In this document: positions 1-64,000 of the stretch, one piece after another | How the letters are laid out: each line of letters opens with the position of its first letter | Position numbering within the stretch: the first letter of the stretch is position 1 | Source of the DNA: Candidatus Omnitrophota bacterium | GTDB lineage: Bacteria > Omnitrophota > Gorgyraeia > Gygaellales > Profunditerraquicolaceae | NCBI GenBank assembly: GCA_016208765.1 | Contig: JACQXK010000085.1 | Span: 4,814 to 68,813 of the forward strand | Direction of reading: 5' to 3' | DNA: 64,000 bases | Program-made: the position numbers and the translations under genes | The notes under the pieces: model-generated | What the model was told of the DNA's origin: nothing | Database searches by the model: none | The model's input: the letters and a program-made list of their open reading frames with translations, nothing else

Positions 1-2
1 GT

Positions 3-3000
3 TTAATAATTAATTTAATCTCTGCGTTAGAACAAATCACCGGTGTTGATGAAGCGGCAAATTTAGCAAGGAGTCATCTTGCCTCAGCTTTAAGCCAAGC
101 TTTATCCAATGATACCAATATCCACCTTGCCGTGGATCAAATAGACGGCTTGATTAGCATATTAAAACAAATTAATAATACTGATGAGACGGCAAATTTA
201 GCAAGGAGTAATCTTGCTTCAGCTTTAACACGAGCCTTATCCAATAATGCGAATATCCAGCTTACCGTGGATCAGATAGACGACTTGATTAGCATGTTAA
301 AACAAATTAATAATACTGATGAGGCGGCAAGAAAAGCAAGAAGTAATCTTGCTTCTTGCTTAGGGTGTGTTTTTATAAACAACAGGCAACTATTGAATAA
401 TGGGTTTTTATTAATAGGCTTCGATGCTTTATCGCAGTTTATCCAAACGAGGGATGATATAGAAAAAATAGGTAATGACCTGCTATGGGTTACTGACAGA
501 TGCCGGGGTGTTGAGAATCAAACAATGAATAGTTTAAAATCACTTTCTGCCATAATGAAAGAATATCCCCTTTTATTTAAAAGATTTATCAAGCCCGTTG
601 TGGCTAATCAAACTGTTGGCGCCTTTCTTTGTTTTCAAGAAGTAGTCAGGCTCTGGAGCAAAGATGCGATAAAGTCAGAAAGTGATCTGGATTTCTTAAG
701 AGAATTTATCCAGCAGAATCGGGTAAGAGCTTATGATTTGCTGAAAAATTTCATTGTGGAAGGCGTTAATAATGGGGTTATCCAGAAGCCGGTATCTGTG
801 GAAAAAGAAAAAATTAATGAATTCTTAAAAGACAACTCTTATGCCATTGTTGAGCTGTATAAAGCTTATAAAGATAATCCCCAAAATTTAAAAGCATTGG
901 TTAGTCGGTATGAAACTATTCATCAGGCAATCCTTAATGAAGATGCAGGTAAAGTTGAAAATGACCCATTCTTTTATGCTGTTTTAACGCATGTTTTTCC
1001 TCCCGAAACCACTGTTTCCAGGAACATGTATGGTGGAATTTATTCAAGTCGGCCTGACAGGCCTCAAGATACAGCAGGAATTCCTGATGATTTAACCAAA
1101 ACGCCTTTTTTTGCCGTCTCTACCGGACGATATATCTTAAAAGATCCCTCTAATCCATTAGATCAAACTCCCTGGATGACATTATTAGAAGTAATAAAGG
1201 AAGTTAATCCGCAGGAGAAAATTGTAGTTAATGAAAATGAGCTGGTGGAGATTGGCAGAAGGTTGCTTGAATATTGGCAAACAGGTGATCCAAATAGAGG
1301 GAGAAAGGAGCTGTTAAGGGAGCTCTATCGCTATTTCATTGCCAGCCGCGATATAAAGCTTCCAGATGCGCTTACCTCAATTAGAGAGATAATGGCTTTA
1401 AAAGAATTTGTTGGAGATACCTTGATGGATCTGATTGGCGACTGTACTGCCAAATACAGAGAGCAAAATCCGCAGCAATACCAAGCTTTGGTCAATAAGA
1501 TGTTTAAGGCAAGGTTAAATAATCCCAGAGGTAGTGCCAAGGCAATCCTTGGAGCAAGAAAAGCTCTTGCCAATAATCCAAATGAATTAAGAAATAGAGT
1601 TAAGAGTAATATCTTAAGAATAGAAGATGAATCAACCTTTGATATGCTCTGGGCTAAAATAGAGAACTTAACCGCTGAGAAAGAAATCACCAGAATCTTG
1701 GAAGAAATTACCTTTCAGGTCCAGCCAGGCAAAGAAGCGCTTATTATCTCCCAGCGCCTGCAGGGCTCTGAATATCAGGCAATGCAGAAAGAAGTATCAA
1801 CTAAATATGAATTCCAGGAAGGAAATAAGAAGGTTAGCTTGAGGATCTTACTCTCCAAGAGAAAAGCCCATGGTGTAGCTGGGTTAAATATGGGTGTTTG
1901 TGTGGCTCCTGATAAGGAATTATGGGGTAATCCTAACTTCTATAATGCCATTCTTTTTGATGAAAATGGTATTGCCCGTGGTGGTATGCATATACTGATA
2001 ATTGAAGATAGCGGAAAAAAATACCTTACTCTACCCGGGATTAACCCGCATACAACTCTTTTAATGAGAGTAGCAGCAGATGAAATTTACAGCAAGTTCG
2101 TATCCTATGCGCAGGCATTGGCAAAGCAGTTGGGTTGTGCAGGGGTCCTTATTCCGGAGAATCCCTCCATTCATTCCAATCGTTCGGAGATAAGGAGGGT
2201 AATTTCCGCGCGTAACTATGGAAAACAAACATTAAGTAAAATTCATCAATTTAGTTATTCACCCCATGGTTATCATTTTCAAACCTGTTTTTTTGTCCCG
2301 ATGTCCTCTGCGAGTTCTGCGGTTGAAAATGGAGTATTGACAGGCCCCAAGGTAGGAAAGTGGCATAGGGCAAATAGCAAATTGCAAAATCCAGATTCTT
2401 TGCTATCAGCCGAGGACTACGTTCCAGGCAGGGCCTCTTCGGCGGTGGAGAAAAAAACAGAAGCGAATACTAATTCTGCTAGGGGATTAGGGGACGGAGT
2501 AATTTTACGAAGCCAGGTGAAATATTATTTGTTGTCTTCCTTATCGCTTGCACTTCTTGGATTGGTAGTTTATCTAAATCCATTGAATTTATTTGGAACG
2601 GGATCGAGCTTTACGGCCGGAACTTACCCGCATTATATTAAACACCTTTTTAACCCTGCTGCGTCAACAGCTTTCTTCTGCTCAATAATATGGGGAATAG
2701 GTTTAGTCAAAGATTTTCTTAGGCCCGGTATCTTTATTAATAAAAGTAACGTGGACAGAGAATATGATGGCAGACGTTTTGTATTTAGAATAAGCTATCC
2801 CCTAATGACAATGTTTGAAATGGTGCGGGAGGTTGACAATGGAATAGATCTTATATTGACGTTAATTGGCGGTGCGTTAGGAATTGGTTGGGCCTATTAT
2901 ATTACATGGCGGATTGATAAAATATTGGGCTACACTCAAGATAAAGATAGCGCGTCTTCTACTTTGGGAAATCAATTGGATAATAATTCTGGTATTTCGA

Positions 3001-5093
3001 TTCCTCAACTAAATTTAGGGCAGGGCGAGGATGAAAATGGCGCGGAGGATGAAGTGGCGTCTTCGGCGGTAAAGAAAATTGTTCATGAGTCCCCATTGCT
3101 AAAACTCAGCGAAAAGGAAATCGCAGAAGCCAAGAAATTTATTGAGCAGCTTTCTGAAGGTAATCTATTTCTCCCGGATATTACCGAAGAATGGCGTTTA
3201 CAAGAAATTTCAGGAAGATATTTAAAGGCGCTTGAAGTTGAAAAACAAATTCTGCATGATAATTTAAATAAAGGAGGGGAAGGTACTTTCTCGCGGTATG
3301 GCGAACGTTACTTAGAAATTTCAAATTCAATATTTTTTCTACAATTATATTTTAGAGGAATTTTATTATCTTCTCGAGATCCTGCATATATAAGGGCATT
3401 AAAAATCTTACAGAAATTACTAGAAATAAATAGAATTGAAGGTAAGTATTATTTATTGGTTCCTAAGTCACTGCCACATCTGGGTTATCTATATACAATG
3501 GCGCAGAATACTTATCTTATGATTAGTGAGGATTTAATTTCTAGTTTAGATGATGATGGGCTTGCTTGGGTCATTGCTCATGAATTAGTACATTGCGAAA
3601 AGGGGCATTCAAGAAGCGGCCTACGTGCTATGGCATTATATGGAGATTATAGCCCTGACAATCTTGATTTTTGGTCAAATTTTCAACAATCACAAGAAAA
3701 AGAAGCGGATAGCATAGCTTTTGACTATGTCGTCAAGGCCGGATATAAAAGAGAATCTTGTATCAAGGCATTAGAAACGCTCGGAAGATTAGATATTGAA
3801 GCAGGTGCCTTTATTAAAAGTATCGTAGGCGAGAAAGCTGTTGAGCCTTCTGATAAGGTTCCCTTAAGGGCGCAGACTCATCCTCCGATACAAGAAAGAC
3901 TGGCTGTTTTAAGAAGAAAAATTTCCGCAGGCTCACCGATAACAGGCGACCGGGTACTGGCGACTGGTGGCGCGAGCGGCCCCTCGACTTCGGTCGGGGT
4001 AAACGCAGCCTCTTCGGCGGTTATAACACAGCAAGAGATAAAAGATGTAATTGAGGATATTAATAGGCTTTCAGGAAGAATTATATTTAAAGGTGAAGTA
4101 AGGGAACAGATTTCTAAAAAGATTTCCAGTATGGGTTTACTTAAAGGGAAAAGCTGTTTGGTGGTAGGGCCGGGTTTAAATGATTACTTGCCGGTAATGC
4201 TGTATAAGTTAGGATTGCAGTCTAGCATCATTGATACTAATGAATATGCAATACAGGAACAGAAGAAAATGTTTGCAAAATTTGGGATTGATGGAAGGAT
4301 TGATGTTTTTATTTCTTACGACGATGCTTGTTTGTTGGAGATGAGTAATAGTGTTTTTCCTATAGTCAGGCTTCTAAACTTTGATGGGGGGCGGATTTTT
4401 GTAAATCAGCACGCCCAAGTTTCGTTAGAGGATCAATATTCGCTAGAGGGCTCTGATTCTTTAAATTTCGCTAAGCTGATATATTATATAGATATGACGT
4501 TACAAGAATTTGGGGATATATATAAAGTAAAATTTTTTAAAGCTTCACAAGTGGATTTGGAGAATTTCCGTGTAGATGGCAGAGACTTGCGTGAACCAAG
4601 GCTTGGGGTAACTTTTGAGGCACATAAGAAATATTCCGCCGGCGCGGCGCCTGAGGCGGCCTCTTCGGCGGTGGAGATAAATAGCAAAGTTCAGGGACAG
4701 TCCCCTTTAAATGGCGCTGAAATAGCCCGGGCGGGGACAGTCCCTGTGAATACCGGTGGTATTGATTTTCGCGCGTTGCCTATCGTTACCCAAGCCATGA
4801 CTAATTTAGGCCTGCGAACTATTAGCTACGACTTAAGAGCTAAACTAAGTCATTTTGATGTGAATAAAGAATTAGCAGAAATTAACAGGCTTCTTGGCGC
4901 CGGCATTACGCCTTCCACTGACCGCCTCAAAGAATGCGCTCAGGCGGCATATTTATTTAATGGCCCTCCTGAAGAAAACGCTAAAATCCTCTCCTGCATT
5001 GCACAAGTGCTTAGGAAAGAGGAAGAGGCCTGTTGTAATACGGATCCTACCTTAAAAGATATTTTAGTAGTATTAGAGTCTGGAAGCGGTTAG
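3..5093 (+). CDS. Giant modular protein, 5'-truncated (frame is open from base 3; gene starts upstream of window). Has N-terminal 44-aa tandem repeats, central TM helices, an M48-type zinc metallopeptidase domain (HELVH ... EKEAD ... THPP), and 5 recurring ASSAV(E) linker motifs
   Basis: Same frame as the listed 132..5093 ORF has no stop back to base 3 and continues the repeat (..ANLARSHLASALSQALSNDTNIHLAVDQIDGLISILKQ). HExxH at 3579-3593, E-x-EAD about 3695-3710, THPP 3876-3887 match the M48 (HtpX/Ste24/BepA) signature. Hydrophobic helices about aa 790-900. Confidence 0.8.
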   Translation, partial: LIINLISALEQITGVDEAANLARSHLASALSQALSNDTNIHLAVDQIDGLISILKQINNTDETANLARSNLASALTRALSNNANIQLTVDQIDDLISMLKQINNTDEAARKARSNLASCLGCVFINNRQLLNNGFLLIGFDALSQFIQTRDDIEKIGNDLLWVTDRCRGVENQTMNSLKSLSAIMKEYPLLFKRFIKPVVANQTVGAFLCFQEVVRLWSKDAIKSESDLDFLREFIQQNRVRAYDLLKNFIVEGVNNGVIQKPVSVEKEKINEFLKDNSYAIVELYKAYKDNPQNLKALVSRYETIHQAILNEDAGKVENDPFFYAVLTHVFPPETTVSRNMYGGIYSSRPDRPQDTAGIPDDLTKTPFFAVSTGRYILKDPSNPLDQTPWMTLLEVIKEVNPQEKIVVNENELVEIGRRLLEYWQTGDPNRGRKELLRELYRYFIASRDIKLPDALTSIREIMALKEFVGDTLMDLIGDCTAKYREQNPQQYQALVNKMFKARLNNPRGSAKAILGARKALANNPNELRNRVKSNILRIEDESTFDMLWAKIENLTAEKEITRILEEITFQVQPGKEALIISQRLQGSEYQAMQKEVSTKYEFQEGNKKVSLRILLSKRKAHGVAGLNMGVCVAPDKELWGNPNFYNAILFDENGIARGGMHILIIEDSGKKYLTLPGINPHTTLLMRVAADEIYSKFVSYAQALAKQLGCAGVLIPENPSIHSNRSEIRRVISARNYGKQTLSKIHQFSYSPHGYHFQTCFFVPMSSASSAVENGVLTGPKVGKWHRANSKLQNPDSLLSAEDYVPGRASSAVEKKTEANTNSARGLGDGVILRSQVKYYLLSSLSLALLGLVVYLNPLNLFGTGSSFTAGTYPHYIKHLFNPAASTAFFCSIIWGIGLVKDFLRPGIFINKSNVDREYDGRRFVFRISYPLMTMFEMVREVDNGIDLILTLIGGALGIGWAYYITWRIDKILGYTQDKDSASSTLGNQLDNNSGISIPQLNLGQGEDENGAEDEVASSAVKKIVHESPLLKLSEKEIAEAKKFIEQLSEGNLFLPDITEEWRLQEISGRYLKALEVEKQILHDNLNKGGEGTFSRYGERYLEISNSIFFLQLYFRGILLSSRDPAYIRALKILQKLLEINRIEGKYYLLVPKSLPHLGYLYTMAQNTYLMISEDLISSLDDDGLAWVIAHELVHCEKGHSRSGLRAMALYGDYSPDNLDFWSNFQQSQEKEADSIAFDYVVKAGYKRESCIKALETLGRLDIEAGAFIKSIVGEKAVEPSDKVPLRAQTHPPIQERLAVLRRKISAGSPITGDRVLATGGASGPSTSVGVNAASSAVITQQEIKDVIEDINRLSGRIIFKGEVREQISKKISSMGLLKGKSCLVVGPGLNDYLPVMLYKLGLQSSIIDTNEYAIQEQKKMFAKFGIDGRIDVFISYDDACLLEMSNSVFPIVRLLNFDGGRIFVNQHAQVSLEDQYSLEGSDSLNFAKLIYYIDMTLQEFGDIYKVKFFKASQVDLENFRVDGRDLREPRLGVTFEAHKKYSAGAAPEAASSAVEINSKVQGQSPLNGAEIARAGTVPVNTGGIDFRALPIVTQAMTNLGLRTISYDLRAKLSHFDVNKELAEINRLLGAGITPSTDRLKECAQAAYLFNGPPEENAKILSCIAQVLRKEEEACCNTDPTLKDILVVLESGSG

Positions 5094-5243
5094 AGAGAAT
5101 TAGATTGCTTCGTCATCCTGCGTTGTGAAGCGACTCGCAATGACGAGACTGATGTTCCGCGCTCTTTAAAAACAAAAATAGGACATTTTAAAATTGTTAA
5201 AATAGTAAATTTTAATCTTGCTAGTACAAATTTTGAAAACTTC

Positions 5244-5272
5244 TTTACAAATTAAAATAACACCGCTATAAT
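5244..5272 (+). promoter_or_regulatory. sigma70-like promoter TTTACA-17-TATAAT upstream of hisG
   Basis: tttaca at 5244-5249, 17-nt spacer, tataat at 5267-5272; 47 nt upstream of hisG ATG. Confidence 0.5.
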
Positions 5273-5318
5273 ATTGCCTCGCAGAAGATTTTTCCATAAA
5301 TTTAAAAGGGAATTTATA

Positions 5319-6203
5319 ATGAATAAGAAAATACTTAAATTAGGTCTTCCTAAAGGAAGCCTGCAGGAATCCACCTTTAAGATGTTTAAAAAGGCCGGAT
5401 TTAATGTAAATTTATCCAACTCGCGTTCGTATTTTCCGTCGGTAGATGACACAGAGATTCAGGCGGTGCTGTTGCGCGCACAGGAAATGTCAAGATACGT
5501 GCAAGATGGTGCGCTTGACTGCGGGATCACCGGAAATGACTGGGTCCTGGAAAATAAATCAGATGTAGTTCGGGTAACCGACCTTGCTTATGCAAAACAG
5601 AGTTTGAATAAGGTGCGCTGGGTTTTGGCTGTGCCGCAGGATTCCGGAATTAAGTCAGTTAAGGACTTGCAGGGAAAACGCATTGCCACTGAATTAGTTA
5701 ATGTTACAAAAGAGTATTTTCAGAAAAATAAAGTTAAGGTTGAGGTAGAATTTAGCTGGGGCGCGACGGAAGTCAAGGTAAGCGGCGGCCTGGTGGATGC
5801 TATTGTAGAATTAACTGAAACCGGCTCAAGCCTGCGTGCAAATAAGCTGGTTGAAATTGCCACTCTCTGTGAATCCACAACACAATTTATTGCAAATAAA
5901 AATTCCTATAAAGACGCATGGAAAAAAGACAAGATGTCGCAGATCGCATTGCTTTTAAAAGGGGCGATTTCCGCCGAGGAGAAAGTCGGCCTGAAAATGA
6001 ATGTAAAAAAGCAGGATTTAAAAAAAGTGATTGCAGCCCTGCCTGCCTTAAGAAAGCCTACTATTTCCGGGCTATCTGACGACGGGTGGTGCGCTATTGA
6101 AACTATAATTGATGAAAAGATTGTGCGCGTGTTGATCCCTGAACTAAAGAAGCGCGGCGCACAGGGGATCATTGAGTATCCGTTGAATAAAGTGATTTAT
6201 TAA
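5319..6203 (+). CDS. hisG: ATP phosphoribosyltransferase, long form with C-terminal regulatory domain
   Basis: [15 protein letters not shown]... N-terminus typical of HisG; length about 295 aa; start chosen at internal Met 5319 rather than ORF-track 5274. Confidence 0.75.
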
Positions 6204-6225
6204 GGAGAAGTAAGCATGCCTTGTG

Positions 6226-6327
6226 GCCGTAAAAGAAAAAGACAAAAAATCAGGACCCATAAGAGGAAAAAGATGCGCCGCCGTCTGCGCCATCTGAAGA
6301 AGAGAGCTTGGGGTTAAACAGCAGGCG
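6226..6327 (+). CDS. 33-aa extremely basic mini-protein, bS22-like small ribosomal protein (MPCGRKRKRQKIRTHKRKKMRRRLRHLKKRAWG)
   Basis: ATG 6226 preceded by aaggag RBS; 33 codons to TAA 6325-6327; composition and pattern resemble bacterial bS22 (KKRRKRMSKKKHRKLLRR...). Below the 60-aa cutoff of the ORF track. Confidence 0.5.
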
Positions 6328-6341
6328 GGGTTAATTAAATT

Positions 6342-7319
6342 ATGCCTTCTTGCGGCAAGATATTCTTGACAAGGGTGTTTTTGTGCCTGCTTTTATCATG
6401 GGTCACAACAAGCGCCCTTGCTTTGGATAAAAAAGCTTCCTCCGGACTCACTCATTATATTATGGGTGTTGTTTATGAGGATCTTGGGGATATTGACGCA
6501 GCTATTGAAGAATATAAATCGGCCCTAAGGGCTGATTCTCAAAGCCCTTTAATCCACCTTAATCTCGCTGCAAGTTTAATCAAGAAGAATAATTTTGAGC
6601 AGGCGATTGATGAATTAAAAACAGCAGGCAAGCTTGATCCTGAGGCAGTTGAGCCGCATGCGATACTGGCTATTTTGTATACTTCGCAGGATAAATTGGA
6701 TTTAGCAGCAGCTGAATACGAGCTCGCTCTGAAAAACGCCTCTAAGCTGCAGCCTAAAAATATTGATATTTATAAAAGTCTTGCTTCAATTTATCTGCAG
6801 CAGGGAAAATATAAAGACGCAGAAGCAACTTACCGTCTGGTAATTGAGATCGCCCCAAAAGATGCCGAGGCTCATTTTTATCTGGGCAGCGTCTATTATG
6901 ATTTAAAGGATAAAGAAGCTGCCGAGAAAGAATTAAAGAAGGCAATTGAGTTAAAGCCGGATTATCATGAGGCGCTTAATTTCTTAGGCTATTTTTATGT
7001 AGAAGAAAACCGCAATCTGGCGCAGGCAGAAACAATGATCCGCAAGGCGATCGCGCTTGACCCTGAAAATGGAGCTTATGCAGACAGTTTGGGCTGGCTC
7101 TATTTCAAGAAAGGCAAGGTAAAAGAAGCGCTCAAGGAATTAGAGCGTGCTGGTTCGCTTTTGGCTGATCCGGTGATTTATGATCATTTAGGAGACGTGT
7201 ATTTAAAAACCGGCGATAAAGAAAACGCAAAGTTAAATTGGCAGAAATCCCTGCAGATGGACGCAAAGCAGGATAAGGTTAAAGAAAAATTAGAGAAGCT
7301 GGACAAGCTGGTTAAATAA
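6342..7319 (+). CDS. TPR-repeat protein with N-terminal signal peptide
   Basis: Hydrophobic N-terminus followed by multiple 34-aa TPR-like units (AIEEYKSALRADSQSP..., AEAHFYLGSVYYDLKD...). Confidence 0.7.
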   Translation: MPSCGKIFLTRVFLCLLLSWVTTSALALDKKASSGLTHYIMGVVYEDLGDIDAAIEEYKSALRADSQSPLIHLNLAASLIKKNNFEQAIDELKTAGKLDPEAVEPHAILAILYTSQDKLDLAAAEYELALKNASKLQPKNIDIYKSLASIYLQQGKYKDAEATYRLVIEIAPKDAEAHFYLGSVYYDLKDKEAAEKELKKAIELKPDYHEALNFLGYFYVEENRNLAQAETMIRKAIALDPENGAYADSLGWLYFKKGKVKEALKELERAGSLLADPVIYDHLGDVYLKTGDKENAKLNWQKSLQMDAKQDKVKEKLEKLDKLVK

Positions 7320-7322
7320 TAA

Positions 7323-8147
7323 ATGGCTGATTATTCTGTTGATAAAATAAAAGCATTAGAAGATAAAGCAAAACAAATCCGCAGGCTCATTGTATCAATG
7401 TTAGTCAAGGCCGGATCAGGCCATCCCGGAGGAAGCCTTTCCTCAACTGATTTAATTACTGTTTTATTTTATTCTGTGTTGCGGCATAATCCCAAGAACC
7501 CATCGTGGCCGGAACGCGACCGTTTTCATATGTCTAAAGGGCATTGCTGCCCGTTGTGGTATGCTGTGCTTGCTGATTCCGGATATTTTCCGCAGGAGAA
7601 ACTCTGGACATTGAGGCAATTAGGGTCAATGTTGCAGGGGCATCCTGACAGGCGCACCCCGGGAGTAGAGGTTTCAAGCGGGTCTCTTGGCCAGGGGCTC
7701 TCGGTGAGCCTTGGAATGAGCCTGGCTGCCCGGCTTGATAAACGCGATTCCCGGATATATGTCCTGATGGGAGACGGAGAAACTCAGGAGGGAAATATCT
7801 GGGAAGCAGCTATGGCTTGCAGCCATTATAAGTGCGATAATATTTGCGGTATCCTTGATTATAATGGTTTTCAGATTGATGGCAAAATTTGCCAGGTGAT
7901 GGCGCTTGAACCTTTGGCAGCAAAGTGGCAGGCATTTGGTTGGCATACGATTGAGATTAACGGGCATAATGTTAAAGAAATACTTTCTGCTTATGCTGAA
8001 GCGAAGATGGTCAAGGGAAAACCGACGATAATTATCGCCCATACAGTAAAAGGCAAGGGCGTTTCTTTTATGGAGAATGTCTGTGATTTTCATGGCCGCG
8101 CTCCGACAAAGGAAGAGGCGGAAAAGGCGTTAAAGGAACTGGAATAA
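7323..8147 (+). CDS. Transketolase, N-terminal (TPP-binding) subunit of split transketolase
   Basis: GHPGGSLS and GDGE(TQ)EG motifs; about 274 aa, typical split-tkt A subunit. Confidence 0.85.
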   Translation: MADYSVDKIKALEDKAKQIRRLIVSMLVKAGSGHPGGSLSSTDLITVLFYSVLRHNPKNPSWPERDRFHMSKGHCCPLWYAVLADSGYFPQEKLWTLRQLGSMLQGHPDRRTPGVEVSSGSLGQGLSVSLGMSLAARLDKRDSRIYVLMGDGETQEGNIWEAAMACSHYKCDNICGILDYNGFQIDGKICQVMALEPLAAKWQAFGWHTIEINGHNVKEILSAYAEAKMVKGKPTIIIAHTVKGKGVSFMENVCDFHGRAPTKEEAEKALKELE

Positions 8148-8150
8148 ATA

Positions 8151-8189
8151 TTGATTAATTGGTGAGTGGTGAGTAGGCCAATTAATCAA
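8151..8189. other. Perfect 12-bp inverted repeat (TTGATTAATTGG / CCAATTAATCAA) hairpin between the two transketolase subunit genes
   Basis: Left arm 8151-8162, right arm 8178-8189, 15-nt loop; no downstream T-run. Confidence 0.6.
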
Positions 8190-8206
8190 TTAACTAATTA
8201 ACCAAA

Positions 8207-9133
8207 ATGGAACAATTATATCAAAGAGATGTTTATGGCCAGTCACTTGTGGAATTAGGCAAGTTGAATAAGGATATTGTGGTTTTAGACGCGGATCTGT
8301 CCAGCTCTACCCGCACCGGATTATTTGCCAAGGAATTTCCTGAGCGTTTTTTTAATTTTGGTGTTGCTGAGCAGAACATGATTGCTTCTGCTGCAGGTTT
8401 TGCTGCAAGCGGAAAAATAGTTTTTGCTTCAACTTTTGCGATATTTGCCACCGGCCGCGCCTGGGATCAGGTAAGAAATTCAGTTTGTTACAGTAACCTT
8501 GATGTTAAAATTGTAGCCACGCATGCCGGAGTTTCCGTCGGGCCGGACGGAGCAAGCCATCAGGCGTTAGAAGATATTGCTTTGATGCGGGTGATCCCAA
8601 ATATCAAAATTATTGTGCCTTGCGACGGGCCGCAGGCGCGCGATGCGGTTATTGCCGCGGCAAACAATAAGGGCCCATTTTATGTGCGCTTGGGCAGGCC
8701 GAAAATCCCTACTATAGAAAATAAAGGCGAGTTTAAGTTGGGTAAAGCGCAGGTGTTAATTGACGGAACCGATGTTACTGTTGTTGCTTGCGGGATTATG
8801 GTGGCAGAGGCATTGGCAGCAGTTAATGAACTGGCAAAAAAAGGTATTAAAGCCCGCCTGATCAATGTGCATACTATACGGCCGTTAGATGCTGAGGTAA
8901 TTTTAAAAGCTGCAAAGGAAACCAAAGCAATAGTGGTTTGCGAGGAGCATTCAGTTATCGGTGGTTTAGCCTCCAGTATTGATGAAGTAGTGGCGGAAAA
9001 CTATCCGGTTAAGGTTGTGCGCGTGGGTGTGAGAAATAAATTCGGCCAGTCAGGCGATCCTTTAAGCCTTTTAAAAGAATATAACTTGACCAGCTCAGAT
9101 ATTGAAAAAGCGGTAATGTCCAGTATTGCTTGA
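8207..9133 (+). CDS. Transketolase, C-terminal (pyrimidine-binding) subunit
   Basis: FNFGVAEQNM, ATHAGVSVGPDGASHQ motifs typical of transketolase central/C-terminal domains. Confidence 0.85.
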   Translation: MEQLYQRDVYGQSLVELGKLNKDIVVLDADLSSSTRTGLFAKEFPERFFNFGVAEQNMIASAAGFAASGKIVFASTFAIFATGRAWDQVRNSVCYSNLDVKIVATHAGVSVGPDGASHQALEDIALMRVIPNIKIIVPCDGPQARDAVIAAANNKGPFYVRLGRPKIPTIENKGEFKLGKAQVLIDGTDVTVVACGIMVAEALAAVNELAKKGIKARLINVHTIRPLDAEVILKAAKETKAIVVCEEHSVIGGLASSIDEVVAENYPVKVVRVGVRNKFGQSGDPLSLLKEYNLTSSDIEKAVMSSIA

Positions 9134-9148
9134 GATTTTAATATAGTA

Positions 9149-10060
9149 ATGAATAAATCCCTTCCTCAAGAATCCTGCCCCAAGAATAAAATTATTTCAA
9201 TAAAAGCTTACGCTAAAGTTAATCTGTTTTTAGCGGTATTGAATAAACGTAAAGATAATTTCCATAATCTAAACACGCTCTTTGGGCGCATTGACCTTGC
9301 AGACAGGATTATTTTAAGATCGCTGCCTGCTAATGAAATCAAGGTTGTTTGCGCGCATGGTTCTGTGCCGGAGGATGAATCAAATCTTTGTTTTAAGGCA
9401 GCCAAGCTTTTGCAGCAGAGATGTAAGTGCAATTGCGGCGTTGAGATAAAGATTGATAAACGCATCCCTGTCGGCGCTGGTTTAGGAGGGGGCTCAAGTG
9501 ATGCTGCAGCAACCCTTATTGGCCTAAATAAGCTTTGGAGGTTAAACCTTAACCAAAAGAAATTAGCAAATTTGGCCAAGAAAATCGGCTCTGATGTGGC
9601 TTTTTTTATGTACGGCCTCTCTTTTGCCCAAGGCCTCTCCAGAGGAGAAAAAATCCGCAAGCTCCCTCAACTTGTTAAATTGCGCCTTTGGTTTATTCTG
9701 GTTGTGCCTGAAATACACGTTTCTACGCCTTTAATTTATCGTAAATTTGATGAACTTCTTGGGTTGACAAAGCCAGTTTGTAATGTTAAAATATTAAATT
9801 CAGCGTTAAGAAAAGACGGGCCTTTTGCTGTCAAAAGCCTTTTGTTTAATAGCCTGGAAGCGGTGACCACCCGGATCTATCCAGAAGTTAAACTTGTGAA
9901 AAAAATGCTCTCTGATTTGGGCTTGGAATCTATTCTTATGTCCGGAAGCGGTCCGGCGGTGTTTGGTTTGGTTTCTTCAAGAAAGGAGGCCGTAACCTTA
10001 GGCGAAAAGCTTAGGGGGCAGAAAATGCCGTGGCAGATTTTTGTCACGCGGACAATTTAA
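9149..10060 (+). CDS. ispE: 4-diphosphocytidyl-2-C-methyl-D-erythritol kinase
   Basis: KAYAKVNLFL ... PVGAGLGGGSSDAAA GHMP-kinase motifs. Confidence 0.8.
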   Translation: MNKSLPQESCPKNKIISIKAYAKVNLFLAVLNKRKDNFHNLNTLFGRIDLADRIILRSLPANEIKVVCAHGSVPEDESNLCFKAAKLLQQRCKCNCGVEIKIDKRIPVGAGLGGGSSDAAATLIGLNKLWRLNLNQKKLANLAKKIGSDVAFFMYGLSFAQGLSRGEKIRKLPQLVKLRLWFILVVPEIHVSTPLIYRKFDELLGLTKPVCNVKILNSALRKDGPFAVKSLLFNSLEAVTTRIYPEVKLVKKMLSDLGLESILMSGSGPAVFGLVSSRKEAVTLGEKLRGQKMPWQIFVTRTI

Positions 10061-10128
10061 CCCGGATCAATTTGTGTTTTTAATGAAAGAACGGGTTTAA
10101 CGCTGATGCATTTTAAGGAGGTAGCAAC

Positions 10129-10539
10129 ATGGAGATAACCGAGGTTAGGGTGGTCCTGAAAGATTCTCCTGATAAGAAATTAAAGGCATACGCTACTGTA
10201 ACTTTTGAAAACGCTTTTGTGGTAAGGAACATTAAAGTAATTGAGGGCGCAACCGGGTTGTTTATAGCAATGCCGTCAAGGAAAATAAAACAAGGTTGCC
10301 CTAAATGTAATTTTAAGAATGAATTGCGCAGTAGATATTGCAATCAATGCGGTTCGCAGCTTCCGGTGAACATACGCGCGCCTTCTGCTGAACCAAGCGG
10401 CGCAACTCAGTTAGAGCATAAAGATATTGCCCATCCGATAACGCAGTCTTTCAGGGAATATCTGCAAAAAAGGGTATTAGACGCATACGAAGAAGAGAAG
10501 AAAAAGGGTGTTTCTTCCGGTTCTTCATTTGATGAATAA
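10129..10539 (+). CDS. spoVG: SpoVG-family protein carrying a zinc-ribbon insertion of about 45 aa (CPKC...CNQC)
   Basis: MEITEVRVVLKDSPDKKLKAYATVTFENAFVVRNIKVIEGATGLFIAMPSRK ... DIAHPI SpoVG core with CxxC-x13-CxxC inserted in the loop that is short in canonical SpoVG. Confidence 0.75.
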   Translation: MEITEVRVVLKDSPDKKLKAYATVTFENAFVVRNIKVIEGATGLFIAMPSRKIKQGCPKCNFKNELRSRYCNQCGSQLPVNIRAPSAEPSGATQLEHKDIAHPITQSFREYLQKRVLDAYEEEKKKGVSSGSSFDE

Positions 10540-10554
10540 GTGAAATAAATATAC

Positions 10555-10628
10555 TGGGATGTCGTCCAATGGTAGGACACGAGAATTTGGGTCTCGCTAT
10601 TATGGTTCGAATCCATACGTCCCAACCA
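10555..10628 (+). tRNA. tRNA-Gln (anticodon UUG), CCA encoded
   Basis: Hand-folded cloverleaf: U1:A72 acceptor, 4-bp D stem gtcc/ggac, anticodon stem cgaga/tctcg with loop aTTTGgg (34-36 TTG), T arm tatgg-ttcgaat-ccata, 3' CCA. Confidence 0.85.
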
Positions 10629-10638
10629 ATAAAATCTT

Positions 10639-11898
10639 ATGAAAAATAATCTTGCTTGTATTATTCTGGCTGCTGGTAAGGGAGAGAGGATGAAATCTGA
10701 AACTCCCAAGGTATTGCATCGGGTTTGCGGCAGGCCGATGATTAATTATGTTTTAGACCTTTCAAAAGAACTTAAAATAAAAAGCAGCGTGGTAGTGCTG
10801 GGGCACAAGGCCGAGGAAGTAAAAAAAGTAATCCCCGAAGGTTTTAAAATTGCCATCCAGAAAAAATTAGCAGGCACTGCTGATGCGGTTAAAGAGGCTT
10901 TGCCCAAGTTAACAGGTTTTTCCGGTAGCATTCTAATTCTTTACGGCGATATACCTCTGCTTAAAAAAGAAACGCTGAAGAATTTATTAGAGCAGCACTC
11001 AAAGAGCGGTGCAGACCTGACTATTTTAACCGCTGTATTGGACAAGCCCTCTGGATATGGCAGGATTCTAAGGGATAAATATACTGCTATCTGCGGTATT
11101 GTAGAAGAAAAAGACGCTGATGACTTTGAGAAGGATATCAAGGAAATTAATACCGGGATTTTTTGTGTTAAAAAAGATAAATTAGAAAAAGCGATCAAGC
11201 TTATCCGTCCGAATAACCGCAAAAATGAATATTATCTTACTGATATTTTGAAGATTATTTATAAAAATGGCGGGGTTATTGAAGGTATGAAGATCCCTGA
11301 TATAGATGAAGCCCTGGGGATCAATTCGCGCGTTGAGCTTGCCAAGGCAACAGGAATAATGCAAAAAAGGATAAATGAAAAATTAATGCAGCAGGGCGTA
11401 ACTATTATTGACTCGGATTCTGCATTTATAAATTTTGGGGTAAAAATCGGCTCAGAGAGTGTGATTTATCCCTTTACAGTTATTGAAAATGGTGTTAAAA
11501 TTGGAAAACGTTGTTCTGTAGGGCCTTTTGCCCATTTGCGCGAAGGCACTGAGTTAAAAGATGAAGTGTTGGCCGGAAATTTCATTGAGTTTGTGCGTTC
11601 TCATATCGGAAGCAAAACTTTCCTGAAGCATTTCTGCTATATCGGAGATACCCGCATCGGCAGTAAAGCCAATATTGGAGCAGGGACGGTCACTGCAAAT
11701 TTTGACGGAACTAATAAAAATCTTACGGTAATCAAGGATTCTGCTTTTGTCGGCTGCGATACTGTTATTGTTGCCCCGGCAAAAATCGGCAAGTCTGCTG
11801 TAACCGGAGCAGGCAGCGTGATTTTAAGGCATCAAAATATAAAAGACGGCCAAACTGTTGCTGGTGTGCCGGCTAAAATTATTAAACGAAAGAGGTAA
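10639..11898 (+). CDS. glmU: Bifunctional GlcNAc-1-P uridyltransferase / GlcN-1-P acetyltransferase
   Basis: LAAGKGERMKS..PKVLH nucleotidyltransferase N-terminus plus C-terminal left-handed beta-helix hexapeptide repeats. Confidence 0.8.
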   Translation: MKNNLACIILAAGKGERMKSETPKVLHRVCGRPMINYVLDLSKELKIKSSVVVLGHKAEEVKKVIPEGFKIAIQKKLAGTADAVKEALPKLTGFSGSILILYGDIPLLKKETLKNLLEQHSKSGADLTILTAVLDKPSGYGRILRDKYTAICGIVEEKDADDFEKDIKEINTGIFCVKKDKLEKAIKLIRPNNRKNEYYLTDILKIIYKNGGVIEGMKIPDIDEALGINSRVELAKATGIMQKRINEKLMQQGVTIIDSDSAFINFGVKIGSESVIYPFTVIENGVKIGKRCSVGPFAHLREGTELKDEVLAGNFIEFVRSHIGSKTFLKHFCYIGDTRIGSKANIGAGTVTANFDGTNKNLTVIKDSAFVGCDTVIVAPAKIGKSAVTGAGSVILRHQNIKDGQTVAGVPAKIIKRKR

Positions 11899-11900
11899 TT

Positions 11901-12839
11901 ATGGATAAATTATCAGTAATTAGCGGCAATGCCCATCCTAAGCTGGCTAAAGAAATCTGCGACTACCTTAAAATTGAGCTTTCCGAAGCCTTGGTTACTC
12001 GTTTTAGCGAGGGAGAGATACGGGTCAAGATTGTGGATAATGTCAGGGGCAAGGATGTATTTGTGATCCAGCCGACCTGCCCTCCGCCGAATGAGAATTT
12101 AATGGAACTCCTGGTTATGCTGGATGCTTTAAGAAGGGCCTCTGCGGCGAGGATTACCGCGGTGATGCCTTATTTTGGATATGCCCGGCAGGATAGAAAA
12201 GACCAGCCTCGCGTTCCGATTACCGCAAAACTTGTGGCCAATCTTTTAACGGTCGCCGGAGCAAATCGTATCCTGACCATGGATCTGCATGCCGGGCAAA
12301 TCCAGGGATTTTTTGATATACCCGTGGATCATCTTTTTGCAGTAGGTGTTTTTATTGAATTTATAGAAAAATTAAAATTAAAAAATCCGGTTGCGGTTTC
12401 TCCGGATGTGGGAAGCATTAAAATGGCCCGCGCATACGCAAAAAGGCTTTCCGCCGGGCTTGCCATTATTGATAAAAGGCGCATTTCTCCGGACAAAGCC
12501 GAGGCCATGCACATACTCGGCGAGGTCAAGGATAAGGATGCGATTATTGTTGATGACTTGATTGCAACCGGAAGTTCGTTGGTAGAAGCAGTTGAGGCTC
12601 TAAAAAGAGCAGGGGCAAGGAGTATCCGCGCTGCAATTACCCACGGAGTTTTATCCGGCCCTGCAATAGAGCGTATTGAACAGTGCAAGGAACTGCAGGC
12701 ATTGTTAATCAGCGACAGTATTCCGTTGGAAGATCATAAGAAACACCCGCGGATTGAGGTTTTGCCTTTAGCCGGGCTTTTTGGCGAGGCGATTAAACGG
12801 ATTCATAACGAAGAGTCAATCAGTTGTTTATTTGATTAA
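11901..12839 (+). CDS. prs: Ribose-phosphate pyrophosphokinase
   Basis: Classic PRPP synthetase sequence (PYFGYARQDRK, DLHAGQIQGFF, VDDLIATGSS). Confidence 0.9.
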   Translation: MDKLSVISGNAHPKLAKEICDYLKIELSEALVTRFSEGEIRVKIVDNVRGKDVFVIQPTCPPPNENLMELLVMLDALRRASAARITAVMPYFGYARQDRKDQPRVPITAKLVANLLTVAGANRILTMDLHAGQIQGFFDIPVDHLFAVGVFIEFIEKLKLKNPVAVSPDVGSIKMARAYAKRLSAGLAIIDKRRISPDKAEAMHILGEVKDKDAIIVDDLIATGSSLVEAVEALKRAGARSIRAAITHGVLSGPAIERIEQCKELQALLISDSIPLEDHKKHPRIEVLPLAGLFGEAIKRIHNEESISCLFD

Positions 12840-12874
12840 TCAAACTAAAAAAAGAGAACGGAGCGTGAAGCAAA

Positions 12875-13564
12875 ATGGAAGAGATATTACTTGATGCAGA
12901 ACAAAGACAGGAAATAGGAAAAGGCAAGGTTAAACATCTCAGGGATGCAGGTTTTCTTCCTGCAGTTGTTTATTTTGGCGGTAAGAATTCGCTTGCTTTA
13001 AAGATCTCCCGCAGCCAATTGATAAAGTTGGTTCATCAGTACCACATTGAAACTGCGGTTATTAACCTGAAGGTAAAAGACGATACAACAAAGAAATCCC
13101 GTCCATGCCTGATCAAGGAAATTCAGTATGATCCGGTGAGGGGCGATATTGTGCATGTGGATTTTAACGAGATTTCTTTGACCAAGGCAATTAAGGTCAA
13201 TGTCCCTGTGGTGGCAAAAGGGGATTCAATAGGCGTTAAACAGGAGGGTGGTTCTCTTGAACATATTCTTTGGGAGGTTGAAGTTGAGTGTTTGCCGACA
13301 AGCATTCCTAAAGAGATTGAGATTGACATTACGCAGTTAAAACTTGGCGATTCAATTCATGTTAAAGATATAGTTGCTCCTTCCGGAGTTAAAATTTTAA
13401 CTGAACCTGAAGGGATCGTCCTGACTATAGCTGCTCCGATGAAGGAAGAAGTTGCAGCGCCGGTTGAAGGAGAAGAGGTAAAAGAGCCGGAAGTAATTAA
13501 GGAAAAGAAAGAAGTCCCTGCTGCTGAGGGTGCAGAAGAAGGCAAAGAAAAAGAAAAGAAATAG
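12875..13564 (+). CDS. rplY: 50S ribosomal protein bL25 / general stress protein Ctc with acidic/lysine-rich tail
   Basis: RxxxGKGxxxxLRxxGxxPAVVY N-terminus typical of L25/Ctc. Confidence 0.8.
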   Translation: MEEILLDAEQRQEIGKGKVKHLRDAGFLPAVVYFGGKNSLALKISRSQLIKLVHQYHIETAVINLKVKDDTTKKSRPCLIKEIQYDPVRGDIVHVDFNEISLTKAIKVNVPVVAKGDSIGVKQEGGSLEHILWEVEVECLPTSIPKEIEIDITQLKLGDSIHVKDIVAPSGVKILTEPEGIVLTIAAPMKEEVAAPVEGEEVKEPEVIKEKKEVPAAEGAEEGKEKEKK

Positions 13565-13568
13565 TGTA

Positions 13569-14150
13569 ATGAAGCTAATTATAGGCCTTGGTAACCCCGG
13601 AGATATTTATCAGGATTCAAGGCACAATATCGGTTTTTCAATCATAAGAAGTTTGTGTAAAGATTGCAAAGTCTCTTTGAAAAAAGAAAGTGGCATAAAT
13701 GCGGTATCGGCAAAAATAAAACTTGCCAATGATTTATGCGTGCTCGCCCTGCCGCTTACCTATATGAATCTCTCGGGCAACGCCGTAAAAGGGCTTTTAA
13801 AGAGGCATGAGATAGAAACGAATGATCTTCTGGTGGTTTGCGACGATTTGGATTTGGAGCTGGGCAGGCTAAAAATAAAACCTTCCGGTTCTTCAGGCGG
13901 CCACCGGGGAGTTGAGTCTGTTATAAAAAGCATAGATACACAACAATTCTCAAGGCTTCGCATCGGGATTGGAAGGCCGAAGGCAGGGGCTGAAGTTTCC
14001 GAGTATGTCCTTAAGCAATTTAGCCGCAAAGAAAAAGCGACCGTGCATGAAGCGATTGAGCAAGCAAAGGAATGTATTTTAATTTGGATAGAAAAAGGCG
14101 CAACCGAGGCAATGAACCGGTTCAACAAGAGGAGCGAAGAAAATGAATAA
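13569..14150 (+). CDS. pth: Peptidyl-tRNA hydrolase
   Basis: MKLIIGLGNPG...HNIGF motif; start taken at internal Met after rplY stop. Confidence 0.85.
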   Translation: MKLIIGLGNPGDIYQDSRHNIGFSIIRSLCKDCKVSLKKESGINAVSAKIKLANDLCVLALPLTYMNLSGNAVKGLLKRHEIETNDLLVVCDDLDLELGRLKIKPSGSSGGHRGVESVIKSIDTQQFSRLRIGIGRPKAGAEVSEYVLKQFSRKEKATVHEAIEQAKECILIWIEKGATEAMNRFNKRSEENE

Positions 14151-14430
14151 ATACGAAGCAATGTTTATTATCAAACCTGATCTTTCTGAAGAGGAAAGAA
14201 AAACGTTATTCAGCCAGATCAGCGATGCTGTAATAAAACATAACGGGACAGTGGAACAGGCAGCTGTTTGGGGGGAAAGGAGAAAATTATTTTTTCCTTT
14301 AAAGAAACAGCATGAGGGGCTTTATTATCTTATGAATTTTACCTCGCCGCCTTTGGCAGTAAAAGATATTCGTCACGCCTACAGGCTTAACGAATTTATC
14401 TTGCGGGTTTTGATTACAAATCAGCAATAA
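14143..14430 (+). CDS. rpsF: 30S ribosomal protein bS6
   Basis: YEAMFIIKPDLSEEE N-terminus; conserved rpsF-ssb-rpsR-rplI order. Confidence 0.85.
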   Translation: MNKYEAMFIIKPDLSEEERKTLFSQISDAVIKHNGTVEQAAVWGERRKLFFPLKKQHEGLYYLMNFTSPPLAVKDIRHAYRLNEFILRVLITNQQ

Positions 14431-14441
14431 GGGGGTAATTT

Positions 14442-14903
14442 ATGGCAAGTTTAAACAAAGTCTTATTGATGGGTAACCTTACCAAGGACCCGGAATTGCG
14501 TTATACTCCGCAAGGCACAGCCGTGGCGAATTTACGCATGGCGGTAAACCGTAAGTATAGAGATAAAAACCAGGAATTAAAAGAAGAAGTGTGTTTTATA
14601 ACTGCTGTGGTCTGGAATAAACAGGCAGAAACCTGCAATCAGTATTTACATAAAGGAAGCAGTGTTTTTGTTGAAGGCAGGCTGCAGTTTCGTTCATGGG
14701 AAGATACCGCCGGGCAGAAACGCAGCGTAATTGAAGTCAGGGCTGAACGCGTGCAGTTTATGGGCACACCAGGCCCGGGAGCAGGCGCCAGGGCCCAGGC
14801 GCAGGTACAAGCGCAACAGCCGGCAAATGAATTATCACAGGATACTACCACTACGGAATCAGCATGGTTACAAGAAAGCGAGGAAGAAATAAATGAAGGC
14901 TAA
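14442..14903 (+). CDS. ssb: Single-stranded DNA-binding protein
   Basis: LNKVLLMGNLTKDPELRYTPQGTAVANLRMAVNRKY OB-fold; acidic C-terminal tail. Confidence 0.85.
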   Translation: MASLNKVLLMGNLTKDPELRYTPQGTAVANLRMAVNRKYRDKNQELKEEVCFITAVVWNKQAETCNQYLHKGSSVFVEGRLQFRSWEDTAGQKRSVIEVRAERVQFMGTPGPGAGARAQAQVQAQQPANELSQDTTTTESAWLQESEEEINEG

Positions 14904-15174
14904 GACTAAAACAAAGACATTCGGAAAATCAAAGTTTCCTCCAAGAAAGAAGAGAGAAAGCTTATTGGGGGCACGAAAGAAATTCTGCCGTTTTTGCGTG
15001 GATAAAGTTAAAACTTTGGATTACAAGGACACCAAAAGGTTAGAATATTTTATTAATGACAGGGGTAAGATGACATCCAGCCGTTTGTCGGGAAATTGCT
15101 CCAAGCATCAGAGAGTGCTTTCCGAGGCAATTAAAAAGGCAAGATTTGTGTCGCTTCTTCCCTACACGCGCTAA
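14893..15174 (+). CDS. rpsR: 30S ribosomal protein bS18
   Basis: CRFC...DYKD..LL..FI...GKI motif. Confidence 0.85.
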   Translation: MKAKTKTKTFGKSKFPPRKKRESLLGARKKFCRFCVDKVKTLDYKDTKRLEYFINDRGKMTSSRLSGNCSKHQRVLSEAIKKARFVSLLPYTR

Positions 15175-15188
15175 AAAAGGAATTTACT

Positions 15189-15635
15189 ATGATGGAAGTA
15201 ATTTTAAACCAGGATATTGATAAGATAGGCAAGGCCGGTTCGGTTGTAAAGGTGAAGGATGGTTATGGCCGTAATTTTCTCATCCCAAATCGTTTGGCAA
15301 TGCCGGTAACTCCCGGTAATTTGAAAAAGCTTGAACAGGAAAAACAAAAAAAGGCTTTAATGCTTGAGAGTTTAAAGAAAGACGCCGAGGCGTTAAAAAC
15401 AAAACTTTCAGCGGTTTCTCTTACTTTGTCAAGCTTGGCAAAAGAAGACGAAAAACTTTTTGGAAGCATCAGCGCACATGATATTGCCCTTGCTTTAAAA
15501 GAAGAGGGCATTGAGATTGATAAAAGCCTGATCGCCTTAAGTGAGCCGATAAAGGCTTTAGGGATTTATGAAGTCCCTGTTAATTTGCACCCCGAGGTTA
15601 TCGCGAAACTAAAAGTCTGGGTAGTGAAAAAATAA
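15189..15635 (+). CDS. rplI: 50S ribosomal protein bL9
   Basis: MEVILNQDIDKIGKAGSVVKVKDGYGRNFLIP typical L9 N-domain. Confidence 0.85.
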   Translation: MMEVILNQDIDKIGKAGSVVKVKDGYGRNFLIPNRLAMPVTPGNLKKLEQEKQKKALMLESLKKDAEALKTKLSAVSLTLSSLAKEDEKLFGSISAHDIALALKEEGIEIDKSLIALSEPIKALGIYEVPVNLHPEVIAKLKVWVVKK

Positions 15636-15638
15636 ACC

Positions 15639-16973
15639 ATGGCTAATGAACTCTTAGAAAAAGTCCCTCCGCAGAATCTGGAAGCAGAAATGGCGGTGTT
15701 GGGGTCTATGCTCTTGGATGATGAAGCTATTTCTGTGGCCCTGGAGCATTTGGATAAGAATTCATTTTATAAAGACTCCCACAAGAAGATCTTTGAAACC
15801 ACCCTTGAATTATTCAACAACAATAAGGCCGTTGACTTAATTACGCTTACCGAGGCGTTGAAAAAAAGCGCTATCCTTGACGAGGTCGGAGGCGCAGGTT
15901 ACCTTGCTTCTTTGGTAAATGTGGTTCCTACCGCAGCCAATATCAATCATTACGTAAAAATTGTCAAAGAAAAAAGCATTTTAAGGTCGTTGATCAATAA
16001 CGCCACGCGCATTGTTTCTCTTTGCTATGATAGCGAGGGGAATATTGATGAGGTTGTGGATTCGGCTGAGAAATTTATTTTTGAAGTTAGCGACAGAAGA
16101 ACTCAGGGGACGTATTTTTCCTTAAAGGACATTATTAAGGATAGCATTGAGACAATTGACAAACTTTATCAGAAGAAGGCGCATGTTACAGGCATTCCTA
16201 CCGGCTACATTGATTTTGACATTAAGACCGCAGGGCTGCAACCTTCAGATTTAATTATTGTTGCCGGAAGGCCGTCAATGGGAAAGAGCGCTTTGGCTCT
16301 TGGCATTGCCGAATATGCAGGGGTGATAGAAAAGATACCGGTTGCGCTTTTTAGCCTTGAAATGTCAAAAGAGCAGTTGTGCCAGAGGCTTCTTTGTTCA
16401 CATGCCCGTGTTGACGCGCATAAAGTAAGGACCGGATATCTGGCAACTTCCGACTGGCCGCGCCTGACTGCGGCAGCAGGAAAGCTTTCTGAAGCGCCGA
16501 TTTTTATTGATGATACTCCGGGGATCTCAGTAATGGAATTACGCGCAAAGGCGCGCAGGCTCAAGGCGCATCAGGACATAAAATTAATTATCCTGGATTA
16601 TTTGCAATTGATGCGCGGTTCAAATAATATTGAAAGCCGCCAGCAGGAAATTTCCGAGATTTCGCGTTCCTTAAAGGCGCTGGCAAGAGAGTTGAATGTG
16701 CCGGTTATTGCCATAAGCCAGTTGTCTCGCGCAGTTGAATCGCGTAACGACCACAGGCCTCAGCTTTCTGATTTGAGAGAATCCGGAGCTATTGAACAGG
16801 ACGCCGATGTGGTGGTATTAATCTTGCGTGAAGAATATTATATGCCTACTCCTGATAATCAGGGGATTGCCGAGGCAATTATCGCCAAACAACGCAACGG
16901 CCCGGTTGGCTCGGTAAAATTGTCATTTATTAAAGAATATACCCGTTTTGAGAATATCGCAAAAATAGAATAA
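15639..16973 (+). CDS. dnaB: Replicative DNA helicase DnaB
   Basis: PPQNLEAEMAVLGSML N-terminus; Walker A GRPSMGKSA; about 444 aa. Confidence 0.9.
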   Translation: MANELLEKVPPQNLEAEMAVLGSMLLDDEAISVALEHLDKNSFYKDSHKKIFETTLELFNNNKAVDLITLTEALKKSAILDEVGGAGYLASLVNVVPTAANINHYVKIVKEKSILRSLINNATRIVSLCYDSEGNIDEVVDSAEKFIFEVSDRRTQGTYFSLKDIIKDSIETIDKLYQKKAHVTGIPTGYIDFDIKTAGLQPSDLIIVAGRPSMGKSALALGIAEYAGVIEKIPVALFSLEMSKEQLCQRLLCSHARVDAHKVRTGYLATSDWPRLTAAAGKLSEAPIFIDDTPGISVMELRAKARRLKAHQDIKLIILDYLQLMRGSNNIESRQQEISEISRSLKALARELNVPVIAISQLSRAVESRNDHRPQLSDLRESGAIEQDADVVVLILREEYYMPTPDNQGIAEAIIAKQRNGPVGSVKLSFIKEYTRFENIAKIE

Positions 16974-17026
16974 GTATTAGTAAAAAAATATTGATTTCCT
17001 TCAGGCCTTCTTATATAATACCAATA

Positions 17027-19381
17027 ATGCGATACCTAAAAGTTTTCTTTTTTGCATTTTCATTAATACTTACCGCTAACCTTTTTGCTTTTGCCCAGGA
17101 TAGCTCGCAAAGCCTTCCATTACAAGAAGCTTCTGCTGCGGATCTTCCCGCAAAAACAGTTACCGCTATTGAAATAATAGGTAACAAATCCACCAGCACC
17201 AATATAATCCTTTCTAAAATGAAGACTCACATTGGAAGCCCTTATCAGGAAAATGTGATTAGCGATGACCTGAAGCGTTTATTTTTGCTGGGGTTTTTTA
17301 GCGACATAAAGATTGATACCCAGGATTATAAGGATGGAGTAAAAGTCATTGTGCGCGTTACAGAAAGGCCGATTATTGAAACAATAAATTTTGCCGGTAT
17401 TACTCGCATTCGCATGAAGGATGAAAAATTAAAAGAGGAGTTGAAGTCTAAAGAAAAACAATATCTTGATTATCCCAGCCTTGCCGAGGATGTGCAAAAA
17501 CTAAGAAAGATGTATGAGAAAATCGGTTTTTCTCAGGTGCAGATTAATTATCAGGTGGATGTGGACAAGCAGACCAATAAAGCTAAAGTTCAATTTAATG
17601 TAGTTGAGGGGCAGAAGATCAGGATTAAACATATTGATTTTGAAGGCAACTCCGCATTTAGCGATAAGAAACTTTTGAGATTAATTAAAACCCGCTGGGC
17701 ATGGTTGTTCAACGCGGGCGTGCTTAAAGATGAGGTTTTAAAAGAAGATGTTGAGCGTGTTAAGTCGTTTTATCGCAGGCAAGGATATGCTGATGTAGCG
17801 GTTGATTCCGAGGTTAAACAGGATCCCAAAAAGCCGTATTTGCTGTATGTGATTATTCGTATTCAGGAAGGGAAGAAGTATTTAGTGGGTAATGTTTCTA
17901 TTCAGGGGAACAAGGAAATTCCTGAAAAGCTGATTATTAGCAAGCTTAGCGAAGCTATACCCGGCAAGGTTTACAGTGAAGATGCAATGAAATTTGATGT
18001 GGCAGGTATTCAGAGTTTATATTTTGACCGTGGCTATATTTCCTGCCAGGTGCAGGAAGCAACTTCTTTGAATTCATCAAGCGGCAGGGTTGATATTACC
18101 TATACAATTGCTGAAAATGAAATTGCTTATGTGGACAAAATAAAAATCCGCGGCAACATTAAAACAAAAGATATTGTTATCCGCCGGGAATTAAGGATCG
18201 CTCCCGGAGACAAATTTGACGGGGATAAGCTGCGCCGTAGCAAAGAGAGGCTGGCTAATTTAGGGTTTTTTGACGAGATCAGCTATGATACTGAGGATAC
18301 AAAAGAGCCGGACAAAAAAGACCTGATCGTTGATGTTAAAGAATCTAAGACAGGCGCCTTTAGCTTCGGCGGCGGATATAGCACAGTGGATCAATTTGTC
18401 GGGTTTGTGGAAATTGAACAAAAGAATTTTGACTGGCGCAATTGGCCTTATTTTACCGGAGGAGGGCAGGATATTAAGCTGCGCGCTTCTTTTGGCAGCA
18501 TTACCCAGTATTTTGATTTAAGTTTTACTAACCCGTGGATCTTTGATTATCCGGTTTCTTTTGGTTTTGACACATATAAGCGTGAACATAAAAGAGATAC
18601 CGATGTTGGTTATGGATATGACGAGAGCGTCTTGGGTGGAGATTTGCGCCTGGGCTACCAGCTAACCGATTTTATAAATACAGATTTAACTTATCGCTGC
18701 GATCAGATTAAAATTTCTAATATTTCATCAGATGCTACTATTGATTTACAGCAGGAACAAGGGAAGAATACAATAAGCAGTGTTACGCCAGCAGCAAGCT
18801 ATGATACAAGAGATAATGTTTTTGATCCTCATAAAGGAGATTTGCTTACGGGCTCAGTTGAGTTTGCCGGCGGCCCTTTAAGCGGGAATAAAGATTATTG
18901 GAAATTTTATGGTTCTGCATCACACTATATCCCATTACCATGGAATTCTGTTTTTGAAATAAAAGGCCGGGCAGGGGTCGGAGCTCCTTATGATGATACC
19001 GCGCGCATACCTATCTATGAAAGATTCTTCGCCGGCGGCGCCTACACTATCAGAGGTTATGAGGAAAGAAAAGTCGGCCCAATTGACCCTGTTTCAAGGG
19101 ACCCCCTGGGTGGCGACGCTATGCTTATCGGTAATCTTGAATACACGTATCCTTTGTTCAGTTTCTTAAAATTGGCGGCATTTTACGATGTTGGTAATGT
19201 TTGGGAGAGTAAAAAAGATTTCGGGAAAAACGGTTACAAATCGGGTATTGGTTTTGGTGTCAGGATCAAGACGCCTCTTGGCCCGATAAGGCTTGATTAT
19301 GGTTTCCCGATGAACAAAGAGCCGGGAGATGATGAAATAAAAGGCGGCCGTCTGCACTTTAGCGCAAGCCACGGTTTCTAA
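17027..19381 (+). CDS. bamA: Outer membrane protein assembly factor BamA (POTRA repeats plus C-terminal beta-barrel)
   Basis: Signal peptide, repeated POTRA-like segments, C-terminal aromatic-rich barrel ending ...HFSASHGF; followed by skp-lpxD as in many diderms. Confidence 0.8.
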   Translation: MRYLKVFFFAFSLILTANLFAFAQDSSQSLPLQEASAADLPAKTVTAIEIIGNKSTSTNIILSKMKTHIGSPYQENVISDDLKRLFLLGFFSDIKIDTQDYKDGVKVIVRVTERPIIETINFAGITRIRMKDEKLKEELKSKEKQYLDYPSLAEDVQKLRKMYEKIGFSQVQINYQVDVDKQTNKAKVQFNVVEGQKIRIKHIDFEGNSAFSDKKLLRLIKTRWAWLFNAGVLKDEVLKEDVERVKSFYRRQGYADVAVDSEVKQDPKKPYLLYVIIRIQEGKKYLVGNVSIQGNKEIPEKLIISKLSEAIPGKVYSEDAMKFDVAGIQSLYFDRGYISCQVQEATSLNSSSGRVDITYTIAENEIAYVDKIKIRGNIKTKDIVIRRELRIAPGDKFDGDKLRRSKERLANLGFFDEISYDTEDTKEPDKKDLIVDVKESKTGAFSFGGGYSTVDQFVGFVEIEQKNFDWRNWPYFTGGGQDIKLRASFGSITQYFDLSFTNPWIFDYPVSFGFDTYKREHKRDTDVGYGYDESVLGGDLRLGYQLTDFINTDLTYRCDQIKISNISSDATIDLQQEQGKNTISSVTPAASYDTRDNVFDPHKGDLLTGSVEFAGGPLSGNKDYWKFYGSASHYIPLPWNSVFEIKGRAGVGAPYDDTARIPIYERFFAGGAYTIRGYEERKVGPIDPVSRDPLGGDAMLIGNLEYTYPLFSFLKLAAFYDVGNVWESKKDFGKNGYKSGIGFGVRIKTPLGPIRLDYGFPMNKEPGDDEIKGGRLHFSASHGF

Positions 19382-19457
19382 TCGCGTAGATTTTCGCGAT
19401 AAACCCGCCTCATAGATGGTAAAAATTAGATAATGAACATAAAGGAGGAGTAGCAAA

Positions 19458-19964
19458 ATGAAAAGGATAGCTGTAGTTTTTGCAGGGTTGTTTTTTTGTT
19501 TAATAGTATTAACCGGCGTTGCCCATGCCGCGGATAAATTTGCTTACGTTGACCTGAGCCGCTTGTTTGGAGAATACTCAAAGACTAAAGATTTTGATAA
19601 GGTTCTCGGAGACAAAGAGGAACTTTATACCAAAGAAAGAGATAAAAAAGTAAACGAGATCAAAAGTTTTCAGGACAAGTATAATTTATTAAGCGAGAAG
19701 GAAAAAAATGCCAAGAAGACCGAGTTGGAAAACAAGGTAAAGGTCCTTCAGGAATACGACAGGCAAAAACAGACTGACCTGCGTAAAGAGCAGGATGATA
19801 AAATGAAGGAGATCCTTAAGGACATTGAAGATGCAGTAAAGAAATATGCCGAGAAGGAAGGTTATACTATGGTTTTTAATGACCGTGTCCTGGTATATCA
19901 GACAAAGAATTATGATATCACAGATAAAGTTGTTGAGATTTTAAACAGCGGGTATAAGAAATAA
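19458..19964 (+). CDS. skp: Periplasmic chaperone Skp/OmpH
   Basis: Signal peptide then lysine/glutamate-rich coiled-coil of about 150 aa, between bamA and lpxD. Confidence 0.75.
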   Translation: MKRIAVVFAGLFFCLIVLTGVAHAADKFAYVDLSRLFGEYSKTKDFDKVLGDKEELYTKERDKKVNEIKSFQDKYNLLSEKEKNAKKTELENKVKVLQEYDRQKQTDLRKEQDDKMKEILKDIEDAVKKYAEKEGYTMVFNDRVLVYQTKNYDITDKVVEILNSGYKK

Positions 19965-19972
19965 CTTTTTTT

Positions 19973-21013
19973 ATGCAAAAAACCCTGAGAGAAATAGCTA
20001 AATTTCTAGGCGGGGAAGTTGTCGGGGATGAAAATACAGTAATAAAGGGCGTAGCCGGTATAAAAGAAGCGCATAACGGCGATATAACATTTCTTGCGAA
20101 CCCTAAGTATTACCCACTAATAGATAAAACCCAGGCCTCTGCAATTATTACAGCGCGTGAGCCGGTAGCATCAAGCAAACCGATTATCCGTACTGATGAT
20201 GCCTCTTTGGCATTTGCCAAGGTTATTTCTTTGTTAGCACCAAGCGACATTTCGCATCCTGCCGGGATACATAAAACCGCGATTATCGGGAAGAATGTTT
20301 CTCTGGGGAAGAACGTTTGCCTTGGCCCTTATGTTGTTGTAGAAGATAATGCGCAAATAGGGGAAAATTCTATAATTTATTCCGGAACTTATATCGGTAG
20401 CTATGTAAAAATAGGACAAGCTGTTGTTATTTATCCGAATGTTTCTGTGCGTGAGCGAGTCAGCATAGGCAACAGGGTGATTATTCATAGCGGAACAGTA
20501 ATTGGTTCGGATGGTTTTGGTTTTGTTAATGTAAAGGGCTTGCATCAAAAAATACCTCAGATTGGAACAGTAGAGATCGGGGACGATGTTGAAATTGGGG
20601 CAAATGTCGCCATTGACCGCGCCCGTTTTGATAAGACAATTATTTCTAAAGGCACAAAGATTGATAATTTGGTGCACATTGCCCATAATGTTGTCGTAGG
20701 AGAAAACTCAATTATTGTCGCCCAGGCAGGGATTTCCGGCTCAACGGTTATCGGGAAAAATGTTACCCTTGCAGGGCAAGCAGGGTTAGTCGGGCATATT
20801 ACAATCGGAGATGGGGCAGTGGTAGCAGCACAGGCAGGCGTAACAAAATCAGTTCCTGAAAATACCATTGTATCCGGTTATCCTGCAAGAGAGCATAATG
20901 CCGCAAGAAAAATTAATGCCTTCGTGCAGAACCTTCCGCGTATGCATGAAGAGCTCAAGGAGCTTAAGAAGAGAATCGCAGAATTAGAAATCAAGCTAAA
21001 AGAAAAAGAGTAA
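19973..21013 (+). CDS. lpxD: UDP-3-O-acylglucosamine N-acyltransferase
   Basis: Left-handed beta-helix hexapeptide repeats, about 346 aa, position in lpx cluster. Confidence 0.8.
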   Translation: MQKTLREIAKFLGGEVVGDENTVIKGVAGIKEAHNGDITFLANPKYYPLIDKTQASAIITAREPVASSKPIIRTDDASLAFAKVISLLAPSDISHPAGIHKTAIIGKNVSLGKNVCLGPYVVVEDNAQIGENSIIYSGTYIGSYVKIGQAVVIYPNVSVRERVSIGNRVIIHSGTVIGSDGFGFVNVKGLHQKIPQIGTVEIGDDVEIGANVAIDRARFDKTIISKGTKIDNLVHIAHNVVVGENSIIVAQAGISGSTVIGKNVTLAGQAGLVGHITIGDGAVVAAQAGVTKSVPENTIVSGYPAREHNAARKINAFVQNLPRMHEELKELKKRIAELEIKLKEKE

Positions 21014-21020
21014 ACTCATT

Positions 21021-22337
21021 ATGAATAAACAAACAACTATTGCAACAGAGTTAAGTTTAAAGGGGATCGGGTTACATACCGCAAAAAAAGTAAGTATTAC
21101 CCTTAAGCCGGCTGGGGCAGATGCAGGAATAAATTTTATACGTATTGATTTGCCGCAAAGGCCGGTAATAAAGGCGGCAGTGGAGAATTTAGTTTCTCCT
21201 GAGCGTTCTCCCCGCAGGACAACCATATCCGCAGGCAACGCCGAGGTGCAGACAGTTGAACATCTTATGGCCTGCTTATTTGGTTTGGGGATTGATAATC
21301 TTTATATTGAGATTGATAATGAAGAAGTCCCCGGGTTAGACGGCAGCGGCAAGAGTTTTCTTGAGGCATTAACAAAGGCGGGGATAAAAGAGCTTGAGAA
21401 GGAAAAGCATGTTTTTTCTGTAAAAGAGCCGATGTATGTGGAAGAGGAGGGCGGTTCTATTATTGTATTGCCGTCTAATAATTTTAAGATTTCATATACC
21501 TTAAGCTATAACCAGCCGGTTGAGCGGACAGAATTTCTTGAATTGTCCTTAGATTCCGAAGTATTTATCAGAGAGATTGCCTCGGCACGTACATTTTGCC
21601 TTGAAAGCGAAGCTAATGAATTACAGCAAAGAGGCTTGGGGCTGGGGGCGAATTATGATAATACGCTTGTCTTGGGCAAGAACGGGGTGATCAAAAATAC
21701 CCTGCGTTATGACAACGAATTTATCAGGCACAAGATCCTTGATTTAATGGGTGATCTTTATTTGGTGGGATGTCCTTTAAAGGCCCATGTGATTGCCATA
21801 AAAAGCGGCCATTCGCAGAATATAAAAATCGCAAAGAAAATCAATGAGCAAAAATTGAAATCTCTTACCGGCGGGATTGGCGCAGGTTTTCATGTTCAGC
21901 AAGACGGACAGCTTGATGTAACAACGATTATGAAGATCCTTCCGCACCGCGAGCCGTTTTTGTTTGTGGACAGGATCGTGCATTTGGAAAAAGGAAAACG
22001 CGCTGTTGGGATAAAGAATGTTACTATTAACGATTATTTCTTTAAGGGCCATTTTCCCGGAAGGCCGGTAATGCCGGGTGTGATCATTGTTGAGGCTATG
22101 GCGCAGGTGGGTGGCGTGATGATGCTTGCTCCCGAGGAGAATCGGGGGAAGCTTGCGTTTTTTATGGCAGCGAATAATATTAAATTCAGAAAAACAGTTG
22201 TACCAGGGGATCAGCTTGTAATGGAAGTTGTCGCCGGTAAGATCAAGTCTAAGACAGGGCAGGTGCATGCCAAGGCAACAGTTGATGGCAAGGTTGTTAC
22301 TGAAGCGGACTTAATGTTTGCGCTTGTTGAGAATTAA
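21021..22337 (+). CDS. lpxC-fabZ: Fused UDP-3-O-acyl-GlcNAc deacetylase / 3-hydroxyacyl-ACP dehydratase (LpxC-FabZ bifunctional)
   Basis: N-terminal about 280 aa LpxC-like (HTAKK..., EHLMA, HKILDLMGDL), C-terminal about 150 aa FabZ hot-dog (LPHREPFLFVDRI...GHFPGRPVMPGV). Confidence 0.8.
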   Translation: MNKQTTIATELSLKGIGLHTAKKVSITLKPAGADAGINFIRIDLPQRPVIKAAVENLVSPERSPRRTTISAGNAEVQTVEHLMACLFGLGIDNLYIEIDNEEVPGLDGSGKSFLEALTKAGIKELEKEKHVFSVKEPMYVEEEGGSIIVLPSNNFKISYTLSYNQPVERTEFLELSLDSEVFIREIASARTFCLESEANELQQRGLGLGANYDNTLVLGKNGVIKNTLRYDNEFIRHKILDLMGDLYLVGCPLKAHVIAIKSGHSQNIKIAKKINEQKLKSLTGGIGAGFHVQQDGQLDVTTIMKILPHREPFLFVDRIVHLEKGKRAVGIKNVTINDYFFKGHFPGRPVMPGVIIVEAMAQVGGVMMLAPEENRGKLAFFMAANNIKFRKTVVPGDQLVMEVVAGKIKSKTGQVHAKATVDGKVVTEADLMFALVEN

Positions 22338-22339
22338 TT

Positions 22340-23128
22340 ATGCAAATACATCCTACTGCGATTGTTTCAAAGAAGGCAAAACTTGGGCAAGGTGTTTGCG
22401 TCGGGCCGTTTTCTTCAATTAGTGATAATGCGGTTATAGGGGATAATACTGTAATCGGTAGCCACTGCGTGGTTGAAGGAAATACTGCCATCGGAAGCAA
22501 TTGCCGAATTTTTACCGGGGCAGTTGTAGGCAGCCAGCCGCAGGACTTAAAGTTTAAAGGTGAAAAAGTATTTCTTGAAATTGGCGACAATAATATTATC
22601 CGCGAATATTGCACCTTAAATCCCGGCACAGAAGAAGGCGGGAAGACGACTGTCGGAAGCAATAATCTTTTTATGGCATATTCGCATATTGCCCACGACT
22701 GCTGCGTAGGTAATTACTGTGTTCTTGCTAATAGCGGCACCCTTGCAGGACATGTAACCATTGAAGACAGGGCAGTAGTGGGGGGATTAGTGGCAATTCA
22801 TCAGTTTGTGCGCGTTGGCAAACTTTCTATTATAGGCGGTTGTTCAAAGGTTGTGCATGATATTCCTCCTTATTCAACTTGCGACGGGCATCCGGCTGCA
22901 GTTTTCGGGTTAAACCTCGTCGGCTTAAGGCGCAATAGCATTCCCAAGGATTCCCTGCAGGCGCTTGATAAAGCATACAGATTACTTTTTAATTCCGGTT
23001 TCTTGATCAAGAATGCTTTAGAAAAAGTCTTAAAAGAAGTCAAACTTACTCCAGAGGTATCTCACCTTATTGATTTTGTTAAAAAATCAGAGCGGGGCAT
23101 TGCGCGCTCTTGCCGTAAAGCAAATTAA
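22340..23128 (+). CDS. lpxA: Acyl-ACP--UDP-GlcNAc O-acyltransferase
   Basis: MQIHPTAIVSKKAKLG hexapeptide beta-helix, about 262 aa. Confidence 0.85.
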   Translation: MQIHPTAIVSKKAKLGQGVCVGPFSSISDNAVIGDNTVIGSHCVVEGNTAIGSNCRIFTGAVVGSQPQDLKFKGEKVFLEIGDNNIIREYCTLNPGTEEGGKTTVGSNNLFMAYSHIAHDCCVGNYCVLANSGTLAGHVTIEDRAVVGGLVAIHQFVRVGKLSIIGGCSKVVHDIPPYSTCDGHPAAVFGLNLVGLRRNSIPKDSLQALDKAYRLLFNSGFLIKNALEKVLKEVKLTPEVSHLIDFVKKSERGIARSCRKAN

Positions 23129-23132
23129 AATC

Positions 23133-23936
23133 ATGGAAAAGATCGGCCTGATTGCTGGTAACCGCAAATTCCCTTTGCTTTTTGCAAAAGAGGCAAAGAA
23201 GAAAAACTATTCTATTGTGGCTGTTGCCATTAAAGGGGACACGTCGGGGAAGCTTAAGAAACTTGTAGATAAGATTTATTGGCTTGGGCTTAGCGAGTAT
23301 AGCCGGTTGTTTAAGATATTTAAAGACGAGGGAATTACAAAGGTGGTAATGGCAGGGCAGATCAGCCCGCGCAGGCTTTTTAGCAAAGAGATTAATAAGG
23401 ATCCCGAGTTAAGGGATTTGCTTTCTTCCATAAAAGACAAAAGAGCGGATACGATCTTTGGAAAGATCGCCGAAAAATTAAAAGAGCACGGCCTTGAGCT
23501 TTTGGATTCAACGATTTTTATCACAGATTATCTTCCTAAAAAAGGTGTGTTAACTAAGAAAAAACCGGATGAATTGCTTTCTGAAGATATTGATTTTGGG
23601 CTGCATTTAGCAAAGGCTGTAGGGGAGTTGGATATCGGACAGACTGTGGCAGTAAAGTCAAAGGCAATCATTGCAGTTGAAGCATTGGAAGGGACGGATA
23701 ATTTAATTAAAAGATCCGGTAAGATCAGCCGTGGAGGGATTACTATTGTTAAGGTTAGTAAACCCAAACAGGATATGCGTTTTGATGTTCCGGTAGTGGG
23801 GCTTAATACAATTAAGAACCTTATTCGTATAGGAGCGCAATGCCTTGCTATTGAAGCAGATAAAACACTTTTTATAGATAAAAAAGAAAGCCTGGCCTTG
23901 GCAGACAAAAAGGGCCTTATAATAGTGGCAGTCTAA
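23133..23936 (+). CDS. lpxI: UDP-2,3-diacylglucosamine hydrolase, LpxI (DUF1009) family
   Basis: MEKIGLIAGNRKFPLLFAKEAKKKNYSIVAVAIKG N-terminus typical of LpxI; directly follows lpxA. Confidence 0.6.
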   Translation: MEKIGLIAGNRKFPLLFAKEAKKKNYSIVAVAIKGDTSGKLKKLVDKIYWLGLSEYSRLFKIFKDEGITKVVMAGQISPRRLFSKEINKDPELRDLLSSIKDKRADTIFGKIAEKLKEHGLELLDSTIFITDYLPKKGVLTKKKPDELLSEDIDFGLHLAKAVGELDIGQTVAVKSKAIIAVEALEGTDNLIKRSGKISRGGITIVKVSKPKQDMRFDVPVVGLNTIKNLIRIGAQCLAIEADKTLFIDKKESLALADKKGLIIVAV

Positions 23937-23942
23937 AAATTC

Positions 23943-23971
23943 TTGACATAAGTTCAGTTGTTGTGTATAAA
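23943..23971 (+). promoter_or_regulatory. sigma70-like promoter TTGACA-17-TATAAA
   Basis: ttgaca 23943-23948, tataaa 23966-23971, upstream of the CBM48 gene. Confidence 0.45.
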
Positions 23972-24003
23972 TAAGTTGTCTGTTCATTAAAAGGAGGTTA
24001 GTC

Positions 24004-24279
24004 ATGGCTATGGTAACAAGGAATAAGGCAATGGAATTTAAGTTATATTCTCCTCAAGCAAGGAAAGTAAGCCTTGCAGGAAGTTTTAACAATTGGGATG
24101 TTAAGGCAAATTCCGCTAAGAAAGATACTAAGGGAAATTGGGTGGTAAAAGCCAGTCTTAAACCAGGAAGATATGAATACAAGTTCTTTGTTGACGGAGC
24201 ATGGACTAATGATCCTCGTTGCACAAGTTGTGTTACAAATAATTTTGGGACGCAGAATTGCGTGGTTGAAATAAAGTAG
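24004..24279 (+). CDS. Small CBM48 / AMPK-beta-like glycogen-binding-domain protein
   Basis: FKLYSPQARKVSLAGSFNNWD...GRYEYKFFVDGAWTNDP matches the carbohydrate-binding module 48 signature. Confidence 0.6.
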   Translation: MAMVTRNKAMEFKLYSPQARKVSLAGSFNNWDVKANSAKKDTKGNWVVKASLKPGRYEYKFFVDGAWTNDPRCTSCVTNNFGTQNCVVEIK

Positions 24280-24294
24280 GTTTAAATATAGCTG

Positions 24295-24355
24295 CCCCAC
24301 ACCAGTTGAAGATAACTTAAGCTAAATTTCTAATTGGTGTGGGGATTTTCTTTTT
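24295..24355 (+). terminator. Putative intrinsic terminator (10-bp stem ccccacacca/tggtgtgggg, long loop, T-run)
   Basis: Inverted repeat 24295-24304 / 24335-24344 followed by ttttcttttt. Confidence 0.4.
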
Positions 24356-24358
24356 ACG

Positions 24359-25078
24359 ATGAAATACATTTACGGCCCGGTAAAATCCAGGCGTTTAGGC
24401 ATGTCTTTGGGCATAAGCTTAACCCCTCATAAAATCTGCAGCCTGGATTGTGTTTATTGCCAGCTGGGGAAAACCAGTGTTTTAACCTCAAGGCGCAAAG
24501 AATATATTAAGATTGTTGATATTCTTGAAGAGATAAAGCTGTGGCTTGAGAATAATTGCGGCGATGCCAGGAAGCTGCAATTTGTTACCCTTTCCGGGGC
24601 AGGGGAACCTTCATTAAATATCGGGATCGGGAAACTGATTTCAGGGATTAAGAAACTGACAGGTTTGAGTGTGGCAGTAATTACTAATGCCTCGTTACTT
24701 TCTAATGAGAGACTCAGGAAAGATTTATTAGCGGCTGATTTAATTGTGCCTTCTTTGGATGCGGTTAGCCAGGGAATTTTTGAAAAGATTGACCGTCCGG
24801 TAAAAGGCATCAGGGCCAAAGATATTGTTAATGGTTTAATTAAACTCAGGAAAGAATTCCCTGGGAAAATTTGGCTTGAGGTAATGATTGTTAAGGGGAT
24901 TAATGACAGTTTAGAGGAAATCAGGAAAATTAAAGCAGCAGCAGATAAAATTGGCCCTGATTTAATCCAGATTAATTCTCCTGTGCGCACAACTACTGAA
25001 AAGAATGTATTTTCAGTTTCTAAAGAGACGCTAAAAAAAATTAAAGAGATTTTTGGCGATAAGGCCAAGATTATTTGA
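24359..25078 (+). CDS. Radical SAM protein (CxxxCxYC at CSLDCVYC; YGPVKSRRLGMSLGI N-terminus)
   Basis: Canonical radical-SAM cysteine triad near N-terminus; about 239 aa. Confidence 0.65.
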   Translation: MKYIYGPVKSRRLGMSLGISLTPHKICSLDCVYCQLGKTSVLTSRRKEYIKIVDILEEIKLWLENNCGDARKLQFVTLSGAGEPSLNIGIGKLISGIKKLTGLSVAVITNASLLSNERLRKDLLAADLIVPSLDAVSQGIFEKIDRPVKGIRAKDIVNGLIKLRKEFPGKIWLEVMIVKGINDSLEEIRKIKAAADKIGPDLIQINSPVRTTTEKNVFSVSKETLKKIKEIFGDKAKII

Positions 25079-25079
25079 C

Positions 25080-25122
25080 GCGCCCATGGCCCAATGGATA
25101 GGGCACCAGTCTTCGGAACTGG
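25080..25122 (+). tRNA. Truncated tRNA-Arg (anticodon UCG): acceptor 5' strand, D arm and anticodon arm present, no T arm / 3' acceptor
   Basis: gcgccca-tg-gccc-aatggata-gggc-a-ccagt-cTTCGga-actgg folds as tRNA positions 1-43; downstream sequence has no T-stem/loop. Abuts the integrase gene. Confidence 0.55.
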
Positions 25123-25193
25123 GGACTATCTATACTAACTTGTTGATAATGTTATAGTTAAGTTTCTATGTGTGAATAAAACTGTGAATGAAA

Positions 25194-26207
25194 TCAAAAT
25201 CTCAATTTATTTACTGCTACTTTTATATGTTCTTTACTAAGGTGGCTATAAATCATCGTGGTTGTAATTGAAGAGTGCCCTAAAAGATCTTTCACGGTGT
25301 TTAAATCTACTCCATTCATAACTAAATGAGAAGCGAAGGTGTGTCTTAGTGTATGCCAACCAATACCCATTAATTTCCCTATTTTCAGGATCCTTTTGAA
25401 TACCCGTCTTTGATTGGTGGTGTCAAAACAAGGCCCTTTTTCCTTGCGTAGAGGAACCAAGATAGATCTAAGCTTATCATGTAAGGGTATTACCCTGAAT
25501 TTCTTTGATTTAGTGGTAAAACCCTCTTTATTCTTTACGGTGATCTGTTTTCGTGTGAAATCTACATCTGACCATTCCAAGCTGAATAGTTCCGCTTGGC
25601 GCATACCGGTATATATAGCAGTGGCAATAACTGGATATAAGACAGTATCCCTGTCTGTATAAATATCAGGGTTCTGCGCAGCAGTAAGTAATTCTTCTAT
25701 TTCTTCTCTGCTTAAAAATCTTTTTGGGTTTAATGGTATCTTATACTTTTTTACATTTCGTAGTGGATTATCAGTGACGTATTGCATTTTAACGGCCCAG
25801 TTAAGCCAAGCCTTAAGATTTATGATTGTGTTGTTTGCTTCATAAAGGCTGATTTTGTCGTTATTTATCCTATGGTTTAGATATTCCTGCAATTTGTTTT
25901 CAGAAATTCTATTAACAGTGAGAGTTGCCGCCCAAGACAAGAATCTTTTTATACGAGATTCTGTGCCAAGATTAACATCTCTTACACGGCGATGTTCATT
26001 GAATTGTTGATATTCTTCAAGAAGAGAAGAACAGTTTCTTTGATTATCTGGGGCAATGTTATTGCCTTCAATTAACGATTGATCTTGTTTATTCTTGAGA
26101 TATATAGCTTGTGAGCGGTCTTTAGTTTTTAAACTCCTGCGATAAAGCTTTCCATTCTTATAAAAAGCAAGCCAGTATATTTGATCGCGACGATATAAAT
26201 GTGACAT
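25194..26207 (-). CDS. int: Tyrosine site-specific integrase
   Basis: C-terminal catalytic motifs HTLRHTFASHLV...LLGHSSITTTMIYSHL (R..HxxR..Y). Confidence 0.9.
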   Translation of the reverse strand: MSHLYRRDQIYWLAFYKNGKLYRRSLKTKDRSQAIYLKNKQDQSLIEGNNIAPDNQRNCSSLLEEYQQFNEHRRVRDVNLGTESRIKRFLSWAATLTVNRISENKLQEYLNHRINNDKISLYEANNTIINLKAWLNWAVKMQYVTDNPLRNVKKYKIPLNPKRFLSREEIEELLTAAQNPDIYTDRDTVLYPVIATAIYTGMRQAELFSLEWSDVDFTRKQITVKNKEGFTTKSKKFRVIPLHDKLRSILVPLRKEKGPCFDTTNQRRVFKRILKIGKLMGIGWHTLRHTFASHLVMNGVDLNTVKDLLGHSSITTTMIYSHLSKEHIKVAVNKLRF

Positions 26208-26208
26208 A

Positions 26209-26907
26209 TTAACAAAGTTTGTCTATAATCTTATCAAAGATATTTTTTGCTGCATTAGGCGACGATGGTATTACTCCTATTGGCAGAGTTTCTTTTTCTT
26301 GGCCAATAGAAACCCCGATTATAAGGTGGCGGTCTATCGTCTTTACATATTTCCAGTTTGAATCAACCCGGGGATTAACTGTTTCAGGGAATAGATCTAA
26401 TACTTTTAATATGACAATAGTGTTAAATGCCGGACAAAAGCGGAATTTATGTGTATTGGCCAGAAGGTAGTGTTTTATACGTTCCTTGTCAAAGATAAAT
26501 GTGCCGTCAAGGTCAAAGTGGCCATAGCAAAGCCATTCTGTGTCACTTGATAGTGGCATCATCGTCTGTATGCAGCGCCAAGGGTTAAATGCTGGGTATT
26601 GCCGCGCATCTCCGTGGCAGTATTGAACAGGATCGTGTGATAATTTGCGCAGAGCATAGCAGTTACAATAATGAAACACTTCATCCCAAGGCATTTCTTT
26701 TCCATCAATAAATACATACTTGTTGCGGAAACCTTTAAGAAATTGAGACATGCGGTAAGATTGGTCTGATTCTTCCCGGGTAAAAGTAACTGAATAGATA
26801 TCTTTTGAATGATTAAAAGTTTTATGTTTTTGTGCCTCAAGAAGAATAAATCTGAAGCGCGGAGAAGTAGATTGATAGAACTCTATAGTTAAGGTACGGT
26901 AGGGCAT
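26209..26907 (-). CDS. Cys/His-rich hypothetical protein (int-proximal cargo)
   Basis: 232 aa; no recognisable family; translationally coupled to upstream lipoprotein gene. Confidence 0.5.
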   Translation of the reverse strand: MPYRTLTIEFYQSTSPRFRFILLEAQKHKTFNHSKDIYSVTFTREESDQSYRMSQFLKGFRNKYVFIDGKEMPWDEVFHYCNCYALRKLSHDPVQYCHGDARQYPAFNPWRCIQTMMPLSSDTEWLCYGHFDLDGTFIFDKERIKHYLLANTHKFRFCPAFNTIVILKVLDLFPETVNPRVDSNWKYVKTIDRHLIIGVSIGQEKETLPIGVIPSSPNAAKNIFDKIIDKLC

Positions 26908-27389
26908 TTTACTTCTGTGAATTTGATTTCTTCTATCCAGATGTTTTTTATTCCATTAGATTCTAATGTAAAATATAGCTTTCCGGATTTTTCTAAATTT
27001 GACGGTTTAGGAGGAATCATCCAAGCAGTATTGTCTGCAATTCTCTCTGGAATCAAAACTTCTGCGAATTTTGATTTAGGGGGAATTGGCATAAAGGGCT
27101 GCTGCATATCTGAATGTATCTTTTTTGCCTGTCCTCTTATTAACCTTTGAGTGATACCTTCAGTTGTGACATAACTGGATTCATCTAATAAAAATTTAAC
27201 CATATTGTCAGTATTGTTTTGTATAATTACAGTCCATGCTGATCCAATTGGCACTAAGGTTATGCTTATGCCATTTATTTTCTGTAAAGTGGTAAAATTC
27301 TCATTATAAATAGGGCCTTGATATCCCCTGTATTGAGGAGTAACACATCCGGACAATATAAGCATAAGTAGCAAAACTGTTTTTTTCAT
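26889..27389 (-). CDS. Lipoprotein (lipobox LILSGC), int-proximal cargo
   Basis: MKKTVLLLMLILSGC signal/lipobox; start at Met preceded by aaaggaagg RBS. Confidence 0.55.
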   Translation of the reverse strand: MKKTVLLLMLILSGCVTPQYRGYQGPIYNENFTTLQKINGISITLVPIGSAWTVIIQNNTDNMVKFLLDESSYVTTEGITQRLIRGQAKKIHSDMQQPFMPIPPKSKFAEVLIPERIADNTAWMIPPKPSNLEKSGKLYFTLESNGIKNIWIEEIKFTEVKCPTVP

Positions 27390-28015
27390 ACCTTCCTTTT
27401 TATTTCTGTTATTTTGAAACAACGGCATTCGTTCTTGCCTGATAAAGTTATTATATCATGTTTATCGTTTAACGGGACAAGATGAATGTTATTGTTAGAG
27501 TGCTTGATTTTTTTAACTGTAACGCCTTTACCGTCTTTACGGCAGAAAATCAAATCCCCGTCATTTATTTGCTTAGAGGGTTCTACAAGCAGCAAATCCC
27601 CATCAAATATTGTGCGTCTATCATCAGCCCGGCCAGTCATGCTATCGCCATGCGCACGGACATAAAAAGCATTAGCGTCTTTACTGTTTGTTGGTTCGTT
27701 TTCCGGGTAGTGTCCTACAGGATAGCTACCGTCACTCCAGTCAATAAACTTACCGCATGAGGCGTCAAATACAGGAATTAAGCGTTGATCAGGTTTTACA
27801 TAAACAGGTGGGGTTATACCATAAAGTTCATTTAAAGATATCCCAAAGATATCACAGAGCTTTTGACGCTGGGTAGGATTGGGGCCGTTTAATTCGGTTT
27901 CCCATGCAGATATGGCAGAAGGTCTTTTAAGACCCAATTTTAAAGCCAATTCTTTTTGGCTCCAGTTCTTTTCTTCACGCAACTGTTTTATACGTTGTCC
28001 TATGGTCATAAGCAT
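27386..28015 (-). CDS. cI: CI-like repressor: XRE HTH + S24 (LexA-like) self-cleaving peptidase domain
   Basis: N-terminal HTH (QKELALKLGLKRPSAISAWE), C-terminal GDSM ... K S24 motifs. Confidence 0.8.
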   Translation of the reverse strand: MLMTIGQRIKQLREEKNWSQKELALKLGLKRPSAISAWETELNGPNPTQRQKLCDIFGISLNELYGITPPVYVKPDQRLIPVFDASCGKFIDWSDGSYPVGHYPENEPTNSKDANAFYVRAHGDSMTGRADDRRTIFDGDLLLVEPSKQINDGDLIFCRKDGKGVTVKKIKHSNNNIHLVPLNDKHDIITLSGKNECRCFKITEIKRKV

Positions 28016-28020
28016 TTTAT

Positions 28021-28239
28021 ATCACAAAATCTGTCAACCACCAAAGAAAATAATCACAGTAAATCTGTCTTTGAATAATATATTTCTCGTCGGTGTGATA
28101 AAATATGATAACTTAGTAAATAAAATCTGTGAGAAAAATACTTGACAAATACAGGAAATCTGTCATACTTTGACTAAGGTTGAAAGGAGCTATTTTTTTA
28201 AACTCAAATGTCAGAAAATCTGTCAAAGGAGAATAATCC
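28021..28239. promoter_or_regulatory. Immunity-region operator/promoter cluster: 5 copies of AAATCTGT(C/G)A between divergent cI and cro; TTGACA-16-CATACT promoter
   Basis: Repeats at 28027, 28071, 28123, 28155, 28216; -35 ttgaca 28142-28147; aaggag RBS 28226-28231. Confidence 0.6.
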
Positions 28240-28482
28240 ATGGGAATGATTAGGTTAAAGGAAGAAGTGATAAAAAACTGGCTGAAAAACAAAACCACGC
28301 CACCGCGCACCATTGAGGAGCTTGCTGAGTTAATGAAAATTGAGCCGAGTTTATTGTACATGATTTTTAGCGATGACCGCCAAGTTACTCCTAATGTTTT
28401 GCGCCGATTATGTGAAGTCACTGGTTACGATGTCGGTGACCTTTGTTTTTACGATCGCAATAAAGAGGAGAAAGATTCTTAA
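28240..28482 (+). CDS. cro: Cro-like small HTH regulator
   Basis: 80 aa, divergent from cI, HTH-like segment TIEELAELMKIEPSLLYMIF. Confidence 0.55.
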   Translation: MGMIRLKEEVIKNWLKNKTTPPRTIEELAELMKIEPSLLYMIFSDDRQVTPNVLRRLCEVTGYDVGDLCFYDRNKEEKDS

Positions 28483-28531
28483 TTACATTATAACAGTTTT
28501 ATTTGTTTTTGTGCGGAATGGAGGGGGATAG

Positions 28532-28927
28532 ATGTCGGGAAAGCAAAGTTTAAGAAACGAACTCATAGAAGAAATTATGGAAGCGGTTTCAATTCAGGAT
28601 AACTTCTCGGCTGATGTAGAAAAAATTATTAATGATATTGATTTAAACGAACAGCTTGATCACGAAAACGACAAAATCCGCAACGATGCAATGCGTTTTT
28701 TTCTTAACGCATTGGAAGCATACAACGCCAAAGACTATGAAGGTATGCAAAAGTTTACCCACGCCGGAGTGCAAAAGCTCCATGAACAGGCAGAGGTTGA
28801 TTTTAAGGATGACAAACCAAGAGTCAATCTGCGCATAAAATTATCGGAGCTTAGTTTTAAAACCATAGAAAACAAAAAACAACTAACTCGTTTAATTGCA
28901 AGCATGAGGGGAGGCAAAAAGAGATGA
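28532..28927 (+). CDS. Hypothetical phage early protein
   Basis: ORF with RBS (ggaggggga) upstream; no family recognised. Confidence 0.5.
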   Translation: MSGKQSLRNELIEEIMEAVSIQDNFSADVEKIINDIDLNEQLDHENDKIRNDAMRFFLNALEAYNAKDYEGMQKFTHAGVQKLHEQAEVDFKDDKPRVNLRIKLSELSFKTIENKKQLTRLIASMRGGKKR

Positions 28928-29106
28928 CTCCCGAAATAGTTACTTTGCATGAAGCAGCAGAAATCCTAAGAATCAGCAAACATACAGCCTATAGAAGGTG
29001 GCACGAGTGGCGTGATTATGGCGTCCGGGTGCTTAAGATGCGGGCAAATGCCACTCCAAGGTTCTATCTTTCAGACCTGCTTAAGATGATGGAGGTGCAA
29101 AAATGA
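28924..29106 (+). CDS. Small HTH DNA-binding protein (excisionase/AlpA-like)
   Basis: LHEAAEILRISKHTAYRRW helix-turn-helix. Confidence 0.45.
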   Translation: MTPEIVTLHEAAEILRISKHTAYRRWHEWRDYGVRVLKMRANATPRFYLSDLLKMMEVQK

Positions 29107-29564
29107 GTTACGAACATTTGCAGAATTTAAGCCAATGGAGAAAAACACAACACGAAGAACATAACTTGGTAATTACACTTGTTTTGGCCATAAGTATCTT
29201 GGCAATTTTGATGGTTATATTTTTGGATTTAGCACATGCGCAGACATTAACTGCGTCTTGGTATAGCGTTGCATCGTGTAAGAGGGAGGGAACTTGGCAG
29301 AAATACGGAGGGAGGATGGCAAATGGGCAAATATTTAATGATAACGCTCTTACCTGTGCTTCTTGGGATTACAAGTTTGGTACTCGTCTTTTGGTTAAGA
29401 ATATTGACAATGGCAAAAAAGTTGTTGTCATTGTCACAGATAGGGGGCCGAGCAAAAAACTTGCCAAAAAAGGAAGAATCATTGATTTATCCAAAGGGGC
29501 ATTTAGTAAGATTTCTAATCTTAAATCGGGCATTATATCAATTGAAATAGAGGTATTAAGCTGA
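29103..29564 (+). CDS. Membrane-anchored RlpA-like double-psi beta-barrel (DPBB) protein
   Basis: TASWYSVASCKREGTWQKYGGRMANGQIFNDNALTCA...VVVIVTDRGPSKK...GRIIDLSKGAF closely follows the RlpA/3D DPBB signature; N-terminal TM helix. Confidence 0.6.
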   Translation: MSYEHLQNLSQWRKTQHEEHNLVITLVLAISILAILMVIFLDLAHAQTLTASWYSVASCKREGTWQKYGGRMANGQIFNDNALTCASWDYKFGTRLLVKNIDNGKKVVVIVTDRGPSKKLAKKGRIIDLSKGAFSKISNLKSGIISIEIEVLS

Positions 29565-29800
29565 TGAATTTTTGGGTTCCGCGGCATAGATATGAGTTAT
29601 TAAACTGGATATTGGGAGTATATCCGCAAGAAAAAAGCAAATTTAAGTGCATGAAAACAAATCAACTTTACGCAATCTATTACAAGTTAAGAAAGGACAA
29701 TATCTCGCTTGTTGGCGGCCATAACGAGGCTGGTGAGCCGGACGCATGGTGCGGCGGTAGGTCTAACGACACGACGCCGCAGATATCTAAATTTATATGA
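29564..29800 (+). CDS. Hypothetical protein
   Basis: ORF only. Confidence 0.35.
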   Translation: MNFWVPRHRYELLNWILGVYPQEKSKFKCMKTNQLYAIYYKLRKDNISLVGGHNEAGEPDAWCGGRSNDTTPQISKFI

Positions 29801-31218
29801 AACCGTTATTTAAGCATCAAAAAGAAGCTTTAGATTTTATCGTTTCAAATAATGGATTTGGGGCATTGTTTCATGAAGTGGGATGCGGGAAAACAAGGAC
29901 TGCTCTTGAGATATTTAGTCATTACAAAAGATTAGATCCTGAGCTTAAACTTTTTGTTATTTGTCCATTGTCCCTTATTAACTCTGCATGGGGAGAGGAC
30001 ATAAAGCAGTTTACCTGTTTTAATTATCGCAATTGTCATGACGAAACGATTGAGCTGCGCAAAGATACTGATATTTATATTATAAACTTTGAATCATTGA
30101 TAAGCGAAAACAAAATCAAACAACTTCATAAGATGATTAATTTCTCGAAAGTAATGTGTGTTATTGACGAATCTTCAAAGATGAAAAACCATAAAGCAAG
30201 GACGACAAAAACCCTGTTGTCACTTAGGAATTACTTCAATTTTCGCATAATTATGTCAGGAACTCCGGCGCCTAACTGCGAGACAGAATACTGGGCCCAG
30301 ATTAATTTTATTAAGCCCGGAATCGTGCATGAGAAGTTTTATCCATTTAGATATTTTTACTTTCATCTTGAGAGAGAGCGTAATGGCAAGCAAGAATTTA
30401 CTTCCGGCCAAATTTACAGCAAGCTTGCGGCGCAACAGATCTTTCAGCGCGGTTGGCATTACGATATAACTACGCAGAAAAGACAGTTGCTTATGGATAA
30501 AATCTCGCCATATTGCCATTATGCGCGCAAGGCTGAGTGTTTGGATTTACCGGAGCAAATGGATGAAGTCAGATTAGTTGATATGGGTAAAAAACAAGCA
30601 TCTGTTTATAACTCCATGAAACGTGACTTAATTGCTGAGATTCAAAATTCTTTTGTAGTGGCGCAAGTAGCTTTGGCAAAAATTATGAAATTGCGGCAGA
30701 TAACTTCCGGGTTTGCGATAGACGAATCCGGAGAAACTATAATTATTGGAGAAAATCCTAAATTACAGGAGCTAAAAGATGTATTGGAGGAGGCAGGAAA
30801 ACAGCAGGTCATTATATGGTGCCAGTTTCAACACGAGATTAGACAGATTAAAGATTTATTGGGAGATAAGGCTGTTACTCTTTACGGTGAAACTAAAGAT
30901 AAAGATGATTCAATTACGGCGTTTAAGAATGGAAGCGCGCAGTACCTTATTGCGCATCCTAAAAGCGCCGGGCACGGATTGACATTTGTGAATTGCAGTT
31001 TACAGGTGTTTTATAGCCTTGATTATTCATGGGAGTTATATGAACAGGCGCGCGGCCGGATCCACAGAGCCGGGCAGGTCAACAAATGCACTTATGTTCA
31101 CTTGCTTTGTAAGGGGACTATTGACGAAGAGATTCTTAATGTCTTGCGTAATAAAAAAGACGCAACGGAGATATTGTATAGGATGGTGCAAGGAAATTTA
31201 GCGGAGGTAGGGAAGTGA
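29797..31218 (+). CDS. SNF2/DEAD-like helicase
   Basis: Walker A EVGCGKT, DExx VIDESSKMKN, C-terminal helicase motifs (HPKSAGHGLTF, ARGRIHRAGQ). Confidence 0.8.
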   Translation: MKPLFKHQKEALDFIVSNNGFGALFHEVGCGKTRTALEIFSHYKRLDPELKLFVICPLSLINSAWGEDIKQFTCFNYRNCHDETIELRKDTDIYIINFESLISENKIKQLHKMINFSKVMCVIDESSKMKNHKARTTKTLLSLRNYFNFRIIMSGTPAPNCETEYWAQINFIKPGIVHEKFYPFRYFYFHLERERNGKQEFTSGQIYSKLAAQQIFQRGWHYDITTQKRQLLMDKISPYCHYARKAECLDLPEQMDEVRLVDMGKKQASVYNSMKRDLIAEIQNSFVVAQVALAKIMKLRQITSGFAIDESGETIIIGENPKLQELKDVLEEAGKQQVIIWCQFQHEIRQIKDLLGDKAVTLYGETKDKDDSITAFKNGSAQYLIAHPKSAGHGLTFVNCSLQVFYSLDYSWELYEQARGRIHRAGQVNKCTYVHLLCKGTIDEEILNVLRNKKDATEILYRMVQGNLAEVGK

Positions 31219-32057
31219 AGGCAGAAAAAGATATAAACACTTTAATTAAATCCACTCAAAACGAAGACGATAATTTTATTTCTTCTCTAGACGAGCATGT
31301 TGAAACAATTTTTAAGGTAGAACCTCCACTTATGCAAATCAAAGAAGGAAAGGGCTTTGGATTTATGGGTGTTATGCTACGCAATACAGTGGAAGATAAA
31401 CTTCAATGCCATATTTGCGGTGTATGGAGAAAAGGTTTAAGTACTCATACTAATCAAGCACATCAGATATCGGCTGATGAATATAGGAAAAAATTTCAAT
31501 TACCATTAACTTTTCCTTTGGTGTCTTTATCTACATCACAAAAACACTCTGATAGGGCAAATACTAAGAAAAACTTAGATCATCTCAATAAAGTGCGGAA
31601 TATTGAAAAACTTAATAATGTTTCCAGAAAAAAAAGACAGCGTTTTATGAGATATGCAAGAAATAATCTCGCTTTTCAAAATCAAAGAGCACTTTGTGAA
31701 GAACAGTTAGAGAGAAGATTTCTAATCGTTGCGGACATAGTCGGGAAAGAACCATCACAAATAGATTTAATTAAATATGATTGTAGTTTATGGGGGGCTA
31801 TCCGAAGACGATTTGGAACAATTAATGAATTTAGAAGAAAAAATAATTATGAAATCAAAAAAAGAGCAAAGGTGTTTAGCGATGAAAAGTTACTTTCTTG
31901 CATAATTAAATTTTACCATCAACATAAAATTATTCCGCGGCCAAGTCATTTTAAAGGCACTAAACCCAATATTGAAACTTTTCGTAATCACTTCGGCTCA
32001 TGGAACCGTGCTTTAAGTCTATGCGGATTTGACAAAATCGCGGAGGTGAAAAGATGA
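31215..32057 (+). CDS. Protein with MucR/Ros-type zinc-finger DNA-binding motif
   Basis: LQCHICGVWRKGLSTHTNQAHQISADEYRKKFQLPLTFPLV resembles the Ros/MucR C2H2 consensus (C.ICG..K.L..H....H.....EYR.K..LP). Confidence 0.45.
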   Translation: MKAEKDINTLIKSTQNEDDNFISSLDEHVETIFKVEPPLMQIKEGKGFGFMGVMLRNTVEDKLQCHICGVWRKGLSTHTNQAHQISADEYRKKFQLPLTFPLVSLSTSQKHSDRANTKKNLDHLNKVRNIEKLNNVSRKKRQRFMRYARNNLAFQNQRALCEEQLERRFLIVADIVGKEPSQIDLIKYDCSLWGAIRRRFGTINEFRRKNNYEIKKRAKVFSDEKLLSCIIKFYHQHKIIPRPSHFKGTKPNIETFRNHFGSWNRALSLCGFDKIAEVKR

Positions 32058-32211
32058 AGTTGTTTTGTTGGTTTGGGATTCATTTTTATAGATTAGAACA
32101 TAATTTTGGAGGGAATCATTATTGCGAATGCAAATTTTGCCATAAACGCATTGTTGAATCTTCACCCGAAGGAAATCAACATATAAATCATAGATGGATG
32201 AGAGGAGATAG

Positions 32212-32523
32212 TTGGGTATGACCGAGACATCACTTAAAAACAATGTCTTAAAGATGATCCGTGATGAATTTCCGGACATTTGGTTCTACAAAACACACGA
32301 TTTATGCACAAGTGGCATTCCAGATATTTTAATGTGTCAAGATGGTCATTTGTGCGCGGTAGAGTTAAAACGCCCCGGATACGACTACACAAAATCTAAG
32401 GGTTGGAAATTACAAAAACACATTATTGATAGGATTAACGCTTGCGGAGGAAAAGCCACAGTATGCACAAGCGTTGATGAAGTAAGAAAATTCTTAAAAA
32501 AGGAGGTGAGGCGCAATGGATGA
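32212..32523 (+). CDS. VRR-NUC domain nuclease
   Basis: GIPDILMCQDGHLCAVELKRPGY...LQKHII matches the VRR-NUC PD-(D/E)xK pattern. Confidence 0.65.
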   Translation: MGMTETSLKNNVLKMIRDEFPDIWFYKTHDLCTSGIPDILMCQDGHLCAVELKRPGYDYTKSKGWKLQKHIIDRINACGGKATVCTSVDEVRKFLKKEVRRNG

Positions 32524-32911
32524 ACGGGAAATGCTCGTCAAATATATTGATGCGCGAGATAAACTAAACAAGTTAAAAGAAGAGCTTACAGAGGCACAGA
32601 AAATATTTGATGAAGAGGAAAGCCGTTTAGTTACCATGCTCATAGACAAAGAGGCTACTTCTACCGCCCGATATGAAGGCGTAGGGTTTGCCACTCTTAC
32701 AAAGCCGAGATTGTTCGCCTCGTATTCTAAGGAATACGAACAAGATGTTTTTCAGTTTGTAGAGAAATCAGGAGAAAGAGAGCTGATGAAAATTTCAATA
32801 CATCCTTCTTTTTTGTCGGGATTTGTGAGCAGGTTAATTGAGGACGGCAAAGTAGTGCCCGAGTTTGTTCGGTATTACATGAAACAGGGCGTAAGATTTT
32901 ACGATAAATAG
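32516..32911 (+). CDS. Hypothetical coiled-coil protein
   Basis: ORF only. Confidence 0.4.
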   Translation: MDEREMLVKYIDARDKLNKLKEELTEAQKIFDEEESRLVTMLIDKEATSTARYEGVGFATLTKPRLFASYSKEYEQDVFQFVEKSGERELMKISIHPSFLSGFVSRLIEDGKVVPEFVRYYMKQGVRFYDK

Positions 32912-32944
32912 AGGCCTTGGAGGCCTAAACAAGGAGGAATACAA

Positions 32945-33658
32945 ATGAAACACAAAAAAGAAATAGTAACAAAAAAAGAAAGTGTATTAATGGCCGCAGC
33001 ACCGGGACGCGGGTTTGAAGAGCCAACGGAAAAAGAGGATTTGTTAATTCCGCGCGCGAAGCTTTTGCAGGCATTATCTCCTGAAGTTGTGGAGAGTCCA
33101 AAGGATTTCCAACCGGGGTTGATTATTAATTCTCTTACAAAAGAAGTGCTTCCGGAGGAAATCGTTCCTATTTTCAAGTTCACAAATTGGATTCGCTTTA
33201 ACCCGCGTAAAAAAGATGATCCAAATTTTGACCCTGCATTTGACCCGGGTGCGATTATTTGGAGAAGCTCAGATCCTTTGGATTCTAAGGTTATCAAGGA
33301 AAGTGAATTTGGCCCGAACGGAGAACGTCCAATCGCTACCAAGTTTATGAATTTCTTTTGTTTATTTCCCGGGCATCCGATACCTGTGATATTGAGTTTC
33401 TCGTCTACTTCGTTTAAGGCAGGGAAAAAGCTTATTACGCTGGCCAAGTTCGCAGGTGGAGACATGTTCAGCCGTAAATATAAGCTAATAGCCAAGCACG
33501 TTAAAAATGATATGGGAGCTTATTACGTTCTTGATGTTGATCCTGCTGGCATGACAGATGAGAGTTACTATAAGGCCGCAGAATCGCTGTATAGCCAGTT
33601 TAAAGAAAAAGCAAAAGACATACAGGTTCACGAAGAAATACAGGAAACAGAAGAGTAA
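32945..33658 (+). CDS. Hypothetical replication-module protein
   Basis: ORF with strong RBS (aaggagga); family not recognised. Confidence 0.45.
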   Translation: MKHKKEIVTKKESVLMAAAPGRGFEEPTEKEDLLIPRAKLLQALSPEVVESPKDFQPGLIINSLTKEVLPEEIVPIFKFTNWIRFNPRKKDDPNFDPAFDPGAIIWRSSDPLDSKVIKESEFGPNGERPIATKFMNFFCLFPGHPIPVILSFSSTSFKAGKKLITLAKFAGGDMFSRKYKLIAKHVKNDMGAYYVLDVDPAGMTDESYYKAAESLYSQFKEKAKDIQVHEEIQETEE

Positions 33659-33767
33659 TCTCTCCACGCGAAGGATCCCCCTTCAAGAGAGCAGTCAAGG
33701 CGTTCCTGTAAAGAGCCGCCACTTAAACAATTAACCGTAACGTTTTTATATAGATTAAGGAAGAAAC

Positions 33768-36248
33768 ATGAATACTATCTACGAATTTATTACCACGCGC
33801 GGCAAACTTACCGATTTACACAGACAAGAGTTAAAGACAAAAAGAGGTTTCACAGACGAAACGATTGATAAATTCAGGTTTTTCTCTGGCGGTAAATACT
33901 TAATTGATTTGGAGCAGGAGATTATCAATAATTTTGACAAAGAATCACTTGTTTCAATGGGTGTATGTATTGATTCAGGGAAAAGCTTAACTATTACGCC
34001 GATACTTTTAGAAGAGCGCATCATAATTCCCTACCTGAACTCCACAAGAAAAGCTTATTTATTAAGGCCGCATAAGTTAGGATTGTCAGGTGTGCCTGTT
34101 GAAATTTATTGTCCGGATTGGAATATAGCAAACAATATTGTCATGACCGAAGGAGAGTTCAAGGCTGTAGCAAGCGCACAGCTGGGGATCCCGGCTATTG
34201 CCATTCCGGGAATCGGTTCATTTTCAAAAGAGCATTTCCAAAGATTAGTCAAATTTCTTAATGATGCGAAAGTAAGAGATGTTTGTATTGTCTTTGATAA
34301 TGAGATTAAAGATGATCCGCGATTAAGTAATTATAAGGAAAATCCCTCAGATCGCTACGATACGCAGTTTTATGCTCATCTTATGGCACGACAGCTCGAC
34401 AGTGAGGGTTTCCGGGCCCAAGTGGGGACATTGCCTGACTCTTGGCGCGTCCACGGTAAAGCTGATATTGACGGGGCGTTGGCGCAGGGGAAAACCCGGG
34501 ATGATTTAGGAATGGTGATTACTTCTTCTCTCCCGGCAAAAAAATATGTTGAGGGATTGCCAAAAGAAGCGCAGACAGTCATCCGCCGCAAAATGAGCTT
34601 GAAGTATTTTCGCTCACATATACGTAAAGAGTTCGGGAAATATGTGGCCACAAGGCGCAAGGGCAAGACAGAGTGGGATGAAGAGATCTCTAACTTCACC
34701 ATGAAGATAATTGCGACACACGACACATTTGAGGGATTAGTCCGTGAGATACAATTCACTAATGAATTTGGGGATCATTCATCCTTTTATGCAATCAAGC
34801 CCGAGGATATGGGGGGAGCAGAAGGGTTCACAAAGTTTTGTTTTACTCATGGTAGTTTTGTTTGGCGCGGATACAAAGATGACCTGCTTAATATTTGGGA
34901 AGGATTGTTTTTAGAGGACGATGGCAGGCATATCATTGAGCCGGATCATATCGGATGGATTGAGTCAGAGAGTATGTGGGTATTTGGGAATATGGCAATT
35001 GATAAGGACGGAAAAGAGTTGCGGCCTGATAGGAATCACATCTTTTGGCTTGAGAAGAAAGGTATTAAGCCGGTGGCTTTGGGAGTTACATCAGGCAAGA
35101 TGCAGATTTCAGAGGGGATCCCTTATGTATCGTTTTCGCCTTGTGATATTAAAGAAATCCGGACAAAGTTAGCGGATACTATCGGTGACATAGAGGCTGT
35201 GAAATGCCTCGGGTGGGCTTCGGCCATACCTTACTTGGAGGATATATTTGATGCGTACGGTTGCTATCCATTTTTATTTATCACCGGCAGAACTGGCTCA
35301 GGCAAATCAACAATTGCGGAGTGGATCACCTGTTTATTTGGTATTGAAGATGCTGGAAAAAGCATCTCACAAACGACAGTTGTCGCGATCCAAAGGTCGC
35401 TGGGTTATTATTCGAGCTTGCCCGTATTCCTTGATGAGTTTAGGAACACTTCGGATATCACCTACAAAACAGGTTTCCTGCGCAATGTTTACAATCGCCA
35501 ATCTTCCGGCAAGGGGATCAAAGCAAACTTTGGCATTCGGGAGGCGAAAGTTCGCGGTACGATCATTATCGCGGGGGAAGAAACGCCTAACGACAACGCG
35601 ATCCTGAATCGCAGTATATTGGTTGAAATAGTTAAGAAGAACCGTAAGACCAACCACTATGACTGGTTTACCCGTAACAAAGCTAAATTCTCGCATCATA
35701 TACTGGAAATCATTAAGAACAAATCCCGGGACAAAGAACTCTTTATGCGCGTGCTTAGTGAAGCAAAAGATTATCTCACAAAACATGCCGGTGTAGATGA
35801 CCGGACAGCGGTTAATCATGCGGTGTTGTGTGCCGGGCATGCAATTACCTTTGGAGAGAAAGACCTTGATTTCGCGGATATGATTATCCAGGAGGCCCAA
35901 AAGACTAATACCGAGTACCAGAAGGATAACATGATGCATACATTCTTTTCTGATCTACAAGTTATGGCGCATAAGGGGGAGCTTAAAGATAACTATTGGG
36001 CAATTGAGGAAGGTAAGATTTATCTATATTTTGAGGCACTCTATAATGTCTGGTCAGCTGATGCCAGAAAACGCGGGATTGAGCCTTTTAAGCCTTCTTC
36101 GGTGCGCGGATATTTTAAAGAGGAGCCAGGGTTCATAGACATGTCCGCAAGGATGCGTATTAACGGTTACCAGCGCAGATGTATTGTTTTAGATTATGAG
36201 CTTTGCGGTGATCATGTTAAAGAGTTGGTGGAGGTAAAAATTGGATAG
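33768..36248 (+). CDS. DnaG-like (TOPRIM) primase fused to D5/SF3-type helicase (P-loop GRTGSGKST)
   Basis: TOPRIM-like EGEFKA...DNEIKDD; Walker A FITGRTGSGKSTIAEW; 826 aa. Confidence 0.75.
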   Translation: MNTIYEFITTRGKLTDLHRQELKTKRGFTDETIDKFRFFSGGKYLIDLEQEIINNFDKESLVSMGVCIDSGKSLTITPILLEERIIIPYLNSTRKAYLLRPHKLGLSGVPVEIYCPDWNIANNIVMTEGEFKAVASAQLGIPAIAIPGIGSFSKEHFQRLVKFLNDAKVRDVCIVFDNEIKDDPRLSNYKENPSDRYDTQFYAHLMARQLDSEGFRAQVGTLPDSWRVHGKADIDGALAQGKTRDDLGMVITSSLPAKKYVEGLPKEAQTVIRRKMSLKYFRSHIRKEFGKYVATRRKGKTEWDEEISNFTMKIIATHDTFEGLVREIQFTNEFGDHSSFYAIKPEDMGGAEGFTKFCFTHGSFVWRGYKDDLLNIWEGLFLEDDGRHIIEPDHIGWIESESMWVFGNMAIDKDGKELRPDRNHIFWLEKKGIKPVALGVTSGKMQISEGIPYVSFSPCDIKEIRTKLADTIGDIEAVKCLGWASAIPYLEDIFDAYGCYPFLFITGRTGSGKSTIAEWITCLFGIEDAGKSISQTTVVAIQRSLGYYSSLPVFLDEFRNTSDITYKTGFLRNVYNRQSSGKGIKANFGIREAKVRGTIIIAGEETPNDNAILNRSILVEIVKKNRKTNHYDWFTRNKAKFSHHILEIIKNKSRDKELFMRVLSEAKDYLTKHAGVDDRTAVNHAVLCAGHAITFGEKDLDFADMIIQEAQKTNTEYQKDNMMHTFFSDLQVMAHKGELKDNYWAIEEGKIYLYFEALYNVWSADARKRGIEPFKPSSVRGYFKEEPGFIDMSARMRINGYQRRCIVLDYELCGDHVKELVEVKIG

Positions 36249-36249
36249 A

Positions 36250-36535
36250 TTTTGTGACAGTGTGACAGTTTGTGACAGTGCTCTTTTTTTGAAGTGTCAC
36301 AGCGTAAGTTGTTTAAAGACATATAGTTATGAGGTTTTGTGACAGTGTGACAGCATTTTTGCATTTTTTTACGTACAGGTTATTTTTTGCAGGTTTGAAG
36401 AAACAAGAATTAAACACGTACGTAAACATATAGTTTTGGAAAACACTGTCACAGGTGTCACAAATGACGTAAGTCCTTTATTTTCTAAGTGACAGTGAGG
36501 TGTCACAGTTGTGACAGTGTGACAGTTTAAAACAA
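36250..36535. repeat. Iteron-type origin: 12 or more copies of GTGACAG / CTGTCAC heptamers in four clusters, AT-rich spacers, ACGTACGT palindromes
   Basis: Heptamers at 36254, 36262, 36272, 36295, 36339, 36347, 36446, 36456, 36489, 36500, 36510, 36518; immediately downstream of primase-helicase. Confidence 0.7.
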
Positions 36536-36544
36536 GGAGGAAGC

Positions 36545-36850
36545 ATGTTTGAGCATAAAGTAGCGGAAAAGGCAACACAGGACACTCAGTTGTCAGATTT
36601 CGTGGACTTATACAGCAGGTTCACACAAGACGCGCTTAAGGTGTCTGAGATTATTAATCAAAATAGGGCCACAAAACAGGATCGCTTTCGCATGCGGCAA
36701 TTTGAGGCTAAAATAGATGCAGAGTGGCGCAAAATCCCGGAAGTTAAGCGTAGTATGTTGGTAGAGCTTCTTTTGGTCAAGAAACTGCTCCCTGAGGCAG
36801 TAAAGCGGGCAATTCAGGTGTTTGAGGGAAAGGTGGTGAAGGTGGTATGA
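36545..36850 (+). CDS. Hypothetical protein
   Basis: ORF with aaggagg RBS. Confidence 0.5.
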   Translation: MFEHKVAEKATQDTQLSDFVDLYSRFTQDALKVSEIINQNRATKQDRFRMRQFEAKIDAEWRKIPEVKRSMLVELLLVKKLLPEAVKRAIQVFEGKVVKVV

Positions 36851-37074
36851 ATATTAATGAGATTATTGCTGATTCATTGTCTATAAATCCAGAAAAGGTA
36901 ACATGCGAATCAAGATTTATAGAAGATCTTGGAGCAGATTCTTTGGACTTAATAGTATTAACCATGAGATTAGAGGAAGAGTTTAACATTAGGATATCTG
37001 ATGAAGAAGCGAGGGATATTCTAAGTGTAAACCAGTTGATAAAGTTTATTGAGGATAAAACAAATGTTCATTGA
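36847..37074 (+). CDS. Acyl carrier protein-like (phosphopantetheine site DLGADSLD)
   Basis: 75 aa, EDLGADSLDLIVLTMRLEEEFNIRISDEEA matches the ACP helix II and serine attachment motif. Confidence 0.65.
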   Translation: MNINEIIADSLSINPEKVTCESRFIEDLGADSLDLIVLTMRLEEEFNIRISDEEARDILSVNQLIKFIEDKTNVH

Positions 37075-37179
37075 TTCAATGATCCGCGGTATCGGATTTG
37101 GCATAGGATTAATAATTGTTATGGTTCTGTTGGCGGTTTTAGTATATGGAATTGAATTTTTGTTTAGAAAGGAGGCTTT

Positions 37180-37464
37180 GTGAAAGAAATATTGTTAATT
37201 ATATGCTTGCTTATTGGTGGTTGCCAAACAACCCCATTGGTCAATAAAGAATCACCAGTTAAAGAAAAAAAACCCGCAAGAATAGAAACTATCAGAAACG
37301 TTAAACATGAAAAATTTGACGCACAGGAAGACTTTGAAAAAGGATGGAATAAAGGATATCAAGAGGCCCTTAATGACATGGGAGATTTTGATTTAATAAT
37401 GTGGGAAGGACAGGAATATATTACAGTTAAAGCCTTAAAGGTTAAATATGAAAAACTCCAATGA
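37180..37464 (+). CDS. Small lipoprotein (lipobox LIGGC)
   Basis: MKEILLIICLLIGGCQT. Confidence 0.5.
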   Translation: MKEILLIICLLIGGCQTTPLVNKESPVKEKKPARIETIRNVKHEKFDAQEDFEKGWNKGYQEALNDMGDFDLIMWEGQEYITVKALKVKYEKLQ

Positions 37465-37572
37465 TTTATTATTAATAATTTTGCTGTTAATTTGGTTTGC
37501 AATGGGTTTTATCAGTGCAATAGTTTTGTTACCTTGTGAATCTAAGCAATCAAAATGTGAGGCTTGTAATCC

Positions 37573-37842
37573 ATGAGTTGGATTTTAGTTGCTTTGTCCT
37601 TATTCGGCGTAGTGCTTAATATATATAAAAGAAAGGAGTGTTTCTATATTTGGGGCATAACAAATGCCGGATGGGCCATATATGACTTTATGATAGGCGC
37701 CGTGGCTCAAGGAGCGCTGTTTAGTGTTTACTTTGTGTTGGCTATCTGGGGGATCTGGAAATGGGGTAATGGTAAAGGGTGGATTGAGAAGCTCTGGAAA
37801 CGACATATTTGTGACAAGTATCCTTATGAGGAGGAGATGTGA
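37573..37842 (+). CDS. Small membrane protein (2 TM)
   Basis: Hydrophobic segments; ORF only. Confidence 0.4.
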   Translation: MSWILVALSLFGVVLNIYKRKECFYIWGITNAGWAIYDFMIGAVAQGALFSVYFVLAIWGIWKWGNGKGWIEKLWKRHICDKYPYEEEM

Positions 37843-38230
37843 TGATTTACTTTTTGATTCTAACATTGATTCAACCCGGGCTTAAGATTGTTGGAAATAA
37901 TGATATAAGAATTTTTTTTAGTAAAAACTCCTGAGGACGCTTCTGTTATCGCATGGCAGAATGTCAGAGGATTGCCGGTAGGATTTGATTTGGACGCGAG
38001 ACTATATAAAGTGGATATCAAGGAGATGAAGGTTGTAGAGGAACAGCTTAAAAAAGTTGAGTTTAGGGGGCAGGTATAATGCGCCAGAAAATCATTAAAC
38101 AGCTGCGCAAAGAGATACGCAAGGACTTAGCAAAAGAGCAGGACAGGTTTGAAGAATACCTATGGGGCCTAAATTTCCTCACGCGGGTAAAAATTTTGAT
38201 TAAGATGATGATAAGGCCAAGGAGTGAAAA

Positions 38231-38782
38231 ATGACAATAACTAAAGAATGGCTCAAAGAGAAGTTAGCTTGTAAAGAAGGGGTGGATTGGTTTGTAAATC
38301 AACAAGAAACAGAAGGTATTAAAATTGTTGAAAAGCTTGTTCAGGAGGATAGATTACAATGGGCTAATTGGCTTATTGTAAGGATTATGACTAAAAAGCA
38401 ATATGTTTCTTATGCTGTTTATTCTGCGGAACAAGTAATTGATATTTATGAAAAGAAATACCCAGAGGATAAAAGGCCACGAAACGCTATTGAAGCAGCG
38501 AAGAAATGTATAGAAAACCCAAGCGAAGAAAATAAGAAGGCTGCTGCTTCTGCTGCTACTTCTGCTCATGCTGCTGCTGCTGCTCATGCTGCTTATTCTG
38601 CTTCTGCTGCTTCTGCTGCTTATTCTGCTGCTGCTTCTGCTGCTTCTGCTGCTTATTCTGCTTCTGCTGCTTCTGCTGCTTATTCTGCTGCTGCTGCTTC
38701 TGCTGCTTATTCTGCTGCTGCTTATGTTGCAAGAAAAAACATTTTAGAATATGGGTTAGAATTACTAAGGAGTGTGGAATGA
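38231..38782 (+). CDS. Protein with Ala/Ser/Tyr-rich low-complexity repeat region
   Basis: Structured N-terminal about 95 aa, then AAASAATSAHAAAAAHAAYSASAASAAYS... encoded by GCT-rich repeats. Confidence 0.55.
   Translation: MTITKEWLKEKLACKEGVDWFVNQQETEGIKIVEKLVQEDRLQWANWLIVRIMTKKQYVSYAVYSAEQVIDIYEKKYPEDKRPRNAIEAAKKCIENPSEENKKAAASAATSAHAAAAAHAAYSASAASAAYSAAASAASAAYSASAASAAYSAAAASAAYSAAAYVARKNILEYGLELLRSVE
38527..38730 (+). repeat. GCT-rich imperfect tandem repeat (gctgcttctgctgcttattctgct units)
   Basis: Visible direct repeats within the CDS. Confidence 0.7.
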
Positions 38783-38867
38783 ATAATAAAATAATTGATT
38801 TAACTGAAAATGATCGGTTTGAAAAACTTCCCGACGGTTGGATAAGGGATTACAAGGAAGGTAAAGA

Positions 38868-39116
38868 ATGGGGGCCAAGCTCGGAGGAGAAGAACCAACC
38901 GCTGCCGAAGCCGCAGCAATTATTAACTTTGAAGGCGATCCATGTTTATTCCCGATATTTTCCGATACCAAAACGGATGATTACTACGCAACCAAGACTG
39001 AGGTTGCCTGGAATAGGAGCCACGTCCGGGTAGTGAGGTATGGCAACGGCAGCGTGGACTACAGCAATAAGGTCAGCAAGTATTATGTGCGGCCAGTCCG
39101 TCTTTCAAAAGATTAA
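38868..39116 (+). CDS. DUF1566 / Lcl C-terminal-like domain protein
   Basis: DDYYATKTEVAWNRSHVRVVRYGNGSVDYSNKVSKYYVRPVR matches Y[WY]..T...AW.V.F.NG.V.Y..K....YVR.VR; overlaps alternative-frame ORF 38779..39033. Confidence 0.45.
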   Translation: MGAKLGGEEPTAAEAAAIINFEGDPCLFPIFSDTKTDDYYATKTEVAWNRSHVRVVRYGNGSVDYSNKVSKYYVRPVRLSKD

Positions 39117-39425
39117 AATGGATTTGCGAACACGATAATCAGCCAATAAAATATACAGTCGGGTAATCACTGTTCCCGAATGAACTGTGGAAAGATGATG
39201 CGGGCAACCCACAGAGAGATTGACAAAAAGCCCGCACAAATTTCAAGGGAGAATAAACCAACATTATGATTTACATTTTAACTTTAATCTGGTTAATGGT
39301 GATATTGAGGGTGATAATATTATGAGATATTCCCTCGCGCGGGTGGGAAAATTCCTTAAGGGAGTTATATATTAAAGATTATTCAATTTATCAAAACGTG
39401 TGTGTGGTTTCGGAGGAGGGAGGAG

Positions 39426-39629
39426 ATGCCATTTAAAGAAAGGTATTGTCAGATCAGGGTAAAAGGATGTAAGAGGAGGTTTATCCCTACAAGGTGGTGG
39501 CAAAGAGTCTGCGAGAATCAGGAATGTAAGAAAGCAAACAAGCGCAGGATATCAAGGTTGTGGCGAAAAAGGAATCCAGAGTATCATAAGGAGTATAATA
39601 GGGAGTATGCGGGGATATATTCAAAATAA
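39426..39629 (+). CDS. Small basic Cys-rich zinc-ribbon protein
   Basis: CQIRVKGCKRR...CENQECKK; start taken at internal Met. Confidence 0.4.
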   Translation: MPFKERYCQIRVKGCKRRFIPTRWWQRVCENQECKKANKRRISRLWRKRNPEYHKEYNREYAGIYSK

Positions 39630-40008
39630 GAAAAGGAAATTATATTATGACAATGGACATATTGGAGATCCATATGTTGTTTGTTCAAACTGTGGGAAGG
39701 AATTTTATATAAAAGTATGTTGGAAGAAATTTTCATGTCCATATTGTCAAAGAAAATCTATTTTATGGAAAAAGATTAATTCAGTATCTATTCAAATAAA
39801 ATTATTTAATGAACCGTTACCATTAGAAGTTGAAGAAATCATACTTTTATGTTGTTGTTCAGAGAGAGAATTCAAAATAATGTATTATTATCTTTTTGGA
39901 TTTACTTTGTCAGAGATTGCACCTGTTGTAGGAGTAAGTAGAGAAAGAATTAGGCAAATATTGTATTATTTATTTAGAAGATTAAGACACAAAAAACAAG
40001 GGTATTAA
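39607..40008 (+). CDS. Zinc-ribbon + sigma-70 region-4-like HTH protein (putative late-gene regulator)
   Basis: CSNCGK...CPYCQ then FGFTLSEIAPVVGVSRERIRQILYYLFRRLR (region 4.2-like). Confidence 0.5.
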   Translation: MRGYIQNKKRKLYYDNGHIGDPYVVCSNCGKEFYIKVCWKKFSCPYCQRKSILWKKINSVSIQIKLFNEPLPLEVEEIILLCCCSEREFKIMYYYLFGFTLSEIAPVVGVSRERIRQILYYLFRRLRHKKQGY

Positions 40009-40090
40009 ATATATCGTTATTTTAATGACAACAACAGATTTTCTGTTATAAACTTAAATTGAGGGCGACGGCTCTCATAAGTTCCATTAA

Positions 40091-40125
40091 GCCTGTTTCG
40101 TGCGCACACGAGGCGGGCTTTTTTT
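40091..40125 (+). terminator. Intrinsic terminator (short stem-loop, GC-rich, then T7 run)
   Basis: tcgtg-cgca-cacga hairpin 40098-40111, ggcgggc, ttttttt 40119-40125. Confidence 0.5.
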
Positions 40126-40139
40126 ATTAAAATCATTAT

Positions 40140-40583
40140 ATGAAAGACCCTAATAAACATAAACTTACCCACGAAGAACAATATTATGTAAAACTTTGGC
40201 TCGCAGAAGATTGTGGATATTCAGAAGTGCTTTCCCGCCTCAAAGAACAATTTAATAAAGAAGTTATTCCTTGTGCCCTTACATATTACACACATCATTA
40301 CAAAGAAGAAATTCAAAAAATTCGCCATGAAATAAATTCTAATATTCTTAATATTCCAATTGCCAATAAAGAAGTACGATTGCGTAGACGAGAAGAAATT
40401 TATAAAATTTATAAATCAAAGGGTGAATTAGAAAAAGCACGTGCTGTTTTAGATGAAGCCAAGGAAGAAATGGAACCTAAGCAAACAGGTGTCCACGTAG
40501 GAGTGAGGGTTGATAATAGTGATAGACCAAGACGTTCAGAAGAGTGTCTCAATAGAGTTATTGAAGTTCTCGAAAGAAGATAA
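40140..40583 (+). CDS. Putative terminase small subunit
   Basis: 147 aa, directly upstream of large terminase; not recognised by motif. Confidence 0.35.
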   Translation: MKDPNKHKLTHEEQYYVKLWLAEDCGYSEVLSRLKEQFNKEVIPCALTYYTHHYKEEIQKIRHEINSNILNIPIANKEVRLRRREEIYKIYKSKGELEKARAVLDEAKEEMEPKQTGVHVGVRVDNSDRPRRSEECLNRVIEVLERR

Positions 40584-42078
40584 AGAAGAGGCGCTTTGTA
40601 AAGCTAAGGCTGAGCGCGCTGCTTTAAACTCTAATCATTTCTGCGAATTCGTCCTTAAGGATGAAAAAGGTCAGCATATCAATCAGGCTGATATACATCG
40701 GGAAATAAATTGGCACATAGATGAATGCCGCAAAAGAAAACTTAATTGTGGGATATTGGCACCTTTCAGGCATGGAAAGACTGAGCAGGTTGTTATCGCA
40801 CGCACATTGCAATTCTTGGGCGAGAATCAGAATAATAGAGTGTTTATAGTCTGTAACGCCGATGATAATGCCGCGGCTCGCGTTGAATCAATAGGCAAGT
40901 ATATTGACCATGACGAGGATTATCATTCTGTGTTCCCAAATGTCCGGGCCGGTGACAAAACACAATGGGGAAGGCATAAATTAGTTGTTAAAAGAGAGAG
41001 CTTGTCTAAGGATGGTTCTGTTGAGGCTTGGGGTATTACGTCATCAGGAACAGGTGCTGGTTGCGATTTTATGATAATTGATGACCCTGTTGACCTGCGT
41101 AACGCGATACTTAACCCTGCAATGCGGCAACAGGTAAAAGAAGCGTTTAAGAATGTCTGGAGCACGCGTTTAGCTCCTAATGGATTTAAGATTTATATTG
41201 CAACATCGTGGCATGATGACGATTTGACATCTGAGCTTCGTAAGAATTCAGAGTGGTGTTTCTTGGTGATAAAGGTATCTGATGACTTCTCAAAATTTGA
41301 TTGTGAGTCGTCGCTAAAAGGTAAATTCAGCATTCCCTTGTGGGATCAATGGCCAAAAGAGAAACTTATCGCTCGTTGCCGAGAAATAGGCACGCGCGCT
41401 TTTAATAGAGGATATCGGCAGTGCGCTTTGTCTGATGAGGATAGGACATTGCCGCATTATTTGCAGGTGTTTAAGCATGGAGTAAGGGTGAGTGATTTAG
41501 TTAGCCCTACTTGGCCGCGTGTCTGCGGCATGGATCCATTTGGTAAATTTGTTGTCATATTTACTCTTGCTTTGGGCCCTGATGGGAAACGATACCCTGT
41601 TGAGATACGCCGAGGTAAGTGGAATTCTACGGAAGCTGTGATGCAGTTAATAGATGCATATCAAACACATCATCATCAGTTAATTGTGGTGGAGAATAAC
41701 GCATCACAGGATGCGATAATCCAATGGGCTATGGAAAAAGGACAGCAACTTCCAATATGGCCATTTACCACAGGCAAACAGAAAGCGGATCCGGAGAATG
41801 GATTGCCAAGTTTAGATGTTGAGTTTGCAAATAATTCTTGGGTCTGTGCCATGGGAAGTGAACATCAGCCGGATTGCGGATGTGGTTTTTGTGTTTGGAA
41901 AAGAGAGATGTCAGAGCATCCAATAGGAGAGGCAGCTGATACTGTTATGGCTTCGTGGTTTGCGCGTGAGGCGGCAAGGGCATTGACTTTTAGAATAACT
42001 GAGCAACCGATGATTAATGAAGACATTGTAACTATGGAAGATGTTGGCCTTGAGCGCGTGGCCATAGGTGACTATTAA
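40510..42078 (+). CDS. terL: Terminase large subunit (ATPase + nuclease)
   Basis: Walker A-like ILAPFRHGKTE, Walker B MIIDDP; 522 aa; true start uncertain (74-nt overlap with upstream ORF). Confidence 0.75.
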   Translation: MIIVIDQDVQKSVSIELLKFSKEDKEEALCKAKAERAALNSNHFCEFVLKDEKGQHINQADIHREINWHIDECRKRKLNCGILAPFRHGKTEQVVIARTLQFLGENQNNRVFIVCNADDNAAARVESIGKYIDHDEDYHSVFPNVRAGDKTQWGRHKLVVKRESLSKDGSVEAWGITSSGTGAGCDFMIIDDPVDLRNAILNPAMRQQVKEAFKNVWSTRLAPNGFKIYIATSWHDDDLTSELRKNSEWCFLVIKVSDDFSKFDCESSLKGKFSIPLWDQWPKEKLIARCREIGTRAFNRGYRQCALSDEDRTLPHYLQVFKHGVRVSDLVSPTWPRVCGMDPFGKFVVIFTLALGPDGKRYPVEIRRGKWNSTEAVMQLIDAYQTHHHQLIVVENNASQDAIIQWAMEKGQQLPIWPFTTGKQKADPENGLPSLDVEFANNSWVCAMGSEHQPDCGCGFCVWKREMSEHPIGEAADTVMASWFAREAARALTFRITEQPMINEDIVTMEDVGLERVAIGDY

Positions 42079-42089
42079 GAGAGGATAGC

Positions 42090-44342
42090 ATGTTTGGATT
42101 AAGCATAGTAAGCAAAAAAGAAATTCAGCAATTAAAGGAAACAGTTACAACATATTCCCGGACACTTGAGGATATTGGCTGGATTAATCTTAGCCTTGAA
42201 AGCAATTCTCAAAATCAATTATTCTCTGAAGGCTTTAAGAAGATGCTTAAGACATGCAAAATTTACTATTACAAGAATCCTCTTGCAGGTCACTGGGTGC
42301 ATTTGACCACTGAGTTTGTGTTTGGTGAAGGTGTTTCGGTTCCAAAGGCTAAGGACAAAAAGATTCAGGAGATAGTAGATAAGTTTTGGAAGGATTCTGA
42401 TAATCAAAGGGCATTAACATCTTTTTCAGCGCAGCATTTGCTTAATAATAAGTTGCAGTATGAGGGCAATTTGTTTTTTGCATTGTTTACCGACGATGAA
42501 GGTAATGTTAGGGTGAGGATATTTAATACTGAGGAAATAGCTGACGTTATAAATGATGCCGATGACAGGATGCGGCCGCGCTTTTATAAGGTTGGAGTAA
42601 GAGACAAGAGATATAATTTTATGTCTGATAGTTATGACATCAGCTTTCAGAAATATATTTATTATCCTGACAAGGATAATTTTAACGTGGAGGATTATAA
42701 CATTCCTGAGGAGAAGATCGGGAAAGGAGCTGTTATATTTCATGTAAAGATAAATTGCGACATAAATGATAAATTTGGGATACCTGAGTTGTATCGCGGA
42801 ATTGACTGGATACGTGCGCATAGGGATATGGCTGGTGATTTAGCAACATTAATAAAATCACTTTCTACATTAGCATGGAAGAAAAAGGTCAAAGGCACTC
42901 CGGCGCAAGTCACCGCATTAAAATCAGCGCTTAATTCTAAGATTGACATGACTAATAGGACGGTGGCCGCAGGATCTGTTCAGTATGAAAACGAGGGTAT
43001 AGATACAGAGCCGATTAATACACCGACAGGCGGCGTTAAGATTGGCACTGATGGGCTTAGGCAAATGAAGCTGATGGTTTGTTCTGCTTCGGGTATATTT
43101 GAGCATTACTTTGGCGATCCTTCTACAGGTAACCTTGCGACAGCAACAAGCATGGAGTTGCCCATGCTTAAAAAGTTTATCATATATCAGAAGTTGTGGG
43201 AGGCAATTATCAATGAGATTCTGCAGTATCAGATAAATCAAAAAATTGACGCGGGATTATTAGAGGGTAGCGTTGATTATGATGAGAAAACAAGCCGAAA
43301 GATTTATGAGACGAGTTTGGATAGGTTAATTGACATAGATTTCCCGCCGATATTAGAGAAAGATTTAAAGGCAATAGGCGAGGCTTTGGATGTGGCAAGA
43401 AGGAATAATTTGATTTCTGATGAGTCAGCGTCACGGATGTTCTTGTTGGCAGCGAATCTTAACAATATTGATGAGGAAATAAAGAAAATAGATTTTACAA
43501 GGCAATTATCTTTTCAAAGCGCAGGGATATTTGGGCAACAGTTACCTAATGGTCAGGATAAGCCAAAAGAGGGGATTCCTAAAAAAGAAGATGCTCCGAT
43601 TAAGGAGGCAATTTATACCCCTAAGCATGAGCCGGGATTAAGATTTGCAAGAAAGACTAATTATGTATTGCAACGCATGAATGGATATCGTAAGGCATTA
43701 GCGACAAGCTTTACTGATTTTAAGAAGAATATAAAGGAATCAACAAAGAGCGCAGGGCCTAAGGGAGTTGTGGTAGGTAATATAGTTGATCTTGATGAAC
43801 ATTTGGCTGGGCTTAAGAAAAGTATGATTAAAGCAGCGGAGAGTTATTTTCCTGTTGCGATTGATATTGGAAAGAAATTTCTGCAGTCACATCTTAAAGA
43901 GCAGAAAGTCAAAGAATCTCTTTTTGAGGCAGCAAATAAGGAAATATCTTTATTGGATGAGAAATTGTCATGGAATGATGAATATGTTTCTACTTCTTTA
44001 ATACCTGATATTAAGAATAAAGTTATGCAAGTTGTTCGCACATCTTATGATAGCGAAGAAGAATTTAATAAGGCAGTTAATGCTGCGATAAATAGTTTTG
44101 AGAGTAGAGTAGAGCAGTACGCCGGGGCATTTTGGCATGTAGAAGAATCGGCGGTAAAGGAAGCTGGTGTTGGCACAGGGTTAAGGGTTAATTTTGTTGG
44201 TGCTGATGATGAGTCAACTTGTGATGGATGTAATAAATCAATGGAAGGAAATCCATATTTAATAGATGAGGCCCCGGAGCCGGGAAGTCATGAGTGTGAT
44301 GGTAGGTGCCGTCACGCATTACAAATTATAGAGGAGGGTTAA
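42090..44342 (+). CDS. Portal protein, probably fused to a minor-head (Mu F-like) domain with C-terminal Cys cluster
   Basis: 750 aa immediately after terL; size and position; CDGCN...HECDGRCRH at C-terminus. Confidence 0.6.
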   Translation: MFGLSIVSKKEIQQLKETVTTYSRTLEDIGWINLSLESNSQNQLFSEGFKKMLKTCKIYYYKNPLAGHWVHLTTEFVFGEGVSVPKAKDKKIQEIVDKFWKDSDNQRALTSFSAQHLLNNKLQYEGNLFFALFTDDEGNVRVRIFNTEEIADVINDADDRMRPRFYKVGVRDKRYNFMSDSYDISFQKYIYYPDKDNFNVEDYNIPEEKIGKGAVIFHVKINCDINDKFGIPELYRGIDWIRAHRDMAGDLATLIKSLSTLAWKKKVKGTPAQVTALKSALNSKIDMTNRTVAAGSVQYENEGIDTEPINTPTGGVKIGTDGLRQMKLMVCSASGIFEHYFGDPSTGNLATATSMELPMLKKFIIYQKLWEAIINEILQYQINQKIDAGLLEGSVDYDEKTSRKIYETSLDRLIDIDFPPILEKDLKAIGEALDVARRNNLISDESASRMFLLAANLNNIDEEIKKIDFTRQLSFQSAGIFGQQLPNGQDKPKEGIPKKEDAPIKEAIYTPKHEPGLRFARKTNYVLQRMNGYRKALATSFTDFKKNIKESTKSAGPKGVVVGNIVDLDEHLAGLKKSMIKAAESYFPVAIDIGKKFLQSHLKEQKVKESLFEAANKEISLLDEKLSWNDEYVSTSLIPDIKNKVMQVVRTSYDSEEEFNKAVNAAINSFESRVEQYAGAFWHVEESAVKEAGVGTGLRVNFVGADDESTCDGCNKSMEGNPYLIDEAPEPGSHECDGRCRHALQIIEEG

Positions 44343-44343
44343 G

Positions 44344-44814
44344 ATGAAGAAGTTATTTCTTTTAGTATTAATGATTTTAGGATTATTCGGGGTCGCATTA
44401 GCCGCAGATAATGCAAGGAATATTGGAAGTAACAAGAACATAGATCATGCGGTTATTGTTGCTGATTTAAGTAATGGATATACCCAAAAGGTAAATGCTA
44501 ATGGAACAGCTGTGGCGGCTGAGGATTTAAAGACAATTGCCTTTGTGAATAGCCAATCTGGAGGAGCTGAGTTGGTGTTAACGGGTGGGGCGACAGTTTA
44601 CGGAATTGTAGTTACAGGCACAACGAACAGTGATTGGGTAGCGGTATATGATGCGACATCTGCGACAGGAACGCCTGTTTTAGATGTGGTTACATCGGCT
44701 AATAACCCAACAGCTACGATTCCGATTCCCGGAGGAAGAAAGTTTTCTAATGGTATCTTTGTTGATTTAGGTACATCAACAACACATGCGGAGATTATGT
44801 ATATTCCGGATTAA
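44344..44814 (+). CDS. Secreted Thr/Gly-rich beta-type protein (Sec signal peptide)
   Basis: MKKLFLLVLMILGLFGVALAADN signal peptide. Confidence 0.55.
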   Translation: MKKLFLLVLMILGLFGVALAADNARNIGSNKNIDHAVIVADLSNGYTQKVNANGTAVAAEDLKTIAFVNSQSGGAELVLTGGATVYGIVVTGTTNSDWVAVYDATSATGTPVLDVVTSANNPTATIPIPGGRKFSNGIFVDLGTSTTHAEIMYIPD

Positions 44815-44815
44815 T

Positions 44816-45859
44816 ATGGTTGATAAAGTTATAAAAGCAATACTTTTATTATCACCGATAGTCTATATCAGAAGCGTCGCTATGAATAATTTTGACTTGG
44901 TTATTCTACATATTTCAGCGATGGTTTTATTTGTGGCTACGTTCTTTGATAAGCCTAAGAGGGATTTTGTAGGACAAAAATATATAGTTTATTTGTTGGG
45001 AATTGGATTGTTTAGCGCGGCGATGCATGGGTTTAATTTATTCATCATGGATTACTTAGTCAATGTGTTCCTTGCGGTTGTATGTCTTTATGTCGTTATC
45101 AGGTATTGTCGGGACATTGAAGGGTGTTTTAAATTTATCGTATATGCGGGAATAATTAATATCTTGGTATGGGTGGTTCAGGTGATGGGATTTTCTCCGG
45201 TGATCCCCAATTATAAATACATGGAAACAAATGGAGGAATAATTGGCAACGCGCCAAGACTTTCTATGTATTTAAGCATTATATCACCATTTTTTATCGC
45301 CATGAATAAGATTTGGTGGGTGTTATTAATTCCTATCCCTCTAATTATGCGTGAGGCAAACATCTTAATGGCTTTGTTGTTGTTATTCTTATTAAGTGAT
45401 TTTAGACTTAATTACAAATTATGGGTAATAGCTTTTTTTGCAGGAGCAATGTTTTTATTTCACGATAAGTTAATTAATTCTATTGCGTCAAGAATAACTA
45501 CATACAAAGAGGTTTTGACCGGATTTTTTAATCATCCTGTGAGTGGATATGGATTAGGTATATATCCTTATGGTCAGGAGATGGTTAATACAAAAATAGA
45601 TTATGCAGTTTATAGTAGTTTATTGCAGTTTATTGTTGGAGCGGGGATGTTAAGTATTCCTTTAGTATATGAAACTATTAAACGTTATATTAAGAATTTC
45701 AGCAGGTTTCCAGAAAGCTTATCTTTGGCAATTCTTTTAATGCTTTGTATCGGAGAATATCCTTTAGAGATCAAGAGGCTTTGGATAACTATAATTATGA
45801 TAACTGGATTTTTTGTTATTAGGAGAATTGATGTCGCAAAGCAAAATTGTAACAGTTAA
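44816..45859 (+). CDS. Polytopic membrane protein, Wzy/WaaL (O-antigen polymerase/ligase)-like
   Basis: About 10 hydrophobic helices with a larger loop; family assignment by architecture only. Confidence 0.4.
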   Translation: MVDKVIKAILLLSPIVYIRSVAMNNFDLVILHISAMVLFVATFFDKPKRDFVGQKYIVYLLGIGLFSAAMHGFNLFIMDYLVNVFLAVVCLYVVIRYCRDIEGCFKFIVYAGIINILVWVVQVMGFSPVIPNYKYMETNGGIIGNAPRLSMYLSIISPFFIAMNKIWWVLLIPIPLIMREANILMALLLLFLLSDFRLNYKLWVIAFFAGAMFLFHDKLINSIASRITTYKEVLTGFFNHPVSGYGLGIYPYGQEMVNTKIDYAVYSSLLQFIVGAGMLSIPLVYETIKRYIKNFSRFPESLSLAILLMLCIGEYPLEIKRLWITIIMITGFFVIRRIDVAKQNCNS

Positions 45860-46640
45860 TTTTGGATTAAGCAAGGCTGGTTTATCTACTGTCGGATATA
45901 CGCTTAAGAATTATGACGGAACTACAAAACAGAATAGAAGTACTTCCGGAGTAACGGAAATTGTTGCAAGTACGGGAATATATAGCGCTTCTATTAGTTT
46001 TGACGATGATTGGACGGGTATTGTTGTGTGGGATACTGGAGAGGCAAGTCCGCGATATGCTACAGAAACTTATAATATTAATGATTTAGGCGGCGGTGGA
46101 TATGCGGTTATTGCTTCTGATGTCTGGACACAGAAGGAAAAAGAAGATTTGATTGATAAGGTTAATAAGATTTACGAAGGACAGAAAAAGAAAACAAAAT
46201 CTATGCAAGAGGCGTTAGAAGAAAGTAATCGCAAGATAGCTGATGTTAATAATGCTGTATCTTTGTTAAACGAAGTTATAAGAGGTAAAGACGCGAAGTT
46301 TCAAGACATTAAGGAATGCGTGAGTAAGTTAGATAAGCAGTTTAGTGGTGCAATTGAAGCATTAAACAAATCAAGCCTTTTGTCTAATGTCAAGTTGACT
46401 AAAGAGGTTAAAGATAAATTTGAGGCATTAAAAGAGACAGTGTCGTCGGTAAAAAATAGCGTGGACACTCAGGGCATAATTAAGTTAGTTGGTTTGTTAA
46501 GTGAGTCAGTAAATAATATTTCCGATGAAATAGATTTGACAGTAAGGATAGCAACAAAGCTTATAACGACGGAAGATTTGGAGCAGGTTTTAAAGGAGGG
46601 TGGAATCAATGTCCCATCAGGTATTAATAAAAGAGCTTGA
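45831..46640 (+). CDS. Hypothetical head-module protein (coiled-coil C-terminus)
   Basis: ORF, aggaga RBS. Confidence 0.45.
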   Translation: MSQSKIVTVNFGLSKAGLSTVGYTLKNYDGTTKQNRSTSGVTEIVASTGIYSASISFDDDWTGIVVWDTGEASPRYATETYNINDLGGGGYAVIASDVWTQKEKEDLIDKVNKIYEGQKKKTKSMQEALEESNRKIADVNNAVSLLNEVIRGKDAKFQDIKECVSKLDKQFSGAIEALNKSSLLSNVKLTKEVKDKFEALKETVSSVKNSVDTQGIIKLVGLLSESVNNISDEIDLTVRIATKLITTEDLEQVLKEGGINVPSGINKRA

Positions 46641-48255
46641 GAATAGGATTAAGAATAAAGCTGAGAGTTTGCAGAAACAGCTTCGTGAAGCAGCAAAAGA
46701 AGCTGAGATTTATGTAGATAGCAAAGAATCAGCAACAAATAATTCTTTTTCTAAGACACTACTTACTGAGCTATCAAACGACATAGATTTAATATTAACC
46801 AAAGCAAGGGAAGGGCTTAAAGGCCGCAATGGTTCTCCGGCTGTCAGGCATTTCCTTCGGGAGGTAAAAGACAAAGTGAAGAAAATGATTGCAGGTATCA
46901 AGGAGGTAGAAGTCAAAACAATTGCTGAGTCAATTGTAAATAAGATTGAAGAAGCGGAGAAAACAGGAAGTTTTAGCGATATTGAATCACAGGTGCGCGC
47001 GGCAATAAAAAGTAATCCATTGTTTCCTGAGAAAATTGGCGAACGATATGCTGACGGGCCGTATGTCAGAGATATGTACCCGGATAGAGTTGTTATCAGT
47101 TACGAAGGGAAACTTTTTGAGATGGAGTATTCAATAATGAAAGAGGCGGTTATATTAGGCACGCCAAAAGAGGTAATTGAAAAATATGTTCCAGTTACTG
47201 AGGCCTCAAAAGATAAAGTTGAGGTAAAAGAGACGGCAAGAATTGAAGTGTTAAGGGAATCGCAGACACAGGATTTTGAGGTTTCTGGATTCGTTAGCCT
47301 TAAGGAGGCCAAATTTAATTCAGATTTTAGTGAGGTTGAAGTTGTGCTTATAGAGGCAGGATGTAATGAGCAGAAAAAGAGATATTATCCGGATAAAACT
47401 ATTAAAGAAGCCGCATCTATTTTTACAGGATGGAAGATGTATATAAATCATCCTACGGCTACAGAGGAGAAAGAAAGGCCGGAGAGAAATCTCAAGGATT
47501 GGGCATCTACGATTGTTGAGTCAAGGTATGACAACGGCATGGCTATCGGTAAGGTTGCCATACATGATTCTTGGCTTCGTGAGAGGCTTGCGGATCCGGT
47601 TGCAAGGCAGCATATAGGTTTGTCAATAAACACAGGAGGGAAAATATCCGTCGGACGCGTTAACGGCAAAGACGGTTATCAAATAGTTGAAGCGATTATA
47701 CCTGCACGGAAAAACGGCCCGCCATCGGTGGATTGGGTGACAGAAGCCGGAGCAAGGGGACGCGTAAACAAATTACTGGAGAGTAGAAGAGGAGGAGTAA
47801 AAATGGAATTAGAAATGGCAACAATGAAAGATTTAAAGGAAACAAGGTCTGATTTGGTTGAGGCTGTTACCAAAGAAATTCAGGCTGGCAACAGTGAGAA
47901 AGTGACAAAGCTTGAAAAAGACCTTAAGGAAGCACAGGATAAAATTGCGTCTTTTGATAAGACAGACAAGATTAATAAACAGGTTGAGTTGGTTGAGTCT
48001 ATCTTAAAGGACAAAAAGATTCCTGCTGTTTCCAAAGAGAGAATAATTGGGCAGGTAAAAGCTGCGGTTATTGATGGTGATATCAAAGAATCTATTACCA
48101 AATTGATTGAAGCAGAGCTTGAGTATGTGAACAAGCTCAGCCCAAAAGGAAAAATCAAGTTGTCAGAATCAAAGGATACCGATATCAAAGAATCGCTTCA
48201 AAACCAACTTGATAAACGAGCTGGAGTTGAAGAAAAGAAAGAAGAAAAGGAATAA
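46609..48255 (+). CDS. Putative scaffolding/head maturation protein (coiled-coil rich)
   Basis: 551 aa, K/E-rich coiled coils, positioned before decoration/capsid genes; aaggaggg RBS before ATG 46609. Confidence 0.45.
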   Translation: MSHQVLIKELENRIKNKAESLQKQLREAAKEAEIYVDSKESATNNSFSKTLLTELSNDIDLILTKAREGLKGRNGSPAVRHFLREVKDKVKKMIAGIKEVEVKTIAESIVNKIEEAEKTGSFSDIESQVRAAIKSNPLFPEKIGERYADGPYVRDMYPDRVVISYEGKLFEMEYSIMKEAVILGTPKEVIEKYVPVTEASKDKVEVKETARIEVLRESQTQDFEVSGFVSLKEAKFNSDFSEVEVVLIEAGCNEQKKRYYPDKTIKEAASIFTGWKMYINHPTATEEKERPERNLKDWASTIVESRYDNGMAIGKVAIHDSWLRERLADPVARQHIGLSINTGGKISVGRVNGKDGYQIVEAIIPARKNGPPSVDWVTEAGARGRVNKLLESRRGGVKMELEMATMKDLKETRSDLVEAVTKEIQAGNSEKVTKLEKDLKEAQDKIASFDKTDKINKQVELVESILKDKKIPAVSKERIIGQVKAAVIDGDIKESITKLIEAELEYVNKLSPKGKIKLSESKDTDIKESLQNQLDKRAGVEEKKEEKE

Positions 48256-48302
48256 AATTCCGCTTGGTGAATAACCAAGAAATATAAAAGGAGAGTTTAG
48301 AG

Positions 48303-48665
48303 ATGGCAAACAATTTTAAGTATTCAGGAAAAAGAATTACTTTAGCTCCTGCGGCACCTGTTGCAAGTGGTGCATTATGCAGAGTTAAAGGTTTTGTTGG
48401 CATTCCAATGACCAACAGAGTGGCTGGCGAGTCGGTTGCTTTTGCATTAGAAGGCGTGTGGGGAATGACTGTTGCAGTGCAAGGAGTAGTTCCTTCAATC
48501 GGTACTATTTTGTACTGGGATACAACTACAGGAGCATTGTCAATCGGTGCTGCTAATGATGATTATCCAGCAGTCAAGGTTGTTACAACTCCAAGTTCCT
48601 CAACCGGTGCATTTGATGGACTGCTCTTGCCGCAAGGAAGGCCTTACGGGCAGGAACAGAGCTAA
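48303..48665 (+). CDS. Small head protein (DUF2190-like decoration/stabilisation protein)
   Basis: 120 aa Gly/Val-rich, directly upstream of capsid gene. Confidence 0.4.
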   Translation: MANNFKYSGKRITLAPAAPVASGALCRVKGFVGIPMTNRVAGESVAFALEGVWGMTVAVQGVVPSIGTILYWDTTTGALSIGAANDDYPAVKVVTTPSSSTGAFDGLLLPQGRPYGQEQS

Positions 48666-48698
48666 AAAATTTTAGTTCAAATAATAGGAGGTTTTACA

Positions 48699-49688
48699 AT
48701 GCGTAAGAGTTTATTAGGGATGTATCACGATTTAAAGGAATCCGCAAGCACAAGCGATTTTCCTTATCTCTTGGGTAATACCATGTATAAGAAATTGCTT
48801 GGGCGCTTTAACGGGTTTCCGTCTCCTTGGAGACAATATACAATGCTCGGCGATCTGGCTGATTTCAAGGCTCACGACAGAATTATTTTGTCTGAGGCTC
48901 CTGATCTGGATGAGATTGAGGAGAATGGTAATTACAAAGAGGCAAAATTTTCAGATGCAAAATATTCCATTCAGGCAAAAACCTTCGGGAAAACTTTTTC
49001 CGTTGGCCGCACCGCGATAATCAATGACGACCTGCATGGAATTATGCAAATGCCTCAGATGTTTGGCCGCGCAACAGTAAGGACAATGGTTAAGAGGATT
49101 CTTGGTTTATTGTCCGGTAATGCGAATGCCTACGACGGCAGTGCAATTTTTGCTTTACGTACAGCAACGACTCGCAACTATACTGCGAATGTTTCTTTAG
49201 CGAATACAGCTGCCGGCATGGCCGCGATTTCTGCTTGTATGCAGAGAATTCGTTCTCAGGTAGAGCCAAGCTCAGGAGAGTTAATGGGATTAACCCCTAA
49301 GTATTTGTTAACTGGTACAACGCTTGCTCCAGTTGCACAGCAGTTAATCAAATCGGCACAGATATTGCCGGTGAGCACAAATGGTGGTGGTACTTACAAT
49401 GTCATCGGGACGCTTACTCCTATTGAGGATCCGTTAATTGACATTGTTTTAAGTTCTTCTTGGTGGGCTGTTTTAGCAGATCCACAGGATTGTCCGGTTA
49501 TTGAGGTAGGGTTCTTAAATGGCAAGGCTGAGCCCGATTTACTGGTTTCCAAGGCTGAAATGGTCAGCATGGCCGGTGGTTCTGAAGATCCTTATGGATA
49601 TGAGTTTGATGATATTCACTACAAAGTGCGTCACGATTGGGCAGCACAGTTAGGATATTATCAAGGTATCTGCAGGGGTAGTTCGTAA
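48699..49688 (+). CDS. Putative major capsid protein
   Basis: 329 aa, strong RBS aggagg, position in head module. Confidence 0.5.
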   Translation: MRKSLLGMYHDLKESASTSDFPYLLGNTMYKKLLGRFNGFPSPWRQYTMLGDLADFKAHDRIILSEAPDLDEIEENGNYKEAKFSDAKYSIQAKTFGKTFSVGRTAIINDDLHGIMQMPQMFGRATVRTMVKRILGLLSGNANAYDGSAIFALRTATTRNYTANVSLANTAAGMAAISACMQRIRSQVEPSSGELMGLTPKYLLTGTTLAPVAQQLIKSAQILPVSTNGGGTYNVIGTLTPIEDPLIDIVLSSSWWAVLADPQDCPVIEVGFLNGKAEPDLLVSKAEMVSMAGGSEDPYGYEFDDIHYKVRHDWAAQLGYYQGICRGSS

Positions 49689-49742
49689 TTTAACAAACCG
49701 ACATGGGGAGGGCTTTCGGGCCTTCCCCATTAAGGGGGATAT

Positions 49743-50120
49743 ATGGCATTTACATTTGACCCGACGACTAATTTAGGAAAAGTAAGATTTCTAATAGGTG
49801 ATATGACGGATTCCGGGCATGTTTTTGAGGACGCCACGATAAATGCGGCCATATCGTTTACATCAAGCGATTTATATGCAGCAGCAGCATTATGTCTTTA
49901 TAGTTTATCTGCATCAAAGGCATTACTTGCTAAGAGAAAAGCAGCGGGGAAGTATTCAGAAGATTTGACAGCGATAGCAAAGGAATGCAGGGAGACAGCA
50001 AAGGCTTACGAAGAGAAATCAAGAAGTATTCCATCAGAAGCACAGGCAGAGCAGTTCCTTACCGATTTTAATTATAACCAGATTTTACAAAATAAAGCAT
50101 TAAGAGATGAGTCCGATTAA
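49743..50120 (+). CDS. Head-tail connector (gp6-like) candidate
   Basis: MAFTFDPTTNLGKVRFLIGDMTD N-terminus reminiscent of head-tail adaptor proteins. Confidence 0.35.
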   Translation: MAFTFDPTTNLGKVRFLIGDMTDSGHVFEDATINAAISFTSSDLYAAAALCLYSLSASKALLAKRKAAGKYSEDLTAIAKECRETAKAYEEKSRSIPSEAQAEQFLTDFNYNQILQNKALRDESD

Positions 50121-50613
50121 ATGGAAGCAGCATTATTGGCATACAGTTTCTTGTGCGCGTGAGCGTATCAACGAGATTGTGCGTAGGGCCCAAGGCGCAA
50201 AGAACGTGCTTGATGCAGGATGCAATGAGGGGTTCTTATCTCAGGCCTTAAAGGAATCAGGATTAAAAGTTACCAGTATTGATATAGAAGATAAAGAGAT
50301 ATTAAAAGCAAAAGAAATATTTGGTATTGATGCAGTAAAGGCGGATATAAATAAGTTACCTTTTTCCGACGGAGAGTTTGACTTGGTTATAGGCGGGGAA
50401 GTGTTAGAGCATTTAGTTAATCCGGGGAAAGGATTATCTGAGTTGTTTAGGGTATCAAGTGACAGAGTAATAATATCGCTTCCTATTGGTGAATATTGGC
50501 TCGGGTGTTCTGAGCATTTGTGGCAAATAGATACTACGGTTATAGAGCATGATCAGGGAATAAAAGAAGAGCTGATTAAAAAAATACTTGTTATGGAGTT
50601 TAAGAAAAGATGA
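50107..50613 (+). CDS. Class I SAM-dependent methyltransferase
   Basis: Motif I VLDAGCNEG, motif II FDLVIGGEVLEHL. Confidence 0.7.
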   Translation: MSPIKWKQHYWHTVSCARERINEIVRRAQGAKNVLDAGCNEGFLSQALKESGLKVTSIDIEDKEILKAKEIFGIDAVKADINKLPFSDGEFDLVIGGEVLEHLVNPGKGLSELFRVSSDRVIISLPIGEYWLGCSEHLWQIDTTVIEHDQGIKEELIKKILVMEFKKR

Positions 50614-51521
50614 AGATAGCAATTTTATCTTGCGCACATACCGGTAATTTTGGAGATGACATTATTTTTGAGGGAGTGCTTAGAATATTATCAGCAATGT
50701 TTCCTAAGGGTGGAAAAGTTAGTCATTTCTTGAGAATTAACAAGGGAAATATTGACGAGATAAATAAGCACGATTTGCTGGTTATTGGCGGAGGAGAATT
50801 ATTATCTAATTCAGATATTCTTGAACAGATAACAAGCAATGAAATAAATATACCATATATGTTTTTGTGTGTAGGCATAGGAAGAGAAGAGGATATAAAA
50901 CCATATCTTCATAAGATTAAGCCGTTGTTTTGGTCTGTTAGGTCTTATGAAGGAGTGAATATTGTTAAAAGGCTTGGCATAGAAAACGTATGTTTTCAAG
51001 ATGATCCGATATTCTGGTGTTTGACTGATAAAAAAGAAAAAAATAATTCAATAGCTGTTTGCTTAAAAGCGATACATAAAAATAATGAGTGGATAAATGA
51101 ATTTGTAATAGAGTTAGATAAAATAATCTCAGACGGAGTTAAGGTTTCATTAGTAGCTTTAGGTAATAAAGAAAGGAATAAAATAAATTACTGTGGAGAG
51201 GAAATATTTATCTCAGATTGCAACGATTATACTTTGGCGCACCAGATAAATATATTACTTAAGAATAGCATCCCAGTTATTTGCTACAAAGATAATCCTA
51301 TTGAGTTTTTAAATATATTAGCTTCTTTTAAAGGGATTGTTTCTGAAAGGCTGCATGGGGCATTAGCAGCATATCATGCCGGGATTGATTTTAAGTCTAT
51401 TCCCTATCACAACAAAGTAAATAAATTTTTGAACACATATTCAATTCAAGATAAGGCCATTGGAGATAATCCTAAAGATATCTGTTACGCGATAAAAAGT
51501 TTATGGAGAGAGGCCCGCTGA
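50610..51521 (+). CDS. Polysaccharide pyruvyl-transferase-like protein
   Basis: N-terminal AHTGNFGDDIIFEGVL motif characteristic of PS_pyruv_trans (CsaB/WcaK) family. Confidence 0.45.
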   Translation: MKIAILSCAHTGNFGDDIIFEGVLRILSAMFPKGGKVSHFLRINKGNIDEINKHDLLVIGGGELLSNSDILEQITSNEINIPYMFLCVGIGREEDIKPYLHKIKPLFWSVRSYEGVNIVKRLGIENVCFQDDPIFWCLTDKKEKNNSIAVCLKAIHKNNEWINEFVIELDKIISDGVKVSLVALGNKERNKINYCGEEIFISDCNDYTLAHQINILLKNSIPVICYKDNPIEFLNILASFKGIVSERLHGALAAYHAGIDFKSIPYHNKVNKFLNTYSIQDKAIGDNPKDICYAIKSLWREAR

Positions 51522-51539
51522 GGCCCAGAAAGGAATAGT

Positions 51540-52541
51540 ATGAATATAATTCATGAATTGAATCAGTTGAATTATGGTGGAGTTGAAAAAGTGATTAGAA
51601 ATATTATTAAATACGACAAAGAGAATAATCATCAAATTGTGGCATATAAAGACGGCCCGTTTAAAAAAGAATTTGAGAAAATAGGCGCGAGAGTGGTGTT
51701 TCTACCAAAAGAAGGAACGGTTGATTTTGATGCAGATGTGATACATGTTCATTCGGGTGGCGGTATAAGCGAAATGGCGAAAATATTAGGCAGGAATTTT
51801 CCTGTTGTAGAGACAATTCATTCTCCTGTTCGTTCACCAATGACAAATGAATTTATATCGCAGAGAGTAGGTGTTACTGAGGCTGTTTGTCGGATGAATT
51901 CAAATTGCATTACGATTTATAACGGACTTGATTTGGATACATTAGAGCCGGATAGATATCCTGAGGATGTAAAAAAAGAACTTGGGATTCCTGATGGCGT
52001 TCCTATTGTGGGGAGGCTTGGACGTATAGGTAAAGATAAATGTTTAGAAGAGTGGATTTTAGCTTGTTACTATTTGCAACAGCAGGGTGTAAATTTTATT
52101 CCTTTAATCGTAGGCGGTGAAGCAGCAGGGCTTGACGGCTATGTCGGAAAATTGAAGCTGATGGCGGCATCACTGCCGGTTAAAGGAATTATTTGGGCCG
52201 GTCATCGCGCGGACGTGGCAAATTATTTACAGATAATGGATGTTTTTCTTTATCCTTCTCCGACTGAGGGCTTTGGGCTTGTTTTTGCCGAGGCAATGTA
52301 TTCCGGTTCGGTCGTGGTTACATATAAAAACGATATCTCAATGGAAGTTGCAGGCGGATATTCGGTGCTTACCGAGAAGAGTATTAAAGGTTTAGTTGAT
52401 GGAGTTAAGAAAGCTTTAGATATCAACATAAGAGACAATATTGTTCCAATGGCTCATGACTTTGTAGCAGAGATGTTTAACGCTGAGAGAATGACAAGTG
52501 AATATCAGGAAGTTTATAAGAGGGTAGTTAGATTAAGATGA
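51540..52541 (+). CDS. Glycosyltransferase family 4
   Basis: GGVEKV N-terminus; C-terminal PSPTEGFGLVFAEAMYSGSVVV (E-x7-E) motif. Confidence 0.7.
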   Translation: MNIIHELNQLNYGGVEKVIRNIIKYDKENNHQIVAYKDGPFKKEFEKIGARVVFLPKEGTVDFDADVIHVHSGGGISEMAKILGRNFPVVETIHSPVRSPMTNEFISQRVGVTEAVCRMNSNCITIYNGLDLDTLEPDRYPEDVKKELGIPDGVPIVGRLGRIGKDKCLEEWILACYYLQQQGVNFIPLIVGGEAAGLDGYVGKLKLMAASLPVKGIIWAGHRADVANYLQIMDVFLYPSPTEGFGLVFAEAMYSGSVVVTYKNDISMEVAGGYSVLTEKSIKGLVDGVKKALDINIRDNIVPMAHDFVAEMFNAERMTSEYQEVYKRVVRLR

Positions 52542-53128
52542 GTGAGTTTACAGATATCTTAACCGCGGTTGTAAATATAAAAAGATTTACTCCTTATCTT
52601 TTAGACAATATAAATGTGGCAGCGTCTTTGTCAGCAAATAGGCAACCTGAGAAATCCTGCCGGCTTGCATTGGAAATTGACGGATGCACGGTGTCAACTG
52701 GATTGGTTACAGTTTCAGGAAACACGATTGAGACTTTCTCATTTACAAACAATGGTTTTAAGGTAGGGATAAAAGATTTTACAAGTGTATCGTCAATTCT
52801 TGTCTCGGGGATATCTAATGGTTTTATTCAGGTTAAGGCAGTCAGTAAAACAGGACAACCGGTGAATCAGGAGAAAGATATTTATAATTCTCTTGCGGTA
52901 AGATTTGAAGCATTAGAGGGAAGTATAAGAATGATGGCTCCGGGCGAGCAGAAAAAAGCAGAATATAAAATGTATGCGGCGCCTGACAAAATTTTACAAG
53001 AGAATGATTTGGTTTATGCTGTTTCCGGGATAGTAGGAATTACTGTTGGTTTAATATCTTTTGTGGATACACTTATGGATTTTGATGGCGCAACAGATCA
53101 TATAGAGTGTGAAATAATGACGCCTTAG
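52538..53128 (+). CDS. Hypothetical protein inside glycosylation island
   Basis: ORF only. Confidence 0.4.
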   Translation: MSEFTDILTAVVNIKRFTPYLLDNINVAASLSANRQPEKSCRLALEIDGCTVSTGLVTVSGNTIETFSFTNNGFKVGIKDFTSVSSILVSGISNGFIQVKAVSKTGQPVNQEKDIYNSLAVRFEALEGSIRMMAPGEQKKAEYKMYAAPDKILQENDLVYAVSGIVGITVGLISFVDTLMDFDGATDHIECEIMTP

Positions 53129-53148
53129 AGGCGCAAAAAGGAGAGGGA

Positions 53149-55545
53149 ATGAAATATTCTATAATCATTGCAACACATAACGGATTAGAGCATACATCAA
53201 GATGTTTAACAAGCATATTTAATTGTTCAAAAGATTTTGAGCTTATTGTTGTTGATAATGGCTCAACCGACGGGACTAAAGGTTATTTGCAGGAATTAAA
53301 AGCGCGTAATGAAAATGTCAAAGTGATTTCTAATCCTGAAAATACTACTTTTTCAATCGCTAATAATCAGGGATTAAAGATAGCTGAAGGTGAGTATATT
53401 GTTTTTTTAAATAACGATACCGTGGTTTGTAATGAATGGCTTGAAAGATTGAATGCTCATTTACATAAAATTCCATTAAAGAATCTGGGTATTGTTGGGC
53501 CGGTAACAAATAACTCTAATGGTAAACAATGTGTTGGAACGCAGGATCCGGAAGTATGGCATCAAGAAAATAAGGGTAGATGGGCGCATGCAGGCAGGCT
53601 TTATGGATGGTGCATGATGATGCGTAAGAGTTTACTTGATGAAATTGGTGGTTTTGATGAAAGATTTATCAACTCTCATGAGGATAATGATTTATGCCTC
53701 AGGGCGCAGTTAGCCGGATATAAGCTTGCTATTGCCTACGATACTTATATACATCATACCGGTCAAGGGACACTAAGGAAAGTGTTTGATAATCAGGGGT
53801 ATTTGGATAATGGGTATAAGAATCGTGAGCTTTATTATGATAAATGGTATAGCGATAAATTGAAAAAATTAGTTGCAGTTTACAGGACAAATGGTGGGAA
53901 GTGGTTAGAAGAATCGTTAAGACAGACTTCTAAGTTTGCTGATTCAATATTGATACATTTTTGCCGCGCGCCACAAGATTTTGAGATGGATGTTACGTTT
54001 ACTGGAAACTTTGAAGGGAAAGGAAAATACTATCCTAAACGCGATGAATATATAAAACTTCTTAAACAAAAATTTCCTAAAGTAATCTGGACAGAATTCT
54101 ATGACGGTATCTTTCAGGAAGATTACGAACGTGGCCGGCTGTTAGAATTAGCCCTGGAAATGCATGCAAAAGGTGAGGCTGATTGGTGTATTTCTGTTGA
54201 TGATGATGAAATATACGAAGATAAATTTATAGAGAAGGTTCAGAAAATGATGTCACCGCGTAATCCTGAGATATTCGGTTATTGGTGTAACTGGCGTACG
54301 ATATGGGATAGGCGCGGAAAAGATGAGTATTATAGGACTGATTCCACCTTTGGTCAGTTTAGTAATTATCGGTTCTTTAAACTCATGAAGAATCAGGAGA
54401 TTAATTCTCATGGACACCCGGAAGGGCATCATTGTGGATCTGCTCCTCTTATGGCTGAGGAGAATTTGGCATGGTCAAACATTAGGGTAAAACACATGGG
54501 TTATGATACTCATGAGCAGAGGCAAAGAAAATATGAATTTTACGAGGCAAACGATCATTTTAAAGATGCGCGCGACATCGGTAATAAAGATTATTCTCAT
54601 TTGATAGATGTGAATGTTTCTCTTGAGAAATATCGTCAGGATAATGGCATCAGTTTAATCATGATGGTTAAAAATGAAGAAAAGCATATTTTAACATGTC
54701 TTGAGTCAGTTGCTCCGGTTATAGATGAGTTTGTGATTGTGGATACAGGATCAACAGACAAAACAGTTGAAATTGTGGAAAAATTCTCTAAATATTCTGC
54801 AGCGCCGGTTAAGATCTTTCATTCTCCTTGGGTTGATAATTATTCTATTCCAAGGAATTACGGAAAATTTCATGCTACAAAGCAGTGGATTTTAATGTTA
54901 GACGCTGATGAGAGGTTTAGTTATGAAGATTTAAGAAAAATTCATCAAATGAGCGAAACAGAAGCAGATGCAGTGATATTCCATGTAATTAATTATTTAA
55001 AAGCTCCCCTTTTTGGTCAAAAGCCGGTTTATGCTTCTACAGAATCGGTGAGGATGTATAGAAATAAGCCTGAGTTGTTTTATTCGGGGGTAATTCACGA
55101 AACAATTGATGATGCTATTTGCGCGATGACTAATAAGCAAGGATTAAAGGTGGCGCGTTCTCCGGTTGTATTACATCACTATGGATATCTTAAAGAGAAG
55201 AGAAAAGTTAACGATAAGCTTAATTATTACGAGATGCTCAACAACAAGCAAATTGAAGTAACAGAGGGAAAGGATCCGCGGCCGTATTTTAATCTTGCGC
55301 TGCATTATCTTAATGATGATAAAAAGCAGGAAGCCTTGAGGTGTTTCCAGAAAGCATTGGAGATAAATCCTAATTTTTGGCACGCAAATCAGCAAATGGC
55401 GGCGTTAAATATTCAAAGCGCCAAGGAATTTTTGACGAGAACAATTGATTCAATACCTGAACAGCATCCATTTAAGAAACAAGCGGTGACATTACTTGAG
55501 TATTTGAACAGCAATTCTTTTGGATATACAAAGGTGGGGGTTTAG
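53149..55545 (+). CDS. Tandem double GT2 glycosyltransferase with C-terminal TPR
   Basis: Two GT-A cores: IIIATHNG...VVDNGSTDGT...NNDT and LIMMVKNEE...VDTGSTDKT; C-terminal TPR-like NLALHYLNDDKKQEALRCFQKALEINPN. Confidence 0.7.
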   Translation: MKYSIIIATHNGLEHTSRCLTSIFNCSKDFELIVVDNGSTDGTKGYLQELKARNENVKVISNPENTTFSIANNQGLKIAEGEYIVFLNNDTVVCNEWLERLNAHLHKIPLKNLGIVGPVTNNSNGKQCVGTQDPEVWHQENKGRWAHAGRLYGWCMMMRKSLLDEIGGFDERFINSHEDNDLCLRAQLAGYKLAIAYDTYIHHTGQGTLRKVFDNQGYLDNGYKNRELYYDKWYSDKLKKLVAVYRTNGGKWLEESLRQTSKFADSILIHFCRAPQDFEMDVTFTGNFEGKGKYYPKRDEYIKLLKQKFPKVIWTEFYDGIFQEDYERGRLLELALEMHAKGEADWCISVDDDEIYEDKFIEKVQKMMSPRNPEIFGYWCNWRTIWDRRGKDEYYRTDSTFGQFSNYRFFKLMKNQEINSHGHPEGHHCGSAPLMAEENLAWSNIRVKHMGYDTHEQRQRKYEFYEANDHFKDARDIGNKDYSHLIDVNVSLEKYRQDNGISLIMMVKNEEKHILTCLESVAPVIDEFVIVDTGSTDKTVEIVEKFSKYSAAPVKIFHSPWVDNYSIPRNYGKFHATKQWILMLDADERFSYEDLRKIHQMSETEADAVIFHVINYLKAPLFGQKPVYASTESVRMYRNKPELFYSGVIHETIDDAICAMTNKQGLKVARSPVVLHHYGYLKEKRKVNDKLNYYEMLNNKQIEVTEGKDPRPYFNLALHYLNDDKKQEALRCFQKALEINPNFWHANQQMAALNIQSAKEFLTRTIDSIPEQHPFKKQAVTLLEYLNSNSFGYTKVGV

Positions 55546-55547
55546 AC

Positions 55548-56045
55548 ATGCCGGTATTTGGTGGTGAAGCAGTTGCTAAAAACATTAAATCCTTTGGCGG
55601 TGGATTTCTTAAGCATGTCAATAAGACTATGGAAATAGTGAGAGAAAGGCTTGATGATCGCGTTACTCGGAATATGAGTTTAAGGGATCACAATCTTCCA
55701 TACTTACGTAAGATTGGGCATCCTTATGCCGCAAGACATGGCGGTCAAGGTATGTCAATACACGATCCTTATTGGCTTGTGCATACGCAGGGTGGGAGAT
55801 TGTTAGCAAGTAAATCAAGCGGGGTTATTGAGGCGAGTGTTACAGGATCAACGCTTAAGGCAGGGGCGTTTGTTAAGTTAGACGAGAGTCAAGCTAAGTA
55901 TGCGTTGTATCTTATATACGGCACAAGCAAGATGATTCCGAGGGATTTTATGACAGGAAGCCTAATGCAGGAAAAGAATAAATTACAGGATTATTTGCAG
56001 CAGAATTTAAAAGACATGGTATTTAACTTTAAGCCGGTGGCATAA
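55548..56045 (+). CDS. Head-tail joining/head completion protein candidate
   Basis: Position between head and tail genes. Confidence 0.3.
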   Translation: MPVFGGEAVAKNIKSFGGGFLKHVNKTMEIVRERLDDRVTRNMSLRDHNLPYLRKIGHPYAARHGGQGMSIHDPYWLVHTQGGRLLASKSSGVIEASVTGSTLKAGAFVKLDESQAKYALYLIYGTSKMIPRDFMTGSLMQEKNKLQDYLQQNLKDMVFNFKPVA

Positions 56046-56046
56046 A

Positions 56047-56460
56047 ATGGTTGAAGCTAAGGTATTTGAGAAGATTAGGCAGATATTAATAAATGATAAC
56101 ACGGTCGCAGGGTATGTGTCAGATAGGGTTTATACAGAGCATATAAGCTCAATCACGGATCCTGTGTATCCGGCAATATCATTACATCTTTTGCCCGGGA
56201 AAGCTAAGATAAATGTACCTACAATGGTGGAGATGGTTTTTCAGATAGACTTATGGTTTCCTTCCGGACAATGGACAGCTGATGATGTTTATGCTTGCTA
56301 TGGAAGAATAAGGACGTTATTGCATAGAGAAAATACTAAAGATACATCCATAGGAGTGACGATTATGAATATTTCTGAGGCGGGTGTTGGCCCAATGATG
56401 TATGACGAAGCAGTTGCCGGGTATCATTTACCAGTAAGATACAACGTGGTGGCGATATGA
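56047..56460 (+). CDS. Tail completion protein candidate
   Basis: Position. Confidence 0.3.
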   Translation: MVEAKVFEKIRQILINDNTVAGYVSDRVYTEHISSITDPVYPAISLHLLPGKAKINVPTMVEMVFQIDLWFPSGQWTADDVYACYGRIRTLLHRENTKDTSIGVTIMNISEAGVGPMMYDEAVAGYHLPVRYNVVAI

Positions 56461-56660
56461 CAGAGAAATGGATTTGCATAGCTTGTAAGTTTACGCTTGG
56501 TTTTATTGAAGATAAGAAGGTTATTAGGATTAAGCGTAAGGATTTATATGTTGAGACAGAAGGTGGAAAAGTCACAGAGATTTGTCCGCGATGTGGTAAA
56601 CCGAATACATTGACGGATGAAAAATACATAGAGAAAGGGGGTGAAAAATATGGCTTATAA
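56457..56660 (+). CDS. Small zinc-ribbon protein
   Basis: CIACKF...CPRCGKPN. Confidence 0.35.
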   Translation: MTEKWICIACKFTLGFIEDKKVIRIKRKDLYVETEGGKVTEICPRCGKPNTLTDEKYIEKGGEKYGL

Positions 56661-57201
56661 CGTACCTACGTATGATACGACAAGATTCTCATTTGGTCCC
56701 GGTGTGCTTTACATGGGCGCTCCTGGAACAACGCCATTGATTGAGGTTGGCGCGGTTAAGGGTAATCCTGAGTTTTCGATTGAAAGGACACTTTTGGAAG
56801 TGTTTCAGGGCAGCCCTAAATCTAAAGTAGCGCAGTATGCTACAAAAGAAGTAGCTATTTTGAAAGTATCCGGAATTGAATGGAATTTTGACAATCTTGC
56901 TTATGCCTTAGGTGCTGGCGTTACAGGCATAAATGGAACAGTTGAGACGTTTGAGTTTGGCGGCGATATGTCAGTTACTAATAGGGCATTGAGGTTTGTG
57001 CATCGGACTCCGGATGGTTCAACTATCGATCTGCATTTGTTTAAGGCAGAAGGATCGGGCAAAATAGCCGTTGCTTTCAATGAAGAGGATACGCATGAGT
57101 TTCCTTTTGAATTTCATACATTGGAGGGGACGACTGATTTTGCGGGTTCAGCTTTGGCGGCAAATAAGAAACATTTTAAAATCATTAGAACAAAAGCTTA
57201 A
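56650..57201 (+). CDS. Major tail (tube) protein
   Basis: About 184 aa, strong RBS agggggtg, immediately upstream of chaperone pair and tape measure. Confidence 0.55.
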   Translation: MAYNVPTYDTTRFSFGPGVLYMGAPGTTPLIEVGAVKGNPEFSIERTLLEVFQGSPKSKVAQYATKEVAILKVSGIEWNFDNLAYALGAGVTGINGTVETFEFGGDMSVTNRALRFVHRTPDGSTIDLHLFKAEGSGKIAVAFNEEDTHEFPFEFHTLEGTTDFAGSALAANKKHFKIIRTKA

Positions 57202-57221
57202 TAATAAGCGGAGGCATACAG

Positions 57222-57554
57222 ATGTCCGAACTTTTATACCCAGAAGCAAAGAAAATTAAAATAGCAGATAGGGAATTTGAAGTTAAGAAATTACCGTTTA
57301 AAAAGTTGATGAAAGCATTTTCTTACCTTAAGAAGATAAGATTGGATAAAGAAGGTAAGATTGTCTTTGATGCTCCAGAAGATTTTGAGAATAACTCCGA
57401 TAATTTGATAGATGCTTTAGCCGTGATATTAGATGTTGATAAGACATGGCTTGAGAATAATTTAGACTTATCAGATATCAATCCGGTTATGAATGCTATA
57501 AACGAGGTGATTATTCTCCCTTTCGGAAAGGCGCAGCAGGTGGCGCAAAAGTAA
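57222..57554 (+). CDS. Tail assembly chaperone (G-like)
   Basis: Acidic about 110 aa ORF between tail tube and tape-measure genes. Confidence 0.55.
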   Translation: MSELLYPEAKKIKIADREFEVKKLPFKKLMKAFSYLKKIRLDKEGKIVFDAPEDFENNSDNLIDALAVILDVDKTWLENNLDLSDINPVMNAINEVIILPFGKAQQVAQK

Positions 57555-57850
57555 GCCCTGCGGAAGCCATAGCGTTTTTGTGTTACAAGACTGGCTGGGA
57601 TAAGGATTATGTTGGGGATAATTTGACAATTGAACAAATTGTATTTTTCTATGAGGAATTCAGGAGAGAAGAATTAAGGCAGTTAAAAATGCAAGTTATC
57701 GGTAATCTTCATGCTATGTCTGCGGCATTAACCGGAGATAAAGACGGAAGGTTTAAGAAGTTTTTAAATATGTTAGAAGATACTCCGAAAAACATAAACA
57801 CAACCATAGATGAAATGAAGAAATCAGGATTACCAATAGAGGATAAGTAA
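57518..57850 (+). CDS. Tail assembly chaperone -1 frameshift extension (GT-like); candidate slippery site CCCTTTC at 57518-57524
   Basis: -1 frame is open from 57461 to 57850, overlapping the 3' end of the upstream ORF; X XXY YYZ heptamer in the zero frame. Confidence 0.45.
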   Translation, partial: PFRKGAAGGAKVSPAEAIAFLCYKTGWDKDYVGDNLTIEQIVFFYEEFRREELRQLKMQVIGNLHAMSAALTGDKDGRFKKFLNMLEDTPKNINTTIDEMKKSGLPIEDK

Positions 57851-60117
57851 TGGCTGGAAGCTTAGGTGAATTAGTTGTTTCAGTAACTACAAATTTAACT
57901 AACCTCAATGCCGGTCTAAAGAAGGCTGAGGAGTCAGTTAGGAATACCACCGGCAAGATTACCGATTATACTAACAAAATCGGCGTTGCTATGACTGCCG
58001 CTGGTGCCGTTATCACCGGCGCCTTTGCGTTGATGATTAAGTCAACTACTGACTATGCTGATCAGATTTACGATGTCAGCCAGCGCACCGGTCTTGCTGT
58101 TGAGGCCTTAAGCGAGCTTAAGTATGTGGCAGAGCAGACAGAATCTTCATTTGAGGCCGTTGCTAATGGTATTAAATTCTTAAGCAAGAATATATATGAG
58201 GCTACTAACGGTAACAAACAGGCAAACGATACTTTTAGAACGCTTGGCATATCTCTGAGAGACGAGGTTACGGGTAGTGTTCTTACTGCAGATCAGGCAT
58301 TTCTTAAGATTGCAGATAGGTTTAAGGATCTTAAAGACAATACAGCTAAAACAGCTCTTTCAATGGAGTTGTTTGGCAGGCAAGGATCAGCGCTTATTCC
58401 TGTCTTAAATCTCGGCTCAGAGGGAATCCAGAGATTATCTCAAGAGGCAAAGAAGCTCGGGTTAGTGTTAACTACCGAAAACGCTAAAGCGATAGATGAG
58501 TTTAGCGATAAGTCAAAATCGCTTCAAGGAGCGTTAAGTGGATTGTGGCTTAATATTAGTCTTTTGGTCATTCCTGCATTAGAGAAACTCATTAAGTTTG
58601 CAACAGATGTGGCTATAAAATTGCGCGAGTGGTCAGAGAAACATCCGGTGTTAAGCAAATTCCTTGCTGAGACAACGCTTGCAATTGGGGCGCTGTTTGT
58701 TGTTCTTGGGCCTTTGATACTGATATTTAATCAGGTATTTATAGCTGTTACAAATATAGCTGTTTTTCTTCCTATTCTAATAGCAGGAGTTAAGGCTTTG
58801 GCTGCAGCGTTTATGTTTCTTGTTACTACTCCGGTCGGGCTTACTATTACCGGAATAGCTCTGGCCATAGGATTGCTGGCTAAGGCATGGAGTGATAATT
58901 GGGGAAATATTAGAGAAGTAACAAAGAACGCTATTGATAGTATGATTGGGTGGCTTAAAGAGCTTATCAATGTTACAAATGAGGCGGTCAACATATTAAC
59001 TTTCGGACTTTTTAAGAATAAAGAGACATCCTTTGGCGGAGGAGCAACACAGGGAACAGGAGCCGGGGGGAGTTTTGCCGAGGAAACGCCAAGCGTAAAA
59101 GTAACTGAGCAAGATAAGTCAGCATTAGATGAGACTGTTAACAAGGTTGCTGATTTATCACAGAAGTTAAAAGAGGTTAATGAGGAATATCTTACTGGTA
59201 AGATTAATGTTGAGGAGTATTACAATTCTGTTATTGAGCTGCATAGTCAAGGATTAGATATCAAGCAACAGGAATTGGATTTGTTGCAACAGTTAATTGA
59301 TATGGAGTATCTTGCTACGGATGCAGAGTATCAAAAAATTTATGTGATGCAGCAGGGCATACAATCTGTGCGCGAGTATTATCAGGTCGAGGCAGAGCTT
59401 GCAAATCAGGATCTTGTCAACCAGCAAAGCAGATTAAACTCCGCCACAGGACTCCTTCAGACCATGCAGTCAATGCACAAGACTGTCTGGGGAAGTGTCT
59501 TTGATTTTATGAATATGGGTCTGCAGAAATTCTCATCTGGGTTCTCTACCGCTATTTCAAGCATAATATTAGGCACAAAATCAGCTTCTGAGGCGTTTAA
59601 GGAATTCGGCATGGCAATGGTTACGGCCATTGTTGAGTTCGTGGTGCAGTATGCTGTGCAGGCGGCACTTGCGTTGGTGCTGGGTAGTTTGATAGCGAAG
59701 TTTGTAGATGGGATTGCTGGTGAAATAGCTGCAGCATGGTTGCCGGGAGCTATATTAGCAAGTATCGCTACTTTTGGCGGCGCAGCTGCCGCTGGAACAG
59801 CTGCGGTTGCCAGTGGTTTAGGTACTGGTATTGGAATGCTGACAGCTATGAAGGGCGTAGGGGATGTGACTGGGGGTGGGGGTGGTGCCGTAACGCTGGG
59901 GGAAGGTGGAATTGTGACGCGTCCGACTTTTGCATTAGTAGGTGAGTCAGGCCCGGAGGCAGTCATTCCTTTGGATAGGGCCCAAGGAAGTACTGGGAAT
60001 AATGTCAGTATAACGATCAATAACCCCGTGGTTAGGGAAGAATCTGATATACAGAAAATAGCGGAAGCTGTAAGTGAGATATTTAGCGACGAAGCAGACA
60101 GGATAAGACATGGCTAA
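57850..60117 (+). CDS. Tail tape measure protein
   Basis: 755 aa, N-terminal coiled coils, central hydrophobic/Gly-rich segments, typical location. Confidence 0.8.
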   Translation: MAGSLGELVVSVTTNLTNLNAGLKKAEESVRNTTGKITDYTNKIGVAMTAAGAVITGAFALMIKSTTDYADQIYDVSQRTGLAVEALSELKYVAEQTESSFEAVANGIKFLSKNIYEATNGNKQANDTFRTLGISLRDEVTGSVLTADQAFLKIADRFKDLKDNTAKTALSMELFGRQGSALIPVLNLGSEGIQRLSQEAKKLGLVLTTENAKAIDEFSDKSKSLQGALSGLWLNISLLVIPALEKLIKFATDVAIKLREWSEKHPVLSKFLAETTLAIGALFVVLGPLILIFNQVFIAVTNIAVFLPILIAGVKALAAAFMFLVTTPVGLTITGIALAIGLLAKAWSDNWGNIREVTKNAIDSMIGWLKELINVTNEAVNILTFGLFKNKETSFGGGATQGTGAGGSFAEETPSVKVTEQDKSALDETVNKVADLSQKLKEVNEEYLTGKINVEEYYNSVIELHSQGLDIKQQELDLLQQLIDMEYLATDAEYQKIYVMQQGIQSVREYYQVEAELANQDLVNQQSRLNSATGLLQTMQSMHKTVWGSVFDFMNMGLQKFSSGFSTAISSIILGTKSASEAFKEFGMAMVTAIVEFVVQYAVQAALALVLGSLIAKFVDGIAGEIAAAWLPGAILASIATFGGAAAAGTAAVASGLGTGIGMLTAMKGVGDVTGGGGGAVTLGEGGIVTRPTFALVGESGPEAVIPLDRAQGSTGNNVSITINNPVVREESDIQKIAEAVSEIFSDEADRIRHG

Positions 60118-60868
60118 CGAAATACAAATAAGGTTTAATTCATTTGCTCTTGAAACAAATATGACTGTCGAGAGTATTTCAGAGAGCGAAGAAAAATCTG
60201 TAAAGATAACCGATATCCCAAAGACAGATGGTTCAGTTGCTGAAATAGGAAAAAGAAAAAGTCTTACTATAACTATAAAAGGTAAAGTTTATGCCAGTGA
60301 TTACGATGATTTACGTACTAATATTGATAATCTGAAGGCTGCGTTGCATGGTGGGATACAAAAATTTACAAAGGACGATGACCGCTTTGTAATGGCGCAG
60401 TTAAAAAGTTTTAAACCTGAGGTTGAGGACAGGGGCGAAATGAGGTGTGTGGGAAGATATAGTGCGTCTTTTATGGCTCATTATCCTTTTTGGCAGAGCG
60501 AGACGTTACATACGGATACGCAACAACCGACAAGTGGGGCAGGATATACAATCAGCAACTTAGGAAATGCTCCTGCTCGTTTGAAAGCCGAATTGTATGC
60601 CGGAGCGACAATAAGTGACAATCTGCAGATAGAAAATACAACAAGAGGAGAATTACTTAAATTCAGGGGCATAGTGGTTAAAGGTGCAACAATTGAAATA
60701 GATAATCGTTTTGATACGGATGAGTTTGAGGTTTTAAATAACGCGGTTGATGCGATGACACAGTTTGAGGGCGACTTTTTGAATTTATCCTCAGGGAATA
60801 ATCTCATTGAATATACGGGAGTTGCCGGGGCGACAGTGAAACTTTCTTGGCGTGATTGCTGGTATTAA
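60110..60868 (+). CDS. Distal tail protein (Dit-like) candidate
   Basis: Position right after tape measure. Confidence 0.4.
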   Translation: MANEIQIRFNSFALETNMTVESISESEEKSVKITDIPKTDGSVAEIGKRKSLTITIKGKVYASDYDDLRTNIDNLKAALHGGIQKFTKDDDRFVMAQLKSFKPEVEDRGEMRCVGRYSASFMAHYPFWQSETLHTDTQQPTSGAGYTISNLGNAPARLKAELYAGATISDNLQIENTTRGELLKFRGIVVKGATIEIDNRFDTDEFEVLNNAVDAMTQFEGDFLNLSSGNNLIEYTGVAGATVKLSWRDCWY

Positions 60869-62052
60869 TTATGGTAAACGCGAATTTTTACAATATTGAG
60901 CTTAGGGATAAAAACGGATTATTACAGAATTATATTACTCCTTGGTGTTCTGAGCCGAATTGGGAATGGAATAGGATAGGTGGTTGCGGAAATTGCCGGT
61001 TGAAAATTAGAAAGGATTATCGCAATATAAGATTTAATGCCAGAGACGATATTCAGATTCGGATAAGGAGCGGGTCAACGTCTAAATTAGTATATCGGGG
61101 TTGGGTATTAGCTCCAACTCATTCGTTAAAGATTCCAGAAGAAATGTCTATACAGATTAAAGGATATTTTGACCTGCTTGACTATAAAATAGTCCACGAT
61201 GCAGGAGATACCAAGACATATAGCAATATGAGTATATCCGCGATTGTCGAGGATATTATAGATAATTTTGTGGTGGGAAATACTCCTATTACTAAGGGGA
61301 CGATAGACGTTGCAAATTTCTCGGTTGATACAATAGATTTTGATAGGGATACAGTATCTGGAGCCCTTCGGACTTTAGCAGAACTTGAAGGAAACGTCGA
61401 GTATGGCGTGGATGAGAATTTGGTATTTTTTTGGCGTAAAGAAAGCACGACGTTAAAGCATAAATTTTTTGTGGGTTATGATGTAGCTTCCCTTGAACGA
61501 AAAATAGACTGGAGTAAATTAGTAAATAAAGTCTATTTTGAGGGCGGCAAAGTAAATGGCGCGACTTATCTTAAGAGTGCAGGGGCCGATGATAGCCAGA
61601 ATAGGTATTTTTTAGTTGAGGATGTTTTAGTGAATTCTGCTATTACAACCGATAGTGTGGCAAGTCAGTATATAAACTCTACCTTGAAGGAAAAATCAAA
61701 AATAAGTATTATCCTCAGGGCAAAAATACCCAATACATCCTTAAGGCTTGAGGATTCTATTCCTTTGGGCAGAATTGCTATTTATGACAAGGATTATGAT
61801 CAAAGCCTATATAAATGGGGCAAGACAGCCTCCGGTGGCGATAATCTCATTTGGGGAAGGGGTATTTATAGCGGATCAGATGCAATCTGGGGCGCGTTAT
61901 TTAAGGATCAGGTTGATAAGATTAGTTACAGTCTTTCGGAAACTGAAGACAAGTTCAATTTGGAATTAACCACCGGAGGAAGTTTGCTTAATACCGCAGC
62001 AAGAATAAAACAATTAGAGCTTATTACTAATAATTTGAGGCAAAGGAGTTAA
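60856..62052 (+). CDS. Tail/baseplate hub protein candidate
   Basis: Position. Confidence 0.35.
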   Translation: MLVLIMVNANFYNIELRDKNGLLQNYITPWCSEPNWEWNRIGGCGNCRLKIRKDYRNIRFNARDDIQIRIRSGSTSKLVYRGWVLAPTHSLKIPEEMSIQIKGYFDLLDYKIVHDAGDTKTYSNMSISAIVEDIIDNFVVGNTPITKGTIDVANFSVDTIDFDRDTVSGALRTLAELEGNVEYGVDENLVFFWRKESTTLKHKFFVGYDVASLERKIDWSKLVNKVYFEGGKVNGATYLKSAGADDSQNRYFLVEDVLVNSAITTDSVASQYINSTLKEKSKISIILRAKIPNTSLRLEDSIPLGRIAIYDKDYDQSLYKWGKTASGGDNLIWGRGIYSGSDAIWGALFKDQVDKISYSLSETEDKFNLELTTGGSLLNTAARIKQLELITNNLRQRS

Positions 62053-62053
62053 C

Positions 62054-62974
62054 ATGTCATATCCAAATGATAGCGGGATTATTTCTGATTTAACTGATGG
62101 CGTAGATTATATAGAGGCAGCCAATGTTAATACCGTCAAAGATGAACTCCAAAATGTAAAGATTTTATTGGGAACACCTGGCGCGGCGCAATCTCACCTT
62201 GCTTCTTTATTAGACATGATTGCGGACAATTATACTGGCTGGCGGGTTTACAAGAAAGATGATGATGAAATCTATGTTTCTGTTGGTGCAGGAATTATAT
62301 CTAATGCCGCAGGATCAGTAAGAAAGTTAAGGAAATCTACATCAGTTACAACTCTTTCGGCATCAAATTTGGACACAGGTTCTTTTGCCGATGATACATA
62401 TTATTATATTTATACCGTAGCTGATGCTGTTGGAACAGTCCCGGTATTTATTATATCAGCATCAGCATCGTCACCTACTGGATATACTCATTATCGTAAA
62501 ATAGGTTGGTTTTATAATGAAAGTGCTGCTGCACTCGATATCACAAGTGCACAGTTAGGTAATATTAAGGATATCGGAGAAAATCCAAACAGCGTTTCAA
62601 AAACCGGCACAGATGACATAACAACTACATCTGGAAGCTATGTTGATATGACTGATATGACAATTAAATTTGTATCAAATGGTAGACCGGTTAGGATAAC
62701 TTTCAATGCTCCGATATATTTTAATGCTTTATCCAGCAATCAAATTTACATAAATTTAGAAATAGATAGCACCAGCAAGATATCGAGGACTTATGAATTT
62801 GCTGTTGATAATAGTGAAGAATTTGGAAAAATGTCGGCACTTATTGATTGGCTGGAAAGCTTATCAGCAGGAGAGCATACAATAAAAATTCAATGGAAAG
62901 TTGATGCAGGAGTTACGGCTGCACAACAAGGTTCTACTGATGGAGCAAGGGTTTTAATTGTAGAGGAGGCATAG
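62054..62974 (+). CDS. Tail fibre/receptor-binding protein candidate
   Basis: Thr/Ser-rich beta-type sequence, position. Confidence 0.35.
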   Translation: MSYPNDSGIISDLTDGVDYIEAANVNTVKDELQNVKILLGTPGAAQSHLASLLDMIADNYTGWRVYKKDDDEIYVSVGAGIISNAAGSVRKLRKSTSVTTLSASNLDTGSFADDTYYYIYTVADAVGTVPVFIISASASSPTGYTHYRKIGWFYNESAAALDITSAQLGNIKDIGENPNSVSKTGTDDITTTSGSYVDMTDMTIKFVSNGRPVRITFNAPIYFNALSSNQIYINLEIDSTSKISRTYEFAVDNSEEFGKMSALIDWLESLSAGEHTIKIQWKVDAGVTAAQQGSTDGARVLIVEEA

Positions 62975-62976
62975 CT

Positions 62977-63258
62977 ATGAAGTTAACAAAAGAGCAGTTT
63001 AAAGATATAGGATTGATAGATGCAGGATTACGTAAAAAATATCCTGCCTTTCAAGGATTTAATGGTTCGGCAGATGATATGCAGGTTATTGGTGTTGATG
63101 AGAACATTATTTTAGAGGCAATTAGTAATATTGATATCAGTAAAATCAAGTATGAAAATAATGCACGCAAAGAATCAGCTGTTGCAAAGACTATAAATAA
63201 ATTAAAAAGCCTCGGATTAGATGATGAAGATATAAAATTATTGGGGATAAAAACATGA
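62977..63258 (+). CDS. Small tail-fibre-associated protein
   Basis: ORF only. Confidence 0.3.
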   Translation: MKLTKEQFKDIGLIDAGLRKKYPAFQGFNGSADDMQVIGVDENIILEAISNIDISKIKYENNARKESAVAKTINKLKSLGLDDEDIKLLGIKT

Positions 63259-64000
63259 AAATTTTTTACCTTAAAATAACAGTTTTTCTGTTGATGATGT
63301 TTTTAGCAACGAATCTTCTTGCTGATTCTACACCGGTTTATGACCAAGCCTCGGACATAGAAACTAATACATCAGGTTTTAGCGGCAATCTTTCTTCTGC
63401 CGACACAACGGTACAGAAAGCCCTTGACACAATAGATGATTTAACATTAACTTCATCGCTATCAGCATTAGCAGATGTTACTATCACTTCAATATCCAAT
63501 AATCAGTTAATCAAATATAATTCAACGTCTGGTAAATGGGAAAACTGGACGCCAAATTATTTAACTTCGTTCACTGAAACCGATCCGGTCTGGACAGCAG
63601 ATAAACCAAGTTATTCTACTACGGCAAATGCAGACCTTCGTTATCTCAAGCTTGATCAATCAGGCCCTCAAACCCTTACTGGCCTTTCTGATGGGTATCT
63701 AAAGTTAACAAGTGGTGTGCTGGGTTCTGAAGCTATTTTGTGGCAAAAAGTAGGTACAACTCTAAGCCCTACTACTGCTGGGGATAGTTTAGCAATAGAA
63801 GGTGGAATATTGTCCGCTATTTATTCTGATGTGGGTGGAATTGATTCATCTCTTTATGGCGTAGATAATTATGCTGAGAAATCTGAAAGTGGTTCGGTAG
63901 GAGAATTAGTAGGGTTCTTTAATTCTTCTAATATTGCAGCTCTTACAGGAAATACAGTTACTGGTGATACTGTGTATGGAAACCTCAATTATGTGCAAGC
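63255..64000 (+). CDS. Tail fibre protein with signal-peptide-like N-terminus, 3'-truncated by window end
   Basis: ATG 63255 overlapping previous stop (ATGA); open to window end; Thr/Ser/Gly-rich repetitive sequence (ADKPSYSTTANADLRYLKLDQSGPQTLTG) typical of fibres; absent from ORF track because no stop. Confidence 0.5.
   Translation, partial: MKIFYLKITVFLLMMFLATNLLADSTPVYDQASDIETNTSGFSGNLSSADTTVQKALDTIDDLTLTSSLSALADVTITSISNNQLIKYNSTSGKWENWTPNYLTSFTETDPVWTADKPSYSTTANADLRYLKLDQSGPQTLTGLSDGYLKLTSGVLGSEAILWQKVGTTLSPTTAGDSLAIEGGILSAIYSDVGGIDSSLYGVDNYAEKSESGSVGELVGFFNSSNIAALTGNTVTGDTVYGNLNYVQ

Follow-up and report, generated by a model that had tools for sequence, protein, structure and literature searches.

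A gene pair for an exported jelly-roll protein and a divergent Wzy_C-superfamily membrane protein in the head operon of an Omnitrophota prophage

What role can a Sec-exported protein and a polytopic inner-membrane protein play when both are encoded inside a phage head-morphogenesis operon? The question is raised by a prophage residing in the MAG of a diderm Omnitrophota bacterium, analysed here within a window of 64,000 nucleotides, the whole stretch of DNA under study. Two genes, A (44344..44814, plus strand; 156 aa) and B (44816..45859, plus strand; 347 aa), are flanked by the portal gene on one side and the scaffold/protease genes on the other. TerL (40510-42078) is followed by the portal gene (42090..44342, plus strand; phrog_10963, 2.1e-52), which marks off the insertion site on its upstream side. 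The downstream landmark is a scaffold/protease-like head protein of 551 aa (46600..48255, plus strand; phrog_29592, 1.2e-13), 49-72% identical to its counterparts in relatives, and a cement protein gene (PF09956) separates it from the major capsid gene (48699-49688; PF25209, 2e-39). The preliminary description had reported such a pair at this site and had called it atypical for a head module. Both ORFs were indeed present, the end of B staying at 45859 and its start being revised to 44816; the landmarks agreed with a position between portal and scaffold genes, and the atypical character of the pair was borne out. Among the fetched loci, homologues of A were found in 45 and of B in 36, at 24-65% identity and with conserved motifs, which shows that A and B are real genes and not chance ORFs. 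Genes for BamA, Skp, LpxD and LpxI at window positions 16991-23936 show that the host possesses an outer membrane and makes lipid A.

Gene A starts 1 nt past the portal stop codon, behind the ribosome-binding site GAGGAGG, and B starts 1 nt past the stop codon of A; with these two 1-nt gaps, A and B are translationally coupled within the late operon. No promoter or terminator of the cassette's own was found above chance: 40 promoter-like sites were observed against a shuffled expectation of 52.6, and the sole strong terminator (40089-40120) is upstream of the operon. Lacking a promoter of its own and placed in a late operon, the cassette is unlikely to serve classical lysogenic seroconversion. 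The 3' end of B is overlapped by 29 nt by ORF C (45831..46640, plus strand; 269 aa from the ATG at 45831), which has an AGGAG ribosome-binding site, a beta N-domain and a coiled coil. Homologues of ORF C lie between portal and scaffold in two related phages (L027 and L028) that have neither A nor B at that place, and ORF C is a downstream neighbour outside the A-B cassette. A diversity-generating retroelement near the Mtd-like gene was also considered and dropped, as no repeats were found.

Export signal and fold of the gene A product

The N-terminus of A (MKKLFLLVLMILGLFGVALA, followed after the cleavage site by ADNA) begins with a positively charged n-region, continues with an h-region of 16 residues and ends in the cleavage motif A-L-A. 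The signal peptide spans residues 1-20 (nt 44344-44403), with cleavage predicted between ALA and AD. Read as MKK-LFLLVLMILGLFGVAL-A and then AD, it has the n-h-c architecture and the small residues at -3 and -1 of a Sec/SPase I substrate. In 35 of 35 distinct A homologues, M[KR][KR] was followed by a hydrophobic core and by a site of AxA type, and the A profile aligned even with the signal peptide and cleavage site of the periplasmic cytochrome b562. The AF2 model of A was all-beta, with pLDDT of about 90 over residues 80-156. The conserved jelly-roll core covers roughly residues 75-156, and the N-terminal region before it (residues 21-74) is variable and of low confidence. The signal architecture of the homologues and the all-beta model together uphold the first view of A as a Sec-secreted beta-type protein.

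A had no PHROG match at E<=0.01, and some of its homologues weakly matched phrog_28102, a family of unknown function. When the core was compared with the PDB by Foldseek, generic jelly rolls were retrieved, the KHP40 cement protein among them. Against BFVD, it matched many uncultured-phage proteins of 90-125 aa (best TMt 0.87, rmsd 1.3, E 6e-8) and also domains within annotated minor tail proteins. A signal-less A relative was noted in Ralstonia phage RSK1, beside a fibre-like gene. RSK1 ORF22 was not retained as an A homologue: despite a common GRKF-x-NGI motif and a Foldseek match, the hhalign comparison was not significant.

These matches bear on a virion-linked role, in which A would derive from a small jelly-roll structural or decoration protein and sit on particles after lysis, possibly modified by B, or in which A and B would tether head assembly to the membrane. 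Such a role would fit the resemblance of the core to small phage proteins, minor-tail domains and the KHP40 protein, the fibre-like neighbour of the RSK1 relative, and the position of A, which immediately follows the major capsid gene in almost every locus of the Phage_capsid_3 lineage described below. However, a conserved cleavable Sec signal sends A to the side of the membrane away from where capsids are assembled and DNA is packaged, the window phage has a cement protein of its own (PF09956), and no A-like domain was found in the other structural genes of the window. The jelly-roll matches are moreover generic and the RSK1 ORF22 alignment falls short of significance, and we consider a virion-linked role very improbable.

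Other candidates were rejected. A is not a type IV prepilin cut by the A24-like peptidase of related phages, because the N-termini of A are of the Sec/AxA type; the idea also failed because the window and other loci have no such peptidase. A signal peptide on the capsid protein was ruled out, the capsid N-terminus being an amphipathic helix, and no similarity was detected that would make A, C or a 697-aa secreted fibre of L027 a relative of the cement protein. As a separate observation, an A24 prepilin-peptidase-like protein and further signal-peptide proteins also gather in these head modules.

Superfamily membership and candidate active site of the gene B product

Although the mechanical ORF of B begins at 44786, the real start is placed at the ATG at 44816 by the NCBI model and by an alignment of the family, all members of which begin MVDK or MVT. 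The AF2 model (mean pLDDT 95, pTM 0.93) was all-helical with about 11-12 membrane helices, so that the earlier estimate of 10 helices was right as to a polytopic protein and slightly low in its count. The content of K+R was 22% in the proposed cytoplasmic loops compared to 6% in the periplasmic loops, and this positive-inside distribution places the conserved motifs of B on the periplasmic side. A polytopic protein with its conserved residues on a predicted periplasmic loop is what is seen in the superfamily, whose members have 10-13 TM helices. Beyond the last periplasmic loop, the C-terminus has 27 residues, forming a membrane helix and a short basic tail.

B itself had no match in Pfam, PHROGs (E<=0.01) or NCBIfam, and only family-level searches were informative. 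Pfam Wzy_C (PF04932) was matched by 30 of 82 B relatives (best E 2.1e-10). The B family profile matched, over profile positions 57-285, the solved Und-PP-bound WaaL 7TPG (E 3.3e-8), the sole solved structure that it retrieved. The closest PDB fold to the B model was the GT-C_B enzyme FtsW (TM 0.47, E 0.37), and WaaL was not retrieved by Foldseek of the model against the PDB. E. coli WaaL showed no significant similarity to the B profile by hhalign or hmmsearch, and the only NCBIfam model matched within the family was IctB (3 of 82 members). A profile search at E<=1e-30 gave 119 clusters at 50% identity. By these sequence relationships, B is assigned to the Wzy_C (WaaL/Wzy/PglL) GT-C_B superfamily as a divergent member, and its clade is distinct and not classified by Pfam, PHROGs or NCBIfam. 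No PHROG match to a known structural or holin family, which would have contradicted the preliminary interpretation, was obtained for A or B.

The closest point of comparison is WaaL of Cupriavidus metallidurans (CAZy GT121; PDB 7TPG/7TPJ), like B a polytopic protein of GT-C_B type with a predicted periplasmic active loop. The motif R-x3-W-...-P-L-x-G-x-G-x-G aligns between the two, and R226 of B (nt 45491-45493), present in 82 of 82 sequences, falls on WaaL Arg265, a phosphate ligand for Und-PP (PMC10920833). Across the same 82 sequences, which are 20-42% identical, R148 was conserved in 83%, E314 in 88%, Y315 in 93% and E318 in 85%. The proposed periplasmic catalytic elements are R226, the G244-x-G246-x-G248 loop, R148 and the E314-Y-P-x-E318-x-x-R321-x-W323 loop. 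In contrast to these likenesses, WaaL has 413 aa compared to 347 for B, and the position of its catalytic His313 (266 in B) is F (34 sequences), Y (11), L (7) or another residue in the B family; no conserved His, Asp or Glu was found there in the 82 sequences. WaaL Arg191 has no counterpart column in the B profile, since it belongs to an insertion beside position 179, which is variably K, P or H in the family and R in the window B; R148, on the preceding periplasmic loop, could substitute for it. B also differs from WaaL in being encoded by a phage, in a head operon and always with an exported partner gene. Without the catalytic His that WaaL and PglL have, B is not a canonical ligase. The earlier description of B as Wzy/WaaL-like stands at the family level, through the Wzy_C and 7TPG matches and not through a Pfam score of B itself, and is weakened by the missing His.

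Loss of the canonical His would also suit an envelope role without glycan transfer, with B a catalytically dead or repurposed Wzy_C fold (compare IctB, the sole NCBIfam match) and A an effector in the periplasm; the two would jointly serve to exclude superinfecting phages, to time lysis or to disrupt the outer membrane. Other envelope-directed genes in head modules, namely the A24-like peptidase and the signal-peptide proteins at the insertion hot spot, are in keeping with such a role. Against it, the Und-PP-binding Arg and the periplasmic Gly, Glu and Tyr motifs are absolutely or nearly absolutely conserved among the 82 divergent sequences, which argues for a retained active site, and A and B gave no PADLOC defence match of substance and no holin or lysis PHROG match. 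This reading appears improbable to us.

Pairing, distribution and mobility

Gene A was directly upstream of B in all 36 B-bearing loci, with a gap of 1-56 nt. A occurred without B in three loci (L016, L030 and L064), indicating that A has some B-independent function. Distances among A sequences correlated with those among B sequences beyond capsid phylogeny (partial r 0.38), a weak mirror-tree signal. No match to A or B was obtained by tblastn against 50,697 cultured-phage genomes, two scans found no relatives among 185,579 GTDB species genomes, and no description of such a secreted-protein/Wzy_C pair was found in the literature.

In close relatives of the window phage (portal identity 50-64%), A and B were present or absent at a fixed portal/scaffold junction. 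The pair was absent from L021, L023, L025, L028 and L029. A scaffold/protease-like gene followed the portal gene directly, with nothing in between, in L023, L025 and L029; the order in L028 was portal, C, scaffold, and a methyltransferase occupied the junction in L021. L022 carried a different A+B pair at the junction, and L027 carried three other signal-peptide proteins there. The junction is thus a cargo hot spot, and the pair was acquired twice in the close relatives of the window phage. The pair was also found in an unrelated Phage_capsid_3 lineage with an SU10-type portal, where it is near-universal directly after the major capsid gene. The window B was 32-36% identical to B proteins of these phages and only 27% identical to that of its lineage-mate L022, which in turn shared 45-48% identity with the B proteins of L007 and L047. 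This identity pattern shows that the cassette moves between phage lineages.

Signal-peptide morons are known from late operons, among them lambda lom and bor and the Cor and Llp-type exclusion proteins. Like these, A is an exported protein encoded within a structural gene block, and the presence/absence polymorphism at a fixed junction in the window phage lineage is moron-like. In contrast to them, the A-B pair has no detected promoter or terminator of its own and is near-universal in the Phage_capsid_3 lineage, where its constancy beside the capsid gene is unlike a sporadic seroconversion moron. As to whether the pair is a moron, it behaves like an accessory insert in its own lineage and not in the other.

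The gene order also recalls pilA-tfpO (pilO) and comP-pglS, in which the acceptor gene stands immediately 5' of the gene for a Wzy_C-family transferase. A and B could by analogy be a dedicated protein O-glycosylation pair, in which B would put an Und-PP-linked glycan en bloc on Ser/Thr of A. The strict, tight A-then-B order, with the gene for an acceptor-like exported protein immediately upstream in every B-bearing locus, resembles these pairs, and the persistence of A without B in a few phages resembles that of pilins without TfpO. The correlation of A and B distances points the same way, and an exposed loop of A between two strands carries the conserved motif Y-D-A-x-[ST]-A-T-G-T-P. In PglS the catalytic His is H324, and a Glu downstream matters both in PglL (E404) and in PglS (E379); the conserved E314 of B, downstream of the catalytic loop, is comparable to these residues of a WaaL-like site. 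However, the His needed in PglL, PglS and WaaL is missing from B, and B, at 347 aa, has no large C-terminal periplasmic domain of the kind found in PglS, unlike PglL, TfpO and PglS. The proposed acceptor is a Sec/SPase I jelly roll, which sets it apart from type IV pilins and their class III signal. Conservation of the S/T loop does not extend to the homologues of L006, L007, L013 and L022, the loop is retained in P0158, where B is missing, and the mirror-tree signal is weak. We regard a dedicated O-glycosylation pair as unlikely, though it deserves serious consideration.

Function of the pair and the downstream glycan enzymes

As a predicted transferase, B may be compatible both with polymerisation or ligation of a surface glycan and with glycosylation of A. 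The proposal that we favour, tentatively and at a little under an even chance, is that A and B form a mobile late-operon cassette for periplasm-facing transfer of an Und-PP-linked glycan with an exported partner, by which the surface glycan is remodelled. What follows on its donor and acceptor, on the part played by A and on the biological benefit is inferred. The target would be the host cell envelope and not the capsid. The active site of B would lie on the periplasmic face and bind the Und-PP-linked glycan via R226, probably with help from R148. B would then move the glycan to an acceptor, the acidic E314/E318 loop being the likely activating group in place of the WaaL-type His. A, co-translated with B, would be exported by Sec, cut by signal peptidase I and cooperate with B in the periplasm, where its jelly roll would act in a lectin-like manner. 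Most likely, the infected diderm cell would end up with a remodelled surface glycan, in which a repeat that is altered or specified by the phage had been polymerised or ligated, and this glycan would hide receptors from superinfecting phages and from progeny that might re-adsorb. An envelope role does not account for the near-universal position beside the capsid gene in one lineage.

That position would be explained if A and B were a protein-glycosylation system of a new type, in which a His-less B with a Glu/Tyr loop would modify A as acceptor and the glycoprotein would coat the envelope or released capsids; the pair would then be kept beside the capsid gene across the lineage. We give this a small probability. 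Periplasmic glycosylation of virion proteins, which had also been suggested, is topologically awkward.

Wzy/WaaL-like enzymes carried by phages are familiar as morons of lysogenic conversion, by which O-antigen is altered. In D3 (Wzy-beta with Iap and Oac), phi297 and VarioGold, Wzy_C membrane enzymes comparable to B occur with small envelope-directed partner genes, and in VarioGold the Wzy_C gene adjoins a gene for a signal-peptide protein, as in the A-B pair. The receptor-masking rationale is applicable to the D3 conversion genes and to A and B alike. In contrast, iap, oac and wzy-beta of D3 are located between tail-fibre and lysis genes and near attP/int, with two of them running antisense to the late genes, whereas A and B share one orientation and are coupled in translation inside a head module. 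A, a soluble jelly roll of 130 aa, also differs from the 31-aa hydrophobic inhibitor of D3. D3 Wzy-beta gave no tblastn match for B and no significant similarity to the B profile (hmmsearch, -5.2 bits). The surface-glycan module of the preliminary description is partly upheld, as regards superfamily and export; its closeness to D3 Wzy-beta was not confirmed, nor was its link to the glycosylation genes downstream.

The pair differs from the known converting enzymes in the distinct clade of B, in its constant exported jelly-roll partner and in being built into head-morphogenesis operons in two uncultured phage lineages that are unrelated to each other, of which one resides in Omnitrophota. If late remodelling of the surface glycan proves true, uncultivated phage-host systems would have in it a widespread means of exclusion or of preventing re-adsorption; if A is glycosylated by B, the two genes would make a compact O-glycosylation system of possible biotechnological use. 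Either reading gives a recurrent dark-matter gene pair a testable function, and the pair is a marker for a large group of phages of roughly 42 kb.

Downstream in the structural operon, Pfam matches identified a block of cytoplasmic glycan enzymes (50107..55545, plus strand) consisting of a methyltransferase, a polysaccharide pyruvyl transferase, a GT4 protein, a 196-aa protein of unknown function and a 798-aa GT2-GT2-TPR protein. It is possible that this block supplies the donor glycan of B. No flippase and no initiating phosphoglycosyl transferase were found among the window ORFs examined. The methyltransferase, pyruvyltransferase, GT4 and 196-aa genes are kept in L023 and L029, which have neither A nor B. 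A GT4 homologue follows the connector or capsid gene in L028 and in L026 (the latter with an ambiguous junction), again without A or B. The glycosyltransferase module thus occurs without the pair and the two are not obligatorily linked. Glycan-building enzymes recur within the structural regions of these phages.

Late operon of the prophage

The window from position 1 to approximately 25.1 kb was host chromosome, carrying tRNA-Gln (10555-10628), BamA (16991-19381), Skp, LpxD, LpxI and a radical SAM gene. It was followed by an integrase gene (25194-26207, minus strand) marking the prophage start, a gene for a CI-like S24/HTH repressor (27386-28015, minus strand) and then phage genes. The element is therefore a siphovirus-type prophage, and the BamA, Skp, LpxD and LpxI genes of the flanking chromosome show that its host is a diderm, lipid-A-making Omnitrophota. 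A single strong terminator (40089-40120) was found ahead of the late operon, and no excess of promoter-like sites was found inside it. As the preliminary description had placed them, ORF A and ORF B were found inside the head module, between the portal and scaffold genes. The module comprised TerL (40510-42078), the portal (42090-44342, phrog_10963), ORFs A and B, the coiled-coil ORF C (269 aa), a 551-aa scaffold/protease-like protein, a cement protein (PF09956) and the major capsid protein (PF25209). A glycan-enzyme block (50107-55545) encoding a SAM methyltransferase, a polysaccharide pyruvyl transferase, a GT4, a 196-aa unknown protein and a 798-aa GT2-GT2-TPR protein lay between the head-tail connector and Neck1, which was followed by an Ig-domain tail protein, the tape measure, Dit and an Mtd-like receptor-binding protein.

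ORF A (44344-44814, plus strand, 156 aa) has a GAGGAGG ribosome-binding site and starts 1 nt past the portal stop codon. The mechanical call for ORF B covered 44786-45859 on the plus strand. The true start is the ATG at 44816, 1 nt past the A stop, because NCBI models this protein (HY761_09985, "MAG: hypothetical protein", Candidatus Omnitrophica bacterium, 71.5-kb contig) with 347 aa and every aligned B homologue begins with MVDK or MVT. ORF C starts at ATG 45831 with an AGGAG site and overlaps the 3' end of B by 29 nt.

Several other prophage genes were recorded. The receptor-binding-type protein (62054-62974) contained an Mtd second domain (PF21916, 5e-11), and a search of 61500-64000 showed no template/variable repeat of the DGR type. 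A 183-aa ORF just 5' of the late operon (38231-38782) encoded a long Ala/Ser/Tyr low-complexity repeat (...SAASAAYSAAASAASAAY...). A 94-aa ORF with a lipoprotein-type signal (LIGGC; 37180-37464) and an 89-aa ORF with one predicted hydrophobic membrane segment (37573-37842) may be spanin/holin components or an exclusion lipoprotein.

Properties of the A and B proteins

The Sec signal peptide described for the first gene was upheld. The N-terminus of A reads as a textbook Sec/SPase I signal, with MKK, a 16-residue hydrophobic core and an ALA↓AD cleavage site, and this architecture was kept in all 35 distinct A homologues recovered. In the PDB, the A profile touched only one sequence, periplasmic cytochrome b562, at its signal peptide and cleavage site. 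The AF2 model of A was an all-beta jelly roll with a pLDDT of 77.5 for the whole protein and about 90 across residues 80-156, and its PDB matches were jelly rolls of a generic kind (STMV coat protein, nucleoplasmin, Ena pilins, KHP40 cement protein and TNF-like folds). Among viral structures in BFVD, 140 proteins matched at E<=1e-3; the best was a 94-aa uncultured Caudovirales phage protein (TMt 0.87, rmsd 1.3), and other matches were domains within larger proteins, one of them annotated as a minor tail protein. ORF22 of Ralstonia phage RSK1 (AB863625, region 22306-24633), located after the lysis genes beside a 479-aa fibre-like protein and a putative polysaccharide deacetylase, matched A structurally and shared the motif GRKF-x-NGI; it has no signal peptide, and the relationship was not significant by hhalign. 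Several A homologues weakly matched phrog_28102 (function not assigned). Taken together, A is a small phage jelly-roll domain of a common kind, with an acquired export signal.

By itself, B had no match in Pfam, PHROG, NCBIfam or PADLOC, and the PHROG search assigned it to no known structural or holin family. A word-indexed search gave six relatives at 31-36% identity, one with a precomputed Wzy_C hit. The B profile, searched against 1.84 billion cluster representatives, retrieved 119 proteins at E<=1e-30; relaxing the cutoff to <=1e-10 and <=1e-3 raised the count to 344 and 1833, and most were 330-365 aa long. Pfam Wzy_C was matched by 30 of 82 aligned family members (best 2.1e-10), and among solved structures the family profile matched a single one, that of the C. 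metallidurans O-antigen ligase WaaL with bound Und-PP (7TPG, E 3.3e-8). Neither E. coli WaaL nor Wzy-beta of phage D3 was scored by it. B thus belongs to the Wzy_C superfamily as a divergent member, so far met only in phage contexts.

WaaL binds the Und-PP phosphates through Arg191 and Arg265 and uses His313 to activate the acceptor; in related polymerase families an Asp or Glu replaces this His, or, in GT127, a Glu lies in another loop (PMC10920833). In the alignment of the family profile with 7TPG, the counterpart of Arg265 was B R226, conserved in 82/82 sequences. G244, G246 and G277 were conserved in 81-82 of the 82, and R49, R148, E314, Y315, E318 and R/K321 in 90%, 83%, 88%, 93%, 85% and 98%, respectively; the position aligned to His313 was F, Y or L. 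B thus retains the diphosphate-binding Arg without the His of ligases and protein O-oligosaccharyltransferases (O-OTases). The earlier designation as Wzy/WaaL-like holds at the superfamily level, and B was not filed as a WaaL or a PglL. The absent His and the small size of B argue against the WaaL and O-OTase readings and fit better with Wzy-like polymerases, which have an Arg and an acidic residue (PMC10920833).

The AF2 model of B (pLDDT 95, pTM 0.93) had FtsW, also a GT-C_B enzyme, as its closest PDB neighbour by Foldseek, a weak match (TM 0.47, E 0.37). Lys and Arg made up 22% of the proposed cytoplasmic loops versus 6% of the periplasmic loops, and this positive-inside count supports a periplasmic orientation of R226, the GGxxGN loop and the EYPxE loop. 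At the periplasmic face, B would transfer a glycan linked to Und-PP, with A working alongside B. Tentatively, we favor surface-glycan remodelling of the polymerase/ligase type (receptor masking, anti-re-adsorption), in which A might be a lectin-like partner.

Linkage and distribution of the pair

Linkage of A to B was strict. A lay immediately ahead of B in 36/36 B loci, comprising 25 distinct pairs, with a gap of 1-56 nt; this included 10/10 of the IMG/VR loci found with B. In all contexts from collections not preselected for viruses (Logan, JGI, ENA), an A homologue was directly upstream of B within phage structural modules, and the A homologues of L001 and L004 were confirmed. A occurred without B in L016/L017, L030 and L064. 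Pairwise distances of A and B correlated (r 0.51), also after the capsid protein was controlled for (partial r 0.38), giving weak support for co-evolution. The strict, acceptor-like order of A then B keeps rival readings in play, including dedicated O-glycosylation of A by B, which seems rather unlikely; the missing His and small B weigh against an O-OTase. In L054, two tandem A paralogues preceded B (4863-5645).

Among relatives of the window phage (50-64% portal identity, 50-74% capsid identity), the junction of portal and scaffold is a hot spot for cargo genes. Nothing was present there in L023, L025 and L029, and only ORF C in L028. L021 carried a class-I methyltransferase (8396-9043), and L027 three other signal-peptide proteins (5145-8550; 697-aa fibre-like with GNVGIGTTTP repeats, 159-aa, and 287-aa Laminin_G_3) followed by ORF C. 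L022 carried a different A+B pair and then a class-I methyltransferase (5848-6477). The L022 B was 27% identical to the window B versus 45-48% to those of L007 and L047, so at least two acquisitions of the mobile cassette took place at this site.

A separate lineage combined an SU10-type portal with a Phage_capsid_3 capsid protein, on contigs of approximately 41-43 kb. Nearly all of its loci with room carried A behind the capsid gene, and in 18 of these B came after A; both were missing only in L058 and L062. An accessory-moron reading of the pair agrees with its presence or absence in the window lineage but not with its near-universal occurrence here. Conservation adjoining the capsid gene also keeps the rival readings in play, among which a non-glycan envelope function is improbable and a virion-linked role highly improbable. 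Most members of this lineage encoded, between portal and scaffold, a polytopic Peptidase_A24 prepilin-peptidase-like protein of ~130 aa with both catalytic Asp motifs intact (D-x4-IPN, GGGDVKL) (L001 6719-7114; L004 6726-7121; L016 4864-5259; about 25 further loci, L031-L053). The gene, absent from the window, lies where one would expect a prohead protease.

Relation to glycan genes and seroconversion

Homologues of the methyltransferase, pyruvyl transferase, GT4 and 196-aa protein were kept in L023 and L029, both without A and B, and a GT4 homologue lay downstream of the head genes in L028 and L026, both without A or B (L026 with an unresolved portal/scaffold junction). The pair and the glycan-enzyme block are therefore not obligatorily coupled, and the tie drawn between them in the preliminary description is weakened. 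D3-like seroconversion, also suggested there, is unlikely in its classical lysogenic form: D3 conversion genes are separate, partly antisense units near attP, whereas A and B leave no room for a promoter.

The pair was absent from the cultured phages, GTDB species genomes and PHROG families searched, and no paper describing it was found. Phage-borne Wzy_C enzymes are known; the clade, the obligate partner and the genomic setting are new here. The TPR-bearing GT2 of the window block could glycosylate proteins directly. Glycan enzymes were also found in or beside the structural modules of cassette-carrying phages, namely a 710-aa GT2-TPR protein in L004 (1-1686) and a sulfotransferase and GT2 in L011 (10066-14019).

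Follow-up and report, generated by a model that had tools for sequence, protein, structure and literature searches.

A putative virion-glycosylation module within the head-to-neck genes of an Omnitrophota prophage

Certain actinobacteriophages that carry an O-methyltransferase together with tandem glycosyltransferases (GTs) glycosylate their capsid and tail tube (Freeman 2023, as relayed in PMC11600133 and PMC12619734). The proven cases named in these citing papers are Che8 (cluster F1) and Corndog (cluster O) (Freeman et al. 2023, Cell Host Microbe 31:1216). Protein acceptors are also served by GmaR, the flagellin O-GlcNAc transferase of Listeria, and by SunS/ThuS, the S-glycosyltransferases of glycocins, which combine GT2 and TPR domains. 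To our knowledge, virion glycosylation of the Che8 and Corndog kind has so far been shown only in phages of mycobacteria. In the chlorovirus PBCV-1, the glycan of the major capsid protein is methylated and is built by virus-encoded, cytoplasmic, multidomain GT and methyltransferase enzymes; one of them, A064R, joins two rhamnosyltransferase domains and a methyltransferase domain and acts in capsid glycosylation. Phage seroconversion modules (GtrABC, Wzy, O-acetyltransferase morons) consist of membrane-embedded components, map close to att/int and are expressed during lysogeny. The Maf proteins (MptE-like/DUF115) are flagellin nonulosonic-acid glycosyltransferases (PMC11339370).

The locus compared here with these systems lies in the window, the whole 64,000-nucleotide stretch of Omnitrophota DNA that was analysed. 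With confidence somewhat above even, we read it as a virion-protein glycosylation module inside the head-to-neck block of a temperate siphovirus-like phage, acting late and in the cytoplasm. An ORF check of the window located the five ORFs of 50107-55545 exactly where the sequence-only reading had placed them, all on the forward strand and tightly coupled to head and neck genes on both sides. Upstream are the genes of a head decoration (cement) protein (48303..48665, +; Pfam Phage_cement_2 7.8e-12, phrog_122 head decoration) and of a major capsid protein (MCP) of the Mu gpT/Phage_capsid_4 type (48699..49688, +; Pfam Phage_capsid_4 2e-39), which is 100% identical to an NCBI protein from a Candidatus Omnitrophica MAG. 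A conserved 125-aa protein of unknown function (phrog_18316, phrog_1732) is encoded directly before the enzymes (49743..50120, +). It is found between the MCP, or inserts adjacent to the MCP, and the enzyme genes in every clade relative that extends past the MCP, and its position and conservation suggest that it is probably the head-tail adaptor. The last of the five genes is directly followed by a Neck1/tail completion gene (55548..56045, +; phrog_5 4.2e-5), an arrangement kept in relatives, and by three neck/tail genes of conserved order (56047..57201, +) for proteins of 137 aa, 67 aa and 186 aa, the last being tail-tube-like (phrog_2175, 5.9e-8). A tape measure gene is also among the flanking genes. 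These flanks bear out the proposed placement of the enzymes between capsid and tail genes.

The overlapping stops and starts described for this block were recovered as well. The first 14 nt of the methyltransferase gene lie within the upstream 125-aa gene, overlaps of 4 nt join the pyruvyl transferase gene to the methyltransferase gene and the fourth gene to the GT4 gene, and a gap of 2 nt separates the end of the 798-aa gene from the neck gene. Judging from gene order and junctions, the genes of the four enzymes, all predicted to be soluble, share a transcript with the adaptor, stopper and tail-completion genes and are coupled to them in translation. The GC content (0.32-0.39) and GC3 (0.28-0.36) of the five genes were within the range of other phage genes; the lowest GC in the block, 0.321, is that of the pyruvyl transferase gene. 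No promoter or terminator excess was found around the enzyme genes. The integrase is located at 25194-26207, and the enzyme genes are not beside it or the repressor but inside the late head-neck block.

The first two genes encode a class I SAM-dependent methyltransferase (50107..50613, +; Pfam Methyltransf_11 5.5e-16) and a polysaccharide pyruvyl transferase family protein (50610..51521, +; Pfam PS_pyruv_trans, PF04230, 9.2e-18). The latter match covers profile positions 1-279 of 280 and scored 65.6 bits against a cut-off of 25.3; a sequence search for a PDB relative of this protein returned none. The third encodes a GT4 (GT-B, retaining) glycosyltransferase (51540..52541, +), which matches Pfam Glycos_transf_1 at 3e-19 (69.6 bits against a cut-off of 26.4) and carries the EX7E motif EGFGLVFAE at residues 243-251. 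All three families had been correctly named from the sequence alone. The fourth product, a 196-aa protein (52538..53128, +), had been listed as unknown and matches no Pfam family. It has the beta-barrel fold of stoppers, plus an additional beta domain of some 95 aa at the N terminus, and its gene lies between the adaptor and tail-completion genes. We therefore assign it as a structural neck protein, the head-to-tail stopper (head-closure protein) of the phage. Because of this, the enzyme genes do not form one contiguous cargo block.

The fifth gene (53149-55545) encodes a 798-aa protein with Glycos_transf_2 matches in two stretches (Pfam, 2.1e-54), Glyco_tranf_2_4 at residues 508-599 and TPR_1 (5.8e-8) at residues 712-743. 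Domain 1 (residues 1-245; 53149..53883, +) is an ordinary GT2 (GT-A) with Glycos_transf_2 at residues 4-166, the motifs LNNDT and EDNDLCLR, and PDB matches to 6p61, chondroitin synthase, GalT1 and SpsA. Domain 3 with the TPR repeats (residues 501-798; 54649..55545, +) is of the GmaR/SunS type. It matched GmaR (4.5e-22), 7msk (1.4e-14) and SunS (3.8e-14) in a phmmer search against PDB, and phrog_13126 (SPbeta YolJ) at 5.7e-36. The GmaR alignment covers the whole GT domain (query 7-200 against chain 11-191), so that the GT-A domain aligns end to end with its DxD present, and the motifs VKNEE, DTGSTD, LDADE and HHYGY are shared with GmaR and SunS. The TPR-type helical domain follows directly C-terminal to the catalytic domain, and the SunS and 7msk alignments extend into it. 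By sequence, this region belongs with GmaR and SunS, cytoplasmic protein glycosyltransferases. For GmaR, which adds its sugar to flagellin in the cytoplasm, the TPR domain has been proposed to bind the protein substrate (PMC9638930). Between the two lies domain 2 (residues 246-500; 53884..54648, +), with only sub-threshold Pfam matches (Glyco_tranf_2_4 0.04, Glycos_transf_2 0.089). When aligned with domain 3 by hhalign (E 6.7e-4 over 181 columns, at a probability of only 27%, which makes the assignment weak), its motifs VDDDE and KHMGY paired with LDADE and HHYGY. The protein thus probably has three GT-A-like domains, with a divergent one in the middle; the GT2 and TPR parts of the tandem GT-A/GT-A/TPR architecture suggested earlier stand, and the count of two GT-A domains probably does not.

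The conservation of the block was examined in relatives, namely 15 IMG/VR loci with an MCP 44-74% identical and sufficiently long downstream sequence, plus the NCBI MAG locus L081. The order MCP, 125-aa protein, variable genes, GT4, stopper, 798-aa GT, neck and tube was found in all 15, and was identical in L081. The GT4 (48-66% identical in 15/15) and the 798-aa GT (54-68%) match or exceed the conservation of the MCP; in L009, L011 and L014 the MCP is 44-47% identical, against 56-61% for the GTs. GT4, stopper and the 798-aa multi-GT form the conserved core of this phage clade, and only the tailoring genes vary. With its kept order and capsid-like conservation, this core is not an insertion, and no att-like or IS-like repeats were found flanking the enzyme genes. 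The term island, used in the sequence-only reading, is not supported: the outcome was the opposite of the one (absence from related phages, flanking att/IS) by which that reading would have recognised an unrelated insertion. The methyltransferase and pyruvyl transferase genes belong to the variable tailoring slot. Nine of the 15 IMG/VR relatives, as well as L081, have the former; the latter is confined, at this position, to L003, L004/L005/L015 and L022. The variable genes of relatives encode glycan or protein tailoring enzymes, namely O-methyltransferase-like, MptE-like/DUF115, radical SAM-SPASM and NDP-sugar dehydratase proteins. MptE-like or similar proteins occupy it in L002, L006-L009 and L011; where the Pfam match was checked, L002 scored 80.3 bits and L006 33.3 against a cut-off of 34.6 bits.

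Related arrangements were seen beyond the clade. In a second clade (MCP 27-29% identical), L043 and L051 encode a protein of about 1000 aa directly 3' of the MCP that fuses GT2, TPR, methyltransferase and GT4; its methyltransferase domain is homologous to the window methyltransferase. GT genes of similar size adjoin the MCP in L160 and L156 of that clade, and other lineages (L096, L097, L102, L071) have a GT of this type where the head and tail genes meet. No isolated phage had an MCP more than 32% identical to that of the window.

Virion glycosylation, already named beforehand as an option, was the best-fitting reading and in our judgement a rather probable one. It is counted in its favour that the second-clade fusion links these activities, that the enzyme genes enclose a genuine structural gene, that of the stopper, and that the C-terminal GT matches GmaR/SunS and none of the four enzymes has a hydrophobic segment. 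The constant position and strong conservation of the core, the placement of this GT type in other lineages, the tailoring enzymes in the variable slot and the actinobacteriophage precedent are counted with these. Most likely, as read from the sequence, the prophage and at least 13 related phages use soluble enzymes to coat their own virion proteins with a decorated sugar chain. Expressed late, the C-terminal GT2 and TPR part of the 798-aa protein would recognise a folded virion protein (capsid, decoration protein, tail tube or neck) through its TPR repeats and, still in the cytoplasm, attach an initial sugar, donated by a nucleotide sugar, to a Ser, Thr or Cys residue, a step modelled on GmaR (flagellin) and SunS (sublancin). 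Chain extension would fall to the N-terminal GT2, the probable middle GT-A domain and GT4, capping with O-methyl and pyruvate ketal groups to the methyltransferase and pyruvyl transferase, and the assembled particle would bear a lineage-specific surface glycan. Such a glycan might serve masking, stability or adhesion. The decoration protein, the MCP and the 186-aa tail-tube-like protein are candidate acceptors that we infer. The decoration protein has a Ser/Thr-rich stretch, TTPSSSTG (TAVSATDG and similar in relatives), before a conserved F-x-GLLLPQ, which is only suggestive of an acceptor site; no sequon enrichment was found in the structural proteins.

An unlikely alternative is that the GTs build or modify a lipid-linked host glycan (LPS, capsule or envelope polysaccharide) and alter receptor or serotype, with display through host export machinery or an upstream Wzy_C-like membrane protein. 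The families PS_pyruv_trans, GT4 and generic GT2 are typical of polysaccharide synthesis, a point that counts against virion glycosylation, and the N-terminal 100 residues of the 798-aa GT2 carry the PHROG label 'GtrB-like O-antigen conversion' (2.3e-15), a likeness to phage-borne glycan-modifying seroconversion enzymes. However, the four enzymes have no hydrophobic (membrane) segment and include no priming polyprenyl-phosphate transferase or flippase. Unlike seroconversion modules, they are soluble and lie in a late operon with coupled junctions, away from the integrase and without moron-like placement, and their core is conserved like the capsid. A polytopic membrane protein and a secreted protein are encoded 4 kb upstream of the enzymes; the sequence-only reading had linked such Wzy-like and secreted proteins to the block. 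The former (44786-45859) has about ten hydrophobic segments, and its AF2 model (pLDDT 55) was too poor to use; the name Wzy-like is supported only indirectly, by two of seven homologues that match Wzy_C (PF04932, best 3.2e-6) but not by its own sequence, which has no Pfam match at E<=1. Of the close relatives, L001 alone gave a tblastn match to the pair, and unrelated phages showing no GT genes carry it too. It is a separate mobile two-gene cassette that is not co-inherited with the GTs, and the proposed link is not supported. The C-terminal GT, being of the protein-glycosylating GmaR/SunS type, also speaks against the seroconversion alternative.

The enzymes could also act on a non-virion target, either a host protein in lytic growth (a surface appendage, defence sensor or translation factor) or a phage peptide or non-structural protein, with gene position reflecting only late timing. 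Capsids are not the substrate of the closest characterised GT2-TPR relatives, which modify flagellin in the case of GmaR and a secreted peptide in that of SunS, and GTs of this type occur outside structural modules in viral contigs such as L099 and L100, which counts against virion glycosylation. We nevertheless regard a non-virion target as improbable: several unrelated phage lineages place this GT immediately behind the MCP or where head and tail genes meet, it is interleaved with the stopper gene, and the block showed no gene for a glycocin-like precursor peptide. That the enzymes glycosylate phage DNA bases to counter restriction is very hard to credit, even though hypermodified DNA is a known substrate of GT-A and GT-B enzymes from phages (Pyle 2024, as cited in PMC12619734). 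The scan of ten early-region ORFs identified a helicase, a primase and a repressor and detected no base-hypermodification genes, the enzyme genes lie within the structural block, and the TPR domain and GmaR/SunS kinship indicate protein acceptors. We know of no role for a pyruvyl transferase on DNA.

The proposed virion glycosylation can be set beside the described systems. As with GmaR and SunS/ThuS, the whole catalytic domain aligns within residues 501-798, TPR repeats follow, the enzyme is predicted to be soluble and a protein acceptor is expected. Unlike in these enzymes, the GT2-TPR part is here the C-terminal third of a protein with one or two more GT-A domains. GmaR differs further in its antirepressor domain, absent here, and glycocin clusters in their precursor-peptide, transporter and immunity genes, which were not seen in this phage neck module. 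The MptE-like proteins in the variable slot of relatives, though none is in the window, resemble Maf in belonging to a family known for direct protein O-glycosylation. By analogy, A064R may be compared in make-up with the L043/L051 fusion, although PBCV-1 is a eukaryotic giant virus with N-linked glycans.

As far as the papers citing the Che8 and Corndog work go, soluble phage GTs are encoded there, as here, with structural genes, with an O-methyltransferase in cluster O; the GTs and methyltransferase of the window lie within the virion structural operon. The logic of a phage-autonomous cytoplasmic glycan coat would also be shared, their enzymes modifying capsid and tail-tube subunits and those of the window being proposed to do likewise. 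Mycobacterium phages were absent from the tblastn matches of the 798-aa protein, its domain 1 and GT4, and the likeness is therefore functional rather than by descent; this lack of similarity to the proven enzymes counts against virion glycosylation. In Corndog, gp36-38 precede the major head gene, whereas the enzymes here lie amid adaptor, stopper and tail completion genes. They also differ in including a GmaR/SunS-type GT2-TPR, a triple-GT polypeptide and a pyruvyl transferase, and in their Gram-negative-type, uncultivated Omnitrophota host. A literature search found no paper describing such an arrangement, which leaves the earlier claim of novelty uncontradicted.

The five genes at 50107-55545 on the forward strand lie within the late region of a temperate phage. 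Host genes, among them those for GlmU, DnaB, BamA and an LpxC-FabZ fusion, fill approximately 1-25 kb of the window, and the first phage gene encodes a tyrosine integrase (25194-26207, minus strand), after which come a CI/LexA-like repressor, a helicase and a primase. The late region opens with the terminase (40510-42078) and the portal (42090-44342). Between the portal and the scaffold-like genes lie those for a secreted 156-aa protein and a polytopic 357-aa membrane protein. The scaffold-like genes, one for a coiled-coil product and one for a 551-aa protease/scaffold-like protein, precede the decoration protein gene (48303-48665). The major capsid protein (MCP, 48699-49688) is followed by a 125-aa protein (49743-50120), probably the head-tail adaptor, and then by the five genes. 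Directly after these come Neck1, the tail-completion protein (55548-56045), and further downstream two small proteins, a tail-tube-like protein, chaperones and the tape measure. The MCP was 100% identical to a Candidatus Omnitrophica MAG protein at NCBI (71.5-kb contig). Among isolated phages, none matched the DNA from 48 to 58 kb, and none had an MCP more than 32% identical to that of the window. A profile search of genome contigs with the MCP alignment gave no matches, so no cultured host relatives could be named.

All five open reading frames were recovered, and the domain assignments of the sequence-only reading were borne out with strong Pfam statistics. The block begins with a class I SAM methyltransferase (50107-50613; Methyltransf_11, 5.5e-16) and a member of the pyruvyl transferase family (50610-51521; PS_pyruv_trans, 9.2e-18), for which no relative was found in the PDB by sequence. 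A GT4 glycosyltransferase (51540-52541; Glycos_transf_1, 3e-19) carries its EX7E motif at residues 243-251. It is followed by a gene for a 196-aa protein without a Pfam family (52538-53128) and by a gene for a 798-aa protein (53149-55545), which matched Glycos_transf_2 in two stretches (2.1e-54), Glyco_tranf_2_4 and TPR. The genes are tightly joined: the first overlaps the gene before it by 14 nt, two junctions are 4-nt overlaps of the ATGA type, gaps of 18 and 20 nt occur within the block, and only 2 nt separate the 798-aa gene from the neck gene. The block showed no excess of promoter-like or terminator-like sites.

The 196-aa protein had 18 homologues, every one of them unannotated, and its sequence gave only chance-level matches in the PDB. 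Its identity was drawn from fold comparison, by which the gene is a structural one encoding the predicted head-to-tail stopper. The stopper fold is expected in the C-terminal half, where most of the invariant residues are found, and given that placement the first ~95 residues are expected to form an additional beta domain. The stopper of L081, an NCBI MAG locus, is shorter (116 aa), and BLASTP placed it within 59% of the query length. With a structural gene among them, the enzyme genes are interleaved with neck genes and do not form contiguous cargo, which replaces the earlier picture of an unknown protein inside one continuous island.

The MCP alignment led to 80 IMG/VR loci, onto which all window proteins were mapped by tblastn. 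Seventeen loci had an MCP 44-74% identical to that of the window; two were too short to inform, leaving 15 that represent about 13 distinct phages. GT4 was present in all 15, the stopper in all 14 loci reaching that far, and the 798-aa protein in all 12 extending to it, with the same neck and tube genes downstream. The same gene order was seen in L081, supported by independent gene calls and Pfam marks. Identities in the relatives were 48-66% for GT4 and 54-68% for the 798-aa protein; these proteins were thus conserved like MCP, and in distant members more than MCP. The variable genes sit between the 125-aa protein and GT4, and in one locus, L009, also between the stopper and the 798-aa gene. 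Nine of the 15 loci, and L081 as well, have the window methyltransferase; three distinct phages (L003; L004/L005/L015; L022) have the pyruvyl transferase. Elsewhere the slot encodes a Methyltransf_24/O-methyltransferase-like protein, radical SAM-SPASM proteins, an NDP-sugar dehydratase/epimerase, a second class I methyltransferase, and MptE-like/DUF115 proteins, the family of the Maf flagellin glycosyltransferases. By gene content, the arrangement is a conserved core with a swapping slot of predicted tailoring genes.

A search for att-like and IS-like repeats around the block gave only short imperfect matches, none of which bracket it. A 48-nt direct repeat of 71% identity (53337-53384 and 55107-55154; NNQGLKIA and TNKQGLKVA) lies within the 798-aa gene, and reflects the paralogy of its first and third glycosyltransferase domains, not the boundary of a mobile element. 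GC and GC3 of the five genes fell inside the range of the other phage genes, with the pyruvyl transferase lowest. A horizontally inserted island was rejected on synteny and composition; the block described as an island in the sequence-only reading is clearly neither missing from the relatives nor flanked by att or IS elements.

In two close relatives, L001 and L002, an additional 5-8 kb of genes separates MCP from the adaptor-like gene. Secreted proteins homologous to one another are encoded there (L001 12330-14132, L002 17392-18621), with far more N-x-S/T sequons than expected, at 34 (15.4 ± 3.2 expected) and 15 (5.6 ± 2.0 expected), respectively. Other Ser/Thr/Ala-rich repeat proteins are encoded in the same stretch.

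The 798-aa protein appears to be composed of three parts. Residues 1-245 form an ordinary GT2 domain. Residues 246-500 had no significant database match and only sub-threshold Pfam GT2 matches. In a profile-profile comparison by hhalign, they aligned with domain 3 (residues 501-798) over 181 columns (E 6.7e-4, probability 27%), pairing VDDDE with LDADE and KHMGY with HHYGY. This segment is probably a third, divergent GT-A domain, an assignment of low confidence. Residues 501-700 aligned with the whole catalytic domain of Listeria GmaR (4.5e-22), and also matched SunS and a related solved enzyme (~1e-14) and the PHROG that contains SPbeta YolJ (SunS). The motifs VKNEE, DTGSTD, DADE and HHYGY are common to this segment, GmaR and SunS, and TPR repeats come next. 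SunS catalyzes the S-glycosylation of a peptide. GmaR attaches GlcNAc to flagellin, and recognition of the protein substrate has been proposed for its TPR (PMC9638930).

From the gene content, order and conservation observed here, we infer reaction steps and an acceptor. The best-supported model, which we regard as fairly probable, is late-phase cytoplasmic glycosylation of one or more virion proteins. The GmaR/SunS-type unit would start a glycan on the protein, the other glycosyltransferase domains and GT4 would lengthen the chain, and O-methylation and pyruvylation would cap it. The glycan might be carried by the decoration protein, in which a Ser/Thr-rich stretch precedes a conserved motif, by MCP, by the tube or by the extra stopper domain. 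The structural proteins of the window showed no N-x-S/T sequon enrichment and no obvious acceptor tails.

The sequence-only reading had offered virion glycosylation and surface-glycan seroconversion of the host side by side; the former stands as likely, while the latter is disfavoured and seems improbable. The enzymes are soluble, with no hydrophobic segments in any of the four, and they are accompanied by no flippase, priming transferase or Gtr-type component. The late position, the coupled junctions and the core-gene behaviour likewise argue against conversion of the surface. Its single apparent support is the upstream pair, a Sec-signal beta-rich protein of ~156 aa (44344-44814) followed by a protein of ~350 aa with ~10 membrane segments (44786-45859), previously linked to the block as secreted and Wzy-like proteins. 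This link dissolved, as the pair is a separate mobile cassette. Homologous pairs (secreted ~157 aa, membrane ~345 aa) lie directly after MCP in unrelated SU10-portal-type phages in which no glycosyltransferase genes were seen (L082 7479-9041 and L084 7491-9023; blastp 1e-20 and 4e-24, 32-36% identity), and among the close relatives the cassette was detected only in L001 (~4430-5825). Two of seven membrane-protein homologues matched Wzy_C, the O-antigen ligase family, and the structure model of the window protein was too poor for use (pLDDT 55). The cassette may act in periplasmic O-glycosylation or in exclusion. Modification of a non-virion protein by the enzymes of the five-gene block is also unlikely in our view. 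Glycosylation of phage DNA is very unlikely, because no base-modification genes were detected among the ten early-region ORFs scanned.

The two cassette-bearing phages L082 (3467-5114) and L084 (4726-5121) also encode a 131-aa prepilin-peptidase-like (Peptidase_A24) protein upstream of the capsid gene, and L082 alone has a Cas12f1-like TNB (TnpB-type) protein within its structural block.

Enzymes of the same type were found in other phage lineages. A second clade, its MCP 27-29% identical to that of the window, has a gene for a single ~1000-aa protein immediately downstream of MCP. In L043 (3896-6901) this fusion contains GT2, TPR, a class I methyltransferase and GT4, uniting activities encoded by separate window genes, and its methyltransferase domain is homologous to that of the window. 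L051 (10826-13873) has the same layout by sequence, and L156 and L160 likewise place a glycosyltransferase directly after MCP, the L160 gene (7992-10958) being of similar size. A scan with the alignment of domain 3 and TPR reached 268 viral contigs. Among those inspected, in L096 a 790-aa glycosyltransferase precedes Neck1, tube and tape measure; in L097 one of 932 aa lies immediately ahead of the tail genes; and in L102 an MCP of a different PHROG family is followed by a small gene and an 833-aa glycosyltransferase. L071 has a methyltransferase, GT2 and GT4 between several putative head/neck-region ORFs upstream and a 379-aa ORF, and in L099 and L100 the glycosyltransferase stands in a non-structural context. 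We tentatively propose that these systems may form an unrecognised broad class of virion glycosylation outside the actinobacteriophages, including Omnitrophota phages, with GmaR/SunS-type enzymes fixed beside capsid or neck genes in several unrelated uncultivated lineages. The fast-swapping tailoring slot (methyl, pyruvyl, Maf-like, radical SAM) might then give each phage its own capsid 'glycotype', like bacterial O-antigen diversity.

The variable slot poses the question of what selects for diverse capsid glycans without antibodies; capsid-sensing host defence, proteases, grazing and adhesion are possible answers. A host ORF of the window (132-5093, 1653 aa) matched the phage-exclusion protease Lit (1.1e-5) and an M48 metalloprotease only weakly, at residues ~1088-1258, and its product may be a giant protein that includes a zincin-like domain. 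Capsid peptides are sensed by Lit-type proteins, and any relevance of this ORF to capsid masking is speculation.

To our knowledge, only a few actinobacteriophages have been shown to glycosylate their virions with enzymes of their own, and no paper describing the present arrangement was found in the literature. If the module glycosylates virions, the trait is not peculiar to mycobacterial phages but would be one that recurs among environmental phages, put together independently each time from different enzyme families, and important enough to be retained as core genes between capsid and tail. The module is a compact, soluble and self-contained putative protein-glycosylation toolkit, with a TPR-bearing initiator, extenders, and methyl and pyruvyl caps, and co-expression in E. 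coli would allow it to be tested and put to use. Among known systems, virion glycosylation by actinobacteriophages comes closest. In cluster O, an O-methyltransferase and three tandem glycosyltransferases modify capsid and tail tube, as reported in a paper citing Freeman et al. 2023 (PMC11600133), and a second citing paper places actinobacteriophage glycans at the C-termini of capsid and tube subunits (PMC12619734). The enzymes of the window have no detectable sequence similarity to the actinobacteriophage enzymes. The position also differs: the Corndog glycosyltransferases are encoded upstream of the major head gene, whereas those of the window lie among the neck genes.
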